Assembly (NCBI GenBank): GCA_044368015.1
Contig: JBIPLF010000003.1
Span: 8,659 to 72,658, forward strand
From: Rickettsiales bacterium
GTDB lineage: Bacteria; Pseudomonadota; Alphaproteobacteria; Rickettsiales; RI-342
Direction of reading: 5' to 3'
Length of the DNA stretch: 64,000 bases
A program made the position numbers and the translations under genes. Positions 1-64,000 of the stretch are shown here, one piece after another. The notes under the pieces were generated by a model. It had not been told where the DNA came from, did not search any database, and saw only the letters and a list, made by a program, of their open reading frames with translations. Within the stretch, counting starts at the first letter, position 1. The number at the start of each line of letters is the position of its first letter.

Positions 1-69
1 TCATGTATGAAAAATACACTCATGTTTCTTGGTATCCATCCCATCGCGCTTTCCTCACCACAGCGAGTT
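1..69 (-). repeat. Partial copy (cut by window edge) of a ~121-bp MITE-like intergenic repeat, family G
   Basis: Its reverse complement aligns with the copies at 15287-15408 and 50405-50525 (shared blocks GATACACTC, CCATCCC, GCGCTTTCCTC). Confidence 0.7.
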
Positions 70-218
70 TCGTAAAGAGGTCTGATGCTTGGATGAGCGA
101 TGACTGGATGATTCGATATCCATGCCGCTGAGGATGCGCCGGTGTGTTGTGTGCGCGATGCCGCATCCGGTTCCCTCTCCCGCTTTAGCGGGGGAGGGAT
201 AGGGAGGGGGCCGACTCC

Positions 219-650
219 TTGAACACACCGACCGATTCTCACCCTTGGCAGCAGATTGCCGATTCCAGTACTCCTTTGGAGCAGCGGCGGCATCACGAAC
301 CGCCACGGGAAGGCAAACCCTTCCCCAAGCGCGAGCTGATGGACTGGCCGCACCTCTCCAGCGATCTGTTCGCCGAAGCGCAGACGCAGGTTCCGGTGCT
401 GGATCTCCATGGCTATACCCGCACCGAGGCCCACGCCCTGCTGCTGGCCACGATCGAGCGTCTGCACGCACAGCACACGAAATCCCTGCTGGTGATTACG
501 GGGAAAGGCACGCAGAGCGAAGGCGTGCTGCGCCGCAAAGTGCCGCAATGGCTGGATTCCCCTGCGCTTTCCAGCTTTGTGCGGCATTATGCCATCGCGC
601 CGGAACGTTTAGGGGGCGAGGGAGCGTTGATGGTTAAGCTGAGAGGCTAG
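219..650 (+). CDS. Smr/MutS2-family (Smr domain) protein
   Basis: C-terminal LDLHGYTRTEA...LLVITGKG...VLRRKVPQWL matches the Smr domain signature. The start codon (TTG at 219 or ATG at 339) is uncertain. Confidence 0.75.
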   Translation: MNTPTDSHPWQQIADSSTPLEQRRHHEPPREGKPFPKRELMDWPHLSSDLFAEAQTQVPVLDLHGYTRTEAHALLLATIERLHAQHTKSLLVITGKGTQSEGVLRRKVPQWLDSPALSSFVRHYAIAPERLGGEGALMVKLRG

Positions 651-937
651 GGGTCATATACCCTGCTACGATGCTGGATGGCAAGAACCACCACCTGCTT
701 CCGTTCCTCGTCTACCGTGTAGAGGATGCGGTAATCCCCGACACGCAAGCGCCGCTGGCCATGCAGATTGTAGCGCAGCGGTTTACCGTAGTGGATGGGA
801 TGGGTCATCAATCGTTCCTCAATGGCACGTTTGATGAGAACCCTAGCCGAAGATGCTAGGCGCGGCACATCCTCTTTCAGCACACGCTCTTCATAAAGAA
901 TCTGGTATAATGCGCTTATGTCGTTCGGAGTAACCAC
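647..937 (-). CDS. RelE/ParE-family type II toxin
   Basis: 96 aa with the typical RelE/ParE C-terminus LRVGDYRILYTVDEERKQVVVLAIQHRSRVY. It lies downstream of a small RHH gene. Confidence 0.8.
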   Translation of the reverse strand: MVTPNDISALYQILYEERVLKEDVPRLASSARVLIKRAIEERLMTHPIHYGKPLRYNLHGQRRLRVGDYRILYTVDEERKQVVVLAIQHRSRVYDP

Positions 938-1009
938 TGAATAAATCCTCTCACAGAAGGGTATTTATTCATTTTAAAAATCCAGACGTAGCAAGGGGTA
1001 AATGGTGTG

Positions 1010-1243
1010 TTATTCGCCCCATACCTCTGCATGAGACAAGAGTTTAGCTCCCTTCAGCACTGCTTGATGCCGCTCATCCGCCAGACGGGAAAAATAGAGT
1101 TCCTCCTGTATTTCAAGGGCCTCTTTAATCAGGCGTGCAGCGGTCGCTGAAACAGACTGATGCTCCTGCTGTGCCAGAGTGGCCAAAAGACCGGAGGTAT
1201 CGGCGTCAAGCGTTACCTGTATGCGTGGGCGAACAATAGACAT
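1010..1243 (-). CDS. Ribbon-helix-helix type II antitoxin (partner of the RelE/ParE toxin)
   Basis: 77 aa with an N-terminal RIQVTLDADT...ATAARLIKEAL RHH-like motif. It lies directly upstream of the toxin on the same strand. Confidence 0.65.
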   Translation of the reverse strand: MSIVRPRIQVTLDADTSGLLATLAQQEHQSVSATAARLIKEALEIQEELYFSRLADERHQAVLKGAKLLSHAEVWGE

Positions 1244-1377
1244 AGTCGGATTGTACCAGAAATGGTACAGTCCAACAAGTTAGAAATCCGCACCTGCCAC
1301 ATACCCCGGCAGTGCCGCAATGGCGGTCAGAGCGATCCAAACACACAGGTCTTGGTTTGTACAAAGAAGACCAGCGA

Positions 1378-2376
1378 TTATATGGAATCGTTCGTTAGCC
1401 CCACCAGATGGCGGGCAAAATCCTCAGCTTCAAAGGGTTGCAAATCGGCGATGCCTTCGCCCACGCCAATCGCGTGGATGGGTAGGCCGAAACGCTTGGC
1501 GAGTGCCACCACCATACCGCCTTTGGCGGTGCCGTCCAGCTTGGTGACCACCAGCCCGGTGACGCCAATCAGCTCCTTGAATTGCTCCACCTGACGGTGG
1601 GCGTTCTGTCCCGTGGTGGCGTCCAGCACCTGCACCACATGATGCGGCGCGTCCGGGTCCAGCTTTTTCAGCACCCGCACCACCTTTTCAAGCTGGGCCA
1701 TGAGGTCGGTTTTGTTTTGCAGGCGCCCGGCGGTATCCACCAGCAGGATATCGGCTCCGGCCTTTTTCGCCTCATCCAGTGCGCGGTAGGCTACGCTTGC
1801 CGGATCGCCCTGCTCCACTCCCGCCACCAGTGCGCAACCGGAACGCTCCGCCCAGATGGAAAGCTGCTCCACCGCCGCCGCCCGGAAGGTATCCGCCGCC
1901 GCCAGCACCACCTTGTGGCCTTGCGCCGAAAACTGGTTGGCGAGCTTGCCGATGGTGGTGGTTTTGCCATTACCGTTGACCCCCACCACCAGCACCACGG
2001 CGGGTTTGTGGGTGACATCCGGCACCAGCGGCCGCGCCACGGGGCTGAGAATGCCTGCAATTTCCCCGGCGAGGAAGGCACGCACTTCGGCCTCGCTCAC
2101 ATTCTTATCGAAGGAGGTTTTGGCGAGCTTCTTGACCAGAGCTTGTGCGCTTTCCAGCCCCATATCGGTGCCGATCAGCACCTCCTCCAGCGCCTCCAGC
2201 ATGTATTCATTGACCGCGCCGCCGGTAAAAATCCGGGCGATCCCATCGGTGAGCTGCGAGGTGGTTTTGGAAAGTCCTTTCCGCACCCGCTGCCACCAGG
2301 AAACGGGCAGCTCTGCGGTTTCCGGAACCACAGTTTCCGGCGCAGTCTCAGCTTTTTTCTTCCAGAAAAGGATCAT
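1378..2376 (-). CDS. ftsY: Signal recognition particle receptor FtsY
   Basis: SRP GTPase motifs GVNGNGKTTTIGKLA, DTAGRL and TKLDGTAKGG. Confidence 0.95.
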   Translation of the reverse strand: MILFWKKKAETAPETVVPETAELPVSWWQRVRKGLSKTTSQLTDGIARIFTGGAVNEYMLEALEEVLIGTDMGLESAQALVKKLAKTSFDKNVSEAEVRAFLAGEIAGILSPVARPLVPDVTHKPAVVLVVGVNGNGKTTTIGKLANQFSAQGHKVVLAAADTFRAAAVEQLSIWAERSGCALVAGVEQGDPASVAYRALDEAKKAGADILLVDTAGRLQNKTDLMAQLEKVVRVLKKLDPDAPHHVVQVLDATTGQNAHRQVEQFKELIGVTGLVVTKLDGTAKGGMVVALAKRFGLPIHAIGVGEGIADLQPFEAEDFARHLVGLTNDSI

Positions 2377-2564
2377 GGGGCAAGCAATATAGCGGCTTTG
2401 TGGATATGCGAATCCGGCAACATGCCGTGACTAATCAGTTCGTACCTTCTTCGTAATGGATGCATCTCCGGAAGGCCAGCAAATGTTTCAAGCAGCGCCT
2501 CTTTGTCCTGCTTGGACGGCATGTCATAGGAAATTAATATTACTGTGGTTTCTTTTACATTCAT
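2373..2564 (-). CDS. Hypothetical small protein, stop overlaps the ftsY start (ATGA)
   Basis: ORF only, with no recognisable motif. Its 4-nt overlap with the ftsY start suggests coupling but is weak evidence. Confidence 0.25.
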   Translation of the reverse strand: MNVKETTVILISYDMPSKQDKEALLETFAGLPEMHPLRRRYELISHGMLPDSHIHKAAILLAP

Positions 2565-2610
2565 ATAGTGATATTGATTCCATCATGAAACGCAATACAG
2601 GAGTTACGGG

Positions 2611-2835
2611 ATGTTTGAAGAGAAACTCGATGAACTTGAAGCAGGGATTCGGAGGACGGTTGAGCGGGTGGATGATTTCGTTAACGCAGGGATTGAAGGC
2701 GTGGTATATCCCGTGATCGATTTCGCAAGCGAGGGGCTTAATCCAAAAGGCCTTTCACCCGACGCGCCGGACTACAAGACAGCGGGTACTAGCAAGGAAC
2801 TTGTATCCGGATTGGTGGAAAGGTTGTTGCGATAA
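2611..2835 (+). CDS. Hypothetical protein (74 aa)
   Basis: ORF only, in an AT-richer spacer between ftsY and dnaA. Confidence 0.3.
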   Translation: MFEEKLDELEAGIRRTVERVDDFVNAGIEGVVYPVIDFASEGLNPKGLSPDAPDYKTAGTSKELVSGLVERLLR

Positions 2836-2984
2836 TTTGCGTGGTGCCGGCTTGGAGTTCGGTGTTAATGAAAACCACCCAAGTACGATGTAGACCGGGA
2901 TTTTAACTTGGGAACGGCAACATGCGATCAAGTGCCCGGAGAGAGCAGAACACTGTTGGGTGGTGAGTAGAATCTCCCGCCCCG

Positions 2985-4415
2985 CTACTGCTGCAACATC
3001 CGCTCCAGCAGTTTAATCTCATCGGCGAGTTGGGGGTCTTCCTGTGAGAGTTCCTCCACCCGCTTGACGGCGTGCATGACAGTGGTGTGGTCTTTTCCGC
3101 CGAATTTTTTGCCGATCTCCGGCAGGCTGGCGGTGGTGAGGCGCTTGGAAAGATACATGGCGATCTGCCGGGGACGCGCCACCGCCCGCGAACGGCGCGC
3201 CGAAAACATATCCGAGAGCTTAATGGCAAATTGCTCGGCGACTTTCTTTTGAATGTCTTCAATGGTCACACGGCGGTCGCAGGCGCGTAAGAGATCCTGA
3301 AGCGTATCGCAGGCGCTATCGAGCGTGATCGGACGCCCCACCAGCGTGGCATGGGCGACCAGACGGTTGAGCGCCCCTTCCAGCTCGCGCACGTTGGAGG
3401 TGATTTTATGCGCCAGAAACTCCAGCACCTTCGGCGGAATTTCCACCTGCATCTGCTCGGCCTTGGATTGCAGAATGCCCAGACGTAGCTCGTAGGTGGT
3501 GGTGTCGATATCCGCCACCAGCCCCCAGCCAAGGCGCGAACGCATCCGCTCCTCAATCCCGTCCATGGCAGAGGGCGAGCGGTCGGCGGAGATCACCACC
3601 TGCCTGTTTTGATCGACCAGCGCATTGAAAGTGTGGAAGAATTCCTCCTGCGTGCTTTCCTTGCCGCAGATGAATTGCACATCGTCGATCATCAGCACAT
3701 CGACGGAGCGGAACTGTTCCTTAAACGCCACCGTGTCCTTAAACCGCAGCGCTTTGATGAACTGGTACATGAATTTTTCAGCGGAGAGGTACAGCACCTT
3801 GCGGGTGGGATGATTGCGGCGAATATGCCAGGCGATCGCATGCATCAGGTGGGTTTTACCCAGCCCCACACCGCCGTATAAAAACAACGGATTGCACCCC
3901 TGCACGCATTCCCGCGCATCGGCGACGCGCCGCGCCGCCGCAAAGGCCAGTTCATTCGATTTTCCCACCACGAAATTCTCGAAGGTGAAGCGGGTATCAA
4001 GCGTGGCCCCTAAGGTGAGGAGGTCCGGCGCCGTTGCTTCCTGTGCCGCAGGCGGGGCGGCGATATCGGCGGCAGTGACCGCAGCCAAGCGGGGTTTGGG
4101 TTCCTCCATCCGTGCAGGCGGTGGCGCATAGGCGTTGGGCCGCACGAAAAGGTCAATCGCCAGAATGCTCGGATATTCCTTCTTCCAGGTGGTGTAGAGA
4201 TCGTCCGCATAGTGATTGAGCACCCATTCACGCATGAAACGGGTGGGAACGCTGAGCATCACCTGACCGTTGCGAACGCCTGCAAAATCAAGGGGTTTCA
4301 GCCAACTCTTAAAGGTTGCCTCGCCCAGATTCGCACGCAACCGGCCGCGCACACGCTCCCAGACATCCTGAAGGCCGGGTTCTTCTTTGACGGCGAGTGC
4401 AGCGGCAGCAGACAT
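2985..4415 (-). CDS. dnaA: Chromosomal replication initiator DnaA
   Basis: AAA+ motifs [14 protein letters not shown] and MIDDVQF, plus the C-terminal DnaA-box binding domain (RQIAMYLSK...[11 protein letters not shown]). Start set at ATG 4415 (MSAAAAL...), 15 nt after the upstream gene stop. Confidence 0.95.
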
Positions 4416-4429
4416 TGGCGTGTTCCCTC

Positions 4430-4924
4430 TTAGCTCTGTTCCCATGGCAACCCCGCCGCCCGCCATCCGGCAAGCTGACCGCGCTGACGCTCGGCATTGG
4501 AAGGGCCTTCAAACCCATCCGTCACGTTAAAGGCGTGGGTGTAACCCGCCGCCGTCGCGGCCGCAGCGGCATCCAGCGAACGGCCCCCGGTGCGGCACAG
4601 GAAAAACAGCGGTGTTTCACGATTGGCGACACTGCGCTGCAACGCAGCGATAAAGTCCGGATTCACCTCATAAGAGGGAAAGAGTTTCCACGAAAGGGGG
4701 AGGGGCTTTTTACCCACAGAGGCAAGGGTGGGAATGCCCGAAAAGCTCCATTCCGGCGGGGTGCGCACATCCACCAATTGAGCATCGGGGATGGATTGCA
4801 GTGCCTCCCAAGTTTCAAGCGCCGACACCTCCCCGCCATACGCCACACCCGGCATCCCACGTTCGGCGGCCTGAGCAACGAGTGAGGAGAAGGTAAAGAC
4901 CATGCAGCTACCCAGGTTTGGCAC
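4430..4924 (-). CDS. Rhodanese-domain sulfurtransferase
   Basis: Active-site loop LCRTGGRS and the overall rhodanese pattern (VDVRTPPEW). Confidence 0.75.
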
Positions 4925-5146
4925 TGTTGTTACATTCCGTTTTGGCTCTATTCTGGGTTTTCTTGGCTACAAATAGCGACATGATTCTTGCAATAGGTTA
5001 GCTATGTCTGCAAATCATCCCGCTATTTTCGCTCAAAAACCCCTCGGAATATCCTGCAAAATCAATTTAACAACAGCACCGTAGACAAAACAAACCCGCT
5101 GCGAGGAACACCCCCCGCCACACACCCACAATAGAATTGACGGAAC

Positions 5147-5413
5147 TTAGGCCGACAGCGCCTTGATACGCTGAGCCAGACGGCTGATTTTACGCGATGC
5201 CGTATTTTTTTCGATTACACCTTTGGTAACGCCACGCATGACTTCCGGTTGCGCAGCCCGGAGAGCGGCTTGCGCGCTGGCAGCATCGCCCGATGCAATG
5301 GCAAGCTCTACCTGCTTCACAAACGTACGGATACGGCTCTTACGCTCGGTGTTGATCACGTTGCGGCGTGCGCGTTGACGGATACGTTTGATCGCTGACT
5401 TATGGTGTGCCAT
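5147..5413 (-). CDS. rpsT: 30S ribosomal protein S20
   Basis: [13 protein letters not shown]... is the classic S20 N-terminus; 88 aa. Confidence 0.95.
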
Positions 5414-5491
5414 GGAGAGGCTGCCCTTCTAACTACGTTACATCTGAGAGAACGCACCCTACCGTTGTTGCGAGCAGGCGTCAAGAGGGTC

Positions 5492-5500
5492 TGTGGATAA
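5492..5500 (-). promoter_or_regulatory. Perfect consensus DnaA box (TTATCCACA) upstream of rpsT
   Basis: The plus strand reads TGTGGATAA. It is a single box, so function is not established. Confidence 0.35.
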
Positions 5501-5555
5501 TTTTTGCAGCGGCGAGATGTATCGCATTTCCGCATGATTGCCAGACCCGCTTTTT

Positions 5556-5705
5556 CACCCCTCCCTGCATGGGAGGGGTCGGAATCGTTCACGATTCCGG
5601 GGGAGGGTGATTGTTCTTTAACGTCACCCCCTCCCGGCCTCGCTGGCGATTCGCTGCGCTCACGGCGCTCGCCGACCTCCCCCATCAAAGGGGGAGGTGA
5701 AAACC
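5556..5705. repeat. Composite GC-rich palindromic repeat, family A (part 1 double hairpin 5556-5610, part 2 5623-5705)
   Basis: TCACCCCTCCCTGCATGGGAGGGGTCGGAATCGTTCACGATTCCGGGGGAGGGTGA followed by GTCACCCCCTCCCGGCCTCGCTGGCGATTCGC...CCCCCATCAAAGGGGGAGGTGA. It recurs at 13678, 14256, 35415 and 57414. Confidence 0.9.
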
Positions 5706-5799
5706 CCAGAAGCCTGGAGAATAATGGGGGACCCTCTATCGTCGCAAACACAGAAAGTTGCTATTTGCAGACCATAGCAGTAGAAGGTCACGGCACTAT

Positions 5800-6249
5800 C
5801 TAGGCTGGGAAGATTTTATAGTTCGCGGTGCCAATCAGGTAATCGACCACGCCTTCGCGTTGACTGAGTGGAGCGATGAGACTACGGAATTTTGCCACCC
5901 CTCCCTGACAGGGAAACGCCCCCTGATGCAGCACGGGCAGCGGGTCATGAATGGCGGGCGCATAGCGCTCCAGCGTTGGCCCTAGAATGGGATGCGTGAA
6001 TGCCTTCTCCAGCGTAGACCATTTGTAATTCAGCCCGAATATCCGTTCCAGATCCGAGCCGAAATGCTCAAAACTGGAAGATTCCGCACGCACCTGATTC
6101 ACGCGCAGCACGAACAGCATCTCCCATGAGGAGGCCAGATCGGATTTCCGCAACATGGCCAGCGACGGCAAGGTACCATCCTCTCCGCGGCACTCATTCC
6201 AGAAAGCCATGAGATGCATGGTCATGCGTTTTTCGGCTGCGACAATCAT
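5800..6249 (-). CDS. Small PAS_5 (DUF1457)-like protein
   Basis: 149 aa. The pattern LMAFWNECRG...LPSLAMLRKSDL...FEHFGSDLERIFG resembles the alphaproteobacterial PAS_5 family. This is recalled from memory, not searched. Confidence 0.45.
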   Translation of the reverse strand: MIVAAEKRMTMHLMAFWNECRGEDGTLPSLAMLRKSDLASSWEMLFVLRVNQVRAESSSFEHFGSDLERIFGLNYKWSTLEKAFTHPILGPTLERYAPAIHDPLPVLHQGAFPCQGGVAKFRSLIAPLSQREGVVDYLIGTANYKIFPA

Positions 6250-6302
6250 GAAAGTTACCGTTTTGTTACAACGCTGCTACACGCCAGAGTAGCATCAAAA
6301 CG

Positions 6303-7401
6303 TTAACCAATCCTTGCCGCAAGGGCTGCCGACATAAAATCATCCAGATCGCCATCCAGCACCGCATCGGTGGCGCTGGTCTCCATAGAGGTACGTAAGT
6401 CCTTGACCATCCTATAAGGATGCAGCACATAGGAACGAATCTGATGCCCCCAGCCATTGTCGGTTTTACCCGCATTCATGGCTTCGGTGGCGGCTTCGCG
6501 TTTTTCAATCTCCAGTTGATAAAGACGCGCTTTGAGCATCTTCATCGCCTCGGCGCGGTTGCGGTGCTGCGAGCGGTCGCTCTGGCATTGCACCACGATA
6601 TTGGTCGGCAGGTGCGTAATGCGAATGGCGCTGTTGGTTTTGTTCACATGCTGCCCGCCCGCGCCGGAGGCCCGGTAGGTATCCACCCGCAGATCCTTGT
6701 CGATGATTTCGATTTCGATGGTGTCGTCGATCTCCGGATACACCCACACGCTCGCAAAACTGGTATGCCGCCGCGCATTGCTGTCAAAGGGAGAAATCCG
6801 CACCAGGCGGTGCACGCCGCGCTCGGTTTTGGCCCAGCCATAGGCGTTATGGCCGATGATTTTGAGGGTAGCGGATTTAATCCCGGCTTCCTCGCCCGGC
6901 ATCTCATCCACCATCTCCACCTTATAGCGACGCTTTTCCGCCCAACGGGTATACATCCGCAGCAGCATTTCCGCCCAGTCCTGACTTTCCGTCCCCCCTG
7001 CCCCGGCATGGACTTCCAAAAAGCAATGATTGGCATCCGCCTCGCCGGACAGCAGGCTTTCCAGCTCCACCCGCTTAGCCTGTTCGTAGAGCGCCTGAAT
7101 CTGTGCGGTAGCCTCCTGAATGCTGGTGGCATCCTCCTCCATCTCACCCAGTTCCAGCAGGGTTTTGGCATCCTCCAGCTCCTGCGCGAATCCCCGCGCA
7201 TGGCGGATGCTGGCGTCAAGCGCCGTGCGTTCTTTCAGGAGTTTCTGGGCGGCCTGCTGGTCGTTCCACAGCGCGGGGTCTTCGGCCTGCGCGTTTAAGC
7301 GTTCCAGTTTAAGGAGGGCGTTATCCCAGTCAAAGATACCTCCTCAGCAGTGCAAGCGACTGCTCAATGGCTTCGATCTTCTGGGCGGTTTCGGGCGTCA
7401 T
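6303..7401 (-). CDS. prfB: Peptide chain release factor 2, with programmed +1 frameshift
   Basis: Frame 0 from ATG 7401 encodes MTPETAQKIEAIEQSLALLRRYL and then TGA. The +1 frame continues as DWDNALLKLE... into the 6303-7142 ORF, which has SPF and GGQHVN motifs. Confidence 0.95.
7329..7346 (-). promoter_or_regulatory. RF2 autoregulatory frameshift site (SD-like GGAGG, TAT CTT TGA C)
   Basis: The minus strand reads GAGGAGGTATCTTTGAC, which is the canonical prfB recoding signal. Confidence 0.9.
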
Positions 7402-7502
7402 GATGGGAAGGGAGTAGCGGAATTAAGCGCTGTTGGCAAGCGGGTACAACAGCCGCTATGTCAAACAATCCATCGCCCCCCAGGCATGCCAATGGATACG
7501 GA

Positions 7503-7781
7503 TCACCGCCATAACAGCAGCCATTGATTGATTGTGGAAATCAACAGCAATAGTGTGACCCAGAAGAGTATTTTCCAAAACGCACGACGATTGCGAAACC
7601 GTCTGAAGATCATGAAAAGACCGGTGATAAGGAATGGCGCGAGCATGCCCCCGATGGTTGCCCCCATCCCTCTTGCTGAACTGAGCGGTTCCAACCCACG
7701 CATCATGTGAAGCGAAAGCCCTACCAGAAAGAGCAGTACAGATAAAACGACACTACCCACGACAAAGAAACGCTGCATCAT
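7503..7781 (-). CDS. Hypothetical small membrane protein (about 3 TM segments)
   Basis: Hydrophobic segments are visible. It abuts the stop of the upstream glycine-zipper ORF. Confidence 0.45.
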   Translation of the reverse strand: MMQRFFVVGSVVLSVLLFLVGLSLHMMRGLEPLSSARGMGATIGGMLAPFLITGLFMIFRRFRNRRAFWKILFWVTLLLLISTINQWLLLWR

Positions 7782-8432
7782 TTATCGCCCCTTACTCATA
7801 TGCATCAGTTCGTGGGAGATCAGCGCCAGATGCCGGTTGGCGGCGCGCTCGATCTGCCGGTCTGGGGGGGCGTCGAACCATTTATTGCCGATCACCGCTC
7901 CCACCACGGCACCCAGCGCCGGGCCGGTGGTCAGTCCCATCATGATTCCGGCGGTAGTGGCTTCCTGCGGGGGGCGGTCGGGGTTGTCGATGCCAAGCGT
8001 CTGGTCGATCTTGCGGCCAAGTTTCACCCCCGCCCAGATGCCCGCCGCCATGCCGAGTGCGCTGCCCGCCACGCGTCCGATATTGGTGGTGATGACATTC
8101 GCCATATTCTGGAAGAATCCATACCGCACGCCGGTGTTTGAAAAATCATGATGGGTCATGATTTCGCTCACCTGCTCGGTATTGAGTCCTTTGGAATAGA
8201 GTTTTTCGGCGACGCGCCGTTTCACCTGACCTTGCAACTGCTCCACATCAGTGGCGCCACTGCCGAAGCTATTGCCTGTCATCGCCCCGATCCAGGAACC
8301 GACAATCTGGCCAATTTGTTTGCCGCGAGGGGACCCGGTCATTTCGCCGATTGCCGCGCCCACGCGACCACCACCCATGCCGCCTAGCGCAGTCATGCCG
8401 ACATTCAGCAATTCACGAAACTTGACCACCAT
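7782..8432 (-). CDS. Hypothetical glycine-zipper-rich protein
   Basis: 216 aa with repeated GxxxG/AxxxG stretches (GAAIGEMTG, GSWIGAMTG, GMAAGIWAG, GAVVGAVIG). No family was recognised. Confidence 0.5.
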   Translation of the reverse strand: MVVKFRELLNVGMTALGGMGGGRVGAAIGEMTGSPRGKQIGQIVGSWIGAMTGNSFGSGATDVEQLQGQVKRRVAEKLYSKGLNTEQVSEIMTHHDFSNTGVRYGFFQNMANVITTNIGRVAGSALGMAAGIWAGVKLGRKIDQTLGIDNPDRPPQEATTAGIMMGLTTGPALGAVVGAVIGNKWFDAPPDRQIERAANRHLALISHELMHMSKGR

Positions 8433-8672
8433 GCGCGATTACACTCTTTCTCTACCCTACAGTATACGGTAATTTCTAAAGAAATCACCTATGTCATAGA
8501 GTTGTAACGTGGCACCATGAGCAATGACGGTGACATGGATCGCCATCTGAGAGAGAAAAAGACCACAGCGCGCACGAAACGCGGCACCCTCCTCCGCCTT
8601 CACCCTTTATTTGCTTTCCTGTGTTAGCGTCAGCATTATAGGCTTTTCCGGCTGCTTATAAGGGAGACGCAC

Positions 8673-10463
8673 ATGCCAACCTATCAGGCCCCCATCCGCG
8701 ATTACCAGTTTGTGATTCAGGAGTTTCTGGCTCCCTACCGCGACCCTGCTGTGCCCGGTATGGGCGATCTGTCGGAGGAACTGGTGACCCCGATTCTGGA
8801 AGAAAGCGCCCGCTTTTGCGAAGAGGTGCTGTTTCCGCTCAACATGGTAGGCGACCGCGAGGGGCTAAAGCTGAAGGATGGCAACGTCACCCTGCCGACC
8901 GGCTTTGTGGAGGCCTATCGCACCTACGCGCAAAGCGGCTGGACGGGCCTCACCGCCGACCCCGCCTATGGCGGGCAAGGGTTGCCGGAATTCCTCAACA
9001 TGGCCTGCGTGGAAATGATCTGCTCGGCGAATCTCTCCTTCGGGTTGATTCCTGGCCTCTCGCACGGGGCGGCGAGCGCGATCTACCAACATGCGTCGGA
9101 GGCGTTGAAAGCGGCCTATCTGCCGAAGATGGTAGAGGGCGTGTGGTCGGGGGTGATGTGCCTCACCGAACCGCAGGCGGGGACCGATCTCGGCCTCATC
9201 CGCGCCACCGCCACGCCAAATGGCGACGGCACCTATGCGGTGAGCGGCACCAAGATTTTCATCTCTTGCGGCGATCAGGATGCGACCGAAAACATCCTCC
9301 ACCTGGTGTTGGCGCGCTTGCCGGATGCCCCTCCGGGGATCAAGGGCATCAGCCTGTTTCTCTGCCCCAAATATCCCGTGCAGCCGGATGGTTCACTCGG
9401 CCCGCGCAACCATTTCACCTGCGCCTCGCTGGAAGAAAAAATGGGCATCCATGCCTCGCCCACCTGCGTCATGAACTATGACGGCGCGCTGGGTTATCTG
9501 GTCGGCGTGCCGCATCGCGGCATGAAGGCCATGTTCACCATGATGAACGCAGCAAGGCTGTATGTCGGTGTGCAGGGGCTGGGGCTGGCGGAAATCGCCT
9601 ATCAGCAGGCACGAGCTTATGCCATGGAACGCTTGCAGGGCCGTAGCCTCAAGGGTGCCAAATCGCCGGAGAAAGTGGCGGATAACCTGCTCGTCCATCC
9701 CGATGTGCGGCGGATGCTGCTCACCATCAAATCCTTCACCGAGGGGGCGCGGGCGCTGGTTGGTTATACCGCGCTTCAGGCGGAGCTGGCCCATTCCCAT
9801 CCTGATAGTGCCACGCGCCAGGATGCCGATGATTTCGTGCAACTCATCACGCCGGTGGTGAAGTCGTACCTTACCGATCTGGGATTTGAGAGCACGGTGC
9901 TGGCGCAGCAGGTGTTTGGCGGCTACGGTTATATCCGCGAATACGGGGTGGAGCAATATGTGCGTGATGCGCGTATTGCACAAATCTACGAAGGCACCAA
10001 CGGCGTGCAATCGCTGGATCTCGTCGGGCGCAAACTGCCGATGCATACCGGTCGTTACCTGCGGCAGGTGTTTTTCCCCATCGAGGCGTTTTTGCATCAG
10101 CATCAGGCAAACCCAGCGATGCAGGAGTTCACGAAGCCGCTCGGTGTGCATGTGGAGTATCTCCGCAAAGCCACCCTCTGGATGGCGCAGAACGGCCTTG
10201 CCGATCCGGAAAACGCCGCGGCGGGTTCCGTGGAATATCTGCGCCTGTTCGGGATTGTGTATATGGGCTATATCTGGGCGCAAATGGCCGCGATTGCCCT
10301 GCAAAAACTGAGCGAAGGCACGGCGGAGGTCGATTTCTATCAGGCGAAACTCGCCACGGCTCGCTTCACCATGCAGAAAATCCTCCCGCAATCGGTGGGG
10401 CTGCTCGCCACCCTCACCGCCGGAGCGAAACCCGTGATGGCGATGCAGGATGGGGGATGGTAG
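8673..10463 (+). CDS. Long-type acyl-CoA dehydrogenase
   Basis: 596 aa with MCLTEPQAGTDL, YEGTNGVQ and an extended C-terminal domain typical of the long ACAD family. Confidence 0.9.
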   Translation: MPTYQAPIRDYQFVIQEFLAPYRDPAVPGMGDLSEELVTPILEESARFCEEVLFPLNMVGDREGLKLKDGNVTLPTGFVEAYRTYAQSGWTGLTADPAYGGQGLPEFLNMACVEMICSANLSFGLIPGLSHGAASAIYQHASEALKAAYLPKMVEGVWSGVMCLTEPQAGTDLGLIRATATPNGDGTYAVSGTKIFISCGDQDATENILHLVLARLPDAPPGIKGISLFLCPKYPVQPDGSLGPRNHFTCASLEEKMGIHASPTCVMNYDGALGYLVGVPHRGMKAMFTMMNAARLYVGVQGLGLAEIAYQQARAYAMERLQGRSLKGAKSPEKVADNLLVHPDVRRMLLTIKSFTEGARALVGYTALQAELAHSHPDSATRQDADDFVQLITPVVKSYLTDLGFESTVLAQQVFGGYGYIREYGVEQYVRDARIAQIYEGTNGVQSLDLVGRKLPMHTGRYLRQVFFPIEAFLHQHQANPAMQEFTKPLGVHVEYLRKATLWMAQNGLADPENAAAGSVEYLRLFGIVYMGYIWAQMAAIALQKLSEGTAEVDFYQAKLATARFTMQKILPQSVGLLATLTAGAKPVMAMQDGGW

Positions 10464-10526
10464 GAGGAATTCTTTTCCTTCATTTGAACGCACAAGGGCA
10501 ATGCGCTTTCTGCTGGAACGCCGCCC

Positions 10527-11663
10527 TTACCCCAGCACTTCCTTATACACGCCCAGCGTTTCTGCCTGCATCCGGGTGAGGGCGAAGCGCTCGGCCACGA
10601 ATAGCTTGCCTTCCAGCCCGATATGCATCCGCGTTTCCTGATGCAGCGACAGCGCATCGGTGAGTGCTATCACCAGCATTTCGGTATCTTCCGGCGGGAC
10701 CAGCCAGCCGGTTTTGCCGGGGACAACCGTTTCACGCATGCCGCCATGGTCGGTGGCGATCACCGGACAGGCCATCGCCTGCGCTTCAATCGGCACGCGG
10801 CCAAAGGCTTCCGGCTCCAGCGACGGCGCCAACACCACATGCGCCAGACTAAGCGCAGCGGGCATATCCGGCACGGCGTCCACGAACCGCACTGTCGTGT
10901 CGATTCCTAGATCCGTTGCCAGTTGCTCCAGCTCCATCCGGTAGCCCTCATGCCCGTGGCTACTGCCTGCAAAGACCGCGAGATAGGGTTCGTTAATCTG
11001 TGCCAGCGCCCGCAGCGCCCATTCCTGTCCCTTCCACCGCGTAAAACGCGCTGGACAGAAGATCAGCGGAACATCAGGCGTCGCCCCCCAACGGCGCGCA
11101 TACTCATGGGCCGTCCCCTGATGCACGGCATCAACGCTGAACCGCTCCAGATCCACCCCGCGATGGATGATGCACAGCTTGGCAGGATCGGTGCGCGGAT
11201 AGCTGCTCAGGATATGGTCTGCAATGAAATGCGAAATCGCAATCACCCGCGCGCCATAGGTCATCACGGCATTGTACTGGTGTTTGAGCGGATTCCCCGC
11301 CTTGTAATAGCCGTGGAAGGTGGTGACAAACGGGGTCTGCGTGCGGTTGCAGGCGATATAGGCGCTCCAGGCAGGGCCGCGGGAGCGGGCATGGACCAGC
11401 GATACCCGCCGGTCGCGGATGATCTGCGTCAACCGGCCCGCATTGCGCCACAGGGTCAGGGGATCGCGTCGATTGAGCGGTAACAGTAGGTGCTCCGCGC
11501 CGACCTGTTCCAGCGCATCGACCATCGGGCCGCCACTGGAAACGACGAGCGCTCGCCAGCCCGCCTTGACAATCGCCGATGCGATTTCTACCGTACCACG
11601 TTCGACACCTCCGGAGGTGAGTCCCGGCAGCACTTGCAGAATGGTTGGAACCTCGTGATACAC
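10527..11663 (-). CDS. Glycosyltransferase family 4 (GT-B fold)
   Basis: N-terminal GGVERGTVEIA and C-terminal EAFGRVPIEAQAMACPVIATDHGG (EX7E-type motif). Confidence 0.85.
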   Translation of the reverse strand: MYHEVPTILQVLPGLTSGGVERGTVEIASAIVKAGWRALVVSSGGPMVDALEQVGAEHLLLPLNRRDPLTLWRNAGRLTQIIRDRRVSLVHARSRGPAWSAYIACNRTQTPFVTTFHGYYKAGNPLKHQYNAVMTYGARVIAISHFIADHILSSYPRTDPAKLCIIHRGVDLERFSVDAVHQGTAHEYARRWGATPDVPLIFCPARFTRWKGQEWALRALAQINEPYLAVFAGSSHGHEGYRMELEQLATDLGIDTTVRFVDAVPDMPAALSLAHVVLAPSLEPEAFGRVPIEAQAMACPVIATDHGGMRETVVPGKTGWLVPPEDTEMLVIALTDALSLHQETRMHIGLEGKLFVAERFALTRMQAETLGVYKEVLG

Positions 11664-11735
11664 CCGCTTCCCTCGCAGTTACAAACAGCCCATGGTTACC
11701 TTGCTTACCACAAGACAGAGGCAAGCGCATCCGGA

Positions 11736-12413
11736 ATGCCCGGCGTGCTGTTTCTGGGGGGCTTTAAGTCCGACATGCACGGCACAAAAGCCACGGCGCT
11801 GGAGCGGTTATGCCGCAAAAAGGGCTGCGCCTATCTGCGGTTCGATTATCTTGGTCATGGAGAATCCAGCGGCAGCTTCACCGATGGCACGATTGGCCAG
11901 TGGCAGGAGGACGCGCTGACGGTGCTCGATAGCCTCACCTCCGGCCCGCAAATTCTGGTGGGTTCCAGCATGGGAGGCTGGATGGCGCTGATGCTCGCCC
12001 TCACGCGGCCAGAGCGGGTGGTGGGGTTGCTGGGGGTGGCCTCCGCCCCGGATTTTACCGAAAACCTCATTTGGAACGGGCTTTCCCCGCAACAGCAACA
12101 GGCCTTGCAGGAAACCGGACTCCATTACGCCCCCTCCTGCGAGGGGCAGGACCCCTATCCCATCACCTGGCGGCTGGTGGAAGAAGCGCGCAACCACCGG
12201 CTGCTTACCCGCAAGAGCCTGCCCATCCATTGCCCGGTGCGGCTGATCCACGGGATGCAGGATGAAGACGTGCCGCATCATACCTCGCTGGCGTTGGTGC
12301 CCTTGCTGGAAAGCAGCGACGTGGAACTAACGCTGGTAAAAGACGGCAACCACCGCATGACGCGGGACGATCATATCCAGCTTCTCTGTCGTACGCTGGA
12401 GGGGATGCTGTGA
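11736..12413 (+). CDS. Alpha/beta hydrolase
   Basis: PGVLFLGGFKSDMHGTKA and the nucleophile elbow GSSMGG. Start uncertain: the first in-frame ATG after the divergent gene was used. Confidence 0.8.
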   Translation: MPGVLFLGGFKSDMHGTKATALERLCRKKGCAYLRFDYLGHGESSGSFTDGTIGQWQEDALTVLDSLTSGPQILVGSSMGGWMALMLALTRPERVVGLLGVASAPDFTENLIWNGLSPQQQQALQETGLHYAPSCEGQDPYPITWRLVEEARNHRLLTRKSLPIHCPVRLIHGMQDEDVPHHTSLALVPLLESSDVELTLVKDGNHRMTRDDHIQLLCRTLEGML

Positions 12414-12440
12414 TCCATAAGCCTGTTGGATTGACCGCCC

Positions 12441-12809
12441 TTGCAGGCAATGCCTTTTCCCGCTACACTCCCGCACATGGCTCAGGATTTTTCCCTTACT
12501 CCCAGTGCGGTAAAGCGTGTGGGGCAGTTGCTCGCACAGGAAGCGGCGGGGTCGTATCTGCGCATCACCGTGGAAGGCGGGGGATGCTCCGGTTTCCAGT
12601 ATAAGTTTCTCTTTACGCAGGAGCCACTCGCCGAGGACGATCTGGTGCTGAGCGAAGCCGCCGCTCGCGTGGCGCTGGACGCGATGTCATTGGAGCTAGT
12701 CAAGGGTTCAGCGCTCGATTTTGTGGAAGAGCTGGGCGCGTCCTACTTTGCGATCAAAAACCCCAACGCCACCGCCACTTGCGGCTGCGGCAATTCCTTT
12801 GCCTTATAA
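12441..12809 (+). CDS. HesB/IscA-family iron-sulfur cluster insertion protein (ErpA-like)
   Basis: GGGCSGFQY...CGCGNSF cysteine signature. The true start is possibly ATG 12477. Confidence 0.85.
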   Translation: MQAMPFPATLPHMAQDFSLTPSAVKRVGQLLAQEAAGSYLRITVEGGGCSGFQYKFLFTQEPLAEDDLVLSEAAARVALDAMSLELVKGSALDFVEELGASYFAIKNPNATATCGCGNSFAL

Positions 12810-13600
12810 TGACGGCGCGTTTCTCCATCGCCACCTGGAACGTGAATTCTGTGCGCCCACGGCTGGAAGCCCTGTGCGAGTGGCTTTCCACGCATAAGCC
12901 GGATATTCTGTTGCTTCAGGAAACCAAGGTGGTGGACGAAGCCTTCCCCGCGGAACCGATAGAGGACTTAGGCTATAACCTCGCGCTGCACGGCCAGAAA
13001 ACCTATAACGGCGTGGCGATGCTCTCCCGCACGCGGCTGGAATCCGTCTCACGCGGATTGCCGGGATGGGAGCATGACGAAGCGCGGTTTATCGAGGCCT
13101 CTACCACCGTACACGGGGTGGTGGTGCGGGTGGCGTCCGTCTATGTGCCGAACGGTCAGGAAGTGGGCAGCGAAAAATTCACCCGCAAACTGGCGTTTCT
13201 GGAGGCGCTCGACCGGATGGGGGCGGAGTGGCTGGCTTCCGGTGAGTTGTGCTTGCTGGGGGGGGATTTCAATGTGGCTCCCTACCCAGCAGATGTGTAC
13301 GACCCCAGGCATTTAGAGGGCACGGTGTGCTATCACCCTGAGGAGCGGGCGCGGCTGCGGGCAATGTTGCATCGCGGCTGGCAGGATGCCTGGCGGATCA
13401 AGCATCCGGAAGCGTCCGGCGATTTCACCTGGTGGGATTACCGCTCGCAAGGGTTCGAGCGCGACCATGGCTTGCGGATCGACCATCTGCTGGCCTCTCC
13501 CACGCTCGCCGACCGGATGCAGGAAGTGGTGATTGACACGGCAACGCGAGGCCGGGAGCGCCCATCCGATCATGCTCCGGTAATGGCGTGGTTCGAGTAG
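12809..13600 (+). CDS. xthA: Exodeoxyribonuclease III
   Basis: IATWNVNSVR, LLQETK, GDFNVAP and SDHAP motifs. Its start overlaps the upstream stop (TAATG). Confidence 0.93.
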   Translation: MTARFSIATWNVNSVRPRLEALCEWLSTHKPDILLLQETKVVDEAFPAEPIEDLGYNLALHGQKTYNGVAMLSRTRLESVSRGLPGWEHDEARFIEASTTVHGVVVRVASVYVPNGQEVGSEKFTRKLAFLEALDRMGAEWLASGELCLLGGDFNVAPYPADVYDPRHLEGTVCYHPEERARLRAMLHRGWQDAWRIKHPEASGDFTWWDYRSQGFERDHGLRIDHLLASPTLADRMQEVVIDTATRGRERPSDHAPVMAWFE

Positions 13601-13607
13601 GAGTGTC

Positions 13608-13902
13608 GTCATTGCGAGGAGGCGTAGCCGACGTGGCAATCCAATCTCTGAGTGAGAGATTGATAAGACCTCTCCTCCTTCACCCCTCCCTTGATGGGAG
13701 GGGTCGGAATCGTTCACGATTCCGGGGGAGGGTGATTTTTCGTTACGTCACCCCCTCCCGGTCTCGCATTGGCGATTCGCGACGCTCACGCCGCTCGCCG
13801 ACCTCCCCCATCAAGGGGGAGGTGAAACACGAGCGCCGTGTGGAAAATAATAGGAAACACTTAGCTGGATTGCTTCGCTTCCCTACGGTCGCTCGCAATG
13901 AC
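13608..13902. repeat. Family C palindromic repeat (GTCATTGCGA...GCAATCCA / TGGATTGC...TCGCAATGAC) interrupted by a family A composite (13678-13828)
   Basis: The arms at 13608-13650 and 13866-13902 match the uninterrupted 80-bp copy at 46148-46227. The centre carries the full family A unit. Confidence 0.85.
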
Positions 13903-13922
13903 GAGCGAGCATATGAACGCCT

Positions 13923-14123
13923 CTACGCAATCAAATCGGGGTGCAGGGTCGATTCCAGCTTGGTCAGCTCATCGCGAATGGCGAGCTTCTTGCGCTTCAG
14001 CCGGGCGATCTCCAACTGACCGGCATGCTTGCTCTCCAGAGCGGCAATTTCGGCGTCCATCATGCGGTGTTCAGCGCGTAAAACTTCAATCCGCTCGTAA
14101 ATCTGCTCAATATCCAGAATCAT
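13923..14123 (-). CDS. DUF465 (YdcH-like) protein
   Basis: A short coiled-coil protein with the IARLKRKKLAIRDEL motif typical of DUF465. Start set at MILDIEQ. Confidence 0.7.
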   Translation of the reverse strand: MILDIEQIYERIEVLRAEHRMMDAEIAALESKHAGQLEIARLKRKKLAIRDELTKLESTLHPDLIA

Positions 14124-14255
14124 GGTTGTGTCGGTTCCCTGCCAAAAGAGGCGCATCTTACCAGAAAATAGCACTAAAAACTAGTGCTTTGAGCGGAGCA
14201 CACGCCGCCCTGCGGCATCTATAGAGCTTTCTAATGATTGTCAGACTCCTCTCTT

Positions 14256-14482
14256 CACCCCTCCCTTGATGGGAGGGGTCGGAATCGTTCACGATTCCGG
14301 GGGAGGGTGTCATGCTGAGCGCAGCGAAGCATCTCTCCACTTGCGTTCACCTATCCGTATTTCGTAAAGGGAGAGATCCTTCGGGGATACATCCCCTCAG
14401 GATGACCACCCCCTCCCGGCCTCGCTGGCGATTCGCTGCGCTCACGCCGCTCGCCGACCTCCCCCATCAAGGGGGAGGTAAA
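14256..14482. repeat. Family A repeat whose parts 1 and 2 are separated by a 98-bp family D palindrome (14309-14406)
   Basis: Part 1 lies at 14256-14309 and part 2 at 14407-14482. The insert reads GTCATGCTGAGCGCAGCGAAGCATCTC...CCCTCAGGATGAC. Confidence 0.85.
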
Positions 14483-14516
14483 ACAGGCGGGGCTGCCTGG
14501 AAAGCAATCGAAAACG

Positions 14517-14918
14517 CTATACCACTCTCTCGCCATCTTCCTTGGTGAAGGCCCCCTGCTGCGGAGCGGGTAGAATCTCCAGCACCTGCTCTGAGGGACG
14601 GCACAGCCGCACGCCGCGTTCTGTCACCACAATCGGTCGGTTGATGAGGCTCGGCTCGCGCAGCATGGCGTCGAGGAGGTCGGCATCGGTCAGGGATGGG
14701 TTCTGAAGGGAAAGCGCCGTAAAGGCTGGCTCTTTTTCACGCAGCAGGGCGCGGGGAGTCGTGTCCATGCGCCGCAGAAGCGCCTCCAGCATCGCACGGC
14801 TGGGAGGCGTCTTCAGATATTCGATGATATGAGGCTCAATCCCGGCGTTGCGAATCAGGCCCAGCGTATTACACGAGGTCCCGCAGGCAGGATTGTGGTA
14901 GAGGATAACGTCCCGCAC
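14517..14918 (-). CDS. arsC: Arsenate reductase (glutaredoxin-coupled ArsC family)
   Basis: ILYHNPACGTS...NRPIVV...RLCRPSE closely parallels R773/E. coli ArsC. Confidence 0.88.
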   Translation of the reverse strand: MRDVILYHNPACGTSCNTLGLIRNAGIEPHIIEYLKTPPSRAMLEALLRRMDTTPRALLREKEPAFTALSLQNPSLTDADLLDAMLREPSLINRPIVVTERGVRLCRPSEQVLEILPAPQQGAFTKEDGERVV

Positions 14919-14927
14919 CGCAGGCGA

Positions 14928-15200
14928 CTAGGCGTCTTTTTTCTCTTCCGCCGCAGCGTCCTCGGCCTTCTTGGCGCTGGTAGCACCGAAGCTGAAATTG
15001 CCGAAACGTTGCGAGAACTTCTCCACCTGACCGGTTTTACGCAGGTTGGTGCCGCCCACCCAAGCCGGATGCGTTTTCACATCCACGTCCAGTTGCAGCG
15101 TATCGCCCGCCTTGCCGTAGCAGGAACGGGTGGCAAACTTGGTGCCATCGGTCATCACCACGGTGATTTCATGGTAGTCGGGGTGGATGCCAGTCTTCAT
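14928..15200 (-). CDS. rpmE: 50S ribosomal protein L31
   Basis: N-terminus [12 protein letters not shown]... Confidence 0.93.
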
Positions 15201-15286
15201 GGTGAATCTCCTAAAATCAATCTAAGGGCGCAGCCTATAGCGCGTTTTTGAGGCGATAGCAAGCGCGTTAAAGCTTAAAACCTCCT

Positions 15287-15408
15287 AAACCCGCTTATGC
15301 GAGGAAAGCGCGCAGGGATGGAAACCGAGAAACAGGAGTGTATCCCTTTATACATGACCTGTTTTGAGGAGGCTCCAGCCCAAGCAGATTTCCCGCAGAA
15401 GTAGGGTT
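15287..15408 (+). repeat. MITE-like 122-bp intergenic repeat, family G
   Basis: Roughly 85 percent identical by eye to 50405-50525. Imperfect terminal inverted repeats AACCCGCTTATGCG / CGCAGAAGTAGGGTT. Confidence 0.8.
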
Positions 15409-15415
15409 AGGGGAG

Positions 15416-15973
15416 TTATTTGGATTCCAACTGCTTCACCCGCAGCTCGCGTGCACGGGTGAGGATCGCATCTTCCATCTTGCGGTTGAGCGTGGCATCG
15501 CTCGCCACATCCTGCCACTGGCCGGACGCGCTCTTGCGTTGCTTGAACAACCGCACCTGCACACCGTCTGCGCGCAGGGACTTATCTTTAATAAGAACAT
15601 TGGCCTTGAAACGCTCACCCGGTGCTTCCGGGTTCTCGTACCAATCGGTGATGATCACACCGCCGAAAGGATCGGCCGACGCCAAGGGCATGAAGCCAAG
15701 CGTATCCAGACTCGCCCGCCACAGAAAACTGTTCACCCCAATGCCACCGCCGCCGCCACTACCACCATCGGCGGGCTTGTTGGGATCAAACAGGGCAATC
15801 CCGTCACCGGTGAGTTTGCCGCCGCGCTCACGACGCAGATCGTCGGCAGCTTGTGGAAACTCCTGTTTTCCCTTCATGCTCACGCAGGCGGGGAGCAACA
15901 GACTCAGGCCAAGGGCCAAGGGGATGAATGCACGCATGGAACTATTGCTTAGCATGCCTTTAAGAAAGTGCAA
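15416..15973 (-). CDS. DUF3576 lipoprotein
   Basis: Signal/lipobox LLLPAC, and SFLWRASLDTLGFMPLASADPFGGVIITDWY is typical of DUF3576. Confidence 0.8.
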   Translation of the reverse strand: MHFLKGMLSNSSMRAFIPLALGLSLLLPACVSMKGKQEFPQAADDLRRERGGKLTGDGIALFDPNKPADGGSGGGGGIGVNSFLWRASLDTLGFMPLASADPFGGVIITDWYENPEAPGERFKANVLIKDKSLRADGVQVRLFKQRKSASGQWQDVASDATLNRKMEDAILTRARELRVKQLESK

Positions 15974-16098
15974 CGGAAGAGTGCAAAATTATCGTCCTAT
16001 TTACGGTCTGCCTGACAGTTTTTCCTTGCACCCCTTGGCAGGGCTGGTAAAACCACGGGGAAGCTGGTCGTAAACTATCAACCCCTGTGGGCCAAATC

Positions 16099-17217
16099 AT
16101 GAAATTCCAGATTGATCGTGCCGTATTACTGAGAGCGCTTTCGCATATTCAGAACGTGGTTGAACGCCGTAACACCATTCCGATCCTCGCCAATGTGAAG
16201 ATCGACGCCGACAAGCAGGCCGTGACCTTCACCGCGACCGATATGGATATTGCGCTGGTGGAGCAGATTCCCGCTAAGGTTAAGGACGCCGGCACTACCA
16301 CCATGCCCGCGCATATGCTGTACGATATTGTGCGCAAAATGCCGGAAGGGTCGGAGGTGGAAATCTCCACCGATGCCGCCGGGGGACGCGCCGAAATCAA
16401 AGCCGCCTCGTCGCGCTTTACCCTGTCCTGCCTGCCGGCCAGCGATTTTCCGGTGATGGCAGAGGGCGAATTCTCCCACCAGTTCACGCTGGGAGGTGAG
16501 GAATGCCGCGACCTGATCGAAAAAACCCGCTTTGCGGTGTCAACGGAAGAAACCCGCTATTACCTCAACGGCATTTACCTGCACGCCGCTCAGTCGGAGG
16601 GGATCCCGGTGCTGCGTTCCGTCGCTACCGACGGCCACCGGCTGGCTCGCTCGGAAGTGGCGATCCCCAGTGGAGCCGATGGGATGCCGAGCATTATCAT
16701 CCCCCGCAAAACCGTGAGCGAGCTGAAACGCCTGCTCGACGACCATCCCACCGATGTACAAATTTCGGTGTCTGATACCAAAATCCGCATTCAGTCGGGT
16801 CAGGTGGTGCTGGTGTCCAAGCTGATCGACGGCACCTTCCCCGATTACGAACGGGTGATCCCCGCCAACAATAACCGCCTGCTGGAGCTGGATGGCAAAC
16901 GCTTCTCGCAGGCCGTGGACCGCGTTTCTACCGTCTCTTCCGATAAATCCCGCGCCGTGAAAATTCTGCTCAGCAACGGCTCGCTGGAGCTAAAGGCCGA
17001 CAATCAGGAAGCCGGACAAGCCACCGAGAACATGGATGTCAAATACAGCTCCGAACCGATCGAAGTGGGGTTCAACTCCCGCTACCTGCTGGAAATGATG
17101 TCGCAGGTGGAAAGCGAAACCGTGCAATTCTTCATGGGTGACGCCTCCGCCCCAGCTCTGGTGCGCGACCCGGCGAATGTCGGTGCGCTCTATGTCATCA
17201 TGCCGATGCGGATTTGA
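16099..17217 (+). CDS. dnaN: DNA polymerase III beta sliding clamp
   Basis: MKFQIDRAVLLRAL..., three-domain length, and C-terminal YVIMPMRI. Confidence 0.95.
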   Translation: MKFQIDRAVLLRALSHIQNVVERRNTIPILANVKIDADKQAVTFTATDMDIALVEQIPAKVKDAGTTTMPAHMLYDIVRKMPEGSEVEISTDAAGGRAEIKAASSRFTLSCLPASDFPVMAEGEFSHQFTLGGEECRDLIEKTRFAVSTEETRYYLNGIYLHAAQSEGIPVLRSVATDGHRLARSEVAIPSGADGMPSIIIPRKTVSELKRLLDDHPTDVQISVSDTKIRIQSGQVVLVSKLIDGTFPDYERVIPANNNRLLELDGKRFSQAVDRVSTVSSDKSRAVKILLSNGSLELKADNQEAGQATENMDVKYSSEPIEVGFNSRYLLEMMSQVESETVQFFMGDASAPALVRDPANVGALYVIMPMRI

Positions 17218-17328
17218 GGCCGCATCGCGGGCGTAGTTTTTTATTAATACATTGGCGGTGCTGTCAAAAAACCCTAACATAGTTGTGTTAGGGTCGTTCC
17301 CATCTGAACATTTGGATAGGAATGGTTT

Positions 17329-17964
17329 ATGCAACTCCCCCGTATGAATACACAGGCGCTACATGATGCTTCAAAGGCCGCGTTTAACCGCACAGCCGGA
17401 GCTTTGGGACTGGTGGCTGCGGCCCCTGTGATGGGCGCGATTGCGCTGGCAATTAAAATAGATGATCCGGATGCACCGGTGATGTTCAAGCAGCCTCGCA
17501 TCGGCAAGGATGGAGAACTGTTCGATATCTATAAATTCCGTACCATGACGCCGAATAAGGAACGGGAGCAAGCGGGGGGAAGTTTTACTCTGGAAAATGA
17601 TCCGCAGGTCACTAAAATAGGATCGTTCTTGCGCAAATCCCATCTGGATGAATTGCCTCAGCTCATCAATGTGGCGAAAGGCGAGATGCATCTGGTGGGG
17701 CCTCGTCCTATTACCCCCAGCCATTTGGGCGTCTATCAGAGCGTTCATGAGGAATGCGATAAACGCCATGATGTGCGGCCGGGCATTAGCGGCTGGGGCC
17801 AAAATCTGTATGTAGGCGGGAAGGCCGAGAACGATGAAACGCGTCGTCAGGTGGTGGAGCAGGACGTTGCCTATGCCAAAGCAGACCCGAATATTTTCCG
17901 TGATATGGGAACGATCGCGGTAACGCTCAGCAGAATTGCACAGAAGGCCCTCTCCATACATTAA
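17329..17964 (+). CDS. Bacterial sugar transferase (undecaprenyl-phosphate hexose-1-phosphate transferase family)
   Basis: PVMFKQPRIGKDGELFDIYKFRTM, DELPQLINV and RPGISGWGQ. Confidence 0.88.
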   Translation: MQLPRMNTQALHDASKAAFNRTAGALGLVAAAPVMGAIALAIKIDDPDAPVMFKQPRIGKDGELFDIYKFRTMTPNKEREQAGGSFTLENDPQVTKIGSFLRKSHLDELPQLINVAKGEMHLVGPRPITPSHLGVYQSVHEECDKRHDVRPGISGWGQNLYVGGKAENDETRRQVVEQDVAYAKADPNIFRDMGTIAVTLSRIAQKALSIH

Positions 17965-18041
17965 CACCTGTCACAAAAGTGTCATGCAACGCCTCTATCA
18001 AGAGACGTGGCGATAAGACCACATCACAGGGAGAAGGCATC

Positions 18042-18227
18042 ATGACTCAGCAGCAAACCACCACATCTGCGGAACAACCGTCATCAGTAACGTCCCCCAC
18101 CACCCAGCAACAACCGATTTTTGAGCGCGTGGCGAGAGCGATTCTGGAGGCAACCGGAGTTCCGAAGTTAGTCGCAGCTACAGAGGATGATCTCGGTTAC
18201 ACAGTGTACACGAAAGAAAGAGGTTAA
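18042..18227 (+). CDS. Hypothetical small protein
   Basis: ORF only, first of three tightly spaced small ORFs. Start chosen at MTQQQ. Confidence 0.25.
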   Translation: MTQQQTTTSAEQPSSVTSPTTQQQPIFERVARAILEATGVPKLVAATEDDLGYTVYTKERG

Positions 18228-18230
18228 ACG

Positions 18231-18428
18231 ATGGATCCGAAGGAACAAGCGGAGCAACTAGGAAATAGAGCTGCCGCCGTAATGGTTGGAGGGGTTGCTG
18301 TGACTGGAACGGGAGCCTTGTTGAGCACAAGCGGCGTTTATCCAATCACTACGGGACAGCGGCAATCCTCGATGAATCCGAACAAAGTTGGTACCGCTAA
18401 TGCCACACATCCCTTACCCGAACCCTAA
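18231..18428 (+). CDS. Hypothetical small protein
   Basis: ORF only, starting 3 nt after the previous stop. Confidence 0.25.
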   Translation: MDPKEQAEQLGNRAAAVMVGGVAVTGTGALLSTSGVYPITTGQRQSSMNPNKVGTANATHPLPEP

Positions 18429-18430
18429 GG

Positions 18431-18649
18431 ATGCGTGTTAGATACAAAAACTCCATGAGCAAAACTCCATCACCTGCCGATTTAGAACGTGCACAGAAAC
18501 ATCTGAACGCGATGCTGGTGGATTTCGGTGCAGGCGTTGTGGCAGGCGTCGCGGCGGCAACAGAGTACGGTGGGGGGAATAAGGGCGGGGGTGTTGCCTT
18601 CTGGGCACGGCCCTCGTTGCAGGCAGCTCTGCCGCGAAACAAGGATTGA
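18431..18649 (+). CDS. Hypothetical small protein
   Basis: ORF only, starting 2 nt after the previous stop. Confidence 0.25.
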   Translation: MRVRYKNSMSKTPSPADLERAQKHLNAMLVDFGAGVVAGVAAATEYGGGNKGGGVAFWARPSLQAALPRNKD

Positions 18650-18689
18650 AAGCCGTAAAGGCCGCGGGTCTTAATCCTTTTGATGAGCC

Positions 18690-18929
18690 CTAACCCCACT
18701 CCACGCCAAGCAGTTCTGCCAGCATACGGTAGCCGCTTTCCAGATCAGTGAATTCCTTTTTGCCCTGCGTGAGAAACTGCTCCAGCGCGGGGTAGAACTG
18801 AATTGCCTGATCCACCTCCTTGCTGGAACCTTTACGGTAGGCTTCCAGACGGATCATATCCGCCATGTCTTCATAGGTGGAACCCAGCCCCCGTGCATAA
18901 ACTGGCCCATACATTGGCCAATCACGCAC
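18690..18929 (-). pseudogene. fliI: Relic of the C-terminus of a flagellar/T3SS ATPase (FliI/YscN family)
   Basis: YEDMADMIRLEAYRKGSSKEVDQAIQFYPALEQFLTQGKKE matches the conserved FliI C-terminal helices. No ATPase core lies upstream. Confidence 0.55.
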
Positions 18930-18956
18930 GGGGGATGCCGCACCTCTAGAAAGTTT

Positions 18957-19199
18957 CTAGTGGTGGCTCGGCTCACCTTTCTGGTGCTCCATATGTTCGC
19001 TGCGCTCATCATGTTCTCCGGCTTTCATGCCCTTATGGGTAGGGCACATTTCCTTGCCACCGGCTTTCTTGCAGCACTCATGCTCCTGATTCTCCATGCC
19101 CTTGTGGCAGCAGGGCTTAGAGCCGCACATGTTTCCACCCATGTGGGTACAGCCAGCCGTAAGAACGACCAATGCCAGAGTTGCAAACAGTTTTTTCAT
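18957..19199 (-). CDS. Cys/His/Met-rich small lipoprotein (possible metal-binding)
   Basis: MKKLFATLALVVLTAGC lipobox, then CGSKPCCHKGM...HECCKK...MCPTHKGM. Confidence 0.6.
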   Translation of the reverse strand: MKKLFATLALVVLTAGCTHMGGNMCGSKPCCHKGMENQEHECCKKAGGKEMCPTHKGMKAGEHDERSEHMEHQKGEPSHH

Positions 19200-19341
19200 A
19201 TAAAAATCTCCATGTAGGGGTAAGCGCGCCACGCGCACCGGGGAGAGTGCACCAAAGCCCGGCGACGCGCAAGCAATGAATTCTGCCTCGGGCGTTGACA
19301 GGCGCAGAATTCTCCGCTAACCATGCGCGTCCGTTCCGGAT

Positions 19342-19418
<77 letters not shown>

Positions 19419-19584
19419 TTCCTTCTGTTGTACCGGCATTTTTCCCTCATTTCAGGGGGAAATCATGGCCCACCACAGACGTCCTCACGTCCATTTTGGC
19501 CCTATAGCTATGCCGGGTACGCTGTACGCTTGTGGTCCAACGGTCTCATATGGCTTGCCGAGCCGAAGCTCGCAGAGCGTAGGC

Positions 19585-19633
19585 TGGTGGGGGGAGAGGG
19601 ATTTGAACCCCCGACCAAGGCGTTATGAGCGCC
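19585..19633 (-). other. Orphan 3' portion of a tRNA-Met (CAT) gene, the element-end direct repeat (att)
   Basis: 49 nt run from the anticodon stem to CCA. They are 46/49 identical to the 3' part of the intact tRNA at 33322-33370. Confidence 0.85.
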
Positions 19634-19831
19634 GAAGTCAGAAATCCGAAGCGTTCCTAACACCCCCCATTGATTCCTGAAAACCCTAGCTTTCGTAGTA
19701 TATTAAGGCAAGGCAATTTCCCAAGCACTCCTAAAAATTTCGAGCTTTTTCTGTCTCTCCACCTTATTATGACCTTATTGCGAAGATCGGTTTGCCTGTT
19801 TTGAAGGGGTAAACCTTATTGTGGATGCGAG

Positions 19832-21004
19832 GTGAAAATGGCAGCGGTCAAGCTAACGAAAACCTATGTGGAGAAGCTCCCCTACACCGAAAAGGGGCAG
19901 CAATACTACCAAGACGCGGAGCTAAAAGGCTTCGGAGTGGCGGTGGCAATGCAGTCCAAAACCTACTTTGCCCAGCGCGATATTTTCGGCAAAACAGTGC
20001 GGGTGACCATCGGCAAGCATGGGGTGTTTACCACCGAGGAAGCGCGGGAAGAAGCACGACAACTCCTCGCCCGCATGGCCAAAGGAGAAAACCCAAACAC
20101 CACCAAAAAGGAACTCCTGCAAAAGCGGCTAACCTTTGCCGAGGCGCTGGAGCAATACCGCAAAGGTAGGAAGCAGCTGAGCCAGACCATCCACTACCGC
20201 CTTGACTGCCTGAAAACCATGTACCTCCCCGATTGGCAACTGGTGCAATTGCACGAGATAAGCAAGGAAATGGTCTTTAAGCGCCACCTGAAAATTGGCG
20301 AGAAGCACGGCAAGACGCAAGCCAACACCGTCTTCCAACTGGTGCGTGCGATCTATAATTTCGCTATGCAGGGGCATGACCACCTGCCGCCCAACCCCGT
20401 TACCGCGCTTTCCTCCGCGAAGGCATGGTATAAGGAAACCCGCCGCCGTTCCGTGATTAAGCCCCACCAGATAAAACCATGGTATGACACGGTGATGCTG
20501 CTCGATAACAGCACCATCCGCGACTATTTGCGGCTGTTGCTCTTTACGGGAATGCGGCGCATCGAAGCGATGGAACTGCGCTGGGAAAATGTGGATTTCG
20601 CCGAGCGCATGTTGACCGTACCCCATACCAAAAACACCGAGCCATTGGATTTGCCATTGAGTGATTATGTGTTTGCCCTCTTGCAGGAACGCACAAAGCG
20701 CACCGGCAAAAGCCCGTTTGTGTTTCCGGGTGACGGTAAAACAGGGCATCTGGTGGAGCCAAAAAACAGTGTCAAGAAAATCGCGGAGGATTCAGGCGTT
20801 CCCTTTATGCTGCACGATCTGCGCCGCACCTTTACGACCATTGCCGAGAGTTTGGATATCCCCGCTTATGCCATCAAGGGACTGATCAATCATAAATCGG
20901 GGAGCGACATTACGGCATCCTACATTATTATGACCCCCGACCGCCTCCGCGAACCAATGCAGAAAGTGACAAACAGGATTCTGGAGTTGGCAGCGGTGGG
21001 ATAG
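19832..21004 (+). CDS. int: Tyrosine recombinase/integrase (P4-like, DUF4102 arm-binding N-terminus)
   Basis: N-terminal KLTKTYVEKL...YYQDAELKGFGVAV...TYF, and C-terminal catalytic region with RRIEAMELRW, HDLRRTF and the HKSGSDITASY tyrosine region. Confidence 0.92.
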   Translation: MKMAAVKLTKTYVEKLPYTEKGQQYYQDAELKGFGVAVAMQSKTYFAQRDIFGKTVRVTIGKHGVFTTEEAREEARQLLARMAKGENPNTTKKELLQKRLTFAEALEQYRKGRKQLSQTIHYRLDCLKTMYLPDWQLVQLHEISKEMVFKRHLKIGEKHGKTQANTVFQLVRAIYNFAMQGHDHLPPNPVTALSSAKAWYKETRRRSVIKPHQIKPWYDTVMLLDNSTIRDYLRLLLFTGMRRIEAMELRWENVDFAERMLTVPHTKNTEPLDLPLSDYVFALLQERTKRTGKSPFVFPGDGKTGHLVEPKNSVKKIAEDSGVPFMLHDLRRTFTTIAESLDIPAYAIKGLINHKSGSDITASYIIMTPDRLREPMQKVTNRILELAAVG

Positions 21005-21079
21005 GGGCGCGGCTAAAACAACCTTTAGTTGCAGGCATCCCCTACCCCCCCTTTAACCCTGAGAGAAGGAAAAGGAGCA

Positions 21080-21895
21080 GTGCGTAAGATAGGAAAATGG
21101 GAATACCCGTATAAGGTCTGGCCAGAAGATTTTCTGGATGATCACGTCTATTCTGACGATTTTATTGAGGGCATTGCCAAGAAGTATCATATTTCAGACC
21201 AAATCGCTTTGAAGGAGTGTCTGATCCGCAGTGCCAAATTCTATGTGGGGGATGAAGCCTATTATGGTGATACGGGTAACAGCACGTCAGCACTAAAAGA
21301 TGAAGTCAGAAAAATCAGGAAAGCCTTAGATGATCTGGACAACCGGTTAAGCAGGCTATCGCTGGAGGCATATGAGGCGTATGTAGCTGAGTTTAGCTCT
21401 ACCTACCCAGAGGATTGCGGTACACCTTCTTTTTACTCCGAGAGACGTTTTAATGCAGAGTTTTTTGGAGAAATCAAGCCCTCGCTTGAACAGTTTTACG
21501 GTGGGTATGATGGCTTTGACACGTTTAATGAATCCATCAAATCTCTAAAGGAAATTGGGGAGACATTTCAAGAAGCAAGCGATGAAATACTTAAAAACCT
21601 TGCGTTCCATGCCCCGTTGAAAGATGGATCAGGACATCAAAAAAAGCCCCTTTCCATCTATGTGGAGAGCATGAGTGAATTTTGGCTTTCATGTGGAAAG
21701 GGGCCTATCAAAGTTTCGCGTTATGCAGCCGAAAAGGAAGAAAAAGATAGGAAAGTACTCTACGCTGGTGATTTCCTTGATTTCCTTATGGAATGCCTTG
21801 AGCCTATAAAGTTTCACAACCAAGCTGGTGCTTCTGCAGGAGCTAAATACAAGTTGCGAGGCTCCATCGCAGCCATATTAAAGCCCCGAAAATAA
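21080..21895 (+). CDS. Hypothetical element protein
   Basis: ORF with AAGGAG 5 nt upstream of GTG 21080. No family was recognised. Confidence 0.5.
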   Translation: MRKIGKWEYPYKVWPEDFLDDHVYSDDFIEGIAKKYHISDQIALKECLIRSAKFYVGDEAYYGDTGNSTSALKDEVRKIRKALDDLDNRLSRLSLEAYEAYVAEFSSTYPEDCGTPSFYSERRFNAEFFGEIKPSLEQFYGGYDGFDTFNESIKSLKEIGETFQEASDEILKNLAFHAPLKDGSGHQKKPLSIYVESMSEFWLSCGKGPIKVSRYAAEKEEKDRKVLYAGDFLDFLMECLEPIKFHNQAGASAGAKYKLRGSIAAILKPRK

Positions 21896-22017
21896 ACATC
21901 TTTTTCTTATTTGCACCAATTGTCCTTAAGGGGGATTGTGTGCATGCAACCCTTTGTTATTCCTGAGAAGAAATGGCATCTTTGTATCGTGTTCAACACC
22001 ACAAAGGAGAGCCAAAA

Positions 22018-22236
22018 ATGGAAAAGACACATCTAATTACCTCACAGGATACCCCGCTTCTGAATGAGAAGGAAGCGGCGGAATATCTCAATCTCGCCGT
22101 CAAGACGCTTCAATATTGGCGCGTTGCAGGCGGCGGCCCCGCTTTTATCAAAATGGGGCGGCTGGTTCGGTACGAACTCAGCACACTCACATCTTATATC
22201 GAATCAAATCGCAAGGTTAATACCTGCAACTTCTAA
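22018..22236 (+). CDS. Excisionase/AlpA-type helix-turn-helix DNA-binding protein
   Basis: LLNEKEAAEYLNLAVKTLQYWRVAGGGPAFIKMGRLVRYELSTL is the typical Xis/MerR-like HTH_17 pattern. Confidence 0.75.
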   Translation: MEKTHLITSQDTPLLNEKEAAEYLNLAVKTLQYWRVAGGGPAFIKMGRLVRYELSTLTSYIESNRKVNTCNF

Positions 22237-24788
22237 TGGAGCGCATCATGTCAATATATACCACTTCTACTACCACTCAATCACTCATCGAAGCACTCAA
22301 TCTTTCCAAAGTAGATGGCTATTGCTGTCTTTGGGAGGCGCCCAGTAAAAAGTCTACTTTTCTACATACTTCCGAAACTCAGAAAATTACCCAAACGGCT
22401 CTGGAACTTGCGAAAACGCAGAATATCTACATGCCGATTGCCTTATTTCCTAAGCCGCAAGAGAGGGGGCGCGGTAAGGCAAGCGAAGCCAGCCACTTGA
22501 TCGGATTTTTCGGCGATATTGATACGTTGGAGAAACCTGACCCCAAAGGCCATAAATATGCGCCTGATAAGGAAACGGCTCGCAAGATCATTGAAGAAAT
22601 CCCGTTCGAGCCAACCTATGTGACCGACTCCGGTTATGGTCTGCATGTGCTGTGGTTGTTTCCTGAGCCATTGGAGCTACATGATATGGCGCAACGTGAG
22701 GCGGTTTTCCTGCTCTATAAGCGATTCCAGAAAATGCTGGAGTCCCATTTCGCCGCGCATGATTACGAAGTGGATAAGGTCGGCGATCTGGTGCGGGTTT
22801 TCCGCGTGCCTGGCACTCAGAACCACAAGGGCGAGAAGCCGGTTCCCGTGACGATACTGGAAGCCTATCCTGAGAATCGCGTCACTATCGAAGAGGTGAA
22901 AGCCTATCTTGATGAGCATTACCCTGAACAGCAAAAACCCAAAAAGCAGGGAAAATCCTTTCCCCTTGCGGATGCAGAATTAATCCGTGAAGAATGCGCG
23001 TGGTTTGAGCACTGTATTGAGGATGCAAGTACCCTTTCAGAGCCAGAATGGTACGCGGCATTAAGTATTATCGGGCGCTGCAAAGACGCTGAGAAATTGG
23101 CGCATGACTATAGCTGCGACTATCCCGGTTATAGCGAAGCGGAGACCACAAAGAAGCTAAATCAGGCGATCCTCACGGCGGGACCTCGCACCTGCGAAAA
23201 CATCCGTATGGAATGTGATGGAGAGGAATATTGCGACCAATGCCCGCATTCGGGAAAAATCACCTCACCGATTCAGCTAGGTACCAAAGGCCATGAAGCA
23301 GACAGCATGAAAGACCGACTGCTGGCTACAGCCAAGCAGGTGGAGTTCTGGCACACCAAGAATGATACTGCTTACGGCACGATTGCCCGTGATGGACACC
23401 GGGAGCATATGCTGTTGCAAAGCCCGCGTTTCCGCAAATGGCTAATCCATCAAATGCGCCAAGAGAGCGGTAAAATTCCGAGCAAGCAGGCGGTAGATGA
23501 AGTGGTTGGCGCGCTGGAAGGACAGGCCATGTATGATGGGCCGGAATATGAAGTGTACCAGCGCGTCGCCTACCATCATGACCGCTTGTATATCGACCGT
23601 GGCACCGATGACTGGTCAGTGATAGAGGTGACTCCTGAAGGCTGGAATATCATCGCCGAACCGCCCATCCGCTTCATTCGCTCAGACAGTATGCAGCCGC
23701 TTCCCGAACCCAGCCGCAAGGGTGATGTTACGCTGCTTAAACGCTATATACCATGTGATAGCGAGAGCGAGGATGAATTCAAGCTCATCATCGGCTTCAT
23801 CCTGGGTGTTTTTGCGCCGCAGAAGCCATATCCGCTGGCGGTGCTGACCGGGCTTGCGGGATGTGGAAAAACGACCCGTGCCCGCGTGATTGTCGCCCTT
23901 ACAGACCCGTCATCATCACCACTGGTGGCCGCTCCCAAGGATGATCGTGATATATTCGCGTCTGCTTGCGCCCGCTGGCTGACCACGCTGGATAACGTCA
24001 AGCAGGTGAGCGATAGCATTTCTAATGCGCTTTGCTGTATCTCCACAGGCATTTCCAACTCAGGGCGCATGTACTTCACCAACATGGGCATCTTTGAAAC
24101 TCCTGAATTCGCCCGCCCGATGATGCTGACGGGGATAGAACTGCGTTTACGTCAGGATTTGCGAAGCCGCGCGATTTTCTTCGAGTTCTCCCCGCTGGAA
24201 GCCAAGGACTGCAAAACAGAACACGAGTATTACAAGAGTTTCACTCAGGATGCCCCTACGATTTTCGGCGGCATACTCGATGCTCTCTCCGCTGCGCTTC
24301 GCAACTGGGAGAAAACAGGTGTTGCTTTGCGTGGCGCTGAATTACCCCGCCTTGCGGATCACACGGTATGGGTCAGCGCTGCTGAAGAAGCCTTGGGCTG
24401 GGAGCCGGGAACCTATTGCCGCATTCTCCTCAAGCATCAGCGTGACGGCATGGCCGATAGCGAGATGAACTCGATCTTTGGGCAGATGATGCTGGGCTAT
24501 CTGTCGTCTAAAGCTGATAAAATGAAAGAGCCGCAATTATTCTCTGTGAGTGATTTATATACTGACTTGGTACACTGGATGGAAAATCAAAAAATATCCA
24601 AGGATGAACGCAAATTTATCCCCCGTACTCCAGCCACTTTTTCTAAAAAACTGCGCCGTGCTGTCCAGTCCTTGGCCTATTATGGCGCGGATTTTGAGTT
24701 CGGTGTCACGCAGGAGGGCAACAAGCGGATAATCCGCATCACCCTAAGCAAGGAGTTCATTGAGGAATCACAATACCGCACTTTCTGA
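22236..24788 (+). CDS. Replication protein: AEP-type primase-polymerase fused to a P-loop (SF3/D5-like) NTPase
   Basis: AEP motifs FFGDIDTLE, DSGYGLHVLW and VFRVPGTQNHKG; a Cys cluster CENIRMECDGEEYCDQCPH; Walker A GLAGCGKTT. Confidence 0.8.
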   Translation: MERIMSIYTTSTTTQSLIEALNLSKVDGYCCLWEAPSKKSTFLHTSETQKITQTALELAKTQNIYMPIALFPKPQERGRGKASEASHLIGFFGDIDTLEKPDPKGHKYAPDKETARKIIEEIPFEPTYVTDSGYGLHVLWLFPEPLELHDMAQREAVFLLYKRFQKMLESHFAAHDYEVDKVGDLVRVFRVPGTQNHKGEKPVPVTILEAYPENRVTIEEVKAYLDEHYPEQQKPKKQGKSFPLADAELIREECAWFEHCIEDASTLSEPEWYAALSIIGRCKDAEKLAHDYSCDYPGYSEAETTKKLNQAILTAGPRTCENIRMECDGEEYCDQCPHSGKITSPIQLGTKGHEADSMKDRLLATAKQVEFWHTKNDTAYGTIARDGHREHMLLQSPRFRKWLIHQMRQESGKIPSKQAVDEVVGALEGQAMYDGPEYEVYQRVAYHHDRLYIDRGTDDWSVIEVTPEGWNIIAEPPIRFIRSDSMQPLPEPSRKGDVTLLKRYIPCDSESEDEFKLIIGFILGVFAPQKPYPLAVLTGLAGCGKTTRARVIVALTDPSSSPLVAAPKDDRDIFASACARWLTTLDNVKQVSDSISNALCCISTGISNSGRMYFTNMGIFETPEFARPMMLTGIELRLRQDLRSRAIFFEFSPLEAKDCKTEHEYYKSFTQDAPTIFGGILDALSAALRNWEKTGVALRGAELPRLADHTVWVSAAEEALGWEPGTYCRILLKHQRDGMADSEMNSIFGQMMLGYLSSKADKMKEPQLFSVSDLYTDLVHWMENQKISKDERKFIPRTPATFSKKLRRAVQSLAYYGADFEFGVTQEGNKRIIRITLSKEFIEESQYRTF

Positions 24789-24789
24789 T

Positions 24790-25050
24790 CCGGCGGTGCG
24801 CGGGCGGTAGAGCGGCGGTGGCATGGGGTGCTACCGCCGCGTCTTATTATAGGTGGAGCCTACGTTGCAGCCTGTTGCGGCGGTACGGCGGTAGGTGCGG
24901 CTACCGCCTAATAACCCCGCCCTTATAGCCCGCGCCTATTAGCCCCCGTATTTTACCGCCTAGCCGCCGCGCCGCCGTAACCCGCGCTACAGCTAGCTTC
25001 CGAGGCGGCGGGAACGGCGGGGCTACCGTACCCCTAACCGCCGCGCCGAA
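24790..25050. repeat. Iteron-like array of about 10 GGCGGT(A/G)/(T/C)ACCGCC motifs on both strands, candidate element ori
   Basis: Motifs start at about 24793, 24804, 24814, 24879, 24887 (GGCGGT) and 24834, 24904, 24955, 25038 (ACCGCC), with a shifted GCCGCCGTAAC variant at about 24970. The array lies directly downstream of the primase-helicase gene. Confidence 0.55.
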
Positions 25051-25102
25051 GCGGTCAGACGGTTTTTCTTGCCTTTGCTGTGTGTGCCCGTATCGAATGG
25101 TC

Positions 25103-25441
25103 ATGAGGCACATATCCGAACAGACCAAACGCATCGCGGAACTGAATGACCTGCTACGCCAGACCTTCTGGGGCGGGAAGGTGATGATGACCGATGGTGT
25201 TTTGCAACTTGATGGTCAGACCATTGACCAGATATTTGCGGCAGTGCGTGACTTTGACACCTTCAACGCGGACAATGACCCGCACGGGGAGCATGACTTC
25301 GGGTGCATAACCGTGGCAGGAAACAAGGTGTTCTGGAAGATCGACTATTACGATGCGCGTATGGAGTTTGCGTCTCCAAACCCTGCCGATCCCGATGTTA
25401 CCGAGCGTGTACTAACCATCATGCTGGACGAAGAATACTAA
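25103..25441 (+). CDS. DUF3768 protein
   Basis: DNDPHGEHDFG...FWKIDYYD matches my recollection of the DUF3768 signature. Start uncertain (25082 or 25103). Confidence 0.6.
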   Translation: MRHISEQTKRIAELNDLLRQTFWGGKVMMTDGVLQLDGQTIDQIFAAVRDFDTFNADNDPHGEHDFGCITVAGNKVFWKIDYYDARMEFASPNPADPDVTERVLTIMLDEEY

Positions 25442-25754
25442 GCGGCCTCCCATATAACCCGCGCCATCACTGGCGCTCCTCCTGTCCATTCCTTCCAAGC
25501 CTCACTGGATAGCATTGCTTCTTACGATCCCCCCTTTTCTTAGCCCGATCCCAGCTGACCACTGTACCCTCCCCCCAGCCGCTTCACGGGTCCTTTTGGA
25601 CCAAAAAACTCACGAGGGCGGGCGGTGCGCATAAATGCTCCAGTGCCAGGATTTTCTGGCGAGGGGGAGGAGGAAACGTAAGCCTATGAATTTATAGACT
25701 CTCCCTGTATAGTTTGTCCACAGGTGGTGGATTGAAACTAAAAGCACGCTGAAT

Positions 25755-26759
25755 ATGGACACACAGGCGCTTTCCTTCTTAAAGGATTCTTTAGCGGGTA
25801 CAAAGTACTCGCTAGATAAATATATCGTACAGGCTAATGCTGACTTCACCGTCGCGGGAAAGCATATATCTGGCCACGTCCACTACGTTCCTATTGATAA
25901 AAATACTGGTAAACCCGACACAGCTAATTTCACTCAATACATTATGGGAAAGTTGATTGCTTTCTGTGTGCCTCCTTCTCAGCAGAAGCTAATAAAAGAT
26001 GCCGCTGAAAGTGAAAATGATGCTTCGATGGAGCTAGTACAAGCTGCATCCGAAACCTTAAAAGCGATTAGTGAACGGAAAGATGGTAAAAAGAGTTCTT
26101 CAGGAGAAATTGGAGAATTGATACTTTTTGTGCTTTTAGAGGGTATTCTGTGTGCACCTGCTGTTGCCTCCAAACCTTATCTAAAGATGAACGGGCAGGA
26201 TCAGGTGAAAGGCTGTGACGGCGTACACATTTTGTACGACGGAAACGATGTAGTGATTTACTACGGCGAATCAAAACTATCCCCCGATGTAGATTACTGC
26301 GTTAGCGATTCGGCGAAGTCAATTAAGGCCTACCACGCCAATGGCAACAATAAAAAAAGGCGCGATTTAAGCGTTATTGCTCAGAACATAGATTTGAATA
26401 TTAGTGGCGATTATAAGGAAGCTATAGAAAACGAGCTTCTCTATTACTTAAACCCAGTTAGACGCAAAAAGAAAGAGCGATCTTACAAGGAAATTAACGC
26501 ATGCTTTCTTGGGTTTGACCACGATCTTTACAAGAAATTGGAAACTGTAGATAAGGCCGAAAGAAACCAGTTGCTCCTACAAGAGGTAACCAAAGAATTT
26601 CCCACTATACTCAGCAAAATTGACAAAAGCATAGACAGCACCATTTCTGATTACAATTTTCATTATTTTGTAATGCCCTTTGATAGCGTTAGCGAGATGC
26701 AGACGCTATGTGAAGAGTATCTAAAACCCTTCTCTTTCCATAAAGGAGGGACAACATGA
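25755..26759 (+). CDS. PD-(D/E)xK-type nuclease candidate, DUF1837/HamA-like
   Basis: GEIGELILFVLLE ... CDGVHILYDG ... YYGESKL gives an E / D / ExK arrangement. Its stop overlaps the helicase start (ATGA at 26756-26759). Confidence 0.6.
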   Translation: MDTQALSFLKDSLAGTKYSLDKYIVQANADFTVAGKHISGHVHYVPIDKNTGKPDTANFTQYIMGKLIAFCVPPSQQKLIKDAAESENDASMELVQAASETLKAISERKDGKKSSSGEIGELILFVLLEGILCAPAVASKPYLKMNGQDQVKGCDGVHILYDGNDVVIYYGESKLSPDVDYCVSDSAKSIKAYHANGNNKKRRDLSVIAQNIDLNISGDYKEAIENELLYYLNPVRRKKKERSYKEINACFLGFDHDLYKKLETVDKAERNQLLLQEVTKEFPTILSKIDKSIDSTISDYNFHYFVMPFDSVSEMQTLCEEYLKPFSFHKGGTT

Positions 26760-29377
26760 TTATAGATAAGGTGGCCAACGATATTCATGAATCGGATGAA
26801 TTCCAAAACCTCTATAAAAATCTTCTTACAAAAGAATTACATAATATTCTTCATTTGGAACCAAGCATAATAGGTACGCTTTCTGAAGATGATCTGGATA
26901 CTCTCTTAGAATGTGCCATTATTTATGCTACAGTAGATGACGATAGCGCTGACGCCGCGAAATACCATGACATTGCCTATCGCATAGCAATTCTTCTGAG
27001 TCATTATTACGGAGAATATACCGCTTCTAATGAAGCGGAGCTATATTTGGTGTTTTCTCGGTTAGGACGTTATCCAATTGCGGCGCAGTATTTTAATGCA
27101 CGGGACACCGCTATACACGACTCATTACCAATTTTTCTATTCGGGCCAGCCGAATTTTCTAGAAAACTGAATACGATTAAAATAGGAGAGCAGCAGTATA
27201 TTCTAACAAATTTCCAAAAGAAGTTTTGGAATCGTATACATAATAGCAAACAGTTGGCCATTTGCGCCCCCACTTCCGCAGGCAAAAGTTTTATTCTGAC
27301 TCAATATCTTGTTTCAGAGTATTTTGCACACGAATCCAATTTTATAGCGGTATATGTGGTTCCTACTAATGCTCTAATAAATGAGGTATCTGACAATATT
27401 TTGGAGTGTTCTAAGCGTAATTTTAGGGAAAGGCCAGCCCTCTACACTACAGGTGTCGATACGAGTGAAGTTGCTAACCGCAAAGCGGTGTATGTGCTGA
27501 CCCAAGAAAAACTTTCCAGCCTTATAGCAAAGATGAGAGATAGGGAGGAGCCACAAGACTTTAATGTAGATTTGTTGATCGTGGACGAAGCCCAGATTAT
27601 CGCAGATGGTGAGCGCGGCGGAATTACCAAAAATGTGATTGAAGACTTACTATCCAATAACGAAAACACCCATATAGTTTTAGGTTCTCCTCCTGTTCAA
27701 AATTTAGAAGGTTATGCAAAATTCTTTGAACTTAAAGAGCTTACCACATACCCCGAAACAATAAATCCCGTGGCGAAGAACCTAATACGCATTCACAAAA
27801 AGAAAGGTAGTACCACTAAATTTGATGTTACCGTAAGTTTTGGGAGCACTTTCTTATCGCGGAACTCTTTGGAAATTAATGGTATTACTCTTGGCTCTGT
27901 ATATAAGTGTTTAGCTGGCTTTGCCATGAAATATGGGCACAAAGATCCTTCCTTGATTTATGCAAGCGTTCCCTCAGATTGTATAAAAATTGCCGGAGTA
28001 ATTGCTGAAAGCGATACTCAAGCCCCTATAGCAAACGCCAATATTGAAGAATTTAGCCAGTTTATAACAGACTATATACATCCAGAATTTAAGCTAGCAG
28101 AGTATATCAAGAAAGGAGTTGGATTCCATTTTGGCGCTCTCCCTCTTGTCGTAACAAAACAGCTTGAGGAAAAGTTTCGTAACCGCGATTTTCCGTATTT
28201 AGCTTCCACTAGCACATTGTTGCATGGCGTTAATTTGCCCGCAAAAAACTTGTTTCTGTGTAGGCCAAAGAAAGGAAAAAGCGAGCCGCTCGATAATATT
28301 GAGTTCTGGAATTTAATAGGGCGTGCTGGGCGGCTCGGCAAAGATTTTCAAGGAAACGTCTTTGTAATAGAAAATGAGAACGAAACAGAGGATTCTCCTC
28401 TATGGTCTACCGAGTACATCGCCAGCGAAGGAACACAAACGATAGAATCCGCCTTGGATAAATGCCTAAAACTTAATCCTGAAACCCAAAAAAGCGACCT
28501 AGGTTTGTATCTTGATGAGGTAATTCGCAGTGACAAAATACCCGAAGCCCGGAGAGGAGTAGAGAATGTTTTTTCTCAACTCCTATATTATCAAAGAAAG
28601 GGACGCCTAAAACAATCTCTGGAAAGGTCAACGCTGCTATTGGATGAGCATGAAATAGGCTCTATTATGGCAAGCATCCAGTCGATTTCTAATGGTCTTA
28701 CTGTCGATTCTGATCTTTTAGATGGACATCGGGATATTTCACCACTTCGAATACAGCGGTTATACGACAGATTATCTGAATTAGCTGCCAATAACGAAAT
28801 TGCAGGTACAAATAGGATACCTAAGCACCCGACAGACAATAAAAATAGCCAAGCATATAAGAGTCTCGAAACCATCTTTTTTTCTCTATTCAAATATTTT
28901 GGGGTTGGGGGGAACAATGCGAGGCAAAGTACGTTTGCAACGATTGCGTTCAAATGGATGGAGGGGGAGAATTATAACGTACTTGCAAGGGAATATGTGG
29001 AAAACTCAGATTTTGGTAGCGAGGATACTACGACGAAAATTCATAACTTCTTTTCTGTTTTACAAAGAGAAATTAGTTATGAATATGCGAAATATATGCG
29101 CTGCTACATTAGCGTTTTAGAACTTGTGAATTATGAGGCGGAAACTCCTTTTTTACATGAGAACGCGCACATTGCTCCACTGCATAGTTATTTAGAAGAT
29201 GGTACATACATCACTTCACAGCTGTCTTTGATTAAGAATGGGCTGTCTCGAATGTCGGCGATTGAAGTTTATCGTATTCTACAGAATCAGTTGGGAACAA
29301 ATGCAGAGCTTGCTGAAACAAAAGCTACCGTGCGGAGTAAGGCCGCTGTCTTAAAAAGAGAAAGGCCGCTGTCTTAA
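26756..29377 (+). CDS. Large SF2 helicase, HamB-like
   Basis: Motif I CAPTSAGKSF, motif II LLIVDEAQ, motif V-like ASTSTLLHGVNLPA and motif VI IGRAGRLGKD, with about 170-aa N-terminal and about 300-aa C-terminal extensions. Confidence 0.75.
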   Translation: MIIDKVANDIHESDEFQNLYKNLLTKELHNILHLEPSIIGTLSEDDLDTLLECAIIYATVDDDSADAAKYHDIAYRIAILLSHYYGEYTASNEAELYLVFSRLGRYPIAAQYFNARDTAIHDSLPIFLFGPAEFSRKLNTIKIGEQQYILTNFQKKFWNRIHNSKQLAICAPTSAGKSFILTQYLVSEYFAHESNFIAVYVVPTNALINEVSDNILECSKRNFRERPALYTTGVDTSEVANRKAVYVLTQEKLSSLIAKMRDREEPQDFNVDLLIVDEAQIIADGERGGITKNVIEDLLSNNENTHIVLGSPPVQNLEGYAKFFELKELTTYPETINPVAKNLIRIHKKKGSTTKFDVTVSFGSTFLSRNSLEINGITLGSVYKCLAGFAMKYGHKDPSLIYASVPSDCIKIAGVIAESDTQAPIANANIEEFSQFITDYIHPEFKLAEYIKKGVGFHFGALPLVVTKQLEEKFRNRDFPYLASTSTLLHGVNLPAKNLFLCRPKKGKSEPLDNIEFWNLIGRAGRLGKDFQGNVFVIENENETEDSPLWSTEYIASEGTQTIESALDKCLKLNPETQKSDLGLYLDEVIRSDKIPEARRGVENVFSQLLYYQRKGRLKQSLERSTLLLDEHEIGSIMASIQSISNGLTVDSDLLDGHRDISPLRIQRLYDRLSELAANNEIAGTNRIPKHPTDNKNSQAYKSLETIFFSLFKYFGVGGNNARQSTFATIAFKWMEGENYNVLAREYVENSDFGSEDTTTKIHNFFSVLQREISYEYAKYMRCYISVLELVNYEAETPFLHENAHIAPLHSYLEDGTYITSQLSLIKNGLSRMSAIEVYRILQNQLGTNAELAETKATVRSKAAVLKRERPLS

Positions 29378-29384
29378 AAAGAGA
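29339..29384 (+). repeat. Perfect 23-bp tandem duplication (AAGGCCGCTGTCTTAAAAAGAGA x2) at the 3' end of the helicase gene
   Basis: The two copies at 29339-29361 and 29362-29384 are identical. The second copy shifts the frame and creates the stop at 29375. Confidence 0.95.
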
Positions 29385-29519
29385 GTTGCATCCGTACTTT
29401 TATAGCGAGGTAGCTAAAATCTTTGATTTGCAGTAGCGAGCAAAGCTAACCGCGCACATTCCTTTACTTTAATCCCTGCACCCCATATTATTGCCGGTGG
29501 AGTAGCGTGTTGCTGCTCT

Positions 29520-29707
29520 GGGGCTAGTTACCCCTTATCGAAAGCGTTTTCGCTGAACACGATAGTTCGGCTCCCATGCCTATGGCTGGGAGTCTGCCGA
29601 ATACAATAGCGGCTTGCCGTGAATAAGGCAGGCACGATCTTTCGACGTGTAACTAGCTCCCAGTCACCAGTCTGTTTTCCGGCCATACCGGCAAAGCCGC
29701 TGGTGAC
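29520..29707 (+). ncRNA. Unclassified highly structured region (candidate ncRNA or 5' leader)
   Basis: A 12-bp closing helix (29520-29531 with 29649-29660) and a 7-bp helix (29538-29544 with 29639-29645) enclose hairpins at 29569-29594 and 29612-29633. An 8-bp-closed long hairpin follows at 29663-29707. G-U pairs occur only if the plus strand is transcribed. Confidence 0.45.
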
Positions 29708-29739
29708 TTACGTTTGAAAACCAAATGTAGGGAGCCTGT

Positions 29740-29976
29740 ATGGAGCAATATGATATTTGGGCGGATGCCCTGAACAAATTTTCCCAGCTTACGCCGTGGG
29801 TGCAGGTGGCTATCTGCCTTGGCCTATGCGCGGTGGTGCTGGGAGTGGCCTATTTCGTGAAGGAAATCGTGGCTGTGGTGATGTCGCCGTTTAAGAAGCC
29901 AGAGGAACCGAAAGAGCCGAAGAAAGAGTGGCGGGATAAATGGTATCGCGGAGATGAAGCGGAAAAGAACCTCTGA
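29740..29976 (+). CDS. Small single-pass membrane protein with a highly charged C-terminal tail
   Basis: GGGAG lies upstream of the ATG. TM segment WVQVAICLGLCAVVLGVAYFV is followed by KKPEEPKEPKKEWRDKWYRGDEAEK. Confidence 0.5.
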   Translation: MEQYDIWADALNKFSQLTPWVQVAICLGLCAVVLGVAYFVKEIVAVVMSPFKKPEEPKEPKKEWRDKWYRGDEAEKNL

Positions 29977-30075
29977 TAACGCCTTTTCCTTAAACAGTTT
30001 TCCCTCGTTTATATAGACAAATAGCTAGGTTGCTGGCATTGTGTGGAGCTATCGAAACCATGATAGCAAAGCACC

Positions 30076-31128
30076 GTGCAACATGCGGAGGCCTATGTTG
30101 AGGCCATAAGAAAAAGCGGATTTTCCATATACGATCCCATCGAGGTGGGCGCCCCCACGCTATGGATACCCAGCCCTGAACTCGAATATCTGCTGAATAA
30201 CCGCCTGAAAGGAATTTCCCTCGCCGGACTTCCGCTGCGTACGCGCTCGAAAATCGTGAAAGAGCATGTGTGCAAAGCGCTCGGCTACCCCGTTCCCGCC
30301 TCTTTTAAGAAGACCCAGCCACGCTTTTCTGGCCAGTTCTTCGATACCTATATCCAGAAATCGAACAATTTGCAGGTGTGGAACGAGGAGCTTTCGCCCA
30401 CGCGCCGCTACGTTATTATCCGCGTGTCGCCCGAAGATATGATCGTAAGGGTGCGGGTAATAACGGGGGATAGCCTTTCCTTGCTGGATACCACGGGAAC
30501 GCTGACCCAGAAATTTCAGGCTCGCTTGGTTCCTGGCGATAAGGATGCGGAGCTAATCGCCGAGCAAGATACCGCGCTGCTGACGCCGCACGTCCATGAA
30601 TCCGTAGGGTTAGCGCATAAAGCAAATCCCACCGACCATCCTGACGGGAGAACGCTGCTGTCGATAAAGTCCGTTTATAAAAAACTGCATTCCTTGGTGG
30701 GTGCGGGCTTCCCCGATGCGGGCATCGACCAAGAACGCAACCGTGGCGCGGCGCTCCATCGGCTGGTATGCGAAAAGCTGGGTTATAGCAGCTACCAAGA
30801 TGACGGCCAGTTCCCCGATGTGCGAAACCAGCTATTGGAAGTGAAGCTGCAAACCTCTCCGACTATCGACCTCGGCTTGGTATGCCCAGACTGCACGGAC
30901 GCGCTGGACGTTCCCCAAATAGGCGGGGCGCAGATACGGCATTGCGACGTGCGCTATGCGCTGTTTTATGCCGTGATCGAGAATGGCACGGTACGGATTA
31001 CCCACTTTTACCTGACCACAGGCGAGCGGTTCTTTACGCGCTTTCCCAAATTCGGAGGGAAGGTACTGAACAAGAAATTGCAGATTCCATTACCCTCGAA
31101 CTTCTTTGACGGGCAATCCGAAAGCTGA
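30076..31128 (+). CDS. Candidate type II restriction endonuclease, MutH/Sau3AI-like PD-(D/E)xK
   Basis: FPDVRNQLLEVKLQ has the same D-x6-E-x-K spacing as the MutH catalytic D70/E77/K79 (DFEALGVELK). It is convergent with, and overlaps, a methyltransferase gene. Start is GTG. Confidence 0.6.
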   Translation: MQHAEAYVEAIRKSGFSIYDPIEVGAPTLWIPSPELEYLLNNRLKGISLAGLPLRTRSKIVKEHVCKALGYPVPASFKKTQPRFSGQFFDTYIQKSNNLQVWNEELSPTRRYVIIRVSPEDMIVRVRVITGDSLSLLDTTGTLTQKFQARLVPGDKDAELIAEQDTALLTPHVHESVGLAHKANPTDHPDGRTLLSIKSVYKKLHSLVGAGFPDAGIDQERNRGAALHRLVCEKLGYSSYQDDGQFPDVRNQLLEVKLQTSPTIDLGLVCPDCTDALDVPQIGGAQIRHCDVRYALFYAVIENGTVRITHFYLTTGERFFTRFPKFGGKVLNKKLQIPLPSNFFDGQSES

Positions 31129-32838
31129 CCATACGAGTTGATCTATCTCTCTTTCGATACGGGTGCTTTCGTCGAGGCACGAGCATTCGTACGCTTGCTT
31201 GCTAAGCTGGATAATCCGTTTTGAGGTTTCCTGCATGGGGTAGGGCAGCGGAAACTCCTCGACATACTGGGTAATAAAGCGCCGCCTTCCGGCATAGAGC
31301 TTGTTATTAAAGCGATGGTCGTAAAACGCCTCGATAAAGGAGGAGTTAGCTACCCCCACCGCCAGCCACAGATCGTTGAGCGATTCGTTATCCTGCGCGG
31401 CCAACCAATAGCAGTCTCCGTTTACCACACCGCCGGACTGGTCGATCCAGAAAGTGGGGCGCTCGGAAATATCGCGGAACACCAGCTTTGGCAAATCCCA
31501 GCAAGAAGGGTCTTGCGGCACCCAGATTTCGTACCATGCACGGCCAGCCTCGATAACATATTTCCGGCTCTCCAGCGTTGCTCTGTGCTGTTCCAGATAA
31601 GCGGCGGATTTGGGATGCTGCGCCAGATTGACCGCTTGTTTTTTGCCGTTCGCGGATTCGTGCGGGTAAAGGATTTGCTTCTGCTTACCTGTGGTCTTTG
31701 CCTTAAAGCGTCCAGCGATATGGTGCGTAATAAGGTTACGTAATAATTCCGGCTGTTCCTCGTGCGGTAGCTCGCTCCAGTCCGAGCGGATAAACACCTT
31801 ATCCGCACAGGTTTTTACGCCGACACGGATTTTACCAATGTCCGAGAATCTCTTATGCGTATGCGCGGTAACGCACTCCATCCATTGGTCTGTGTGCGTA
31901 CAGGAAATCCGCCAGACGGAATCGGCACTACCGTTTATATCCAACGCCCCATGCTTTACCGCGAAACTTCTGCCATCCTTAACCGTTACGATCCCCGTGT
32001 TCTTAAGAGCCTCTAGCGGGTTAGCGGCAATCGTGTCTCCAGAATCCTTTGTCTGGTAAATCGAGGAAAATTGGGGGACAGGACTTTCCCGCTTTCCTTT
32101 GCCGCTAAGTAGGAGAACAGCCGGAAGCACGGCCACATCGAAAAGTTTGGTATCGCCCAAATCCCAGACATGCTCGACATTGATTTCGTCGCGCAGGACT
32201 TTCCGAATGGAAGCGCCGGATTTCGTCGTCATGAAACGATTAGATACGATAACCCCCGCCACCCCATCGGGAGCCAGCACACGCGAGATACCCAGCAGGA
32301 ACGGGTAATACAAATCCATCCGTCCCGAGAGATTGAATTGCTGCATAAGCTGGCGGGACTGTTCTCCACCAAGAATTTGCGTCCTAACGTAAGGTGGATT
32401 GGCAATAACCAGATCGAAGGAGTCCGTTTCCTGCGAATTATGGAATAGATCGTGGCTTCCGTAGTGGTTATCCAAAATATAATCGAGGAAACTGGAGCAG
32501 GTGAAATCCAGCGCCACATTCGGAAAACGAGCAGCTATGCGGGATTCCGCCACCGCTAAAGCAGATTCGTCCGTCTCGAACCCACAAACCGTTATCGCGC
32601 ACTCTGCCTCTCCCTCCAACTGTTCGAGAATGCTTAGGAGTAATTCGCCTTCGCCGATGGCAGGGTCGAGAATGCGTAGGTGCTTCTTACTGCCCGTGGC
32701 GTAGGAAGAAAGCATCTGGTGTGCCACAAAATCGGCCAGAACTTTAGGGGTATAGGCGACCCCCCCCGTCTTTGCTTCCGTGGCGGCTCCATAGCGTCTT
32801 AGCGTATTTTGTTCCGGTTCTTTAACATCTAATTCCAT
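31090..32838 (-). CDS. N6-adenine DNA methyltransferase (gamma class, Eco57I-type catalytic domain with TaqI_C-like specificity domain)
   Basis: Motif I LRILDPAIGEGELL, motif IV LVIANPPY, and a C-terminal GDCYWL...RRRFITQYVEEFPLP. Confidence 0.88.
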   Translation of the reverse strand: MELDVKEPEQNTLRRYGAATEAKTGGVAYTPKVLADFVAHQMLSSYATGSKKHLRILDPAIGEGELLLSILEQLEGEAECAITVCGFETDESALAVAESRIAARFPNVALDFTCSSFLDYILDNHYGSHDLFHNSQETDSFDLVIANPPYVRTQILGGEQSRQLMQQFNLSGRMDLYYPFLLGISRVLAPDGVAGVIVSNRFMTTKSGASIRKVLRDEINVEHVWDLGDTKLFDVAVLPAVLLLSGKGKRESPVPQFSSIYQTKDSGDTIAANPLEALKNTGIVTVKDGRSFAVKHGALDINGSADSVWRISCTHTDQWMECVTAHTHKRFSDIGKIRVGVKTCADKVFIRSDWSELPHEEQPELLRNLITHHIAGRFKAKTTGKQKQILYPHESANGKKQAVNLAQHPKSAAYLEQHRATLESRKYVIEAGRAWYEIWVPQDPSCWDLPKLVFRDISERPTFWIDQSGGVVNGDCYWLAAQDNESLNDLWLAVGVANSSFIEAFYDHRFNNKLYAGRRRFITQYVEEFPLPYPMQETSKRIIQLSKQAYECSCLDESTRIEREIDQLVWSAFGLPVKEVRG

Positions 32839-33137
32839 GCAGCCAACTATAACTACTTCCTTCGTAAAGAGCTACCATTGCACACAGAAATTTCCTGTGC
32901 CGTAATTTATACCCCCGATAACCCGCTAAAACCCTAGGGTTTTTACTAAAGCCGTCTGCCAGCGTCCCAGAACGCGGGGTTTAGGGCGGGTAGCCTTACC
33001 CCTTGTAGGTTATGCGATAGGACTCCACGACAAACTGCGGAGGCCGTTTTTTGGCATAAAGGCTAAAAACAGTGGTGGAGAGCGTAAAAACCTATTCGTT
33101 ACCCGTAAACCCCGCCTACAGCGCCTAAAGCGACTAA

Positions 33138-33299
33138 ACCTTATTGCAGGTATGAGGCATCCGATATGGCGACCCCAGACCTTATTGCGGATATTTTGGA
33201 AGCCGTTGCTATAGCAGGATATTTTTGGCCTCTGGTGGCGCTGAACCTTATTGCGGTGGTTGGTATTTTGGAAGATGGCGGCGAAAGACTTATTATAAC
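33138..33299 (+). repeat. Direct repeats of ACCTTATTGC(A/G)G (33138, 33179, 33245) plus ACTTATTATAAC, candidate integrase arm-type sites at the right end
   Basis: The same ACCTTATT core occurs three times at the left end (19761, 19772, 19813) and twice at 33467-33489. Confidence 0.6.
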
Positions 33300-33321
33300 T
33301 AATTGAAATTCCAGTGTTAAA

Positions 33322-33398
33322 TGGTGGGGGGTGAGGGACTTGAACCCCCGACAAAGGCGTTATGAGCGCCCTGCTCTAACCAACTGAGCTAACCCCCC
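33322..33398 (-). tRNA. tRNA with CAT anticodon (Met, or Ile2 if lysidine-modified)
   Basis: GGGGGGTTAGCTCAGTTGGTTAGAGCAGGGCGCTCATAACGCCTTTGTCGGGGGTTCAAGTCCCTCACCCCCCACCA has a perfect 7-bp acceptor stem and encoded CCA. Confidence 0.9.
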
Positions 33399-33565
33399 AC
33401 GGGCTTGAAAACTCTACTCATGACTCCGAATCGTTACTACCCATTTCTTCCTGCACACCTTATTATAACCTTATTGCGCTGTGCAACGCCTTCCAGTTTT
33501 TGCCTTCAAAATCACGTCGAAAGCCTTATGCAGTAAGGCCTCTGGCGATTTACCCTTGCGGGGAT

Positions 33566-33613
33566 GACCTAAGCGTTATGAGCGCCCTGCTCTAACCGCT
33601 GAGCTATTCCCCC
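33566..33613 (-). other. Orphan 5' portion of a second tRNA-Met (CAT) gene (acceptor 5' strand through variable loop)
   Basis: GGGGGAATAGCTCAGCGGTTAGAGCAGGGCGCTCATAACGCTTAGGTC, after which tRNA similarity is lost. Confidence 0.8.
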
Positions 33614-33677
33614 TCAGGCGAGAGGTGGAGTATAAAAACAATTGCGGGGTGTCACCAGTGATTTTTGGCGTTCTTCC

Positions 33678-35009
33678 TCAAATCTGGTAGGAATCGTATT
33701 CTTCCCGCGTGGCGGCGAGGGCCGCCAGCTCCGCAATCAGGGAGGCGATGCGCACCGGCGGCGGGCAGTCCTTCAGTACTTCCCCGCAGGGGGCATCCAC
33801 CGATGCGCCATCGCAGAGCGGCGTGAATTGCATCCCCGGACTGTTGAGGCTGGAAAAGGCGTCCTTCTCCGGATGCACGCGCCAGGCCCCGCCCACTGCA
33901 CAGCCGCCAATCAGGTAGAGCATCGGCTCAGCGGTGTAGGTACCCACACGATCCACCGACGGCACGCCCTCCTGAATCACCACTTCGCTGTTGCCCACGC
34001 CTTCCTTGATGACATGCATCCGGTCGCGGTGTTTTTTATTCATGGCGAGCACCTCCTCGCCGGAACGCGCCGTCATGATGCCCATGCCGTAAGTGCCGCT
34101 GCTGGCCTTGATAAACACCACCGGTTCGTCGGCAATGCCGTATTGCGTGTATTTCGCCTGAATGAGGCGCACCATGGCGTCCACTTCTGCCGCAACCTGA
34201 TCCACCCCCGTGCGTTCCTTGAAATTCACGCTGCCGCAATGGCGGGTGAGCGGCTGGATCAGCCAGGGATCAATGCCAAAGGCCGCGCCAAACTGCTCCG
34301 CCAGCTCGGCATAGGCAGCGAAATGCACCCATTTGCGGCGGCGATACCATCCCATCTCCACCGGCGGTACGATGGGTTGGGTGATGCGCGTCATCCAGTC
34401 CGGCACCCCGGAGGTGAGGTCGTTATTCACCACCAGCAGGTCGGGGATGAAGCCGGATTGCGTCTGCACGCGGTCGCCCATGAGGGTAATCGGTTCCACC
34501 TCCAGCGGAATCCCGGAAATACTATGGAGTTGCAGGGTTTCGCCCTCCCCCTCCTCCATCATCCCCAGCCGCACCTCCATGCCCGCATTGCGGAGTAGCC
34601 CGGAGAGCACGGCGATGTTTTCCAGATAATAGAGGTTGCGCGTATGACGCTCCGGCAGCAGCAGCACCCGCTTCGCCTGCGGATAATAGCGGGCGAGGTA
34701 ATCACGCATCTTGCGGGCGGCCCGCAGCCGGGCGGGAATCGACAGGTTATTGAAACCGGCGGGAAAGAGATTGGTATCCACCGGCGCGATTTTATACCCG
34801 GCATGGCGCACATCCACCGAGGCGTAAAAGGCGGGTTGGGTGCGCGCGCGCATCGCGGCGAACCAGTCGCAGACCTCCTCGCCCCGTGTTTCCAGCAGGG
34901 CGTCGAGCTGGGGGATGATGGAAGGAGTGGCCGGAGTTCGGAGTTCAGAGTTCAGTGATTCCTCTGCTCCATCCTGCACTCTGAACTCCGATCGCTGAAC
35001 GCTATACAT
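33678..35009 (-). CDS. gshA: Glutamate-cysteine ligase (GshA, T. ferrooxidans-type family)
   Basis: FYASVDVRHAGYKIAPVDTNLFPAGFNNL matches the PF08886-type GshA signature as I recall it. The start is uncertain because a family F repeat lies right after ATG 35009. Confidence 0.75.
   Translation of the reverse strand: MYSVQRSEFRVQDGAEESLNSELRTPATPSIIPQLDALLETRGEEVCDWFAAMRARTQPAFYASVDVRHAGYKIAPVDTNLFPAGFNNLSIPARLRAARKMRDYLARYYPQAKRVLLLPERHTRNLYYLENIAVLSGLLRNAGMEVRLGMMEEGEGETLQLHSISGIPLEVEPITLMGDRVQTQSGFIPDLLVVNNDLTSGVPDWMTRITQPIVPPVEMGWYRRRKWVHFAAYAELAEQFGAAFGIDPWLIQPLTRHCGSVNFKERTGVDQVAAEVDAMVRLIQAKYTQYGIADEPVVFIKASSGTYGMGIMTARSGEEVLAMNKKHRDRMHVIKEGVGNSEVVIQEGVPSVDRVGTYTAEPMLYLIGGCAVGGAWRVHPEKDAFSSLNSPGMQFTPLCDGASVDAPCGEVLKDCPPPVRIASLIAELAALAATREEYDSYQI
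34933..35000. repeat. Family F-variant palindrome at or inside the 5' end of gshA
   Basis: CGGAGTTCGGAGTTCAGAGTTCAG ... CTCTGAACTCCGATCGCTGAAC. If ATG 35009 is used, it translates as SEFRVQDGAEESLNSELRTP. Confidence 0.75.
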
Positions 35010-35349
35010 GAAACGATTCCCCGCAGCCGCAACGGCCTTTTTCGTTGGGATTCCGGAACACGAACCCGGATTGTAGTTTTTCTTCCACATAATCCATTTC
35101 GGTGCCAATGATGAAGAGGGTCGCCTTGGGGTCGATAAGGATTTTGATCGGCACTTCCGCGTCCGCCACCTCTACCATTTCATCATAAGGACTCACTTCA
35201 TCCGCATATTCGATGGTGTAGGAAAGGCCGGAGCAACCTTTGGTCCGCACGCCGACGCGAATCCCCGCCGACGGCTTCCCACGCGACGCCAGCAGCGCCC
35301 GCACCCGCGTGGCGGCATTCTCGGAAACGGTGATGATGGGGGTGGGCAT
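35002..35349 (-). CDS. iscA: Iron-sulfur cluster assembly protein IscA
   Basis: KGCSGLSY...GCGCGESF, located within the isc cluster. Confidence 0.9.
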   Translation of the reverse strand: MPTPIITVSENAATRVRALLASRGKPSAGIRVGVRTKGCSGLSYTIEYADEVSPYDEMVEVADAEVPIKILIDPKATLFIIGTEMDYVEEKLQSGFVFRNPNEKGRCGCGESFHV

Positions 35350-35414
35350 CGTGTCTTTCCTCTCTTCTTTCGTATCGTCTCTTCACGTTATGTTTTCCAG
35401 TGGCTGCACCCGCA

Positions 35415-35580
35415 TCACCCTCCCCCGGAATTGCACTCAATTCCGACCCCTCCCATTCAGGGAGGGGTGATGGATGCGAGGTCAAACCCTGATCCCCCCA
35501 CTAAGGGGCAGGAAATTGGCGGTGAACCCCTCCTCCTCACTCCCCCCTCCCTGAATGGGAGGGGGATAGGGGGAGGGTGA
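35415..35580. repeat. Family A repeat (inverted part 1 at 35415-35470) plus a related GGGAGGG hairpin (35538-35580)
   Basis: TCACCCTCCCCCGGAATTGCACTCAATTCCGACCCCTCCCATTCAGGGAGGGGTGA and CCCCCCTCCCTGAATGGGAGGGGGATAGGGGGAGGGTGA. The second abuts the DUF559 stop. Confidence 0.85.
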
Positions 35581-35934
35581 TTACATCGTTTCAGTCACCC
35601 TGTCCAAATGCAGGTGAATAAGCTGTAGAACCCCTTCCAGATTTTGCAACACGTCATGGTTCCAGAAACGCAGCACCGTGAAACCTTCCTGTTCCAACAC
35701 CGCTGTGCGGTTCCGGTCATGTGCTGTCTGAACGGCGTGCTGGCCTCCATCCACTTCGATCACCAGCTTTGCCTCAAAACAGACAAAGTCCAGAACATAC
35801 TGCCGGAACGGTACTTGCCGACGGAAATACGCCCCCGCCACCTGCCTGCGCCTCAGACGACACCACAGGATTGTTTCTGCATCGGTCATCATGCGCCGCA
35901 AACGACGAGCACGAATGACGGACATCGGTAACAC
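35581..35934 (-). CDS. DUF559 endonuclease-domain protein (Vsr-like fold)
   Basis: ETILWCRLRRRQ...FRRQVPFRQYVLDFVC...LVIEVDGGQH...TVLRFWNHDV. Confidence 0.85.
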   Translation of the reverse strand: MLPMSVIRARRLRRMMTDAETILWCRLRRRQVAGAYFRRQVPFRQYVLDFVCFEAKLVIEVDGGQHAVQTAHDRNRTAVLEQEGFTVLRFWNHDVLQNLEGVLQLIHLHLDRVTETM

Positions 35935-35975
35935 CCCCTCCCTAACCCTCCCCCATCAAGGGGGAGGGACCTCGT
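35931..35975. repeat. GGGAGGG-type hairpin repeat flanking the DUF559 gene start
   Basis: CCCCCTCCCTAACCCTCCCCCATCAAGGGGGAGGGA. Confidence 0.75.
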
Positions 35976-36026
35976 GTGGAACCGCCGTTTTTCTCCCCGT
36001 TCCGTGACAAGCAGATGATATCCCCC

Positions 36027-36434
36027 CTACGCCGCTGCGCCTTCGTCGGCCTTCGCCCCCTGCTTCGCCTTGTAATCCTCGATCGCGGCTTTGATCGCGT
36101 CTTCGGCCAGCACTGAGCAATGGATCTTCACCGGTGGCAGGGCCAGATGGGTGGCGATATCCACATTCTTGATGGTGCTCGCTTCCTCGATCGTTTTGCC
36201 TTTGATCCATTCGGTGGTGAGCGAGCTGGAAGCAATCGCCGAGCCACACCCAAAGGTTTTGAATTTGGCATCGACAATCTTGCCGGTGATATCCACCTTG
36301 ATCTGCAGCTTCATCACGTCACCGCAGGCCGGTGCGCCCACCAGCCCGGTGCCGACATCGGCCGCGTTTTTATCCAGTGACCCGATATTGCGCGGGTTTT
36401 CGTAATGGTCGATTAGTTGGCTACTATAGGCCAT
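36027..36434 (-). CDS. iscU: Fe-S cluster scaffold IscU (NifU N-terminal type)
   Basis: LIDHYENPRNIGSL...GAPACGDVMKLQIKV...FKTFGCGSAIASSS. Confidence 0.93.
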   Translation of the reverse strand: MAYSSQLIDHYENPRNIGSLDKNAADVGTGLVGAPACGDVMKLQIKVDITGKIVDAKFKTFGCGSAIASSSLTTEWIKGKTIEEASTIKNVDIATHLALPPVKIHCSVLAEDAIKAAIEDYKAKQGAKADEGAAA

Positions 36435-36834
36435 GGTTTGTGCTCCTCACAGGGTTCAGGATTCGGGATTCAGGGTTCAGTTTGCGTTCCAGACTGTTGC
36501 GCAAACCATTCAACATTCTGCCTATTTCACTACATTGGAGCATCACATCCGACATCGGTGGTTCATGCGTGTACTGCAATCGCACTGCGATCAATAACTG
36601 CGTTTCCAACTCCGATAGCGAGCCATAGGCAAGATTGAGAAATCGAATATAATCTCTGGTAGAGCGTCTAGCGTTACCTTCTGCGATATTGGAAGGCACC
36701 GATATCGCAGCGCGCCGAATCTGGCTGGTTAAACCATATTGTTCTTCACGAGGAAAATCGCGGGTCAGGCCATAGACGGTCGTCACCATATCCATGGATT
36801 TCTGCCATACGAGGAGATTCTGGTAATGCTCCAT
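36424..36834 (-). CDS. Four-helix-bundle protein (23S rRNA intervening-sequence protein family)
   Basis: YQNLLVWQKSMDMV...QIRRAAISVPSNIAEGNAR matches the TIGR02436-type signature. Its C-terminal tail is encoded by a family F repeat arm. Confidence 0.85.
   Translation of the reverse strand: MEHYQNLLVWQKSMDMVTTVYGLTRDFPREEQYGLTSQIRRAAISVPSNIAEGNARRSTRDYIRFLNLAYGSLSELETQLLIAVRLQYTHEPPMSDVMLQCSEIGRMLNGLRNSLERKLNPESRILNPVRSTNHGL
36451..36481. repeat. Family F repeat arm (left) flanking the four-helix-bundle gene
   Basis: AGGGTTCAGGATTCGGGATTCAGGGTTCAG is the inverted complement of 36853-36876. Confidence 0.85.
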
Positions 36835-36852
36835 CTTTTATGCTTCCCTTTT

Positions 36853-36876
36853 CTGACCCCTGAATCCCGAATCCTG
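36853..36876. repeat. Family F repeat arm (right) flanking the four-helix-bundle gene
   Basis: The reverse complement of CTGACCCCTGAATCCCGAATCCTG matches the left arm at 24 of 25 positions. Confidence 0.85.
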
Positions 36877-36886
36877 CCCCCTGTCT

Positions 36887-38098
36887 TCAATGTCCCACCC
36901 ATTCCACCTTGCTGATATCAATGCCTTCCTGCACCATTTCCCATAGAGGACTCATGGCGCGCAGCCGCTCGATACTGCCTTTGATGATGGTGATCGCCCG
37001 TTCGATCTCGGCATCGGTGGTGAAGCGCCCAAAGCCGAAGCGGATGGAGGTATGCGCCAGCTCCTCGCCCACACCGATAGAGCGCAGCACATAGGATGGC
37101 TCCAGCGAGGCCGAGGTGCAGGCAGAGCCAGACGACACCGCCAGTTCCTTGATCGCCATCATCATGGATTCGCCCTCAATATAGGCAAAGCTGAGATTCA
37201 CATTCCCCGGCCAGCGTTGCTCGCGGTGCCCGTTCAGGTACACATCCGGAATAGCGTCCATCACCTCAGCGAGGAAATGGTCGTACATACGACGCATCCG
37301 CTCGGCTTCGCCCGCCATTTCGGCTTGCGCGATGCGGGCGGCTTCGCCCAGTCCCACCACCAGCGGTGTGGGGAGTGTACCGGAACGGAATCCGCGCTCC
37401 TGCCCACCGCCATAGATCATCGGTTGCAGCCGCACCCGCGGACGCCGCCGCACATAGAGCGCACCAATGCCCTTCGGCCCGTAGATTTTATGCCCGGAGA
37501 TGCTCATGAGGTCGATATTCAGCGCCTCGACATCGAGCGGGATTTTGCCAAACCCTTGCGCAGCATCGCAATGGAAAAACACGCCGTGCTTGCGGGTGAT
37601 GGCACCGATTTCCTTCAGCGGCTGAATGACGCCGATCTCGTTATTTACCGCCATCACGGACACCACCAGCGTTTGGTCGGTGATTGCCGCTTCCAGTGTT
37701 TTCAAGTCAATCAGCCCGCTTTGATCCACCGGCAGATAGGTGACGGTGAACCCCTGTTCCTCCAGATGCCGACAGCTATCGAGCACGCATTTATGCTCGG
37801 TTGCCACGGTAATGAGGTGTTTTTTCTCGTCGCCATAGAACCCGGCCAGCCCTTGGAGCGCCAGATTGTTGGACTCGGTCGCACCGGAGGTAAATACAAT
37901 CTCCTTCGCCGAGGCGTTGATGACACTCGCCACCTGCGCACGGGCCTGCTCGGCGGCTTCCTCTGCCTCCCAGCCGAAGCTGTGGCTGCGCGAATGCGGA
38001 TTGCCGAATTTCTCGGTAAACCAGGGCAGCATCGCCTCCACCACCCGCGGATCGGTGGGGGTGGTCGCCTGATAATCCAGATAGATAGGACGGGGCAT
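36887..38098 (-). CDS. iscS: Cysteine desulfurase IscS
   Basis: [20 protein letters not shown] (PLP lysine), SSGSACTS and the C-terminal W.H tail. Start at ATG 38098 with AGGAGA upstream. Confidence 0.93.
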
Positions 38099-38120
38099 TC
38101 TGTCTCTCCTTATAACCTGT

Positions 38121-39359
38121 TTATGCTGCGCTACGCTGCGTTTGTGTTCGTTGATACAGTGCTTCCCAGCAGGCTGCGAAACGCTCGAAATCTGCTGTTG
38201 TGCTTGCCCATCCGGCACTGACCCGCACCACCTCGGAGGCTTCTGCATGGCTGAACCCCATCGCCTGAAGCGCGGGCGAGGCCTCCATGCGCCCCGACGT
38301 GCAAGCGGAACCAGCACTCACCGCCAGGCCTGCCAGATCGAACTGCATCAGTTGCGTTTCAAAGGATACACCCGGCATGCGGATGCAGGAAGTGGTGGCC
38401 ACCCGTGGGCTGTCCTTGCCGATCACTTCTGCCCCCTGCGCGGTGAGCCGTGCTTCCATGGCGTCGCGGGCTGCGGCCAGGGAGACAATCTGCGGCAGTG
38501 TGCGGGAGAGCAGCCCGCAGGCGGCAGCAAATCCGGCGATCGCCATCACATTTTCCGTTCCGGCACGCTGATTACGCTCCTGACCGCCGCCCCGCATCAG
38601 AGGCAACAGCGGCAGGCAACCATTGACGATCAGCGCCGCCGCCCCCACCGGCCCACCCATTTTATGGGCGCAGAGGGTGACGAGATCTGCCCCCAGTTCG
38701 GGTATTGAAAGCGGCAGTTTGCCAAAGCCCTGCGCCGCGTCGCAATGGAGCATCCCGCCATGGCGATGGACGAGATCGGCAATCTCCGCAATCGGCTGGA
38801 TCACGCCGGTTTCGTTCTGCACCCACATCACCGACACCAGCGTACCGGGACCGGATTGTTGTAGCATGGTTTCGAGTGCCGTCCTGTTGACCTCGCCGCT
38901 GCGATCCACCGGAATGCGCTGCGCGCCTGTCACCGCTCGCCATACCGATGGATGCTCCACGGCAGAAACCAGCGTGGTGTTGGCATCCAGCCCGCGCAGC
39001 GCCCAGTTGTTGGCTTCCGTACCCGACGCCGTGAAAAACACCGATGCCGCAGTGGTGCCTGTGGCCTTTGCCACCGCCTCCCGCGCTTGCTCTATCGCCA
39101 CCCGCGCCACCCGCCCGAACCGATGCACGGACGAGGCATTGGCGGGGACCTCCAGCCAGGGGAGCATGGCATCCCGCGCTTCCGGCAGTAGCGGGGTCGT
39201 GGCGTTGTAATCGAGGTAGGTGGCCCCCCTCTCCCTGTGGGAGAGGGCCGGGGTGAGGGTATCATTAGAGTAGGAATTTTTCCTCACCTTGGAGGCAGTA
39301 CCTCCAACCTCTCCCACAGGGAGAGGGTTTGCGCCACTCTGATGCAGCGTTTCCGTCAT
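38121..39359 (-). CDS. Second class V cysteine desulfurase (NifS-like)
   Basis: [19 protein letters not shown] and SAGSACTS. Its start overlaps the iscR stop (ATGA). The N-terminal ~35 aa include a family B repeat. Confidence 0.88.
39226..39327. repeat. Family B palindromic repeat inside the N-terminal coding region of the NifS-like gene
   Basis: CCCCTCTCCCTGTGGGAGAGGGCCGGGGTGAGGG ... CCTCTCCCACAGGGAGAGGG. The coding strand reads [10 protein letters not shown]...[12 protein letters not shown]. Confidence 0.85.
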
Positions 39360-39820
39360 AACGCCCCCGCTTGCGCCAAGGGTTTCAGCGCAGCCGTGGA
39401 ACGCGAAACCGCCACCCGACGCGCACAGACATCCTCCAGACTGACCGAAGAGAGATAATCCTGAATCTGTGTTTCCAGCCCCTCCCACAGATCATGGGTT
39501 AGGCAACGCGCCTTGTCGGACATGCATCCGCTTTGATGCTGCGCGCAGCGGGTAATTTTGAGCGATTCCTCCACCGCCCGCACCATGTCAAATACGGGGA
39601 TTTCCGCCGCCGCCCGCGCCAGCACATAGCCGCCGCCCGGTCCTTTGACGGCATTGACAATCCCCGCCCGCCGCAGCTTGGAAAAAATCTGCTCTAGGTA
39701 CGGAAGCGTGATCCCCTGACGCCCGGCGATATCGGCAAGGCAGACCGGCTTTCCGTGACTATGCCGGGCGAGATCCACCATCGCCATCACCGCGTAGCGG
39801 CCTTTGGTTCCGAGCATCAT
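39356..39820 (-). CDS. iscR: Rrf2-family transcriptional regulator IscR
   Basis: TKGRYAVMAMVDLARH..., a winged HTH, and the Cys cluster C...C.....C. Confidence 0.88.
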   Translation of the reverse strand: MMLGTKGRYAVMAMVDLARHSHGKPVCLADIAGRQGITLPYLEQIFSKLRRAGIVNAVKGPGGGYVLARAAAEIPVFDMVRAVEESLKITRCAQHQSGCMSDKARCLTHDLWEGLETQIQDYLSSVSLEDVCARRVAVSRSTAALKPLAQAGAL

Positions 39821-39824
39821 GCGA

Positions 39825-40520
39825 TCAGCCCTCCCCCTTTTTCGTGCGCGGGGCCGCTTTGGGCTTCTCGCCCTTCAGCGTGGCCAGTTCCGCACGCAGG
39901 GCGGTGACATCCGCCAGCAACCCTTCCAACTTCTCGGCCATCGGGTCGGGCACTTCGCCATGCACCAGCCCGTACGCCTCGAAGGGTTCGGTGGCGGAAG
40001 CGCCCACCGGACGCGCCGGAATCCCTGCCATGGTGGCGTGTGCGGGGACGTCGCGGGTCACCACCGCATTCGCGCCAATCCGTGCGCCTTCGCCAATGGT
40101 GATCGCCCCCAAAAGCTGTGCGCCTGCGCCAACAATCACATGGTTGCCCAGTTGCGGGTGGCGGAGATCGCCTTTTTGATTATCCTGCGGCGAGACGCCA
40201 CCCAGCGTCACCATCTGGTAGAGGGTGACATCGTCGCCGATCCGCGCCGTTTCGCCAATCACCACCCCCATGCCGTGGTCGATAAATAACCGCCGCCCGA
40301 TCGTGGCACCCGGATGAATTTCGATGCCGGTGAGGAAGCGCCCCAGTTGAGAAACCATGCGGGCAATGACCTTCCAGCGCTCCTGCCACAGCCAGTGGCT
40401 CAGGCGGTAGAGCAGCACCGCATGCAGGCCGGGATAGCACAGCACCACCTCCAGCCGCGAATGCGCCGCCGGATCGCGGGCAAAGAACGAATCTACCTCT
40501 TCCCAAAAACGCTTTAACAT
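39825..40520 (-). CDS. cysE: Serine O-acetyltransferase
   Basis: ARDPAA...[17 protein letters not shown], then hexapeptide repeats ([24 protein letters not shown]). Confidence 0.9.
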
Positions 40521-40645
40521 TGCACCCTTGTACGGTTTTGTGTATATAGCACGGCCTGTTTACCGATGGTCACGCTTGGGCACCCTAATATACCCGACTT
40601 TAATAGTCAAGTATAGTCTGCCGCAGTCAGCAAAAGGTTGTATAT

Positions 40646-41344
40646 ATGGCAGAAATTATTTTCCCCGGCCCTTCCGGGCGTATTGAGGGACGTTACCACC
40701 ATAGTGGCCGCGAAGGCGCGCCGATTGCGCTGGTGCTGCATCCGCACCCGCTCTATGGCGGCACGATGAATAACAAGATCGTCTACCAGACCTTCCACGC
40801 CTTTGCGCAGCAGGGGTTTTCGGTGCTACGCATCAATTTCCGTGGCGTGGGGCGCTCGCAGGGCACCTATGATGACGGTATGGGCGAGCTGATCGACGCC
40901 GCCGCTGCGCTCGACTGGTTGCAAATCCAGAATGGCGATGCCTCCACCTGCTGGATTGGCGGCTTCTCCTTCGGTGCCTGGATCGCCATGCAACTGATGA
41001 TGCGCCGTCCGGAGATTGAAGGCTTTATTGCCGTGTCTCCCCCGGCGAATATGTATGATTTTTCGTTCCTTGCCCCCTGCCCGGCTTCCGGACTGATTCT
41101 ACAGGGCGATAAGGACGAAATCGTGATGGAAGAAGCGGTGTCGCGGCTCGCAGCCAAGCTTGCCACCCAACGCAATGTTGCCATTAAATACGAGATGGTG
41201 CCGGGCGCCGACCATTATTTCCGTGGGCATCTGGATACGCTCTCCGCCCATGTGAGCGATTATCTGGATCGGCGGCTTAATCAGGCCGAACCGGCAGCCG
41301 CGTTGCGGAACGATAGAAAGCGCCGCCAGTTACCGCGCGGCTAG
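40646..41344 (+). CDS. Alpha/beta hydrolase (COG2945-like)
   Basis: LVLHPHPLYGGTMNNKIV and GGFSFGAW (nucleophile elbow). Confidence 0.8.
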   Translation: MAEIIFPGPSGRIEGRYHHSGREGAPIALVLHPHPLYGGTMNNKIVYQTFHAFAQQGFSVLRINFRGVGRSQGTYDDGMGELIDAAAALDWLQIQNGDASTCWIGGFSFGAWIAMQLMMRRPEIEGFIAVSPPANMYDFSFLAPCPASGLILQGDKDEIVMEEAVSRLAAKLATQRNVAIKYEMVPGADHYFRGHLDTLSAHVSDYLDRRLNQAEPAAALRNDRKRRQLPRG

Positions 41345-42485
41345 CCCCGGTGGTTTCCGGCAGGCTCAGCGGCAACCCCAGCAGCGACCGCACGGCAAGG
41401 TAGGCGAATGCCTGCGCTTCGAGCATGTCGCCATCTAGCCCCAGCGCTTCCACCGGAAGCACAGAGTTGCCAGTTGCCAGTTGCCAGTTGCTAGTATGCT
41501 GACTGACGACTGACAACTGACAACCGACAACTCCCTGCATGATTCCCGGATGCAGCCTGCCTCCGCCGGTGATGATCCAATGCTGCGGTGGTTCGGGGAG
41601 GAATCCCCCCGCATGCAGCATGCTCTGCGCGGTAAAGGCCGCAAGGGTTGCCGCACCGTCTTCCAACGAAAGCCCCGCATCCAGCAGCGGTTGCAGCGAG
41701 AAATCATAACGGTCGAGGGACTTGGGCGGTGGACGCTCAAAAAACGGATGCGCCATGAGCTGCGCGAGCACTGCCGCATCCACCTGCCCGGCTTGCGCGT
41801 AACGGCCGTCCCTATCGTAGGTTTCGCCGGTGTGACGCTGCACCCATTCATCCAGCAACACATTGCCGGGACCGGTATCGAAGGCGGCGATCCGCTTGCG
41901 GTCGGCGCTGAAGCCGGTGACATTCGCCACCCCGCCGATATTCACCACTGCCACCGCACCGCTTAAGCCTCCAATAATCGCCCGGTGGTACAGCGGCACC
42001 AGCGGCGCGCCCTGCCCTCCCGCCGCCATGTCGCGCCTGCGGAAATCGCATACTACGTCGATGCCGGTACGTTCGGCGAGCAACGCGCCATCGCCGATCT
42101 GCCAGGTGAGATGCGCCTCCGGACGGTGGATCAGGGTTTGGCCGTGAAACCCCACCACATCCACCTCCTGCGGGGTGAGGTTCGCCTTCGCCAGCAATTG
42201 CGTCACCGCTTCGGCATGCAGCAGGGTGAGGTCGCGTTCGAGGGAGAGGAAGTCGTCAGTTGCCAGTTGCCAGTTGCTAGCGTGGGTATCACTGACAACT
42301 GGCAACTGACCACTCGCTACTAGCGCCTTCATGGCGCTGGCAATCCGCGCCCGCATCGCGGCATCATAGGGCAGGTGGAAGGACTCGCCCGGAACCACCA
42401 GCCCCTCGCCGTCAGTTTCCAGCAGCGCGGCATCCACCCCATCCATGGAGGTGCCGCTCATCAGGCCGAGTGCGCGCATCCGCAC
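41277..42485 (-). CDS. anmK: Anhydro-N-acetylmuramic acid kinase, carrying two in-frame repeat insertions
   Basis: GLMSGTSMDGVDAAL, GFHGQT, DFRRRDMAAGGQGAPLVP, NIGGVAN and AFDTGPGN. Confidence 0.92.
   Translation of the reverse strand: MRMRALGLMSGTSMDGVDAALLETDGEGLVVPGESFHLPYDAAMRARIASAMKALVASGQLPVVSDTHASNWQLATDDFLSLERDLTLLHAEAVTQLLAKANLTPQEVDVVGFHGQTLIHRPEAHLTWQIGDGALLAERTGIDVVCDFRRRDMAAGGQGAPLVPLYHRAIIGGLSGAVAVVNIGGVANVTGFSADRKRIAAFDTGPGNVLLDEWVQRHTGETYDRDGRYAQAGQVDAAVLAQLMAHPFFERPPPKSLDRYDFSLQPLLDAGLSLEDGAATLAAFTAQSMLHAGGFLPEPPQHWIITGGGRLHPGIMQGVVGCQLSVVSQHTSNWQLATGNSVLPVEALGLDGDMLEAQAFAYLAVRSLLGLPLSLPETTGASRAVTGGAFYRSATRLPVRPD
41463..41531. repeat. Family E palindrome (CAGTTGCCAGTTGC type), in frame in anmK
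   Basis: GAGTTGCCAGTTGCCAGTTGCCAGTTGCTAG...CTGACGACTGACAACTGACAACCGACAAC encodes QLSVVSQHTSNWQLATGNS. Confidence 0.9.
42257..42323. repeat. Family E palindrome, second in-frame copy in anmK
   Basis: CAGTTGCCAGTTGCCAGTTGCTAG...CTGACAACTGGCAACTGACC encodes VVSDTHASNWQLATDD. Confidence 0.9.
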
Positions 42486-43877
42486 TTATTGAATCACAAT
42501 ATAGAGCGCCATATTGCCGCGCAGCAGGTTCATGAGGATGCCTTTTTTGTTGAGCGCAGCGGCGGCTTGCAGCTCCTCGACATTCGTCACCTTTTTGCGG
42601 TTGACGGAAATCACCACATCGCCGGGACGGAGTCCCGCCTGCGCCGCCGGGCTTTGCGGATCGAGGTCATAGACCATCACCCCTTTGGCTTTGCCGCTTA
42701 GGGGATGATCCTTGGGAATAGGGGAAAACTTGGCCCCCTCCAGCAGCGGAATGCCCTTCAGTGCGCGGTTTTCGTCCTTCGCCCCGGCGCGCACACCGAC
42801 CGTTGCCTTGAGCGGCTTGCCGTCGCGCAGCAGCAGCAGTTGCACGGTAGAATTGAGCGGCGAAAGCCCGACCTTGTTACGCAGTTCGGAGGCGTCTTCC
42901 ACCGGCTTCCCGTTGAAATGGGTGATGACATCGCCCTCCTGAATGCCCGCTTTTTCGGCGGCACTTCCGGCTTCTACTTTCGCCACCAGCGCACCCTCCT
43001 GACTCGGGAGCTTCATCGCCTCTGCCAGTTCCGGCGTGACATTCTGGATATGTACGCCCAGTTGCCCGCGCTTGATCTCCCCATGGGTGATGAGTTGCTG
43101 CATCACCTCGCGTACCATATTGACGGGAATGGCAAACCCGATCCCCACATTGCCGCCGCTGGGGGCAAAAATCGCCGTGTTGATGCCGATCAGCTCGCCC
43201 TTAAAGTTGATGAGCGCCCCCCCGGAATTGCCGGGATTGATGGAGGCATCGGTCTGGATAAAGTCCTCATAGCCCTCAATCCCCAACCCGCTGCGGCCGA
43301 GCGCGCTGACAATGCCAGACGTTACCGTATGGCCAAGCCCGAAGGGGCTACCAATCGCCAGCACGAAGTCCCCTACCTCTGCCTTGTCGGAATTGGCGAT
43401 GGGCAGCGCCACCAGATTAGGAGCCACAATTTGCAGCACCGCGACATCGGTTTCCTCATCTGACCCGATGACTTTGGCCTTGAATCGCCGTTTGTCTTTC
43501 AGCGTGACAAACACCTCATCCGCGCCGCCAATCACATGGCTGTTGGTGATTACATAGCCCTTGGCGGCATCCAGAATCACGCCGGAACCGATGCTCTGTG
43601 CGCGTTGCGAGGGCGCTTCCTCCTGCTGTTGCGGTTGCAGGTCAAACTCGCGGAAGAAATGCCGGAAGAAGGGATCGTTCATCAGCGGATTGGTTTCCGC
43701 CACCGCCTTGGAGGTGGTGGAGATGTTCACCACCGCCGGCAACGCCTGTTTGAGCATCGGCGCCAGCGACGGCGTTTCCTGCGACACAAACGGCAGCGGA
43801 ATCGCGGCGCGGGCGGGCGACCATGCCGCCAAACCGCTGACCAGACTCACAGATAACAGAACGAGCGTGCGTTTCAT
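42486..43877 (-). CDS. Periplasmic serine endoprotease, DegP/DegQ (Do) family
   Basis: Signal peptide, GNSGGAL catalytic serine motif, and two PDZ domains. Start at MKRTLVLL. Confidence 0.92.
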   Translation of the reverse strand: MKRTLVLLSVSLVSGLAAWSPARAAIPLPFVSQETPSLAPMLKQALPAVVNISTTSKAVAETNPLMNDPFFRHFFREFDLQPQQQEEAPSQRAQSIGSGVILDAAKGYVITNSHVIGGADEVFVTLKDKRRFKAKVIGSDEETDVAVLQIVAPNLVALPIANSDKAEVGDFVLAIGSPFGLGHTVTSGIVSALGRSGLGIEGYEDFIQTDASINPGNSGGALINFKGELIGINTAIFAPSGGNVGIGFAIPVNMVREVMQQLITHGEIKRGQLGVHIQNVTPELAEAMKLPSQEGALVAKVEAGSAAEKAGIQEGDVITHFNGKPVEDASELRNKVGLSPLNSTVQLLLLRDGKPLKATVGVRAGAKDENRALKGIPLLEGAKFSPIPKDHPLSGKAKGVMVYDLDPQSPAAQAGLRPGDVVISVNRKKVTNVEELQAAAALNKKGILMNLLRGNMALYIVIQ

Positions 43878-44036
43878 GATAATCCCATCAGGAGAAGGAA
43901 TGAGTAACCCGCATATACGTCCCGGCAGAGTCGAAATCAAGGGTGAGGCTGTATAAAGACAGCGCGATGTCACAAAATATTAATAAAACCCCTGTGGTAT
44001 TCCTGTATATCGTCGTATTATGAAGAGGACACCACC

Positions 44037-45110
44037 ATGAGTGACGTAAACCAACAGCCAGACAGTGAGCGATCCGCTTTCGCCAGAGATTATAATCTCA
44101 CCGCTGCCCGCTCCTATTACAATGATGTACTGGCTGGCCATGCACCGGAACATCCTACCCTTCGCAAAGTGGTCCCCCCATTTGAAGGACCGACGCTCTA
44201 TAGCGCTTACCATATGGGTAACGCCATCTGTTACGCGGCGGATCTGCATGCATGGACACAGCACCCCGATCAGCAGGATCGCCCAGAACGCCCGACCCGC
44301 AACATGATCGGTAATATGCGCGAGGATGCAAACCTCGCCGATGCATTGATCTATGTCGCTGAATTGGAAGCAGGCATCACGGATACCGCTAAACCGGGTA
44401 TGCGCACCCTCTCTCGTAATCCCAATATCGGCAATGTGCTGATGACGCTTGCCGAACGTGAAAGTGGGAAGGACGCGGATGCTGCACTGGAACTCAACGG
44501 CTTGAATCGCTGGCAGAATATCGCCCGTGCGCTGGATTTCTCACAACAAACACTGGATGGCAAAAAGCCTACCCCTCCGGTGATTGACACGAACGAAGCA
44601 GATTCCATACCGCCGGTCATCGCAGCCTCCGGAACCATGGTAGGGGCTGCCATCGGCTCGCTTGTAGGACCCGCTGGAACAGGGGTAGGGGCACTAACGG
44701 GATATATGGTATCAGGAGCCGCGAGTGCCGTCGTTGGCCTCACTAACAACAGCACAGCCAACTGGAACATCTCCGATGCCATCGTTGAGGAAACAATCAA
44801 ACTACGCACGGAAGTAGACGCGCTCAACGCCACCCGGCCTGCCGATCAAGCCTATCAGCCAAGCTGGCGTGGACAGGGTGATAGAACCATCACCGATTTT
44901 CTGGTGGAAGCCTTTACAAAAACCAACCGCCAATATGGCGTGGTTGGGCGTGATATCGGCACGATCGTGGGATGGGAGGTGCTGGATGCCCTCGGTGAAC
45001 AGCGCCGGGAAGTCACCAAATTACGCGGGAGGGAAACGGAAGTCTCCGCGCTGGATGTATCGCATTTGGGGGACATTGCCACCCCCACAAAGGGCGCTGC
45101 CAAAGAGTAA
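44037..45110 (+). CDS. Hypothetical protein with a central glycine-zipper segment
   Basis: 357 aa with GTMVGAAIGSLVGPAGTGVGALTGYMVSGAASAVVG. No family was recognised. Confidence 0.5.
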   Translation: MSDVNQQPDSERSAFARDYNLTAARSYYNDVLAGHAPEHPTLRKVVPPFEGPTLYSAYHMGNAICYAADLHAWTQHPDQQDRPERPTRNMIGNMREDANLADALIYVAELEAGITDTAKPGMRTLSRNPNIGNVLMTLAERESGKDADAALELNGLNRWQNIARALDFSQQTLDGKKPTPPVIDTNEADSIPPVIAASGTMVGAAIGSLVGPAGTGVGALTGYMVSGAASAVVGLTNNSTANWNISDAIVEETIKLRTEVDALNATRPADQAYQPSWRGQGDRTITDFLVEAFTKTNRQYGVVGRDIGTIVGWEVLDALGEQRREVTKLRGRETEVSALDVSHLGDIATPTKGAAKE

Positions 45111-45111
45111 C

Positions 45112-46086
45112 CTAATCCACTTCCCGCATCGCGGTCTGCGACTCGTTATGCTTTTTGTAGAGCGAGAATAGAATCCCCTCGCGCACGCCGCGGTCGGCGA
45201 TGGTGAGCTGATCGGAAGGCCAGAGTTGCAGCATCGCATCCAGAATCGCGCAGCCTGCGGGCAGAAACTGGGCACGGTCGGCCCCCACGCAAGGCACGGC
45301 TTGCAATTCGGCCTCGCTCAAGGAGGTCAGGCGGCGGATCACCCCCTGAAGCGCGGTGCGCGGCAGGCGCATCCCATCCACCTGATGGCGATCATAGAAG
45401 GGTAGCCCCTGATGAATCGCTCCTAGCGTGGTAATCACCCCCGATGCACAGAGCAGTTGCGTGCGCGGGGAAATCATCAGTGAGGCGATTTCCTGCGTAG
45501 CTTCCTCGGCCTGAAAACAGCGCAGGCTTTCCTCTACCATCGCGCCGTAATGGCCGTGCTGCTCGGTGAGTCCCATCAGCCCCAGCGGCATCGAGCACCA
45601 TTGCCGGATTTTCGGCTGCTTGCGGTCTTTCACATGAATCAAAATGCATTCAGTGCTGCCCCCGCCGACATCCACCAGCACGGCATATTCGGCATCTGGC
45701 AACAGTAGCGGCGCGCAGCCGAGAAACGCAAAAATGCTTTCATCCTTGCTGCTGATGATCTGGATATCGAGCCCCAGCGTTTGTTCCATCTCCTCCAGAA
45801 ACGCCATGGCGTTCGCCGCTTTGCGACAGGCTTCTGTTGCCACAAATCGGGTGGCGGCAATGGGGTGGCGGCGTAATTTCTCCGCGCAGATGGCAAGGGC
45901 TTCCCGCGTGCGCTGCATGGCGTCTTCCGAGAGCATACCGGTTTCGGCCACGCCTTCACCCAGCCGCACCACGCGAGAGAAACTCTCCAGCACCCGAAGC
46001 TTTCCCCCCTCCGGTTGCGCGATCAGCATCCGGCAATTGTTGGTGCCGAGGTCGAGTGCTGCAAAAATGGGTTCCCTCACAGACAT
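45112..46086 (-). CDS. Ppx/GppA-family phosphatase
   Basis: AALDLGTNNCRMLI and VDVGGGSTE. Start at MSVREP. Confidence 0.85.
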   Translation of the reverse strand: MSVREPIFAALDLGTNNCRMLIAQPEGGKLRVLESFSRVVRLGEGVAETGMLSEDAMQRTREALAICAEKLRRHPIAATRFVATEACRKAANAMAFLEEMEQTLGLDIQIISSKDESIFAFLGCAPLLLPDAEYAVLVDVGGGSTECILIHVKDRKQPKIRQWCSMPLGLMGLTEQHGHYGAMVEESLRCFQAEEATQEIASLMISPRTQLLCASGVITTLGAIHQGLPFYDRHQVDGMRLPRTALQGVIRRLTSLSEAELQAVPCVGADRAQFLPAGCAILDAMLQLWPSDQLTIADRGVREGILFSLYKKHNESQTAMREVD

Positions 46087-46147
46087 TTTACCCTCATAGC
46101 ATATTGCGGCAGGCTTCCCAGCAAAATATGATACATGCATAGGATAC

Positions 46148-46227
46148 GTCATTGCGAACGACCGTAGGAAGCGCGGCAATCCAGCAGAAAGAATGGATTG
46201 CTTCGTCGCTACGCTCCTCGCAATGAC
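46148..46227. repeat. Family C palindromic repeat, intact 80-bp copy
   Basis: GTCATTGCGAACGACCGTAGGAAGCGCGGCAATCCAGCAGAAAGAATGGATTGCTTCGTCGCTACGCTCCTCGCAATGAC. Confidence 0.9.
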
Positions 46228-46265
46228 GATGTATGTGTCCCTGCGTCTCTCTTAAGGAGTTCCCC

Positions 46266-47237
46266 GTGTTGCCCCACAAACACCCCTCCCCTTCGGCTAT
46301 TCCTTCGGCCCATGCTGTGCTGCGACGCGAGATTGAAGGGTTGGAGGCCCTGCATCAAGCGCTCGATCACCGGTTCGACGATGCCGTGACGCTGCTTGCC
46401 CGTTGCACGGGTCGGGTGGTGGTAACGGGCATGGGCAAAAGCGGCCATATTGCCCGCAAGATTGCCGCCACCATGGCTTCCACCGGCACCCCGGCGATGT
46501 TCGTGCATCCGGGAGAAGCCAGCCATGGCGATCTGGGGATGATCACCCCGGAGGATACGCTCGTGATGCTTTCCAACTCTGGTGAAACGGCCGAGCTGCA
46601 CGCGCTCATCACCTATGCGCAGCGGTTTAGCATTCCGATTGTCGCCATGGTACGACGCCACACCTCCGCGCTGGTGGAAGCCGCCACCGTGGCGCTGGTA
46701 CTGCCCGATATTCCCGAAGCCTCGCCGGTCAATGCCCCCACCACCTCCACCACCATGATGCTGGCGCTGGGCGACGCATTGGCGGTGGCGTTGCTGGAGC
46801 AGCGCGGCTTCACGCCAGAGGATTTCGGTGTGTTTCATCCCGGCGGGAAGCTCGGCAAACAATGGGTGCGCGTGCAGGATCTGATGCATACGGGCAGCGA
46901 GGTTCCGCTGGTGAGTGAGCATACACCCATGCAGGACGTACTGCTGGTGATGACCGAGAAACGCTTTGGTTGCGCGGGCGTGCAGGATGCGTCCGGCGCG
47001 CTTGCGGGCATCATCACCGATGGCGATTTGCGGCGGCATCTGCGCCCCGACCTGCTGGCGCTTGCCGCCCACACCGTGATGACACACACCCCCATCACCG
47101 CCGCGCCGCGTCAACTGGCCGCTGAGGTGCTGGGAGTAATGAACGCCAAAAAAATCACCAGCCTGTTTGTGGTGGAGGGCACCCAACCGGTGGGGATTCT
47201 GCATATCCACGATCTGCTCCGGGCCGGGGTGGCATAA
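46266..47237 (+). CDS. kpsF: Arabinose-5-phosphate isomerase (KpsF/GutQ family; SIS plus tandem CBS)
   Basis: VVVTGMGKSGHIARKIAATMASTGTPA and tandem CBS domains. GTG start at 46266 with AAGGAG upstream. Confidence 0.9.
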   Translation: MLPHKHPSPSAIPSAHAVLRREIEGLEALHQALDHRFDDAVTLLARCTGRVVVTGMGKSGHIARKIAATMASTGTPAMFVHPGEASHGDLGMITPEDTLVMLSNSGETAELHALITYAQRFSIPIVAMVRRHTSALVEAATVALVLPDIPEASPVNAPTTSTTMMLALGDALAVALLEQRGFTPEDFGVFHPGGKLGKQWVRVQDLMHTGSEVPLVSEHTPMQDVLLVMTEKRFGCAGVQDASGALAGIITDGDLRRHLRPDLLALAAHTVMTHTPITAAPRQLAAEVLGVMNAKKITSLFVVEGTQPVGILHIHDLLRAGVA

Positions 47238-47243
47238 ACCCCC

Positions 47244-47852
47244 ATGATCCTCCTCCTTGATACGCATTTTCTGGATTCGGTGCGCGCCCATACGCGCCGG
47301 GTGGTGCGGCTGAAACGCGGTGCCATGTTGCTGGCGATCGTTCTGATTGTCAGCGTGGCGGTCACTACCTGGTTGCGCTCGGAGGGGAACGGCTTTCGCC
47401 TCTCGTTTGAGGGAGGCACCCTGCTACCAGGCGAGGAGCCCAGCATGCTCAAACCCCGCCTGCAAGGGATCGACCAGCGGGGCAACCCCTTCACCGTTAC
47501 GGCAGATATTGCCACGCAGCAGGGCAAAGACCAAATCCTGCTCACCAACGTGCAGGCCGATGCGTTGCTGGGTGATGGCGCATGGCTCGCCGCCATGGCG
47601 AAGGAAGGGGTGCTGACTGTCACCACCCAGCAGATTCAGCTACGCGGCGAGATTCAGCTCTTCCACGATGCGGGGTATGAGGTGCGAACAGACGCGGCGG
47701 ATATGAATCTCATCACCCAGCGCGCCGCAGGAAACAAGCAGGTCAGCGCCCAAGGCCCCATGGGAAGACTCACCGCCACAGGCTTTTCGTGGGACGCCTC
47801 GCAAGGGATACTCCGCTTCACCGGCCCGGTGCATCTGGTGCTGTATCCGTAG
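47244..47852 (+). CDS. lptC: LPS export system protein LptC
   Basis: N-terminal TM anchor, position after kpsF, and an LptC-like beta-jellyroll length. The family call rests on context plus a weak motif. Confidence 0.7.
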   Translation: MILLLDTHFLDSVRAHTRRVVRLKRGAMLLAIVLIVSVAVTTWLRSEGNGFRLSFEGGTLLPGEEPSMLKPRLQGIDQRGNPFTVTADIATQQGKDQILLTNVQADALLGDGAWLAAMAKEGVLTVTTQQIQLRGEIQLFHDAGYEVRTDAADMNLITQRAAGNKQVSAQGPMGRLTATGFSWDASQGILRFTGPVHLVLYP

Positions 47853-47976
47853 CTGGATGACGGATAACTGGAATCGGCATGACTGGTGCTGGTAGTTGGA
47901 AGCCTGCCAACACCACCCTAGTAGTCATCCAATAGTCTAAAATTCCAAATTTCTTGCGTTCTGAATCTCTACGATT

Positions 47977-48273
47977 CTAACCCGCGTTGATCTTCTGCTT
48001 CAGCAGCAGGGATGGATGGAACGACACCACGCGGCGTGGGGTGATCGGCACTTCGATCCCCGTTTTCGGGTTGCGGCCCACGCGTTGTTTTTTGTGGCGC
48101 ACGGAGAAAGTGCCGAACGCGGAGAGTTTGACCATTTCCTCCTGTGTCAGGGCGTCGATCACGGTTTCGAGCACCGTGTCCAGCATCTCCATGCATTCGG
48201 TCATGGACAGGCCGATTTCGCGGTAGATCGCGTCTGCCAGCTCGGCACGGGTGAGGGTTTTGCTGTCTGTCAT
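47977..48273 (-). CDS. ihfA: Integration host factor subunit alpha
   Basis: LTRAELADAIY...FGTFSVRHKKQRVGRNPKTGIEVPITPRRVVSF, located downstream of fabH as in other alphaproteobacteria. Confidence 0.9.
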   Translation of the reverse strand: MTDSKTLTRAELADAIYREIGLSMTECMEMLDTVLETVIDALTQEEMVKLSAFGTFSVRHKKQRVGRNPKTGIEVPITPRRVVSFHPSLLLKQKINAG

Positions 48274-48346
48274 GAGGTGTCTCCTTGGATGATACTGTCC
48301 CCTCAAATCCAGCTTACGCGAGAAAAACAGGACTTGAGTTGCCTTT

Positions 48347-49312
48347 TTACCACCGTATAAAGCAGGCACCCCAGGTAAGTCCAGCGCCAAGTGCGGGTAA
48401 AACCAGATTATTTCCGTGCTGAATCAATCCGTTGCTGACTCCAAACTCCAGCGCCAGCGGAATGGACGCCGCTGAAGTGTTGGCGTGACGATCCACCGTG
48501 AGGATGCATTTTTCCGTGGGAAAGCCTAGTTTTTCGGCTACCGCATCGAGAATCCGGCGGTTGGCCTGATGCGGCACCAGCCAATCGACTTCCGAGAGCG
48601 GCACACCGGCCTTCTCGCAGACCTGCTGCGCGGCGCTGGTCATGCGGGTGACGGCGTGGCGGAACACTTCCTTGCCGACCATTTTCAACACCCCCGCCCG
48701 CTGATTGAGCGACACGCCACCGTCGGTATAGAGGAGATCATGCGTGGTGCCGTCTGCGCCCAAGCTGTAGGCCAGCACTCCACGCGGATGCTCGCTTGCA
48801 GCGGTTTCGGTTTGCAGAATCACCGCACCCGCACCATCGCCAAACAGCACGCAGGTACCGCGATCGGTCCAGTCGATAATGCGGCTGAAAGTTTCGCCCC
48901 CCACCACCAGCGCGGTACGCGCAGCCCCGGCTTTGAGCAGCGCGTCGGCGGTCGCCAGCGCATAGATAAACCCGGAACAGACGGCCTGCACATCAAACGC
49001 CGCGCAAGGTGCAATACCGAGCTTGCGTTGCAAAATCACCGCCGTGGCCGGGAGGGTTTCATCCGGTGTGGTGGTGGCCACGATAATTAGATCTACATCC
49101 GCCGCTGTGAGTCCGGCGCGTTTCAGCGCCTCCCGCGAAGCCGCAGCCGCCAGATCAGAGGTGAGTTCCCCCTCCGCTGCGATATGCCGGGCTTCAATGC
49201 CGGTACGTTCGGAAATCCACTCCGCCGTGGTATCCACCCGGCTTTCCATATCCTGATTGGTCAGGCGAGTGGCGGGCAGATACGCCCCCACCCCGCGAAT
49301 CACGCTAGGCAC
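48347..49312 (-). CDS. fabH: Beta-ketoacyl-ACP synthase III
   Basis: AFDVQAVCSGFIYAL (active-site Cys), HQANRRI and GAGLTWG. Confidence 0.95.
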   Translation of the reverse strand: MPSVIRGVGAYLPATRLTNQDMESRVDTTAEWISERTGIEARHIAAEGELTSDLAAAASREALKRAGLTAADVDLIIVATTTPDETLPATAVILQRKLGIAPCAAFDVQAVCSGFIYALATADALLKAGAARTALVVGGETFSRIIDWTDRGTCVLFGDGAGAVILQTETAASEHPRGVLAYSLGADGTTHDLLYTDGGVSLNQRAGVLKMVGKEVFRHAVTRMTSAAQQVCEKAGVPLSEVDWLVPHQANRRILDAVAEKLGFPTEKCILTVDRHANTSAASIPLALEFGVSNGLIQHGNNLVLPALGAGLTWGACFIRW

Positions 49313-50378
49313 CGCTCATCACCTCCGTCTGGACGGAAGCTGCCTGCGGTGCTTGCTGAGCCATCGCCTCCATCACCCGTTCATTCATGCCGTCGCGCAC
49401 CACCTGAGCCGCCACCCGCACCGCGTTGGCGAAGCCTTCGGTCGTTGCACTACCATGGCTTTTAATCACCACACCGTTTAAGCCGACCAGCATCGCGCCG
49501 TTATAGCGGGCGGGATCGTATTTGCGGGCGAGTTTTTTGAGCGGGATCAGGGCAATCGCAAAACCGATCTTCGCCAGCCACGAGGTTTTGAGCATCGCCT
49601 TCACATCCTTGCCCAGCATCGCGGCGAAGCCTTCCGTCGTTTTGATGCTGACATTGCCGGTGAAGCCGTCGGTCACCACCACATCCACCGTGCCTTTGCT
49701 GAGGTCGGTGCCTTCCACAAATCCCTTGAAATCCTGCGCAAAGAAAGAGGCGCGGAAGCGGGCCGCCGCCTCACGCAACACATCATGGCCTTTCATTTCC
49801 TCGGAGCCGATATTCAACAAGCCAATCGTCGGGGATTCCTTGCCAAACACCACCCGCGCATAGGCGCGGCCCATCACCGCGAACTGGAACAACTGCTCGG
49901 CATCGGTGGCGACATTCGCCCCCACATCCAGCATCACGCAGCGGGCGGTGAGGGTGGGATAGAGCGAGGTAATCGCCGGGCGATCAATGCCGGGGAGGGT
50001 TTTGAGCAATTTGGTGGAGAGGGCCATCAGCGCGCCGGTATTGCCGGAAGAAACGATCGCAGAGGCCTGCTTATCGGCCACCGCCTGAATGGCGAGCCGC
50101 ATGCTGGTCTGTTTGCCCTGACGGATCGCCGCCGAGGGTTTCTCATCCGCTGCAATCGCGTGGTCGGTATGGTGAAGGGTCGCCACACGGGAAAGCGCCG
50201 GATGCTTGGCAAGCAAGGGGGCAATCTTCGCCTCATCGCCGAAGATCAGGAAGGAAAGCCCGGCATCCTCTGCCGCGACCTTGGCAGCGCCTTCAATGAC
50301 AGCAAGCGGCGCGTGATCGCCACCCATCGCATCGAGCGCAATTACCGTGCCTCGCGCCATGTCGGTGGGAAGGCTCAT
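49305..50378 (-). CDS. plsX: Phosphate acyltransferase PlsX
   Basis: IALDAMGGDHAP and SGNTGALMA. Start set at MSLPTD; the longer ORF runs into the upstream family G repeat. Confidence 0.92.
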   Translation of the reverse strand: MSLPTDMARGTVIALDAMGGDHAPLAVIEGAAKVAAEDAGLSFLIFGDEAKIAPLLAKHPALSRVATLHHTDHAIAADEKPSAAIRQGKQTSMRLAIQAVADKQASAIVSSGNTGALMALSTKLLKTLPGIDRPAITSLYPTLTARCVMLDVGANVATDAEQLFQFAVMGRAYARVVFGKESPTIGLLNIGSEEMKGHDVLREAAARFRASFFAQDFKGFVEGTDLSKGTVDVVVTDGFTGNVSIKTTEGFAAMLGKDVKAMLKTSWLAKIGFAIALIPLKKLARKYDPARYNGAMLVGLNGVVIKSHGSATTEGFANAVRVAAQVVRDGMNERVMEAMAQQAPQAASVQTEVMSGA

Positions 50379-50404
50379 GCGAGACGTTGCCTGCAAAGAG
50401 GAAA

Positions 50405-50525
50405 AACCCGCTTCTGTGAGGAAAGCGCGCCGGGATGGACACCGAAAAACATGAGTGTATCCTTCATACATGACATGTTTGGAGAGAGGCTCCAGCCCAA
50501 GCAGATGTTCCGCAGCAGTAGGGTT
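50405..50525 (+). repeat. MITE-like 121-bp repeat, family G, filling the rpmF-plsX spacer
   Basis: It aligns along its whole length with 15287-15408 and abuts the rpmF stop codon. Confidence 0.8.
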
Positions 50526-50711
50526 TTAGGCGTTTATTTTGGCCTGAGTGACCTGCTTACCCTTGTAATGTCCGTCCTCTGCGGCAATATGGTGCGGACG
50601 ATGCGGCGCACCGGTTTCGGCATCGTAGGATACGGCGACCGGTTTCAGCGCATGGTGCGAACGGCGCATATTGCGACGGGATTTGGACGTTTTTCTTTTA
50701 GGAACAGCCAT
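50526..50711 (-). CDS. rpmF: 50S ribosomal protein L32
   Basis: N-terminus [19 protein letters not shown]. Confidence 0.95.
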
Positions 50712-50744
50712 GATATACCACCTTTATGTTCGGCAAATCTACAT

Positions 50745-51713
50745 ATGAGCGCGGCACCATACGGAAAAGACACGGTTTCGTCAATGCCTCCGTGGGTTAC
50801 GGTGTTGATTATTACCTATAACGCCGGAGACTGGATTCTGCACTGTCTGGAGGGACTGGCGGCGCAGAGCGATTTCCACTTCACCGCGATGCTGGTGGAT
50901 AACGCCTCTACCGACGGTTCGCTGGAGGCGATTCCTGCCTATCCGTGGCTGAAAATCGTGCGTAACCGCGAGAATATGGGGTTTGCGGCGGCCAATAATC
51001 AGGCGGCGAAGCTGGCGGAAACACCGTGGATCGCCCTCCTCAACCCCGATGCCATTCCTGCCCCCGACTGGCTGGCGCAGTTACATGCCGCCACAGACGC
51101 GCATCCGGAATACGCCGTGTTTGGTTCTACGCAACGCCAATTACACGACCCGCACCTCGCCGACGGCTTCGGCGATCAGGTCTGTTACGGCATCCCTTTT
51201 CGTAGCTATTACGGTGCGCGGATGGATGCCCTGCCCACCGCCGACCGCGAGGTGTTTTCTCCCTGTGGGGCCAGCGCCCTGTACAGGCGTGATGTTTTTT
51301 TGCAGCTTGGCGGCTTCGATGCGCGCTTCTTCTGTTATTGCGAGGATGTGGAGCTGGGCTTCAGGCTTCAGGCGGCGGGCTATCGTTGTTTGCAACTGCG
51401 GCACGCGCTGGTGAATCATGCCGGTTCGGCGCTCACCGGCAAGCGCAGTGATTTTTCCACCTATCACGGGTTTCGCAACCGGTTCTGGATGGCGGCCAAG
51501 CACCTGCCCTTCCGGGTACTGGTCATGCATCTGCTGCTGACCAAGCTGCTTTTCTATCAGGCACTCTTCCGCGGACAGGGCCGCTCCGCCTGGCGTGGCT
51601 GGCGGGATGGCATGCGGGGCGCCTGCTCCTTCTGGAAAGAACGCAGCACCACCAGAGCGCCACGCCATACACAATGCTGGAATCTGCGCGTACTGTTGAC
51701 GAGGCGGGCATGA
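50745..51713 (+). CDS. Glycosyltransferase family 2
   Basis: VTVLIITYNAGDWILHCLEGLAAQ, VDNASTDGS and the CEDVELGFRL motif. The 49785-50744 part of the ORF is rejected as antisense read-through. Confidence 0.85.
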   Translation: MSAAPYGKDTVSSMPPWVTVLIITYNAGDWILHCLEGLAAQSDFHFTAMLVDNASTDGSLEAIPAYPWLKIVRNRENMGFAAANNQAAKLAETPWIALLNPDAIPAPDWLAQLHAATDAHPEYAVFGSTQRQLHDPHLADGFGDQVCYGIPFRSYYGARMDALPTADREVFSPCGASALYRRDVFLQLGGFDARFFCYCEDVELGFRLQAAGYRCLQLRHALVNHAGSALTGKRSDFSTYHGFRNRFWMAAKHLPFRVLVMHLLLTKLLFYQALFRGQGRSAWRGWRDGMRGACSFWKERSTTRAPRHTQCWNLRVLLTRRA

Positions 51714-52468
51714 TCGCCATTAAACGGCACCCGCGGGCCAAACGCCTTTCCTTACGCATCACGCGGGAGGGGGTGGCGCAGGTGGTGGCACCTCCACGGG
51801 CGACGGAAAAGCAGATTCACGGATTTGTGGAGCGGCATCGCGGCTGGATGGAGGCGCGTCTGGCCGCCCGTCCCCAACCGGTGCGGATTGGCGAAGGAGC
51901 GACGCTCACCGTGTGCGGTGCGCCCCTCACCCTGCGGCATACGGGGAAGTTGCGGGGAGTGGCGTGGGTGGAATCAGGGGTCAGGATTCAGGATCCAGGA
52001 TTCAGAGAAACAGCTCTTTCTGAATCCTGGATCCCGAACCCTGAATCCACCATCCTGTGGCTCTCCGGCCCGCCCGAACATCTGGGCCGCAAAGCGGTGC
52101 GCTGGCTGCAACAGACCGCCCATGACACGGCGCTTCCCATACTGGATGCCGCCTGTGCGACACTCGGCACGGCGCATGCAGGATTGCGGGTGCGGGATCT
52201 CTCCAGCCGGTGGGGAAGCTGCACCGCGCAAGGGGTGATCACCCTCAATTGGCGGCTGGTCTTCGCCCCGCCGGAGGTGATGCGCTATGTGATCCTCCAC
52301 GAAGCCGCGCATCTGAAACATATGGACCATAGCCCGCGCTTCTGGTCGGTGGTGGCGAGCCTGATGCCGGAATACAAGCAGGCCCGCCACTGGCTAAAAA
52401 CCCACGGCGCGGAGTTGCATGCCTATGGGGTTGATGACGCGATCACAAAAGCTAAGGAGCCGGAATGA
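51710..52468 (+). CDS. M48-family metallopeptidase (YgjP/DUF45-like), with an in-frame family F repeat
   Basis: VILHEAAHLKHMDHSPRFW (HExxH). Its start overlaps the upstream stop (ATGA). Confidence 0.85.
   Translation: MIAIKRHPRAKRLSLRITREGVAQVVAPPRATEKQIHGFVERHRGWMEARLAARPQPVRIGEGATLTVCGAPLTLRHTGKLRGVAWVESGVRIQDPGFRETALSESWIPNPESTILWLSGPPEHLGRKAVRWLQQTAHDTALPILDAACATLGTAHAGLRVRDLSSRWGSCTAQGVITLNWRLVFAPPEVMRYVILHEAAHLKHMDHSPRFWSVVASLMPEYKQARHWLKTHGAELHAYGVDDAITKAKEPE
51973..52048. repeat. Family F palindrome, in frame in the M48 peptidase gene
   Basis: GGGGTCAGGATTCAGGATCCAGGATTCAGAGAAACAGCTCTTTCTGAATCCTGGATCCCGAACCCTGAATCC encodes GVRIQDPGFRETALSESWIPNPES. Confidence 0.9.
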
Positions 52469-52469
52469 T

Positions 52470-52739
52470 CTATTCTGCAAGAACACTTAGTCTTCCTGGT
52501 TTCTTTGAGTAAAAGAATGATACCCCACCAGAGACTTCTGCAATCTGCGGGTCGTAATACCCTTCTTCTTTCTCTTCCAGTAATCTCTCCCAGCGGGCCT
52601 TAATATCTCTCCAAGGAGATTTAGATATCCGCTGGACGTTATACCAATGATAGAGCTCTCCCAAACTGATAAACGTAGTCCCGTTAGCATACAGTTGATC
52701 CAGACGTTCCCATAGCTGATCTTCATGTCTTTTTAGCAT
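52470..52739 (-). CDS. Hypothetical protein (89 aa), AT-rich
   Basis: ORF only, no recognisable motif. Confidence 0.4.
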   Translation of the reverse strand: MLKRHEDQLWERLDQLYANGTTFISLGELYHWYNVQRISKSPWRDIKARWERLLEEKEEGYYDPQIAEVSGGVSFFYSKKPGRLSVLAE

Positions 52740-52851
52740 ACCCCTTTTCTCCCTTGCTCGTAGTGAATACTAGGGTGATTTATAGGGCACTATAAGAATA
52801 AGATCAACTTAAAATTATAACGGACGGTTATTTTTCTAAAGCTCTCTGCAC

Positions 52852-53469
52852 CTACGCCGCTTTTTTCTCCGCCGCCTTGGCGAATTGCTCCGCCGCAAAT
52901 GCCCAGTTGACGAGGCTATTTAAGAACGTGTCCACATAATCGGGGCGACGGTTTTGGAAGTCGATATAATAGGCATGTTCCCACACATCGCAGGTGAGGA
53001 TGGCGGTCTGGCCATGCACCATCGGCGTATCGGCATTGGCGGTTTTGGTGATTTTCAACTGACCGTTTTCAGCCACCAACCACGCCCATCCGCTGCCGAA
53101 CTGGGTGAGTGCTGCGTTTTTGAATTCGGCCTTGAAGGCATCCAGACTGCCGAAGCTGCTGCGGATGGCATCGGCCAGTGCGCCGGTGGGTTCACCGCCG
53201 CCGTTCGGGGTCATGCAATGCCAGTAGAAGGTATGGTTCCACACTTGGGCTGCATTGTTGAAGATGCCCGCTTTGGTGGCATCCTTGGCCGATGCATGGA
53301 TAATTTCTTCCAGCGATTTTCCGGCGAGGTCGTTTCCGGCAATCAGCTCGTTCAGCTTCACCACATAGGCATTATGATGCTTGCCATGGTGGAATTCCAG
53401 CGTGCGCGCCGTGATATGCGGCTCCAGCGCGGTGTTGGCATACGGAAGCGGAGGCAGGGTGAAGGTCAT
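52852..53469 (-). CDS. sodB: Fe/Mn superoxide dismutase (Fe-type)
   Basis: LPPLPYANTALEPHI...FHHGKHH and DVWEHAYYIDF. Confidence 0.95.
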   Translation of the reverse strand: MTFTLPPLPYANTALEPHITARTLEFHHGKHHNAYVVKLNELIAGNDLAGKSLEEIIHASAKDATKAGIFNNAAQVWNHTFYWHCMTPNGGGEPTGALADAIRSSFGSLDAFKAEFKNAALTQFGSGWAWLVAENGQLKITKTANADTPMVHGQTAILTCDVWEHAYYIDFQNRRPDYVDTFLNSLVNWAFAAEQFAKAAEKKAA

Positions 53470-53807
53470 GAGGTACGTCCTTGCTATGGGTGATCGGGAT
53501 AGGTCACGACTCTAGTCATCAGGCAGGGGAATGCAAGGGGGTTGACAGGAGGCGCAGATCAATCGTTAATGTGGCAGCACTTATCTTGAAAGGATTTCCC
53601 ATGATGTACCCCCCCATGATCAGCATAGAGGAAGCACTCATACTTGCAGGACTACAAAACGGTGGAGCGCCGGTGGACCCAACCCAACAGCCTGTCACTC
53701 CAACCGCGACAGTGACTGCCACCCCCGAACCGGTGGTTTCAGAAGCAGAGTTGCGAGATATGGTCACCCGCGCCAAAACCCAACTTGGCTACCGCTCCGC
53801 TTAACCG

Positions 53808-55523
53808 TTACGCCCCCATCCCCACGGCCTTTAGCAATTCCCGCGTATAGGCGTGGGCGGGGTGGCTGAAGAGCGATTCGCTGGCACCGTATTCCACTAC
53901 CTCGCCGCCTTTCAGCACTGCCGTGCGATGCGCCAGACAGCGTACGACCGGCAGATTGTGGCTGATGAGCAGATAGGTCAGTTGATAGCGCTGTTGCAGG
54001 TCGCGTAGCAGATGCAGCACCTGCGCCTGCGTCAGCACATCGAGCGCGGAGGTTGGTTCGTCGAGGATGATAAGTTCCGGCCGGAGTACCAGCGCCCGCG
54101 CAATGCTGATACGCTGCCGTTGCCCGCCGCTGAAAGCGTGCGGATAGCGATGTTTGGCGGAAACCTCCATCCCCACATCGGTAAGCGCCCGGTCGATCAG
54201 CCATTCCATGCCCTTGCCTTCCGGATCAAGTGCGGGCAAGGCGCTGCGATGCGTCCGCAACCCTTCCAGCAGAATATCCCGCACCATCATGCGCGGGTTG
54301 AGGCTGCTATAGGGGTCCTGAAACACCATTTGCAGGCGACGGCGCAAGGGCCGCATCTGCGCGGTGCTGTAGCCCTCTATCGCCTCCTCCCCGAAACGAA
54401 TCGTGCCGGTGCTTTTTACCAACCGTAACAAGGCGAGTGCCAACGTGGTTTTGCCGGAACCACTCTCCCCCACCAGCCCCAGCGTTTCGCCTTTGTACAG
54501 GGTAAGGCTCACATCCCGCACCACCGGTGTCATCTCCGGCTTGCCGTTCAGCACCCGCTTTTTGGGAAAGGCAACGCTTAACCGCTCCATCGTCAGCAGG
54601 GGTACAGCATCCGGCAGGGGCGCAGGTGCATGATCGCTGGGAGTGGCGGCAATCAGCGCCTTGGTGTAGTCGTGCTGAGGGGCTGCAAACAGGGTGTTCG
54701 TCGCCCCCTCCTCTACCTTTTCTCCGTGGCGCATCACCAACACCCGGTCGGCCATGTCGCGCACGATATGCAGGTCATGAGTGATGAGCAGCATCGCCAT
54801 GCCCATACTCCGTTGCAAATCGCGCAGCAGTTGCAGCACCTGCGCCTGCACGGTGACATCCAGCGCGGTGGTCGGTTCATCGGCAATCAGCAGCGCCGGG
54901 CTGTTGGCGATCGCCATGGCGATCATCACCCGCTGCCGCTGCCCGCCGCTCAGTTCATGCGGGTACGCATGCAGGCGTGTGGTGAGGCTGCCCAGCCCTA
55001 CTTGTTCCAGCAGTTCCACCACACGCGCTTTCGCCTGCGGCTTGGTGAGGGGTTGATGCAACAGGATATTCTCGGCGATCTGCCGCCCGATGGGGTGCAG
55101 CGGGTTCAGCGCCGTCATCGGCTCCTGAAAGATCATCCCGATGCGGTTGCCGCGGATGCTACGCAGTTGCGGTAGCGGGCAGGAGGCGAGGTCGATCTTC
55201 TCCCTCTCCCTTTGGGAGAGGGCCGGGGTGAGGGATGTTTTGTCGAGGTCTGGATTTCCCCTCACCCTGCCCTCTCCCACAGGGAGAGGGTTCTCCCGAT
55301 ACCACACCTGACTCTCCTTCGAGAGGACCAGAGGTGCGGAAATCAGCCGCAGCAGGGACAGCGCAGTGAGCGACTTCCCCGAACCGCTTTCGCCCACCAG
55401 CGCCAGCGTTTCCCCAGCGGCGAGCGTGAAGCTCAGCGGCTTGACGAGCGTACGCTCCCCCTTCCCTTCCGGCACCGAGATCGAGAGGTTGCGTACATCC
55501 AATAAGGGCAATGGGTCAGACAT
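53808..55523 (-). CDS. Double-ABC-domain ATP-binding protein (YejF/oligopeptide-type), with an in-frame family B repeat
   Basis: Two Walker A motifs (GESGSGKS, GESGSGKT) and two LSGGQRQR signatures. Confidence 0.9.
   Translation of the reverse strand: MSDPLPLLDVRNLSISVPEGKGERTLVKPLSFTLAAGETLALVGESGSGKSLTALSLLRLISAPLVLSKESQVWYRENPLPVGEGRVRGNPDLDKTSLTPALSQREREKIDLASCPLPQLRSIRGNRIGMIFQEPMTALNPLHPIGRQIAENILLHQPLTKPQAKARVVELLEQVGLGSLTTRLHAYPHELSGGQRQRVMIAMAIANSPALLIADEPTTALDVTVQAQVLQLLRDLQRSMGMAMLLITHDLHIVRDMADRVLVMRHGEKVEEGATNTLFAAPQHDYTKALIAATPSDHAPAPLPDAVPLLTMERLSVAFPKKRVLNGKPEMTPVVRDVSLTLYKGETLGLVGESGSGKTTLALALLRLVKSTGTIRFGEEAIEGYSTAQMRPLRRRLQMVFQDPYSSLNPRMMVRDILLEGLRTHRSALPALDPEGKGMEWLIDRALTDVGMEVSAKHRYPHAFSGGQRQRISIARALVLRPELIILDEPTSALDVLTQAQVLHLLRDLQQRYQLTYLLISHNLPVVRCLAHRTAVLKGGEVVEYGASESLFSHPAHAYTRELLKAVGMGA
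55202..55290. repeat. Family B palindromic repeat, in frame in the ABC ATPase gene
   Basis: CCCTCTCCCTTTGGGAGAGGGCCGGGGTGAGGG...CCCTCACCCTGCCCTCTCCCACAGGGAGAGGG encodes [31 protein letters not shown]. Confidence 0.9.
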
Positions 55524-55562
55524 GCGCGCCACCATAGCGGAGCAGAGAGAAGGTGGCTAGTC

Positions 55563-56297
55563 CTACCGCACGCCCGGTAACAAATGCATGCCGCTGTTGA
55601 GGGCGATCATCTGGCCGGTGAGGCTGGGGGTAGAGAGCACAAACCGCACCGCCTGCACCACTTCCTCCGGGCTGGAGGCCCGTTGCATCGGGGTGGAGGC
55701 GACCAGCCGGTCATAGGCCCCGCTCTCGGTATCGTGGTGGCTTGGAAGGGTCGGGCCGGGAGCAATCGCGTTCACCCGGATGCACGGGGCGAGTCCCTTG
55801 GCGAGCAGTTGGGTGAGGTTCCACAGCGCCGCTTTACTCACCGTATAGGAGAGAAATTCCGGCGAGAGCGACCAGTTGAGGCAAGCGTCGGTCAGGTGGA
55901 TGATGTTGCCTGCCTCCCCCTCATATTGCGCGGCGAACTCCCTCGCCAGCAATGCGGGTGCGAGTGCGTGCAGATCCATATGCCGGTGCCAGCTCTCCGG
56001 CGTCAGGGTGGCGGGGGAATCCTTCTCAAACAGCGAGGCATTGTGGATGAGACAGGAAAGCCCTCCCAATCCCTCCACCGCACGAGGGACGAGCCGTTGC
56101 ACTGCGTCGGCATCATTCAGATCAGCGGCAAGCAGCACCACCCGCCGCCCCAGAGCGCGAATCGCCTGCGCGGCGCTTTCCGCCTCGCCCTGCGAGTGAT
56201 GGTAATGAAGCGCGATATCCCAGCCATCGGCGGCGAGTCCCAAGGCGATCTCGCGGCCAATACGGCGGGCGGCTCCGGTGATGAGGATAGTTTGCAT
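55563..56297 (-). CDS. SDR-family oxidoreductase (pteridine-reductase-like)
   Basis: ILITGAARRIGREIA, the NASLF region and YTVSKAAL (YxxxK). Start at MQTIL. Confidence 0.8.
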   Translation of the reverse strand: MQTILITGAARRIGREIALGLAADGWDIALHYHHSQGEAESAAQAIRALGRRVVLLAADLNDADAVQRLVPRAVEGLGGLSCLIHNASLFEKDSPATLTPESWHRHMDLHALAPALLAREFAAQYEGEAGNIIHLTDACLNWSLSPEFLSYTVSKAALWNLTQLLAKGLAPCIRVNAIAPGPTLPSHHDTESGAYDRLVASTPMQRASSPEEVVQAVRFVLSTPSLTGQMIALNSGMHLLPGVR

Positions 56298-56300
56298 AAA

Positions 56301-56366
56301 GTTGCCAGTATTAAGTTGCCAGTTGTCAGATACGATACCCACTGGCAACTCGCAACTGACAACTGA
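56301..56366. repeat. Family E palindrome, intergenic copy
   Basis: GTTGCCAGTATTAAGTTGCCAGTTGTCAG...CACTGGCAACTCGCAACTGACAACTG. Confidence 0.85.
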
Positions 56367-56369
56367 TCG

Positions 56370-57392
56370 CTATATCTTCCCATCCTGCGAGAGCAGCACC
56401 GCAATGGGCCTGCTGGAGGGGAATTCCGCCAGCACAATCATCACGATCACGGTCAGCGGCACGCAGAGGAACATCCCGGCCACGCCCCAGATGGTGCCCC
56501 ACAAGACCAGCGAGAGGAGAATCACCAACGGACTCAGATTCACCGTATTGCCGATCAGTCGCGGCTCCATAAAGTTCCCAATCGCAAACTGGATCGCGCC
56601 CGTGCCCGCAACCAGAATCAGCAGCGGGGTGAAGCTATCATACTGGGCGAGCGCCTGAAGCGCAGGCAAGGCAATGCTGAGCAGCCCACCCAAATTCGGG
56701 ATGAAATTGAAGAAAAACACCAGCACGCTCCAGAACCCGGCGAAATCCAGCCCCACGCCCCACATCACCCCATAACTGAGCACCGCAGTGAGGATGCTCG
56801 CCAGCGTCTTGACCCATAAATAGCCCCGCACCCGCTTATGCACGTCCCTCACAATGGATTGCCAGCGTTTGGCACGGTCGGCATCGCCACTCATCGCCAC
56901 CAGCTTGCGGGGGAAACTCCGCTGCTCCAGAATCAGAAACACCACATAGAGGAGAATCAGCACCGTGTTACTGGCGGCACTCGCCAGCCCTTCCGCAATG
57001 CCGGAAAGCAGGCTGCCGACATCCAGACTATCCCGAATGCGCTGCACCACATCGGCCTGTTCCAGATGCAACGCGCCAAATGCCTTGGCTAGCATCGCCT
57101 CGATATTGGCGCGGTAGGTAGGGGCAAGCTGCACTGCATCCTGCAAATGATGCTCTACAAACTGGATGGGCGCCCAGATGAAGGCAAAGAAGCTGGCAAT
57201 TCCGAGCCCGAAACACAGACGCGGAAAACGTGGCAACAGCCTGTGATAGCCTTCGGCGAGGGCATGCATCAGGTACCAGATAAAGAGGGCAATCACAAAG
57301 GGCAGCAGCAGCGGTTTGGCCGCCGCCAGCACATAAATACCCGCGAGGGAGGCGAGGAAGTAAAGCGGAAAGACGGGGAAAGATGGGTTCAT
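56370..57392 (-). CDS. AI-2E family transporter (PerM/YhhT-like permease)
   Basis: Multiple TM segments and C-terminal WGTIWGVAGMFLCVPLTV. Start at MNPSFP. Confidence 0.85.
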   Translation of the reverse strand: MNPSFPVFPLYFLASLAGIYVLAAAKPLLLPFVIALFIWYLMHALAEGYHRLLPRFPRLCFGLGIASFFAFIWAPIQFVEHHLQDAVQLAPTYRANIEAMLAKAFGALHLEQADVVQRIRDSLDVGSLLSGIAEGLASAASNTVLILLYVVFLILEQRSFPRKLVAMSGDADRAKRWQSIVRDVHKRVRGYLWVKTLASILTAVLSYGVMWGVGLDFAGFWSVLVFFFNFIPNLGGLLSIALPALQALAQYDSFTPLLILVAGTGAIQFAIGNFMEPRLIGNTVNLSPLVILLSLVLWGTIWGVAGMFLCVPLTVIVMIVLAEFPSSRPIAVLLSQDGKI

Positions 57393-57413
57393 CCTGATAC
57401 ATCCTATCGATGG

Positions 57414-57559
57414 TTTACCTCCCCCTTGATGGGGGAGGTCGGCGAGCGGCGTGAGCGTCGCGAATCGCCAGCGAGACCGGGAGGGGGTGACGTATGGTGG
57501 CAATCACCCTCCCCCGGAATCGTGAACGATTCCGACCCCTCCCATTCAGGGAGGGGTGA
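57414..57559. repeat. Family A composite repeat, inverted orientation
   Basis: Part 2 lies at 57414-57491 and part 1 at 57504-57559. Together they are the reverse complement of the 5556-5705 unit. Confidence 0.9.
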
Positions 57560-57576
57560 GTTGCCGCAACGTCTTT

Positions 57577-58542
57577 CTATCCAATGATCTCCGCATCCTT
57601 ATACCCCTGAAGGTAGAGCAGGCTGCGTAAATCGCCGTGGCGCAGTTGTGCGGGCACCACCGCATTCACCGCAGGCTTGGCGTGATACGCCACCCCCAAC
57701 CCTGCCGCCTGCAGCATGGGAATATCGTTAGCGCCATCACCCAGTGCCAGCGTGGCTTCCACCGGTAATACGCGGGCATGGCGTTCTGCATCCATAATCT
57801 CCCGCTTGGCATCCTTATCCAGAATAGGATCGGCCACCGTGCCGGTAAGGTTTCCTAGCGCGTCTGTTTCCAGAGTATTGGCGTAATCGGCATGGAAGCC
57901 CAGCGCGTCCCGCACCCGCGAGGTAAAGGGCGTGAATCCGCCTGACACCACCACCAGATGCGCGCCGTTTACCCGCATGGTGGCAGCAAGACTCTCCGCC
58001 CCCGGCATCAGGGCGATCCGCTCGTTAAACACGCGCTCGCACACGGAAAAGGGAAGCCCCTTTAACAGCGCCACCCGCTCACGCAAGGCCTGATGGAAAT
58101 CCAGCTCGCCATTCATCGCCCGTTCGGTGATGGCCGCGACATGGGTTTTCATCCCCACTTCATCCGACAGTTCATCCAGACATTCCTGAAGGATCAGTGT
58201 GGAATCCATATCGCTGACGAGGAGCTTTTTGCGACGGTGAGAGGTGTCCGGCTGCACTACTAAATCCAGCCGGTCACGCAGGAGCTCCAGCGCATGATGA
58301 AGTGCCATCGCGTCCGGATGGGTGACGCGCAGATCGCAAGCCCGCCCTTCCGAAAGCCAATCGGTGGAAAGCAGAACGGCCCTCGCATCCTGCAGGAGCC
58401 GTTTCACTGTTTCGATTTCGCCATCCTGAAACGCAGCCGGGACCACACAGGTAACAATCAGCCTTCGCTGAGCTTCAGGCTCTGACGGGCTGCAAATGCT
58501 GGTTTCCTCTCCGCTCCTCATGTCATGTACCCACATGTACAA
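57577..58542 (-). CDS. serB: Phosphoserine phosphatase SerB
   Basis: LLVSDMDSTLI (DxDST) and GDGANDIPML..AGLGVAYHAKP. Exact start uncertain. Confidence 0.9.
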   Translation of the reverse strand: MYMWVHDMRSGEETSICSPSEPEAQRRLIVTCVVPAAFQDGEIETVKRLLQDARAVLLSTDWLSEGRACDLRVTHPDAMALHHALELLRDRLDLVVQPDTSHRRKKLLVSDMDSTLILQECLDELSDEVGMKTHVAAITERAMNGELDFHQALRERVALLKGLPFSVCERVFNERIALMPGAESLAATMRVNGAHLVVVSGGFTPFTSRVRDALGFHADYANTLETDALGNLTGTVADPILDKDAKREIMDAERHARVLPVEATLALGDGANDIPMLQAAGLGVAYHAKPAVNAVVPAQLRHGDLRSLLYLQGYKDAEIIG

Positions 58543-58617
58543 TCATTTCGGCGCTCGAAAAACCGACATTTTCGCTCCATCATCCCTCTGAATTTCAACG
58601 GAAGCCTATCGCGTCAT

Positions 58618-59475
58618 CTACTTCTTCGTCGCCGACTGGATGTTCTGCGTCCATTCGGAGGTAGCAGCACTCACCCGTGCACCCAGCGGCTCGGTCGTAT
58701 CGGCCGAGAGCTTGAACCACAGGGAAGAGAGGCGCGACAGGTAATCGACATACATCTCGGTGCTGCTTTGGAAGTTGCGATTGCACAGTTCAGCAAAGTC
58801 ATGCGCGGTGCGGCATTCCAGCGCCCGACGCGAGGCATCTGTCGCATTCGCCATGGTAGCGGTGGCGTATTGCATCGCTTCCTGACGGACATTGCGTGCC
58901 CATTGGTTGGCAACCGACCCGCACTCTACTGCGGCCTCGATATTTTCATGACCAAAGCGCATGGCATTGGAAACCGCCGCCGTGGCATCGCCGGTGCCGA
59001 TATTGCCCCATTGGGTGCTGGCGGTGTTGGTCCAGTCGCTGAACGGATTCTGCCACCCTTGCGCGGTAGACCATGGGTTGCCCGCTGCCGCCGCTGCCGG
59101 ATTCCAGTTGCTCCCGCTGCTGGGTTTGGAGGCCGGTTTGGCCGATGCATAGGGCTTGTAGGAGGTCGATTTGCTGGCGGATGCCGCCGCCGGTTTCGCG
59201 GTTGCAGATTTGGCAGCAGGCGCTGGTTTGGCAGGTTTCCCTGCCGGTTTCGCCGAAGTCGAGGAGGCCGGCTTGCCCGATCCAATGGCCACCACGCGGG
59301 ACGGGGCAGTGGCGGAAGGTGCCTCAGGTTTGGACGCAGCAGGTGCCGCCGCCGCAGGACGATTAGAGGCCACCGGCGCAGAGAAGGGGGCTGATTTTTT
59401 GGCGCTATCGGTGCTGCTGCCGGAGGCGGAAGCGGAACCGCCGGCAGGCGAGGAGGACTTGTTTGCTTCAGACAT
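58618..59475 (-). CDS. Phasin-family-like protein with a long Ala/Pro/Ser-rich N-terminal region
   Basis: The C-terminal ~110 aa (ECRTAHDFAELCNRNFQSSTEMYVDYLSRL) resemble the phasin (PhaP) domain. The N-terminal ~170 aa are low complexity. Confidence 0.5.
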   Translation of the reverse strand: MSEANKSSSPAGGSASASGSSTDSAKKSAPFSAPVASNRPAAAAPAASKPEAPSATAPSRVVAIGSGKPASSTSAKPAGKPAKPAPAAKSATAKPAAASASKSTSYKPYASAKPASKPSSGSNWNPAAAAAGNPWSTAQGWQNPFSDWTNTASTQWGNIGTGDATAAVSNAMRFGHENIEAAVECGSVANQWARNVRQEAMQYATATMANATDASRRALECRTAHDFAELCNRNFQSSTEMYVDYLSRLSSLWFKLSADTTEPLGARVSAATSEWTQNIQSATKK

Positions 59476-59546
59476 ATCGCTAATTCCTTAACTGGTTTTT
59501 AAGGTTTAATTTCCGACGCTTAGGGTAGAAGTCTTCCCGCTTTCTG

Positions 59547-59825
59547 TCAAGCGGCCATATCTTCCGGTTCGGCTTCCTGTGCGTAGCTGGTTACGATCCC
59601 CAGCGCCGATTTATAGGCCTCGAGCAAAAATTCGGTTTCGTCTAATTCCGGCTTGTCGAGCTTGCGCAACCGTATGACCTGCTTCATGATCTTTGGCTCA
59701 AACCCGGTGGCCTTTGCTTCCAGAAACACGTCCTTGATGTCGTCCTGAATGCCCTTTTTTTCTTCCTCCAGACGTTCGATGCGCTCAATGAATTGCCGAA
59801 GCTGATCGGCTGAGAAATGTTGCAT
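59547..59825 (-). CDS. gapR: DUF2312/UPF0335 protein (GapR-like nucleoid-associated protein)
   Basis: [47 protein letters not shown]. Confidence 0.88.
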
Positions 59826-59846
59826 AAAGTCTACTCCTTCGTGTGA

Positions 59847-60494
59847 TTACAATGCGATATCGGTATGCAGCGCCACGCCGCTGGCCGTCGCCATCTGCTC
59901 CATATAGGCGAGCACTTTCGGCGGGAAACGCAAACCCTTGACAATCGACAGGCTGCGCAGGGTGGCAAACAGGTGGAAATCGTCGGTGGAGAGGTCGCGG
60001 TTCACCCCACGCGGCGAGACGATCAGCGGCTCCAGCAATGCGAGATGCGCGTTCGCCGCCGCAATATATTCGTGGCTACGCACCAGATGCTCGGCAAACG
60101 GGCCGCGCATCGCTTCTTTCTTTTTGGTGAAATAGGCGCGTGCGCCCTCGGTGGCAAATTCCGGGAGCGGCGCCTGCACCCAACGCGGCATGACGAGCGG
60201 GCTGCGATACGGGTCGGTGCCGGCAATCCACTCCGCCACCACCGGGCGGGTGGGGCCACTGACAATCGGCTTCCCATCCAGTCCATCGACATAGGCGACG
60301 ATATCCATACTCTCCGGCAGGTGGGTGCCGTCGTCTTTTTCGAGAATCGGCACCATTTTCTGGCCGATCATGCGGATGGGCGTTTCCTCGTCATCATTGA
60401 GCAAAATGATTGGCTCAAACGGAATGCCTTTCAGCCCGAAGATCATCTCGGCTTTAACGCAGAAGGGGCAGTGATCGTAGATGTATAATTTCAT
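59847..60494 (-). CDS. grxB: Glutaredoxin 2
   Basis: MKLYIYDHCPFCVKAEMIFGLKGIPFE...VPILEKDDGTHLPESMDIVAYVD closely parallels E. coli GrxB. The upstream part of the long ORF is rejected. Confidence 0.9.
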   Translation of the reverse strand: MKLYIYDHCPFCVKAEMIFGLKGIPFEPIILLNDDEETPIRMIGQKMVPILEKDDGTHLPESMDIVAYVDGLDGKPIVSGPTRPVVAEWIAGTDPYRSPLVMPRWVQAPLPEFATEGARAYFTKKKEAMRGPFAEHLVRSHEYIAAANAHLALLEPLIVSPRGVNRDLSTDDFHLFATLRSLSIVKGLRFPPKVLAYMEQMATASGVALHTDIAL

Positions 60495-60555
60495 GCCTCC
60501 GGTGCTACCATAGTTGGCCTTGCCCGCCAACATCAAACTGTGTAGGTTGGCGCTT

Positions 60556-61368
60556 ATGTTACCTCCTCCCGTGACCACCGAATCGCGTCGGATGCTGCCG
60601 CTGGGCAAGCTCTTCCCCAACATGATTACCATCATGGCGCTGTGTGCCGGGCTTTCGGCGATCCGCTTTGCCTTCCATGAGCGCTGGGAATATGCCGTCG
60701 CGGCGATCATCGTCGCGGGCATTCTGGACGGGATGGACGGACGCCTCGCCCGGCTGCTCAACGCCACCAGCACCTTCGGCGCGCAACTGGATTCGCTCTC
60801 CGATTTCATCAGCTTTGGCGTCGCCCCGGCGATGGTGCTGTATATCTGGAAGCTGCATGAAATTAAAGGCATCGGCTGGGCAGCGGCGATGCTGTTTGCG
60901 GTCTGCTGCGCGATCCGGCTTGCCCGCTTCAACACGCAGGCGGCGGAAGGCGATGTCACCGCCCCTCCGCCCGACCAGTATTTCACCGGCGTGCCCGCTC
61001 CCGGAGGCGGGGGACTGTCGCTGCTGCCGATGATGCTTACCTTTGAGTTCGGTACGGGGATGGTGGATGTGGCATGGCTGTGCATCGGCTGGACGGTGGT
61101 GGTGGCCTTGCTCATGGCCAGCCGCGTGCCCACCTTCTCCATCAAGCATATGGGCGTGCGTCACGACATGGTGGGATATATCATGGTCGGTGCGGGACTG
61201 ATTATCGCCTTTATGATTATCGAACCCTGGATGACCTTTCCCGCGCTGGGGCTGTTTTATGTCTGCACCATTCCGGCCGCAGCGGTGCATTGGTATCGGC
61301 GCAGAAAACGCCTCTCCCGCTTTGCCGGATATGTGGGGGTGGCCACCAGAGAGGATGAGTATGTTTAG
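60556..61368 (+). CDS. pssA: CDP-diacylglycerol-serine O-phosphatidyltransferase
   Basis: CDP-alcohol phosphatidyltransferase motif DGMDGRLARLL...GAQLDSLSD. Start uncertain (60514 or 60556). Confidence 0.88.
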   Translation: MLPPPVTTESRRMLPLGKLFPNMITIMALCAGLSAIRFAFHERWEYAVAAIIVAGILDGMDGRLARLLNATSTFGAQLDSLSDFISFGVAPAMVLYIWKLHEIKGIGWAAAMLFAVCCAIRLARFNTQAAEGDVTAPPPDQYFTGVPAPGGGGLSLLPMMLTFEFGTGMVDVAWLCIGWTVVVALLMASRVPTFSIKHMGVRHDMVGYIMVGAGLIIAFMIIEPWMTFPALGLFYVCTIPAAAVHWYRRRKRLSRFAGYVGVATREDEYV

Positions 61369-61369
61369 G

Positions 61370-61401
61370 GGAGGGGTCAGGATTCAGGAGTCAGGATTCG
61401 G
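61370..61401. repeat. Family F half-element
   Basis: GGGGTCAGGATTCAGGAGTCAGGATTCGG with no matching second arm nearby. Confidence 0.6.
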
Positions 61402-61408
61402 TCGTGGT

Positions 61409-61513
61409 ATGCACCTTATTCTAGGAGTTGGCGCGATATGCCTCCTCCTCACCGGATGCGGGGTGAAGGGCGAGTTGCGCCATCCGGAACCGCCGGTGAC
61501 GGTACAACCGTAA
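61409..61513 (+). CDS. Small lipoprotein, LptM (YifL)-like
   Basis: MHLILGVGAICLLLTGCGVKGELRHPE has a lipobox plus the GCGxKGxL motif. It lies immediately upstream of lysA, as YifL-type genes often do. Confidence 0.6.
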   Translation: MHLILGVGAICLLLTGCGVKGELRHPEPPVTVQP

Positions 61514-62757
61514 TGGACCACTTCGCCTACCAACACGGCATCCTCCACGCAGAGGACACCCCCATTCCCGATCTGGTGGCGCGCTACGGCACGCCGCTTT
61601 ATGTCTATTCCAAAGCCACCGTCACCCGGCATTATCAGGTGTTTACGGAGAGCTTCGCCGACCGCGCCCATAAGGTCTGTTATGCGGTGAAAGCCAATGC
61701 CCATGCGGGGGTGTTGCAAACGCTCGCGGCACTCGGTAGCGGGGCGGATGTCGTCTCTGCCGGAGAGATTGCGCTGGCCGTGGAGGCCGGGATTCCACCG
61801 GGTAAAATCGTCTTTTCCGGTGTGGGGAAGATGCGGCGCGAGATGGCCTATGCGCTGGGGCTGGGCGTGTTTCAGTATAATGTGGAATCGCTTCCGGAGC
61901 TGGAATTGCTCAACCAGGTGGCGTGTGAAATGGGGGTCAAAGCCCCCATTGCTCTGCGGCTCAACCCGGATGTGGATCCGCAAACCCACGCCAAAATCTC
62001 CACCGGCAAGAAGGATACCAAGTTCGGTATCAGCATGGAGGAAGCCTGGGGCATGTACCACCATGCACGCAGCCTGCCGGGGATCGCCGTGCAGGGGGTG
62101 TCGGTGCATATCGGCTCGCAACTGACCTCGCTGCCGCCCTTCGAGCAGGCCTTTGCGAAAGTGTGCGACTTCACCCGCGCCTTGCTGGCGGAAGGATTCC
62201 CCATCTCGGTGCTGGATTTAGGCGGTGGGCTGGGTGTGCCGTACCATCAGGAAGAACCGCCCTCGCCCGCGCTCTACGCGGAGAGCGTCAAAAAAGTGGT
62301 GGGGGATTTACCCTGCGAACTGGTGTTTGAGCCGGGGCGGATGATCGTCGCCAATGCGGGAGTGCTGGTGACGGAAGTGATTTATGTCAAAAGAAGTGGT
62401 CAGTTATCAGTTGCTAGTCCTCAGTCTGCTGGCAACTGGCAACTGGCAACTGGCCACTCCTCCCGCACCTTCCTCATCGTGGATGCCGGGATGAACGACC
62501 TGCTGCGTCCGGCGCTTTATGGCGCCTATCACACCATCATCCCGGTGCGGGAAGCCGAAGCGGATGCGCCGTTCTCCCCCGTGGATATTGTCGGGCCGGT
62601 ATGCGAAACCAGCGATATTTTCGCGGAACAACGCCCCATGCCGCCGGTGGTTGCGGGTGACCTGCTCGCCATCCGCACTGCCGGAGCCTATGGCGCGGTG
62701 CTCGCCAGCACCTACAACGCACGGCCACGGGTGCAAGAGGTGATGGTAGGCAGCTAG
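61513..62757 (+). CDS. lysA: Diaminopimelate decarboxylase, with an in-frame family E repeat
   Basis: GTPLYVYS, YAVKAN (PLP lysine), LDLGGGLGV, EPGR and GPVCE. Its start overlaps the upstream stop (TAATG). Confidence 0.93.
   Translation: MDHFAYQHGILHAEDTPIPDLVARYGTPLYVYSKATVTRHYQVFTESFADRAHKVCYAVKANAHAGVLQTLAALGSGADVVSAGEIALAVEAGIPPGKIVFSGVGKMRREMAYALGLGVFQYNVESLPELELLNQVACEMGVKAPIALRLNPDVDPQTHAKISTGKKDTKFGISMEEAWGMYHHARSLPGIAVQGVSVHIGSQLTSLPPFEQAFAKVCDFTRALLAEGFPISVLDLGGGLGVPYHQEEPPSPALYAESVKKVVGDLPCELVFEPGRMIVANAGVLVTEVIYVKRSGQLSVASPQSAGNWQLATGHSSRTFLIVDAGMNDLLRPALYGAYHTIIPVREAEADAPFSPVDIVGPVCETSDIFAEQRPMPPVVAGDLLAIRTAGAYGAVLASTYNARPRVQEVMVGS
62401..62457. repeat. Family E palindrome, in frame in lysA
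   Basis: CAGTTATCAGTTGCTAG...GCTGGCAACTGGCAACTGGCAACTGGCCAC encodes QLSVASPQSAGNWQLATGH. Confidence 0.9.
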
Positions 62758-62984
62758 GTTTTTACCACTTCCACCGTAAGCCCTGGGACGTTCTGCAACC
62801 CTAAACCTGCAATGCCTGCTACCACCTCCTCTGCCGCATGGGAATTGCGGATGTGATACTCATCCATCCCGGCACCAACCTCGCCAATGTCTGCTTTACC
62901 CACTAGGACGTTGAAAACCTCCACAGATGCTTCTTCCGATTTTCCACCCCGATTATACTTCACGACCACTTGTGTCGGACTCAT
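62754..62984 (-). CDS. Hypothetical small protein (76 aa)
   Basis: ORF only, third of three same-strand small ORFs. Confidence 0.35.
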   Translation of the reverse strand: MSPTQVVVKYNRGGKSEEASVEVFNVLVGKADIGEVGAGMDEYHIRNSHAAEEVVAGIAGLGLQNVPGLTVEVVKT

Positions 62985-63028
62985 CTCTTACCTCTTGTCT
63001 GTTACCTATGTTGCCTAACATCCAGCGC

Positions 63029-63256
63029 CTAACCGATCCGATTCGGCACTCCTAAACGCGTCAGATCACCCGATGCGTCCACAGCAACCCCTTCAGGCAG
63101 GTTCCCATAGCGTATCTCAACGCCCTGCGCATCTCCTCCTGCTCTCACTGAAAAAACAAGCGTGTCGCTTTCCGGCCCCTGTGTGCGCTTCTGGACGATC
63201 TGAATCGCCTGATCCACCTGCCCTCCACGCAGCTCATCCATCCGTATCTGCTTCAT
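63029..63256 (-). CDS. Hypothetical small protein (75 aa)
   Basis: ORF only. Confidence 0.35.
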   Translation of the reverse strand: MKQIRMDELRGGQVDQAIQIVQKRTQGPESDTLVFSVRAGGDAQGVEIRYGNLPEGVAVDASGDLTRLGVPNRIG

Positions 63257-63306
63257 CTACCCTTCTCCCCTTTCACCAATGAACGGCTCTGAAAACAGCA
63301 GGTTCT

Positions 63307-63567
63307 CTACTCCGCCACCACGGTAAAACCATTCTGACGTAGTGCCTCCGCCACTGCGGGGGCACGACTGGCACCGACATCGTAGGTTTCGTATATTCTA
63401 CCCCCGTCCCCCTGTGTCATAGTGTCGAACGTAGCGCTCCCATCGACTCCAGACACCACGTCAACAGGGTGCGCTCCTCTGATACGGTGAGCATTGATAC
63501 TCTCAAACAGCGAGTCCGCCTCAACCGTCACACCACGCCGATTCAACCGATCCATTACAGCCATCAC
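63307..63567 (-). CDS. Hypothetical small protein (86 aa)
   Basis: ORF only. Confidence 0.35.
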   Translation of the reverse strand: MMAVMDRLNRRGVTVEADSLFESINAHRIRGAHPVDVVSGVDGSATFDTMTQGDGGRIYETYDVGASRAPAVAEALRQNGFTVVAE

Positions 63568-63647
63568 AACCTCCTTGTATGAATGAGGAGGTCAGCCATA
63601 CATCACAAATATCACCGTTTTGTGACAGCCGCGTGCCTTTCTTCCCC

Positions 63648-64000
63648 CTACCCCCTCGCAATCAGCTCCAGATTGCCGCCAATCGCGGCCGTGTTGATGG
63701 TGCGGGTGCGTTCCACGGCGAAGCGCGGCAGGTAATGCGGCCCGCCTGCCTTTGGGCCGGTGCCGGAAAGCCCCTCGCCGCCGAAGGGCTGCACGCCCAC
63801 CACCGCGCCGATCATGCTGCGGTTGATGTAGAGATTCCCCACTTTTGCCCGCGCCATGATCTGCCGCCAATGCGCCTCGATGCGACTATGCACGCCGAGC
63901 GTCAGGCCGAAGCCGGTCGCGTTGATGGCGTCCACCACCTTGTCGATCTCTCCGCCCTTGAACCGCACCACATGGAGGATGGGGCCGAACACCTCGCCCG
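63648..64000 (-). CDS. putA: C-terminal end of an aldehyde dehydrogenase domain, most likely bifunctional PutA (partial, continues beyond the window)
   Basis: FGPILHVVRF...TGFGLTLGVHSRI...GNLYINR..IGAVVGVQPFGGEGLSGTGPKAGGPHYL. Confidence 0.85.
   Translation of the reverse strand, partial: GEVFGPILHVVRFKGGEIDKVVDAINATGFGLTLGVHSRIEAHWRQIMARAKVGNLYINRSMIGAVVGVQPFGGEGLSGTGPKAGGPHYLPRFAVERTRTINTAAIGGNLELIARG

What the first reader, a model, noticed from the sequence alone, without database searches (positions are those of the whole stretch)
25755..29377. Translationally coupled nuclease (DUF1837/HamA-like) plus 873-aa SF2 helicase: a Hachiman-like or new helicase-nuclease defence pair
ORF1 (334 aa) has an E / D / ExK layout (GELILFVLLE ... 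CDGVHILYDG ... YYGESKL) consistent with a PD-(D/E)xK nuclease. Its stop overlaps the start of a helicase with motifs I (APTSAGKSF), II (DEAQ rather than DEAH/DExH), V and VI (GRAGRLG) and large N- and C-terminal extensions. This two-gene layout matches what is published for Hachiman (HamA DUF1837 plus HamB helicase). My assignment of ORF1 to DUF1837 comes from motif memory only. If ORF1 is not DUF1837, this is an uncharacterised helicase-nuclease module in a defence hotspot. It is the strongest candidate for the functional system in this window.
Basis: partly seen in the sequence, partly recalled or inferred. Interest (0 to 1): 0.7.

Follow-up and report, generated by a model that had tools for sequence, protein, structure and literature searches.

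The report
Hachiman (HamAB) anti-phage defence cassette
The two genes are a textbook Hachiman anti-phage defence pair (HamA nuclease plus HamB helicase) carried on a mobile island next to a restriction-modification system; this is an ordinary member of a well-studied family, except that a 23-base duplication has cut off the conserved end of the helicase.

Summary
ORF1 (25755-26759, 334 aa) is a stand-alone DUF1837/HamA protein: Pfam HamA 132 bits against a cut-off of 25, PADLOC HamA1 3.5e-54. Its E118/E121...D155...E172-x-K174 nuclease site is complete. ORF2 (26756-29377, 873 aa) is a HamB Ski2/Hel308-like helicase (PADLOC HamB1 2.8e-172, full length) with all motifs intact. DEAQ is the norm in its subfamily (109 of 120 homologues), not an oddity. 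Predicted folds match solved HamA and HamB structures. The pair is a discrete 3.8-kb, 40%-GC cassette (25671-29455). It lies in a 13.7-kb integrase island at a tRNA-Met gene of an alphaproteobacterium with 58-60% GC, next to a type II R-M pair. The same cassette sits in unrelated islands elsewhere. New here: a perfect 23-bp tandem duplication (29339-29384) frameshifts hamB and replaces its last 16 residues, a family-conserved terminal helix, with 4. This allele may therefore be weakened or inactive. Verdict: a new member of a known kind (Hachiman type I / I-A), of low interest.

The parts
25671..25754 (+). Conserved upstream leader of the cassette with a putative promoter (ATGAAT-16 nt-TATAGT, -10 at about 25709-25714)
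   Evidence: DNA homology with the relatives' islands begins at 25671/25678. The block CCTATGAATTTA.AG...TATAGTT is conserved in three islands. The promoter reading is inference; the consensus scan did not flag it.
25755..26759 (+). hamA: 334-aa stand-alone DUF1837 PD-(D/E)xK nuclease (effector); catalytic set E118, E121, K140, K144, D155, E172, K174
   Evidence: Pfam PF08878 132.4 bits. PADLOC HamA1 3.5e-54 over residues 20-320. Catalytic residues invariant or nearly so in 171 homologues. AF2 model pLDDT 76.9, with top fold hits 8zue_A and 8vx9_A.
26756..29377 (+). hamB: 873-aa Ski2/Hel308-like SF2 helicase (sensor/regulator), translationally coupled to hamA (ATGA overlap); motifs Q (TNFQ 151), I (171-178), Ia (VPTNAL 202), II (DEAQ 277-280), V (482-496), VI (GRAGR 522-526); C-terminus frameshifted
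   Evidence: PADLOC HamB1 PDLC00187 2.8e-172 over residues 3-850. Motif conservation in 120 homologues. Model of the 89%-identical P0025: pLDDT 88.7, fold hits Hel308 and HamB 8vx9_B/8vxa_A/8zue_B.
29339..29384 (+). Perfect 23-bp tandem duplication (AAGGCCGCTGTCTTAAAAAGAGA x2) that frameshifts hamB and creates the stop at 29375-29377
   Evidence: the two copies are identical. It is absent from L001 and L005. The same allele is present in two assemblies.
29385..29436 (+). Now out-of-frame ancestral 3' end of hamB (encodes LHPYFYSEVAKIFDLQ*, the conserved terminal helix)
   Evidence: Removing one repeat copy gives an 885-aa ORF whose tail matches P0025 and P0026. The tail is present in 119/120 homologues, with E877 nearly invariant. 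The profile match extends from 818 to 844 of 851 when repaired. It is a helix at 883-893 in the P0025 model.
29437..29455 (+). Downstream end of the mobile hamAB cassette (end of homology with the other islands)
   Evidence: blastn of the window against L001/L003 ends at 29455, and against L005 at 29426.
19585..33370 (.). Context: 13.7-kb integrative island bounded by a 49-nt direct repeat (19585-19633 / 33322-33370, the 3' part of tRNA-Met). It carries an integrase (19832-21004), a primase/polymerase-like 850-aa ORF (22236-24788), DUF3768 (25082-25441), hamAB, and a type II R-M pair (REase 30076-31128 +, MTase 31090-32838 -)
   Evidence: GC: host 0.58-0.60, island genes 0.52-0.55, hamAB 0.40-0.41.

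Best explanation
The locus is a two-gene Hachiman type I system (type I-A in the scheme of Cui et al. 2025). HamA is a stand-alone DUF1837 PD-(D/E)xK nuclease with a complete active site. HamB is a Ski2/Hel308-like SF2 helicase. By homology with the characterised E. coli and S. thermophilus systems, the two proteins should form a heterodimer through HamB's N-terminal alpha-helical bundle. HamB would survey DNA and hold HamA in check. When a 3' ssDNA end or damaged/replicating phage DNA enters the helicase, ATP binding and hydrolysis would ratchet HamB and activate HamA. HamA would then degrade DNA indiscriminately, phage and host alike, giving an abortive-infection outcome. Shown here: family membership, intact catalytic and helicase motifs, matching folds, operon structure, and location as a horizontally moving 3.8-kb cassette inside a tRNA-Met integrative island next to a type II R-M system. 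Inferred only: complex formation, the trigger and the DNA degradation. This particular allele has a 23-bp tandem duplication that removes HamB's conserved terminal helix, so its activity may be reduced, deregulated or lost.
For: Pfam HamA 132 bits vs cut-off 25. PADLOC HamA1 3.5e-54 and HamB1 2.8e-172, both near full length. HamA E118, E121, D155, E172-x-K174 are invariant or nearly so in 171 homologues. Their order and spacing match the mutationally essential D90/E93/D127/E147/K149 of S. thermophilus HamA (PMC13064477) and the ExK pairs E138/K140 (PMC12278908) and E150/K152 (PMC11914072). HamA model: the only PDB fold hits at E<=1e-3 are HamA chains 8zue_A and 8vx9_A, followed by weak restriction-endonuclease hits. 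HamB motifs are all conserved. The HamB model matches Hel308 and HamB structures, with an all-helical N-terminal region of about 150 residues ahead of RecA1. ATGA overlap and Shine-Dalgarno. Cassette boundaries and 40% GC in three different islands. Neighbouring R-M pair. Mechanism from PMC12278908, PMC11914072, PMC13064477.
Against: There are no functional data for this locus. HamB lacks its last 16 ancestral residues, including a Glu conserved in 117/120 homologues as E or D. HamA and HamB are only about 30-40% identical to anything outside a tiny clade. Sequence similarity to the biochemically studied ECOR31 proteins is weak: HamB 1e-7 over about 118 residues, and HamA undetectable by sequence. 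Published systems also disagree on whether HamA is released from HamB or is active only within the complex, so the activation step is not settled even for the models.
Confidence: 0.93

Rival explanations
1. The cassette is a Hachiman system by descent but is no longer functional here. The 23-bp duplication disables HamB, and the locus is decaying cargo, possibly selected because Hachiman is costly or autotoxic.
For: A perfect tandem duplication is unique to the window. The lost tail is present in 119/120 homologues, contains a near-invariant Glu, lies inside the PADLOC profile, and is a confidently predicted helix. Fitness cost of Hachiman expression is reported in PMC13064477.
Against: Only 16 of 885 residues are affected. 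All catalytic and helicase motifs and the whole of hamA are intact, with no other lesions. The duplication is perfect and therefore recent, so no decay has followed it. The role of the terminal helix has not been tested in any HamB.
Confidence: 0.35
2. The 23-bp duplication is a sequencing or assembly artefact and the real gene is the intact 885-aa hamB.
For: The source is a metagenome assembly. The two samples and runs may come from the same community.
Against: The identical 873-aa product is found in a 202-kb JGI contig seen in 2 samples and in a separately assembled Logan contig from run SRR27335586. Exact 23-bp tandem duplications are not a typical short-read assembly error.
Confidence: 0.08
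3. This is an uncharacterised helicase-nuclease defence module, distinct from Hachiman.
For: Low identity (30-40% or less) to all but three or four database relatives. No PDB hit for HamA by plain sequence search.
Against: End-to-end profile matches to HamA1/HamB1 at 1e-54 and 1e-172. Pfam HamA well above threshold. Fold matches to solved HamA/HamB. Family-invariant residues are conserved.
Confidence: 0.01
4. This is a housekeeping Hel308-like DNA-repair helicase with an accessory nuclease.
For: HamB's best fold hit is Hel308 (2va8) and NCBIfam gives sub-threshold Hel308 hits.
Against: NCBIfam scores are far below the cut-offs (84 vs 891 bits). The pair has 40% GC in a 58-60% GC genome and sits inside an integrase island bounded by att repeats. 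The same cassette occurs in unrelated islands of other hosts. No relative was found among 185,579 species-representative genomes with close-relative patterns.
Confidence: 0.01

Closest known systems
Hachiman type I-A, E. coli DEC14B HamAB (Cui et al. 2025, PMC11914072)
   Same: Two-gene layout. HamA consists only of DUF1837 with an intact (D/E)xK site, where E150/K152 are essential in DEC14B and E172/K174 are the equivalents here. HamB is an SF2 helicase with an essential Walker A. This is the majority clade, 86% of 1,781 HamA sequences.
   Different: The host here is an alphaproteobacterium. This hamB allele is C-terminally frameshifted.
E. coli ECOR31 HamAB (Tuck et al. 2024, PDB 8VX9/8VXA/8VXC/8VXY; 'type III-A' of Tian et al. 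2025)
   Same: Same folds: HamA model vs 8vx9_A prob 1.00; HamB model vs 8vx9_B/8vxa_A prob 1.00, TMq up to 0.68. Same ExK catalytic logic. An N-terminal helical bundle in HamB.
   Different: ECOR31 HamB is 1,174 aa with a C-terminal OB-like barrel and DEGH in motif II. This HamB is 873/885 aa with an all-helical C-terminus and DEAQ. Sequence similarity is marginal (1.2e-7 over about 118 residues for HamB, none for HamA).
PDB 9WH1/9WHK/9WHU HamAB (probably the trypsin-HamAB of the Hachiman-MBL system, bioRxiv 10.1101/2025.09.03.673762)
   Same: Closest solved HamB by sequence (3.7e-39, residues 9-588; 853 aa, similar length). Its HamA C-terminal DUF1837 aligns with the window's HamA family profile (1.8e-20).
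   Different: That HamA is 528 aa, has an N-terminal extension and lacks the GExGE/D/ExK residues, and it works with a third MBL nuclease. The window's HamA is a stand-alone active-site-bearing nuclease and there is no third cassette gene. Motif II is DEAH there and DEAQ here.
S. thermophilus type III-B Hachiman (Tian et al. 2025, PMC13064477)
   Same: The essential HamA residues D90, E93, D127, E147, K149 map by order and spacing onto E118, E121, D155, E172, K174. HamB lacks the OB domain.
   Different: Often linked to PezAT or AbiJ, and no such partner is present here. Sequence relationship not measured.
Hel308 / Pol-theta helicase domain (Ski2-like SF2 DNA helicases)
   Same: Best overall fold match of HamB (2va8, E=2e-21). 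3'-tail-loading helicase architecture.
   Different: These are repair enzymes without a HamA partner or an N-terminal HamA-binding bundle. NCBIfam Hel308 scores are far below cut-off.

Membership tests
Hachiman type I (HamA + HamB) | HamA carries a DUF1837 / Pfam HamA (PF08878) domain | tested here: met
   132.4 bits vs gathering 25, residues 58-309 covering profile 2-230/230. PADLOC HamA1 3.5e-54.
Hachiman type I (HamA + HamB) | HamB is an SF2 (Ski2/Hel308-like) helicase with intact motifs Q, I, Ia, II, V, VI that matches HamB profiles | tested here: met
   PADLOC HamB1 2.8e-172, residues 3-850. Motif columns conserved in 120 homologues. Fold hits Hel308 and HamB.
Hachiman type I (HamA + HamB) | hamA and hamB adjacent, co-oriented, in one operon | tested here: met
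   ATGA overlap at 26756-26759. The same arrangement occurs in L001-L005.
Hachiman type I (HamA + HamB) | HamA adopts the HamA/PD-(D/E)xK fold | tested here: met
   AF2 model pLDDT 76.9, pTM 0.82. Foldseek hits 8zue_A (1.9e-4) and 8vx9_A (8.8e-4) are the only ones at E<=1e-3; TM-scores are moderate, 0.45-0.55.
Hachiman type I (HamA + HamB) | HamB N-terminal alpha-helical bundle (NAH) that binds HamA | tested here: inconclusive
   An all-helical region of about 150 residues precedes RecA1 in the model of P0025, and the profile match starts at residue 3. The HamA-HamB interface itself was not modelled because no complex prediction was available.
Hachiman type I (HamA + HamB) | Protects against phage; needs both nuclease and ATPase activities | not testable with these tools
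   Needs plaque assays and mutants.
Hachiman type I-A (Cui et al. 2025) | HamA is DUF1837 only, with no N-terminal fused domain | tested here: met
   334 aa. PADLOC HamA1 profile covered 21-307/312 by residues 20-320. No other Pfam domain.
Hachiman type I-A (Cui et al. 2025) | Conserved D...(D/E)xK catalytic residues in DUF1837 | tested here: met
   D155, E172-S-K174 plus E118/E121. 167-171 of 171 homologues share each.
Hachiman type I-B/C/D and trypsin-MBL variants | N-terminal Cap4/peptidase/other domain on HamA, catalytically dead DUF1837, and (MBL variant) a third nuclease gene | tested here: not met
   No extension and an intact active site. The cassette homology block holds only two genes. 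Compare 9wh1_A, which lacks the residues.
Integrity of this allele (not a defining feature of the family) | Complete HamB C-terminus with the conserved terminal helix | tested here: not met
   The 23-bp duplication replaces LHPYFYSEVAKIFDLQ with RPLS. The tail is conserved in 119/120 homologues. The profile match extends to 844/851 only after repair.
Hel308 DNA-repair helicase (NCBIfam NF040935) | Score above the equivalog cut-off | tested here: not met
   74.5 bits vs 1200.

The most novel reading that the evidence does not exclude
The perfect 23-bp tandem duplication at the 3' end of hamB might not be simple damage. It could be a reversible, slippage-prone switch: duplication truncates the conserved terminal helix, and precise deletion of one copy restores the 885-aa protein. 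Such a switch would let a population toggle or attenuate a costly, self-DNA-degrading abortive-infection system. Alternatively, the loss of the terminal helix could deregulate HamB, by analogy with the autoinhibitory C-terminal domain 5 of Hel308 (an analogy from my own knowledge, not tested here).
Probability: 0.05. Interest if true: 0.5.

Novelty: new member of a known kind. Interest (0 to 1): 0.15.

Why it matters
The scientific value is modest. The locus adds a divergent alphaproteobacterial member to the largest Hachiman clade; it sits in its own 50%-identity cluster, 40% or less identical to the next representative. It also shows the hamAB pair moving as a self-contained 3.8-kb cassette with its own leader between unrelated tRNA-targeting islands in hosts of different GC content. 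That is a clean example of defence-gene shuffling among mobile elements. The frameshifted allele offers a natural test of what the conserved C-terminal helix of this HamB subfamily does. For annotation, the region should be labelled Hachiman type I, with hamB frameshifted at its 3' end, next to a type II R-M system.

Tried and rejected
(1) Plain phmmer of HamA against PDB sequences found nothing. A profile of 24 homologues reached only 9wh1_A and not 8vx9_A, so the fold comparison was needed. (2) search for related loci with HamB in 185,579 species-representative genomes found no relative. (3) The consensus promoter scan flagged nothing upstream of hamA, so the promoter proposal rests only on three-way conservation. 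No intrinsic terminator was found directly after hamB. (4) I first assumed that the ~850-aa primase-like proteins of the window and L001 were homologous backbone genes. BLASTP shows no similarity, so that claim was dropped; only the integrases (44% identity) and DUF3768 (50% to L005) are shared. (5) I considered DEAQ a possible inactivating or unusual motif II and rejected this: 109/120 homologues have Q. (6) I considered the 78-aa membrane-like ORF (29740-29976) and DUF3768 as possible third components and rejected both. They lie outside the cassette homology block and are not linked to hamAB in the relatives. (7) A search for the paper behind PDB 9WH1 found nothing relevant. The link to the trypsin-HamAB preprint is an inference from chain counts and domain layout.
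Full report
OBSERVATION. The two reading frames exist exactly as described. ORF1 runs 25755-26759 (334 aa) and ORF2 runs 26756-29377 (873 aa), both on the + strand. They overlap in ATGA, and an AGGAGG Shine-Dalgarno lies 7 nt upstream of the ORF2 start. GC falls to 0.40-0.41 across the pair, compared with 0.52-0.55 in the neighbouring island genes and 0.58-0.60 in the flanking chromosome.

IDENTITY OF ORF1. ORF1 matches Pfam HamA (PF08878, formerly DUF1837) at 132.4 bits against a gathering score of 25, covering the whole profile. It also matches 21 PADLOC HamA models, the best being HamA1 PDLC00168 at 3.5e-54 over residues 20-320. An exhaustive HMMER search of 1.84 billion cluster representatives finds 666 related clusters at E<=1e-3 and 303 at E<=1e-10. 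The window's protein sits in its own cluster, and the next representative is 40% identical. In an alignment of 171 of these proteins, E121, K140, K144, D155 and K174 are invariant, E118 is present in 170 and E172 in 167.

The order and spacing are E118 +3 E121 +34 D155 +17 E172-x-K174. This follows the residues shown by mutagenesis to be essential in S. thermophilus HamA: D90, E93, D127, E147, K149 (PMC13064477). The ExK pair corresponds to E138/K140 of ECOR31 HamA (PMC12278908) and E150/K152 of DEC14B HamA (PMC11914072). An AlphaFold2 model (pLDDT 76.9, pTM 0.82) has only two PDB fold matches at E<=1e-3, and both are solved HamA chains: 8zue_A and 8vx9_A, each at probability 1.00 and TM 0.45-0.55. 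Weak matches to EcoO109I, FokI and BamHI follow. ORF1 is therefore a stand-alone HamA nuclease with an intact active site.

IDENTITY OF ORF2. ORF2 matches PADLOC HamB1 PDLC00187 at 2.8e-172 over residues 3-850 and has more than 2,500 relatives at E<=1e-10. Motifs Q, I, Ia, II, V and VI lie in columns that are invariant or nearly so among the 120 best homologues. It is evidently a HamB, because its partner chain 9wh1_A is a 528-aa 'HamA C-terminal domain-containing protein'. A model of the 89%-identical relative P0025 (pLDDT 88.7, pTM 0.90) shows an all-helical N-terminal region of about 150 residues, two RecA domains and a helical C-terminal region. It matches Hel308 (2va8) and the HamB chains 8vx9_B, 8vxa_A and 8zue_B at probability 1.00. 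NCBIfam Hel308 and repair-helicase equivalogs score far below their cut-offs.

The nearest HamB relatives are longer (896 and 886 aa). The repeat finder reported a 23-nt tandem repeat across the hamB stop codon. In the correct register the two copies, 29339-29361 and 29362-29384, are identical. Neither L001 nor L005 has the second copy. Removing one copy gives an 885-aa ORF ending ...VLKRELHPYFYSEVAKIFDLQ (stop at 29434-29436). This matches the C-termini of P0025 and P0026.

The duplication therefore replaces the last 16 ancestral residues with RPLS. That tail is present in 119 of 120 homologues and contains a Glu conserved as E or D in 117 of 120. It lies within the PADLOC profile, since the match extends from profile position 818 to 844 of 851 after repair. 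In the model it forms a confident terminal helix, residues 883-893 of P0025. The same 873-aa product occurs in a 202-kb JGI metagenome contig seen in two samples and in a separately assembled Logan contig, so an assembler artefact is unlikely. Whether the truncated HamB still works cannot be decided here.

CONTEXT. A 49-nt direct repeat (19585-19633 and 33322-33370, 94% identical) corresponds to the 3' part of a tRNA-Met(CAT) gene at 33322-33398 on the minus strand. It brackets a 13.7-kb island that contains:
- a tyrosine integrase (19832-21004);
- an unannotatable 288-aa ORF;
- an 850-aa protein with a PHROG primase/polymerase N-terminus and a Walker A motif;
- DUF3768;
- hamAB;
- a 78-aa ORF;
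- a convergent type II restriction-modification pair (REase_II 1.3e-146, MTase_II 6.6e-194).

The host is an alphaproteobacterium without close sequenced relatives; its DnaN is 50-61% identical to the best species representatives. DNA similarity between the window and the islands carrying the closest relatives is confined to 25671-29455 (87% to L001/L003) or 25678-29426 (77% to L005). That is hamAB plus about 84 bp upstream and about 78 bp downstream.

Those other islands have different cargo: RES, DUF4365 and DUF4326 in one set, and M78 peptidase, DUF2130 and TerB in another. They also have a different integration site (tRNA-Thr in L001), an integrase only 44% identical, an unrelated ~850-aa protein, and different flank GC (0.46-0.48). 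The cassette itself is 0.40 GC everywhere. The conserved leader contains a possible promoter, ATGAAT-16-TATAGT; this is inference only. hamAB thus behaves as a mobile two-gene cassette in variable defence cargo, which is the opposite of the housekeeping context that would have refuted the finding.

MECHANISM (inferred from the family). In E. coli ECOR31, HamAB is a heterodimer in which HamB's N-terminal helical bundle holds HamA. Entry of a 3' ssDNA end into HamB triggers ATP hydrolysis and conformational ratcheting, which activates HamA. Phage and host DNA are then degraded, and DNA damage alone can trigger the system (PMC12278908). In DEC14B (type I-A), HamAB but not HamA alone degrades diverse DNAs non-specifically (PMC11914072). 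In S. thermophilus, HamA is active only in complex with HamB and is stimulated by ATP binding (PMC13064477). The window's proteins keep every residue these studies identify as essential, so the same scheme is the best-supported explanation. Complex formation, the trigger and nuclease activity were not tested here.

COMPARISON AND NOVELTY. Every defining feature of Hachiman type I / I-A that could be tested was met. The features of the fused or inactive-DUF1837 variants (I-B/C/D, trypsin-MBL) were not met. The system differs from the ECOR31 paradigm in HamB length (873/885 vs 1,174 aa), in lacking the OB-like C-terminal barrel, and in motif II (DEAQ vs DEGH). These are subfamily traits shared with thousands of homologues. 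The locus is a new member of a known kind. Standard tools (PADLOC and, by extension, DefenseFinder) would annotate it automatically. The only unusual point is the frameshifting duplication.

VERDICT. The 'new module' alternative is rejected. Interest is low (0.15). The residual novel reading is that the duplication acts as a reversible attenuator of a costly abortive-infection system, or that loss of the helix deregulates HamB. I give this about 5%.

Noticed in passing
window 30076-32838: Type II restriction-modification pair directly downstream of hamAB. The 350-aa REase (+, PADLOC REase_II 1.3e-146, no Pfam hit) and the 582-aa Eco57I/N6_Mtase/TaqI_C gamma-type adenine methylase (-, MTase_II 6.6e-194) are convergent, and their 3' ends overlap by 39 bp (31090-31128).
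   Followed up: partly
window 19585-19666 and 33322-33398: Island att sites: a 49-nt direct repeat equal to the 3' part of tRNA-Met(CAT). The left copy is embedded in a degenerate tRNA-like sequence that just reaches the Rfam tRNA threshold (19588-19666, minus strand, 29.3 bits).
   Followed up: partly
window 19771-19832, 33135-33258, 33457-33481: The short motif (A/G)ACCTTATTG(C/T)(G/A) recurs five times just inside both island ends and once outside the island. These are probably arm-type binding sites of the integrase.
   Followed up: no
window 33457-33612: Beyond the intact tRNA-Met lies a second, 5'-half fragment of a tRNA-Met gene (about 33560-33612, 91% identical over 32 nt), preceded by one more copy of the ACCTTATTG motif. 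This looks like the scar of an earlier integration or excision at the same site.
   Followed up: no
window 22236-24788: 850-aa ORF with no Pfam or PADLOC hit, a PHROG 'DNA polymerase/primase' N-terminal match (4.3e-19) and a Walker A motif (GLAGCGKTT). It is likely the island's replication protein. It is not detectably similar to the 854-aa ORF at the equivalent position of L001.
   Followed up: partly
window 21029-21895: 288-aa ORF with low GC (0.44) and no hit in Pfam, PADLOC or PHROGs. It may be another foreign cargo gene of unknown function.
   Followed up: no
window 25082-25441 and L005 2082-2408: DUF3768 protein (Pfam 1.7e-35) just upstream of the cassette. A 50%-identical copy occurs in island L005 but is not adjacent to hamAB there. 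It appears to be an island backbone gene of unknown function.
   Followed up: partly
window 29740-29976: 78-aa ORF with one hydrophobic helix and a lysine/glutamate-rich tail, between hamAB and the R-M pair. It is called as a gene in the JGI record and lies outside the hamAB cassette homology.
   Followed up: no
PDB 9wh1/9whk/9whu (not in the window): Chain B of these entries is deposited as 'DNA polymerase theta (Helicase domain only)' but is a HamB: it is the best PDB sequence match of the window's HamB, and it is partnered with a HamA C-terminal-domain protein whose DUF1837 lacks the catalytic residues. The 1+2+3 chain counts fit the trypsin-HamAB monomer, dimer and trimer structures of bioRxiv 10.1101/2025.09.03.673762.
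   Followed up: partly
window 19342-19418: A stand-alone tRNA-Ile(GAT) gene, not part of an rRNA operon in this window, lies about 170 bp upstream of the island's left end.
   Followed up: no

Follow-up and report, generated by a model that had tools for sequence, protein, structure and literature searches.

Heptanucleotide repeats and dispersed palindromic elements in bacteria

Tandem heptanucleotide arrays, some with units that contain a CAGT core, are dispersed in cyanobacterial genomes as the STRR repeats and in Nostoc as small dispersed repeats, and very small elements embedded in heptamer arrays have been proposed to be mobile. These repeats were reportedly described by Mazel in 1990 and by Elhai in 2008. 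We know of no in-frame hairpin in a conserved enzyme that belongs to either group. MacGregor (2015, PMC4679880) has described direct repeats of TAACTGA in Beggiatoaceae, Cyanobacteria and Bacteroidetes, and noted that stop codons dictate where the copies can survive. Rehm et al. (2015, PMC4692102) reported heptameric repeats with the units GGGAATC and GGGGAYT in Xanthomonas and Nostoc.

Dispersed palindromic elements have been studied separately. REP and REPIN elements are mobilised by RAYT transposases (Bertels and Rainey 2011, PMC3116915). Rickettsia palindromic elements (RPEs) are 100–150 bp long, have a family-specific consensus and occur in Rickettsia only, according to the summary of Ogata et al. 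(2000) in PMC10969869. Palindromic selfish DNA inserted in frame in housekeeping genes has so far been regarded as a peculiarity of Rickettsia. The element described here, family E, leads to the same outcome from a different and much smaller sequence, in free-living bacteria of several phyla, and it joins the literature on heptanucleotide simple repeats to that on dispersed palindromes, which were unconnected.

Architecture and copies of family E

Family E is a hairpin composed of (CAGTTGC)3–4, a variable loop of about 10–20 nt and (R-CAACTG)3–4. The window, that is, the whole 64-kb stretch of DNA that was analysed, contains four copies of 60–75 nt each, two in anmK, one in lysA and one in an operon spacer. 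The copies and their host genes are the following:

41463..41531, minus strand: copy 1, inside anmK; (CAGTTGT-like)4, loop, (GCAACTG)4 on the sense strand; encodes ..CQLSVVSQHTSNWQLATGNS..
42251..42323, minus strand: copy 2, inside anmK; encodes ..LVASGQLPVVSDTHASNWQLATDD..
56300..56366, minus strand: copy 3, intergenic; fills the 72-nt spacer from the stop codon of an AI-2E transporter gene (56370) to the ATG of an SDR gene (56297)
62398..62459, plus strand: copy 4, inside lysA; encodes GQLSVASPQSAGNWQLATGH
41277..42485, minus strand: anmK (anhydro-N-acetylmuramic acid kinase), intact host of copies 1 and 2; matches NF007141 at 3e-138
61438..62757, plus strand: lysA (diaminopimelate decarboxylase), intact host of copy 4; matches TIGR01048 at 1.3e-132

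The preliminary description had located the four palindromes to within a few bases and had quoted the peptides of the genic copies correctly. Copy 3 ends 3 nt from the SDR start codon and contains stop codons.

The repeat is strongly over-represented: the 14-mer CAGTTGCCAGTTGC, with at most two mismatches, was counted 15 times, the expected number being 0.51, and none of 100 shuffles contained as many. Every arm has a period of 7 and 3–4.4 copies according to TRF, i.e., it is made of head-to-tail 7-nt units. The loop 9-mer GTGGGTATC is common to copies 2 and 3 (a match between any pair of copies occurs in 0.5% of shuffles, P about 0.005), the termini of copies 2 and 4 are alike (AGTsGyCAGTTGCC ... 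AACTGACCACT), and degenerate terminal units are common to all four copies. The shared terminal units and loop 9-mer indicate that the four copies derive from one another and are not independent inventions.

No direct repeats were found in the flanks of the four copies and no parent insertion sequence was seen for family E, which does not have the combination of terminal inverted repeats, target-site duplication and IS derivation that defines MITEs. The hairpins have no match in Rfam. CRISPR, attC and terminator identities were rejected on the grounds that a T-run is absent, the loops vary and copies lie within genes.

Comparison with the described systems

The preliminary description had called the palindromes RPE-like, which holds for their in-frame insertion in intact enzymes. 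Like RPEs, as summarised in PMC10969869, family E is palindromic, lies in frame in unrelated housekeeping genes as well as between genes, adds a surface peptide that does not break the fold, and has no known transposase; the three in-frame copies of the window correspond to low-pLDDT loops between secondary-structure elements. RPEs are about 100–150 bp long in that same account, whereas family E measures 60–75 nt and consists of tandem heptamers. Furthermore, the arms of family E slip in 7-nt steps, its peptide is independent of the frame, and elements of its type are found in several phyla of free-living bacteria. The similarity would thus be an analogy and not membership, with size, tandem-heptamer arms and taxonomic range setting family E apart.

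The TAACTGA repeats have nearly the same unit, YAACTGR (TCAGTTA on the reverse strand, compared to CAGTTGC in family E), and a reverse-strand peptide, LSVISYQ, to be compared with QLSVVS in family E. Their taxonomy is also scattered, and copies lie immediately upstream of start codons (PMC4679880). They differ in being direct arrays (only one indirect repeat was reported) that are mostly intergenic and whose forward strand has stops in all frames, whereas the arrays of family E are paired as hairpins, its G-type unit is free of stops on both strands, and copies occur in the middle of conserved enzymes.

The GGGAATC repeats also form heptamer arrays, with a preference for about four units, and 70–75 cases per genome are convergent array pairs capable of forming stem-loops; they lie between co-oriented ORFs near start or stop codons and are not associated with insertion sequences (PMC4692102). 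On the other hand, their unit is G-rich and forms G-quadruplexes, and their in-frame insertion in enzymes is not described (PMC4692102). REPINs resemble family E as 60–110 nt hairpins made from two inverted short repeats, which are dispersed, non-autonomous and present in many copies, with no target-site duplication. However, REPINs lie outside genes, each of their arms consists of a single REP sequence instead of tandem heptamers, and they are linked to a RAYT gene. In family E, three of the four copies in the window are within coding sequences, and in-frame copies exist elsewhere in GltB, PurL and a kinase. The window ORFs with a scan result or Pfam calls, which represent part of the ORFs in 64 kb of the genome, contained no RAYT or Y1 transposase. 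The STRR repeats differ from family E in that they are cyanobacterial, AT-richer and mostly direct arrays.

We found no report of the CAGTTGC hairpin or of its in-frame occurrence in conserved enzymes. The suggestion that the element is undescribed is nevertheless only partly right, as repeats of closely related heptamer units have been published (PMC4679880, PMC4692102).

Host genes and inserted loops

Residues 3–393 of AnmK align to positions 4–367 of the 370-position profile NF007141, and the protein matches the AnmK structures of the PDB (3QBW, 3CQY) at about 1e-63. All 62 invariant columns are kept and the mean pLDDT of the AF2 model is 91.9. Similarly, LysA matches PDB 3VAB at 1.7e-123, keeps all 31 invariant columns and is modelled with a mean pLDDT of 90.9. 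Both genes are firmly identified and intact, and the palindromes are indeed in frame in conserved enzymes, as had been proposed.

Compared to 119 AnmK homologues, copy 1 adds a net 15 or 16 residues and copy 2 adds 21 (63 nt); at the latter site, 106 of the 119 homologues have 9 residues, versus 30 here. Copy 4 adds a net 20 residues compared to the LysA structures of the PDB, and the corresponding segment has 27 residues in 132 of 150 LysA cluster representatives, versus 47 here. The inserted residues are absent from the 119 AnmK homologues, the 150 LysA representatives and the PDB structures of both enzymes, so the comparison with orthologues that had been suggested as a check bears out the extra segments. 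Unrelated insertions are present at the same sites in other homologues.

The three inserts are the sole low-pLDDT internal loops of otherwise confident AF2 models. Copy 1 corresponds to residues 328–340 (pLDDT about 48–59), between helix 313–327 and strand 341–344, copy 2 to a low-confidence loop between helices 42–58 and 72–100, and copy 4 to residues 321–340 (pLDDT 50–54), between strands 308–319 and 344–348. The segments are predicted to be disordered. The alignments and the models support the idea, already put forward in the preliminary description, that the inserts lie in surface loops, which appear to be tolerant to indels. The closest database match of AnmK is only 55% identical and the source organism has no near relatives there; we therefore infer recent insertion into anmK and lysA, rather than see it.

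Why the reading frame survives

The tolerance of the host genes has a simple reason at the sequence level. The unit GCAACTG/CAGTTGC, as computed directly, is free of stop codons in all six frames. Three heptamers amount to 21 nt, which is 7 codons; the same cyclic peptide (ATGNWQL or QLPVASC) is therefore obtained whatever the frame and is common to the inserts. Family E is thus transparent to translation and can persist within essential genes. The A-type unit, ACAACTG, has TGA in all forward frames, so the A-type arm must be on the antisense strand. Consistently, A-type units that read TGA occur solely out of frame in the genic copies, although the counts of in-frame TGG and of out-of-frame TGA or TGG units (6/0 versus 11/2) do not differ (P = 1).

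The preliminary description had drawn attention to the peptide shared by copies on opposite strands. The observation is correct, but it does not count as independent evidence, because heptamer arithmetic and stop avoidance produce both the shared peptide and its recurrence on the two strands. A coiled-coil or heptad function of the encoded peptide was considered and rejected.

Copies in other genomes

The CAGTTGC hairpin is not limited to the source genome. A pattern scan of metagenomes returned at least 120 matches, and CAGTTGC-type hairpins or arrays are present in free-living bacteria of several phyla. Most copies outside the window appear to be intergenic, compared to one of four within it. 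In-frame copies with Pfam domains on both sides were found in GltB and PurL among the metagenome ORFs listed; none of the 39 closest homologues examined, with identities of up to 76%, has the GltB insert. A Gemmataceae Ser/Thr kinase has an in-frame copy between HRDLKPANILM and KITDFGLA. When Pfam was run on 20 hairpin-spanning metagenome ORFs, two had domains on both sides, five had the hairpin upstream of the sole domain, and 12, probably spurious GC-rich ORFs, had no domain.

Arrays without the second arm dominate other searches. A contig scan with a degenerate triple heptamer gave, among the matches listed, mostly cyanobacterial, planctomycete and Bacteroidota direct arrays (CAGTTAT or CAGTTGT); the source genome and its close relatives were not among these matches. 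BLAST searches of plasmids returned only single-arm direct arrays, e.g., on plasmids of Pantoea ananatis and, in Pseudomonas frederiksbergensis, at the 5' end of a plasmid-borne wbpA. A protein census with a synthetic arm peptide gave nearly exclusively tiny domain-less ORFs over direct arrays, and not host enzymes.

Copies come and go as discrete units. An ImuB-like ORF contains a 75-nt (25-codon) copy in L205 and L234 which is absent in L174 and L212, at about 91–94% nucleotide identity. At this filled/empty pair, the only polymorphic site found, the sequence of the empty site is GCCGAA|ACTGGAC, the target site is not duplicated, and the polymorphic copy adjoins a short match to its own unit (ACTGG). 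The three lineages compared thus differ by gain or precise loss of a whole hairpin. The arms also lengthen and shorten in 7-nt steps through replication slippage: alleles that are 97–98% identical have 14-nt and 7-nt indels within the arms as their sole indels, and a neighbouring hairpin differs by 0, +7 and +14 nt over three contigs. Such whole-unit variation of copy number between related genomes is characteristic of heptanucleotide repeats.

Folding of the hairpins

All window copies form very stable hairpins, from −29 to −54 kcal/mol, with z-scores of −4.9 to −10.5. The RNA of copy 1 folds with −54.0 kcal/mol in the sense orientation and −35.9 kcal/mol in antisense, and that of copy 2 with −44.2 and −40.4 kcal/mol; the values are −35.3 and −29.2 kcal/mol for copy 3, and −40.5 and −39.3 kcal/mol for copy 4. 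In each of the four, the transcribed strand is the more stable, by 1.2 to 18 kcal/mol, as a result of G.U pairs, which leaves room for a role at the RNA level. There is no general strand bias: of eight other copies that lie within, or immediately upstream of, a gene identified by Pfam, only three are more stable on the sense strand. A GC-frame gene caller was set aside as a means of orienting the intergenic hairpins with respect to transcription, as it called several of the known window genes wrongly.

Nature and origin of family E

Family E is probably a selfish or neutral, RPE-like, non-coding dispersed hairpin repeat of the heptamer-repeat class. Its spread might proceed by single-strand hairpin transposition by an enzyme of the HUH/Y1 type, as for REP/REPIN, or else by microhomology-primed template switching or gene conversion from another copy; the subset of window ORFs scanned or with Pfam calls contained no mobilising enzyme, only a phage-type integrase on an unrelated island. 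Selection would then retain the copies whose net length is a multiple of three, which have no in-frame TGA or TAA and which land in indel-tolerant surface loops. The encoded peptide would be a passenger, forming a disordered loop that itself serves no function, and it is on this basis that the phenomenon counts as selfish or neutral DNA. The hairpins could also have arisen locally, with no mobility, a seed heptamer being expanded by slippage and an inverted arm being written by fold-back (intrastrand template switch). Slippage in 7-nt steps is real, direct arrays of CAGTTGC-type units are common, and the occurrence of many heptamer units with one architecture on the same contigs fits a generic process; moreover, AACTGG, six of the seven bases of the unit, is already present in the empty ImuB-like site. 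Nevertheless, local genesis is unlikely: within 64 kb, separate loci have one unit, its degenerate terminal units and a loop 9-mer in common, the ImuB-like copy is present or absent as one 75-nt piece, each single 7-nt step in an essential gene would shift the frame, and a seed was not found, at the protein level, in AnmK and LysA orthologues.

The dispersed repeat has also to be weighed against a function of the nucleic acid, mRNA or DNA, for example as a determinant of stability or RNase III cleavage, in translation pausing or coupling next to start codons, or as a binding site for a protein that recognises the heptamer. The extreme stability of the stems, the 4/4 asymmetry in the window and the tendency of intergenic copies to fill stop-to-start spacers and abut start codons are compatible with such a role. 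The same location is reported for TAACTGA (PMC4679880) and GGGAATC repeats (PMC4692102), and heptamer repeats alter the expression of recF and recO in Nostoc (bioRxiv 10.1101/2022.06.06.494920). However, the strand bias is not consistent in the eight further copies and is already forced by stop avoidance in the genic ones, loops and arm lengths are not conserved, the host genes are unrelated in function and Rfam has no match, which makes this role rather improbable. Selection of the NWQLATG/QLSVVS peptide itself, e.g., as an interaction or localisation tag common to AnmK and LysA, would account for one motif in three inserts and in proteins from other phyla, but the heptamer yields this motif automatically, whichever frame is translated, disorder is predicted for the segments, and the peptides vary freely, their database carriers being nearly all tiny, spurious and domain-less ORFs; a protein module is therefore very improbable. 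The source is a metagenome assembly, and palindromes and short repeats are prone to mis-assembly, but an artefact, or a pair of inactive pseudogenes, is hardly credible considering that the contig was recovered from two samples, that the frames are intact from end to end with all invariant residues kept, and that this type of element is present in hundreds of independent assemblies, with direct arrays of the unit in finished genomes and plasmids.

Consequences for host genes and annotation

Family E offers conserved enzymes a natural supply of inserted loops. Each 7-nt slippage in lysA or anmK would shift the frame, so that the copies may represent a mutational hazard or a switch. The hairpins also yield spurious "hypothetical proteins" of 30–90 residues in annotations and unexplained low-confidence loops in structure predictions.

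Family E is probably one lineage among the heptamer-array hairpins, a widespread class that uses various units and is found in many bacterial phyla. A bolder and rather doubtful proposal is that these hairpins form a separate class of very small mobile elements, which extends across phyla and whose spread is guided by structure or microhomology, the CAGTTGC lineage having been filtered for a stop-free unit that gives it access to the interior of essential genes. If so, many unit families would share one architecture (3–8 tandem heptamers, loop, inverted array), and the CAGTTGC copies would supply evolvable loops and frameshift switches based on 7-nt slippage.

Related hairpins in the window

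Hairpins of other heptamer units co-occur with CAGTTGC hairpins on metagenome contigs and in the window, where two have the same architecture as family E:

51970..52057, plus strand: unit GGATTCA/TGAATCC, in frame inside a YgjP-like gene (51674..52468)
34932..35000, minus strand: unit GAGTTCA/TGAACTC, codons 4–26 of the called GshA ORF (33678..35009)

In the GshA ORF, the hairpin precedes the GshA domain, whose first residue is 41. The YgjP-like Pfam domain (residues 23–244) runs across the other insert, in which the sole unit with an in-frame TGR codon reads TGG, and not TGA.

Architecture of the family E copies

The four family E palindromes of the preliminary description are confirmed at their positions:

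41463-41531 (copy 1, insert B) and 42251-42323 (copy 2, insert A): inside ORF 41277..42485, minus strand, anhydro-MurNAc kinase (AnmK; NF007141, 3e-138; PDB AnmK, ~1e-63)
62398-62459: inside ORF 61438..62757, plus strand, diaminopimelate decarboxylase (LysA; TIGR01048, 1e-132; PDB LysA, 1e-123)
56300-56366: fills the 72-nt spacer that separates an AI-2E transporter gene from an SDR gene, stopping 3 nt short of the SDR start codon

The left arm consists of three to four tandem CAGTTGC units. A loop of ~10-20 nt separates it from the right arm, which is made of three to four complement units, either GCAACTG (G-type) or the transition variant ACAACTG (A-type). Tandem Repeats Finder gives a period of 7 in every arm, and the 14-mer CAGTTGCCAGTTGC occurs 15 times in the window with at most two mismatches, against 0.5 expected by chance. 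The predicted folds of all four copies are very stable (-29 to -54 kcal/mol, z-scores down to -10.5). Copy 2 and the lysA copy have degenerate terminal units in common; a 9-mer in the loop links copy 2 to the intergenic copy, a match that 0.5% of shuffles reach for any pair. These shared units and loop indicate that the window copies are related by copying, which would exclude an independent origin.

Effect on the host proteins

Alignment with orthologues bears out the extra segments that had been proposed. Around insert A, where this protein has 30 residues, 9 are present in 106 of 119 AnmK homologues (net +21 aa); around insert B the homologues have 20-21 residues, compared to 36 here (net +15/16 aa). 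The LysA region has 27 residues in 132 of 150 cluster representatives, drawn from an exhaustive HMMER search, and 47 here (net +20 aa); the gap is seen likewise in PDB orthologues. All invariant alignment columns are kept (62 in AnmK, 31 in LysA), and both host genes are intact.

The placement in surface loops, also suggested previously, is supported by AlphaFold2. The models are confident (mean pLDDT of 91.9 for AnmK and 90.9 for LysA), the inserts are their only low-confidence internal segments, and they form loops between secondary-structure elements (~59-72 and 328-340 in AnmK, 321-340 in LysA). At these positions, unrelated insertions occur in some other homologues, which shows that the sites tolerate indels.

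Three heptamers make 21 nt, or seven codons, and an array runs through all three frames; it therefore encodes an identical cyclic seven-residue peptide in any frame, ATGNWQL for (GCAACTG)n and QLPVASC for (CAGTTGC)n. The peptide signature noticed earlier in the genic copies is real, but it follows automatically from this arithmetic and is no independent evidence. All six frames of GCAACTG/CAGTTGC are free of stop codons; in the related units ACAACTG, ATAACTG and GTAACTG, each of the three forward frames contains one. A-type units carry TGA, and the arm that holds them must be antisense; the genic copies are therefore bound to share one orientation relative to their genes. Where A-type units lie on the sense strand (anmK copy 2 and a Gemmataceae kinase), the TGA is out of frame. 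The best-supported reading is that the peptide is a passenger; a function at the protein level is unlikely.

Related arrays and hairpins

The window contains other heptamer arrays:

51970-52057: GGATTCA/TGAATCC hairpin with the family E architecture and a different unit, in frame in a YgjP-like metallopeptidase gene (51674..52468, plus strand)
34932-35000: GAGTTCA/TGAACTC hairpin, codons 4-26 of the called gshA ORF (5' end), upstream of the GshA domain
36450-36480: direct CAGGATT-type array, 3' end of a bAvd/IVP-like gene
61372-61399: direct CAGGATT-type array, just upstream of lysA

In the YgjP-like gene, the only unit with an in-frame TGR codon reads TGG.

The element is widespread. Representative genomes were scanned for three CAGTTRY units. 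The 137 arrays among the matches listed are mostly direct ones from cyanobacteria, Planctomycetota, Acidobacteriota and Bacteroidota; 4 of these 137 lie near an inverted double-heptamer arm, among them arrays in a Gemmataceae and a Gemmatales genome. Looser hairpins with longer loops also occur in Spongiisociaceae and Poribacteria genomes. A hairpin-specific scan of metagenomes gave at least 120 matches, on contigs with 36-70% G+C, and most hairpins among the matches listed are longer than the window copies (median ~40 base pairs). The same contigs carry hairpins of the same architecture with other units (AGATAGC, GAATGTT, AGTCGTT, GTCCTTT, CTGAGTG, AGTGGCT).

In-frame copies of the CAGTTGC hairpin within genes are confirmed by Pfam domains on both sides in PurL and in a glutamate synthase large subunit (GltB). 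The Ser/Thr kinase of Gemmataceae has another in-frame copy, flanked by its HRDLKPANILM and KITDFGLA motifs. The GltB insert, from a contig whose nearest named relatives are Chloroflexota, is absent from the 39 closest homologues examined, one of them at 76% identity. On a Pseudomonas frederiksbergensis plasmid (NZ_CP017887.1, 1479-1530), wbpA begins, as annotated, with 16 codons made up of a direct (CAGTTGC)6 array (MLPVASCQLPVASCQL...), and the Rossmann GxGxxG motif comes immediately after them. A cultured organism here provides a case of the CAGTTGC unit adjoining or overlapping a start codon.

Gain, loss and slippage

A locus with a pair of hairpins is common to three related contig lineages (L174, which equals L212; L205; L234), which are ~91-94% identical in nucleotide sequence. 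In L205 and L234, the first of the pair, 75 nt long, adds 25 residues (SSCQLPVPSCQSNEREPTTGNRQLA) in frame close to the C-terminal end of an ORF resembling Y-family polymerases (ImuB-like). It is cleanly missing in L174 and L212, whose empty site reads GCCGAA/ACTGGAC (slash, junction). Comparison of these empty and filled sites reveals no target-site duplication; the right junction completes a heptamer (GCA/ACTGG). The second hairpin exactly fills the spacer between the stop of the ImuB-like ORF and the next start codon and differs by 0, +7 and +14 nt among the lineages. Two further pairs of alleles are 97-98% identical, and their sole indels, of 14 nt and 7 nt, both fall within hairpin arms. 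The gene after the polymerase-like ORF starts with MYVELHSRSAFSFLEGA, and the locus looks like an imuB-dnaE2 mutagenesis cassette.

Nature of the element

Family E is best explained as a non-autonomous, selfish or neutral hairpin repeat. The hairpin would be gained or lost as a whole unit, its arms would slip in 7-nt steps, and it would survive inside genes only with a net length that is a multiple of three, no in-frame stop and a permissive surface loop. Among the part of the window ORFs scanned or having precomputed Pfam calls, the only recombinase is a phage-type integrase in an unrelated island.

Local genesis of each hairpin by slippage plus fold-back agrees with the changes in 7-nt steps, the large number of unit families and the AACTGG already present at the empty ImuB-like site. 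We consider it improbable, since it is at odds with the shared loops and termini and with the whole-unit polymorphism, and single 7-nt steps in essential genes cost a frameshift. The extreme stem stability could instead reflect a regulatory role of the nucleic acid: the window copies consistently fold better on the transcribed strand, and intergenic copies tend to occupy stop-to-start spacers. However, no strand bias is seen in eight other copies that lie within a Pfam-identified gene or immediately upstream of one, the loops lack conservation and an Rfam search of the hairpins gave no match, which makes such a role quite improbable. An assembly artefact is unlikely.

The selfish or neutral repeat follows the logic of the Rickettsia palindromic elements (RPE), and the RPE-like interpretation made at the outset is supported overall. 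However, family E falls outside the RPE length range and differs in architecture and distribution; by this comparison it can be called an RPE analogue, not a member. It also departs from REP/REPIN sequences, which are defined by an extragenic location, and from MITEs, defined by target-site duplication. A 2024 MITE review (PMC10969869) regards frequent in-frame insertion as a Rickettsia speciality.

Like heptanucleotide simple repeats, family E has a unit of 7 nt and slips by whole units, the two traits that define these repeats, but its behaviour is that of a dispersed composite unit. MacGregor (2015, PMC4679880) described TAACTGA direct repeats, whose unit is almost identical, mostly intergenic and just upstream of start codons; the stop-codon constraint was noted and only one indirect repeat reported. 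Heptamer repeats of the unit GGGAATC were described from Xanthomonas by Rehm et al. (2015, PMC4692102). The class to which family E belongs, the heptanucleotide repeats, has been described in part, and its presumed novelty may hold for the hairpin: a literature search of incomplete coverage turned up no account of CAGTTGC hairpins or of in-frame heptamer hairpins within conserved enzymes.

Other features of the window

A separate family of nested palindromes on CCCTCTCCC...GGGAGAGGG, with arms of 20-36 nt that are 37-90 nt apart, is not related to the heptamer hairpins. It is found at:

13672-13833
35447-35576
39227-39327
55202-55290

A low-GC (46-50%) genomic island (~19340-33400) is flanked by tRNA-Ile (19342-19418) and tRNA-Met (33322-33398); a weak third tRNA-like match near the tRNA-Ile (19588-19666) may be an attachment-site remnant. 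Its genes include:

19832-21004: phage-type integrase
25755-26759 and 26756-29377: HamA and DEAD/ResIII helicase, a Hachiman-type defence pair
31090-32838: N6-methyltransferase/Eco57I-like

In the iscS-nifU Fe-S cluster operon region, a four-helix-bundle bAvd/23S-rRNA-IVP-type gene (36424-36834) and a neighbouring DUF559 endonuclease-like gene may be small selfish gene insertions.

The dnaA and dnaN genes are usually adjacent. Here dnaA (2985-4466, minus) and dnaN (16087-17217, plus) are ~11.6 kb apart on opposite strands, with ftsY, prfB, acyl-CoA dehydrogenase and glycosyltransferase genes between them. The match of the prfB ORF (6303-7142) to the PCRF domain starts only at profile position 61. 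Release factor 2 usually involves a programmed +1 frameshift, with the N-terminal part in another frame, which would fit this partial match. Non-heptamer tandem repeats lie at 29335-29384 (23-nt unit, 2.2 copies, 96% match) and 50598-50668 (29-nt unit, 2.4 copies).
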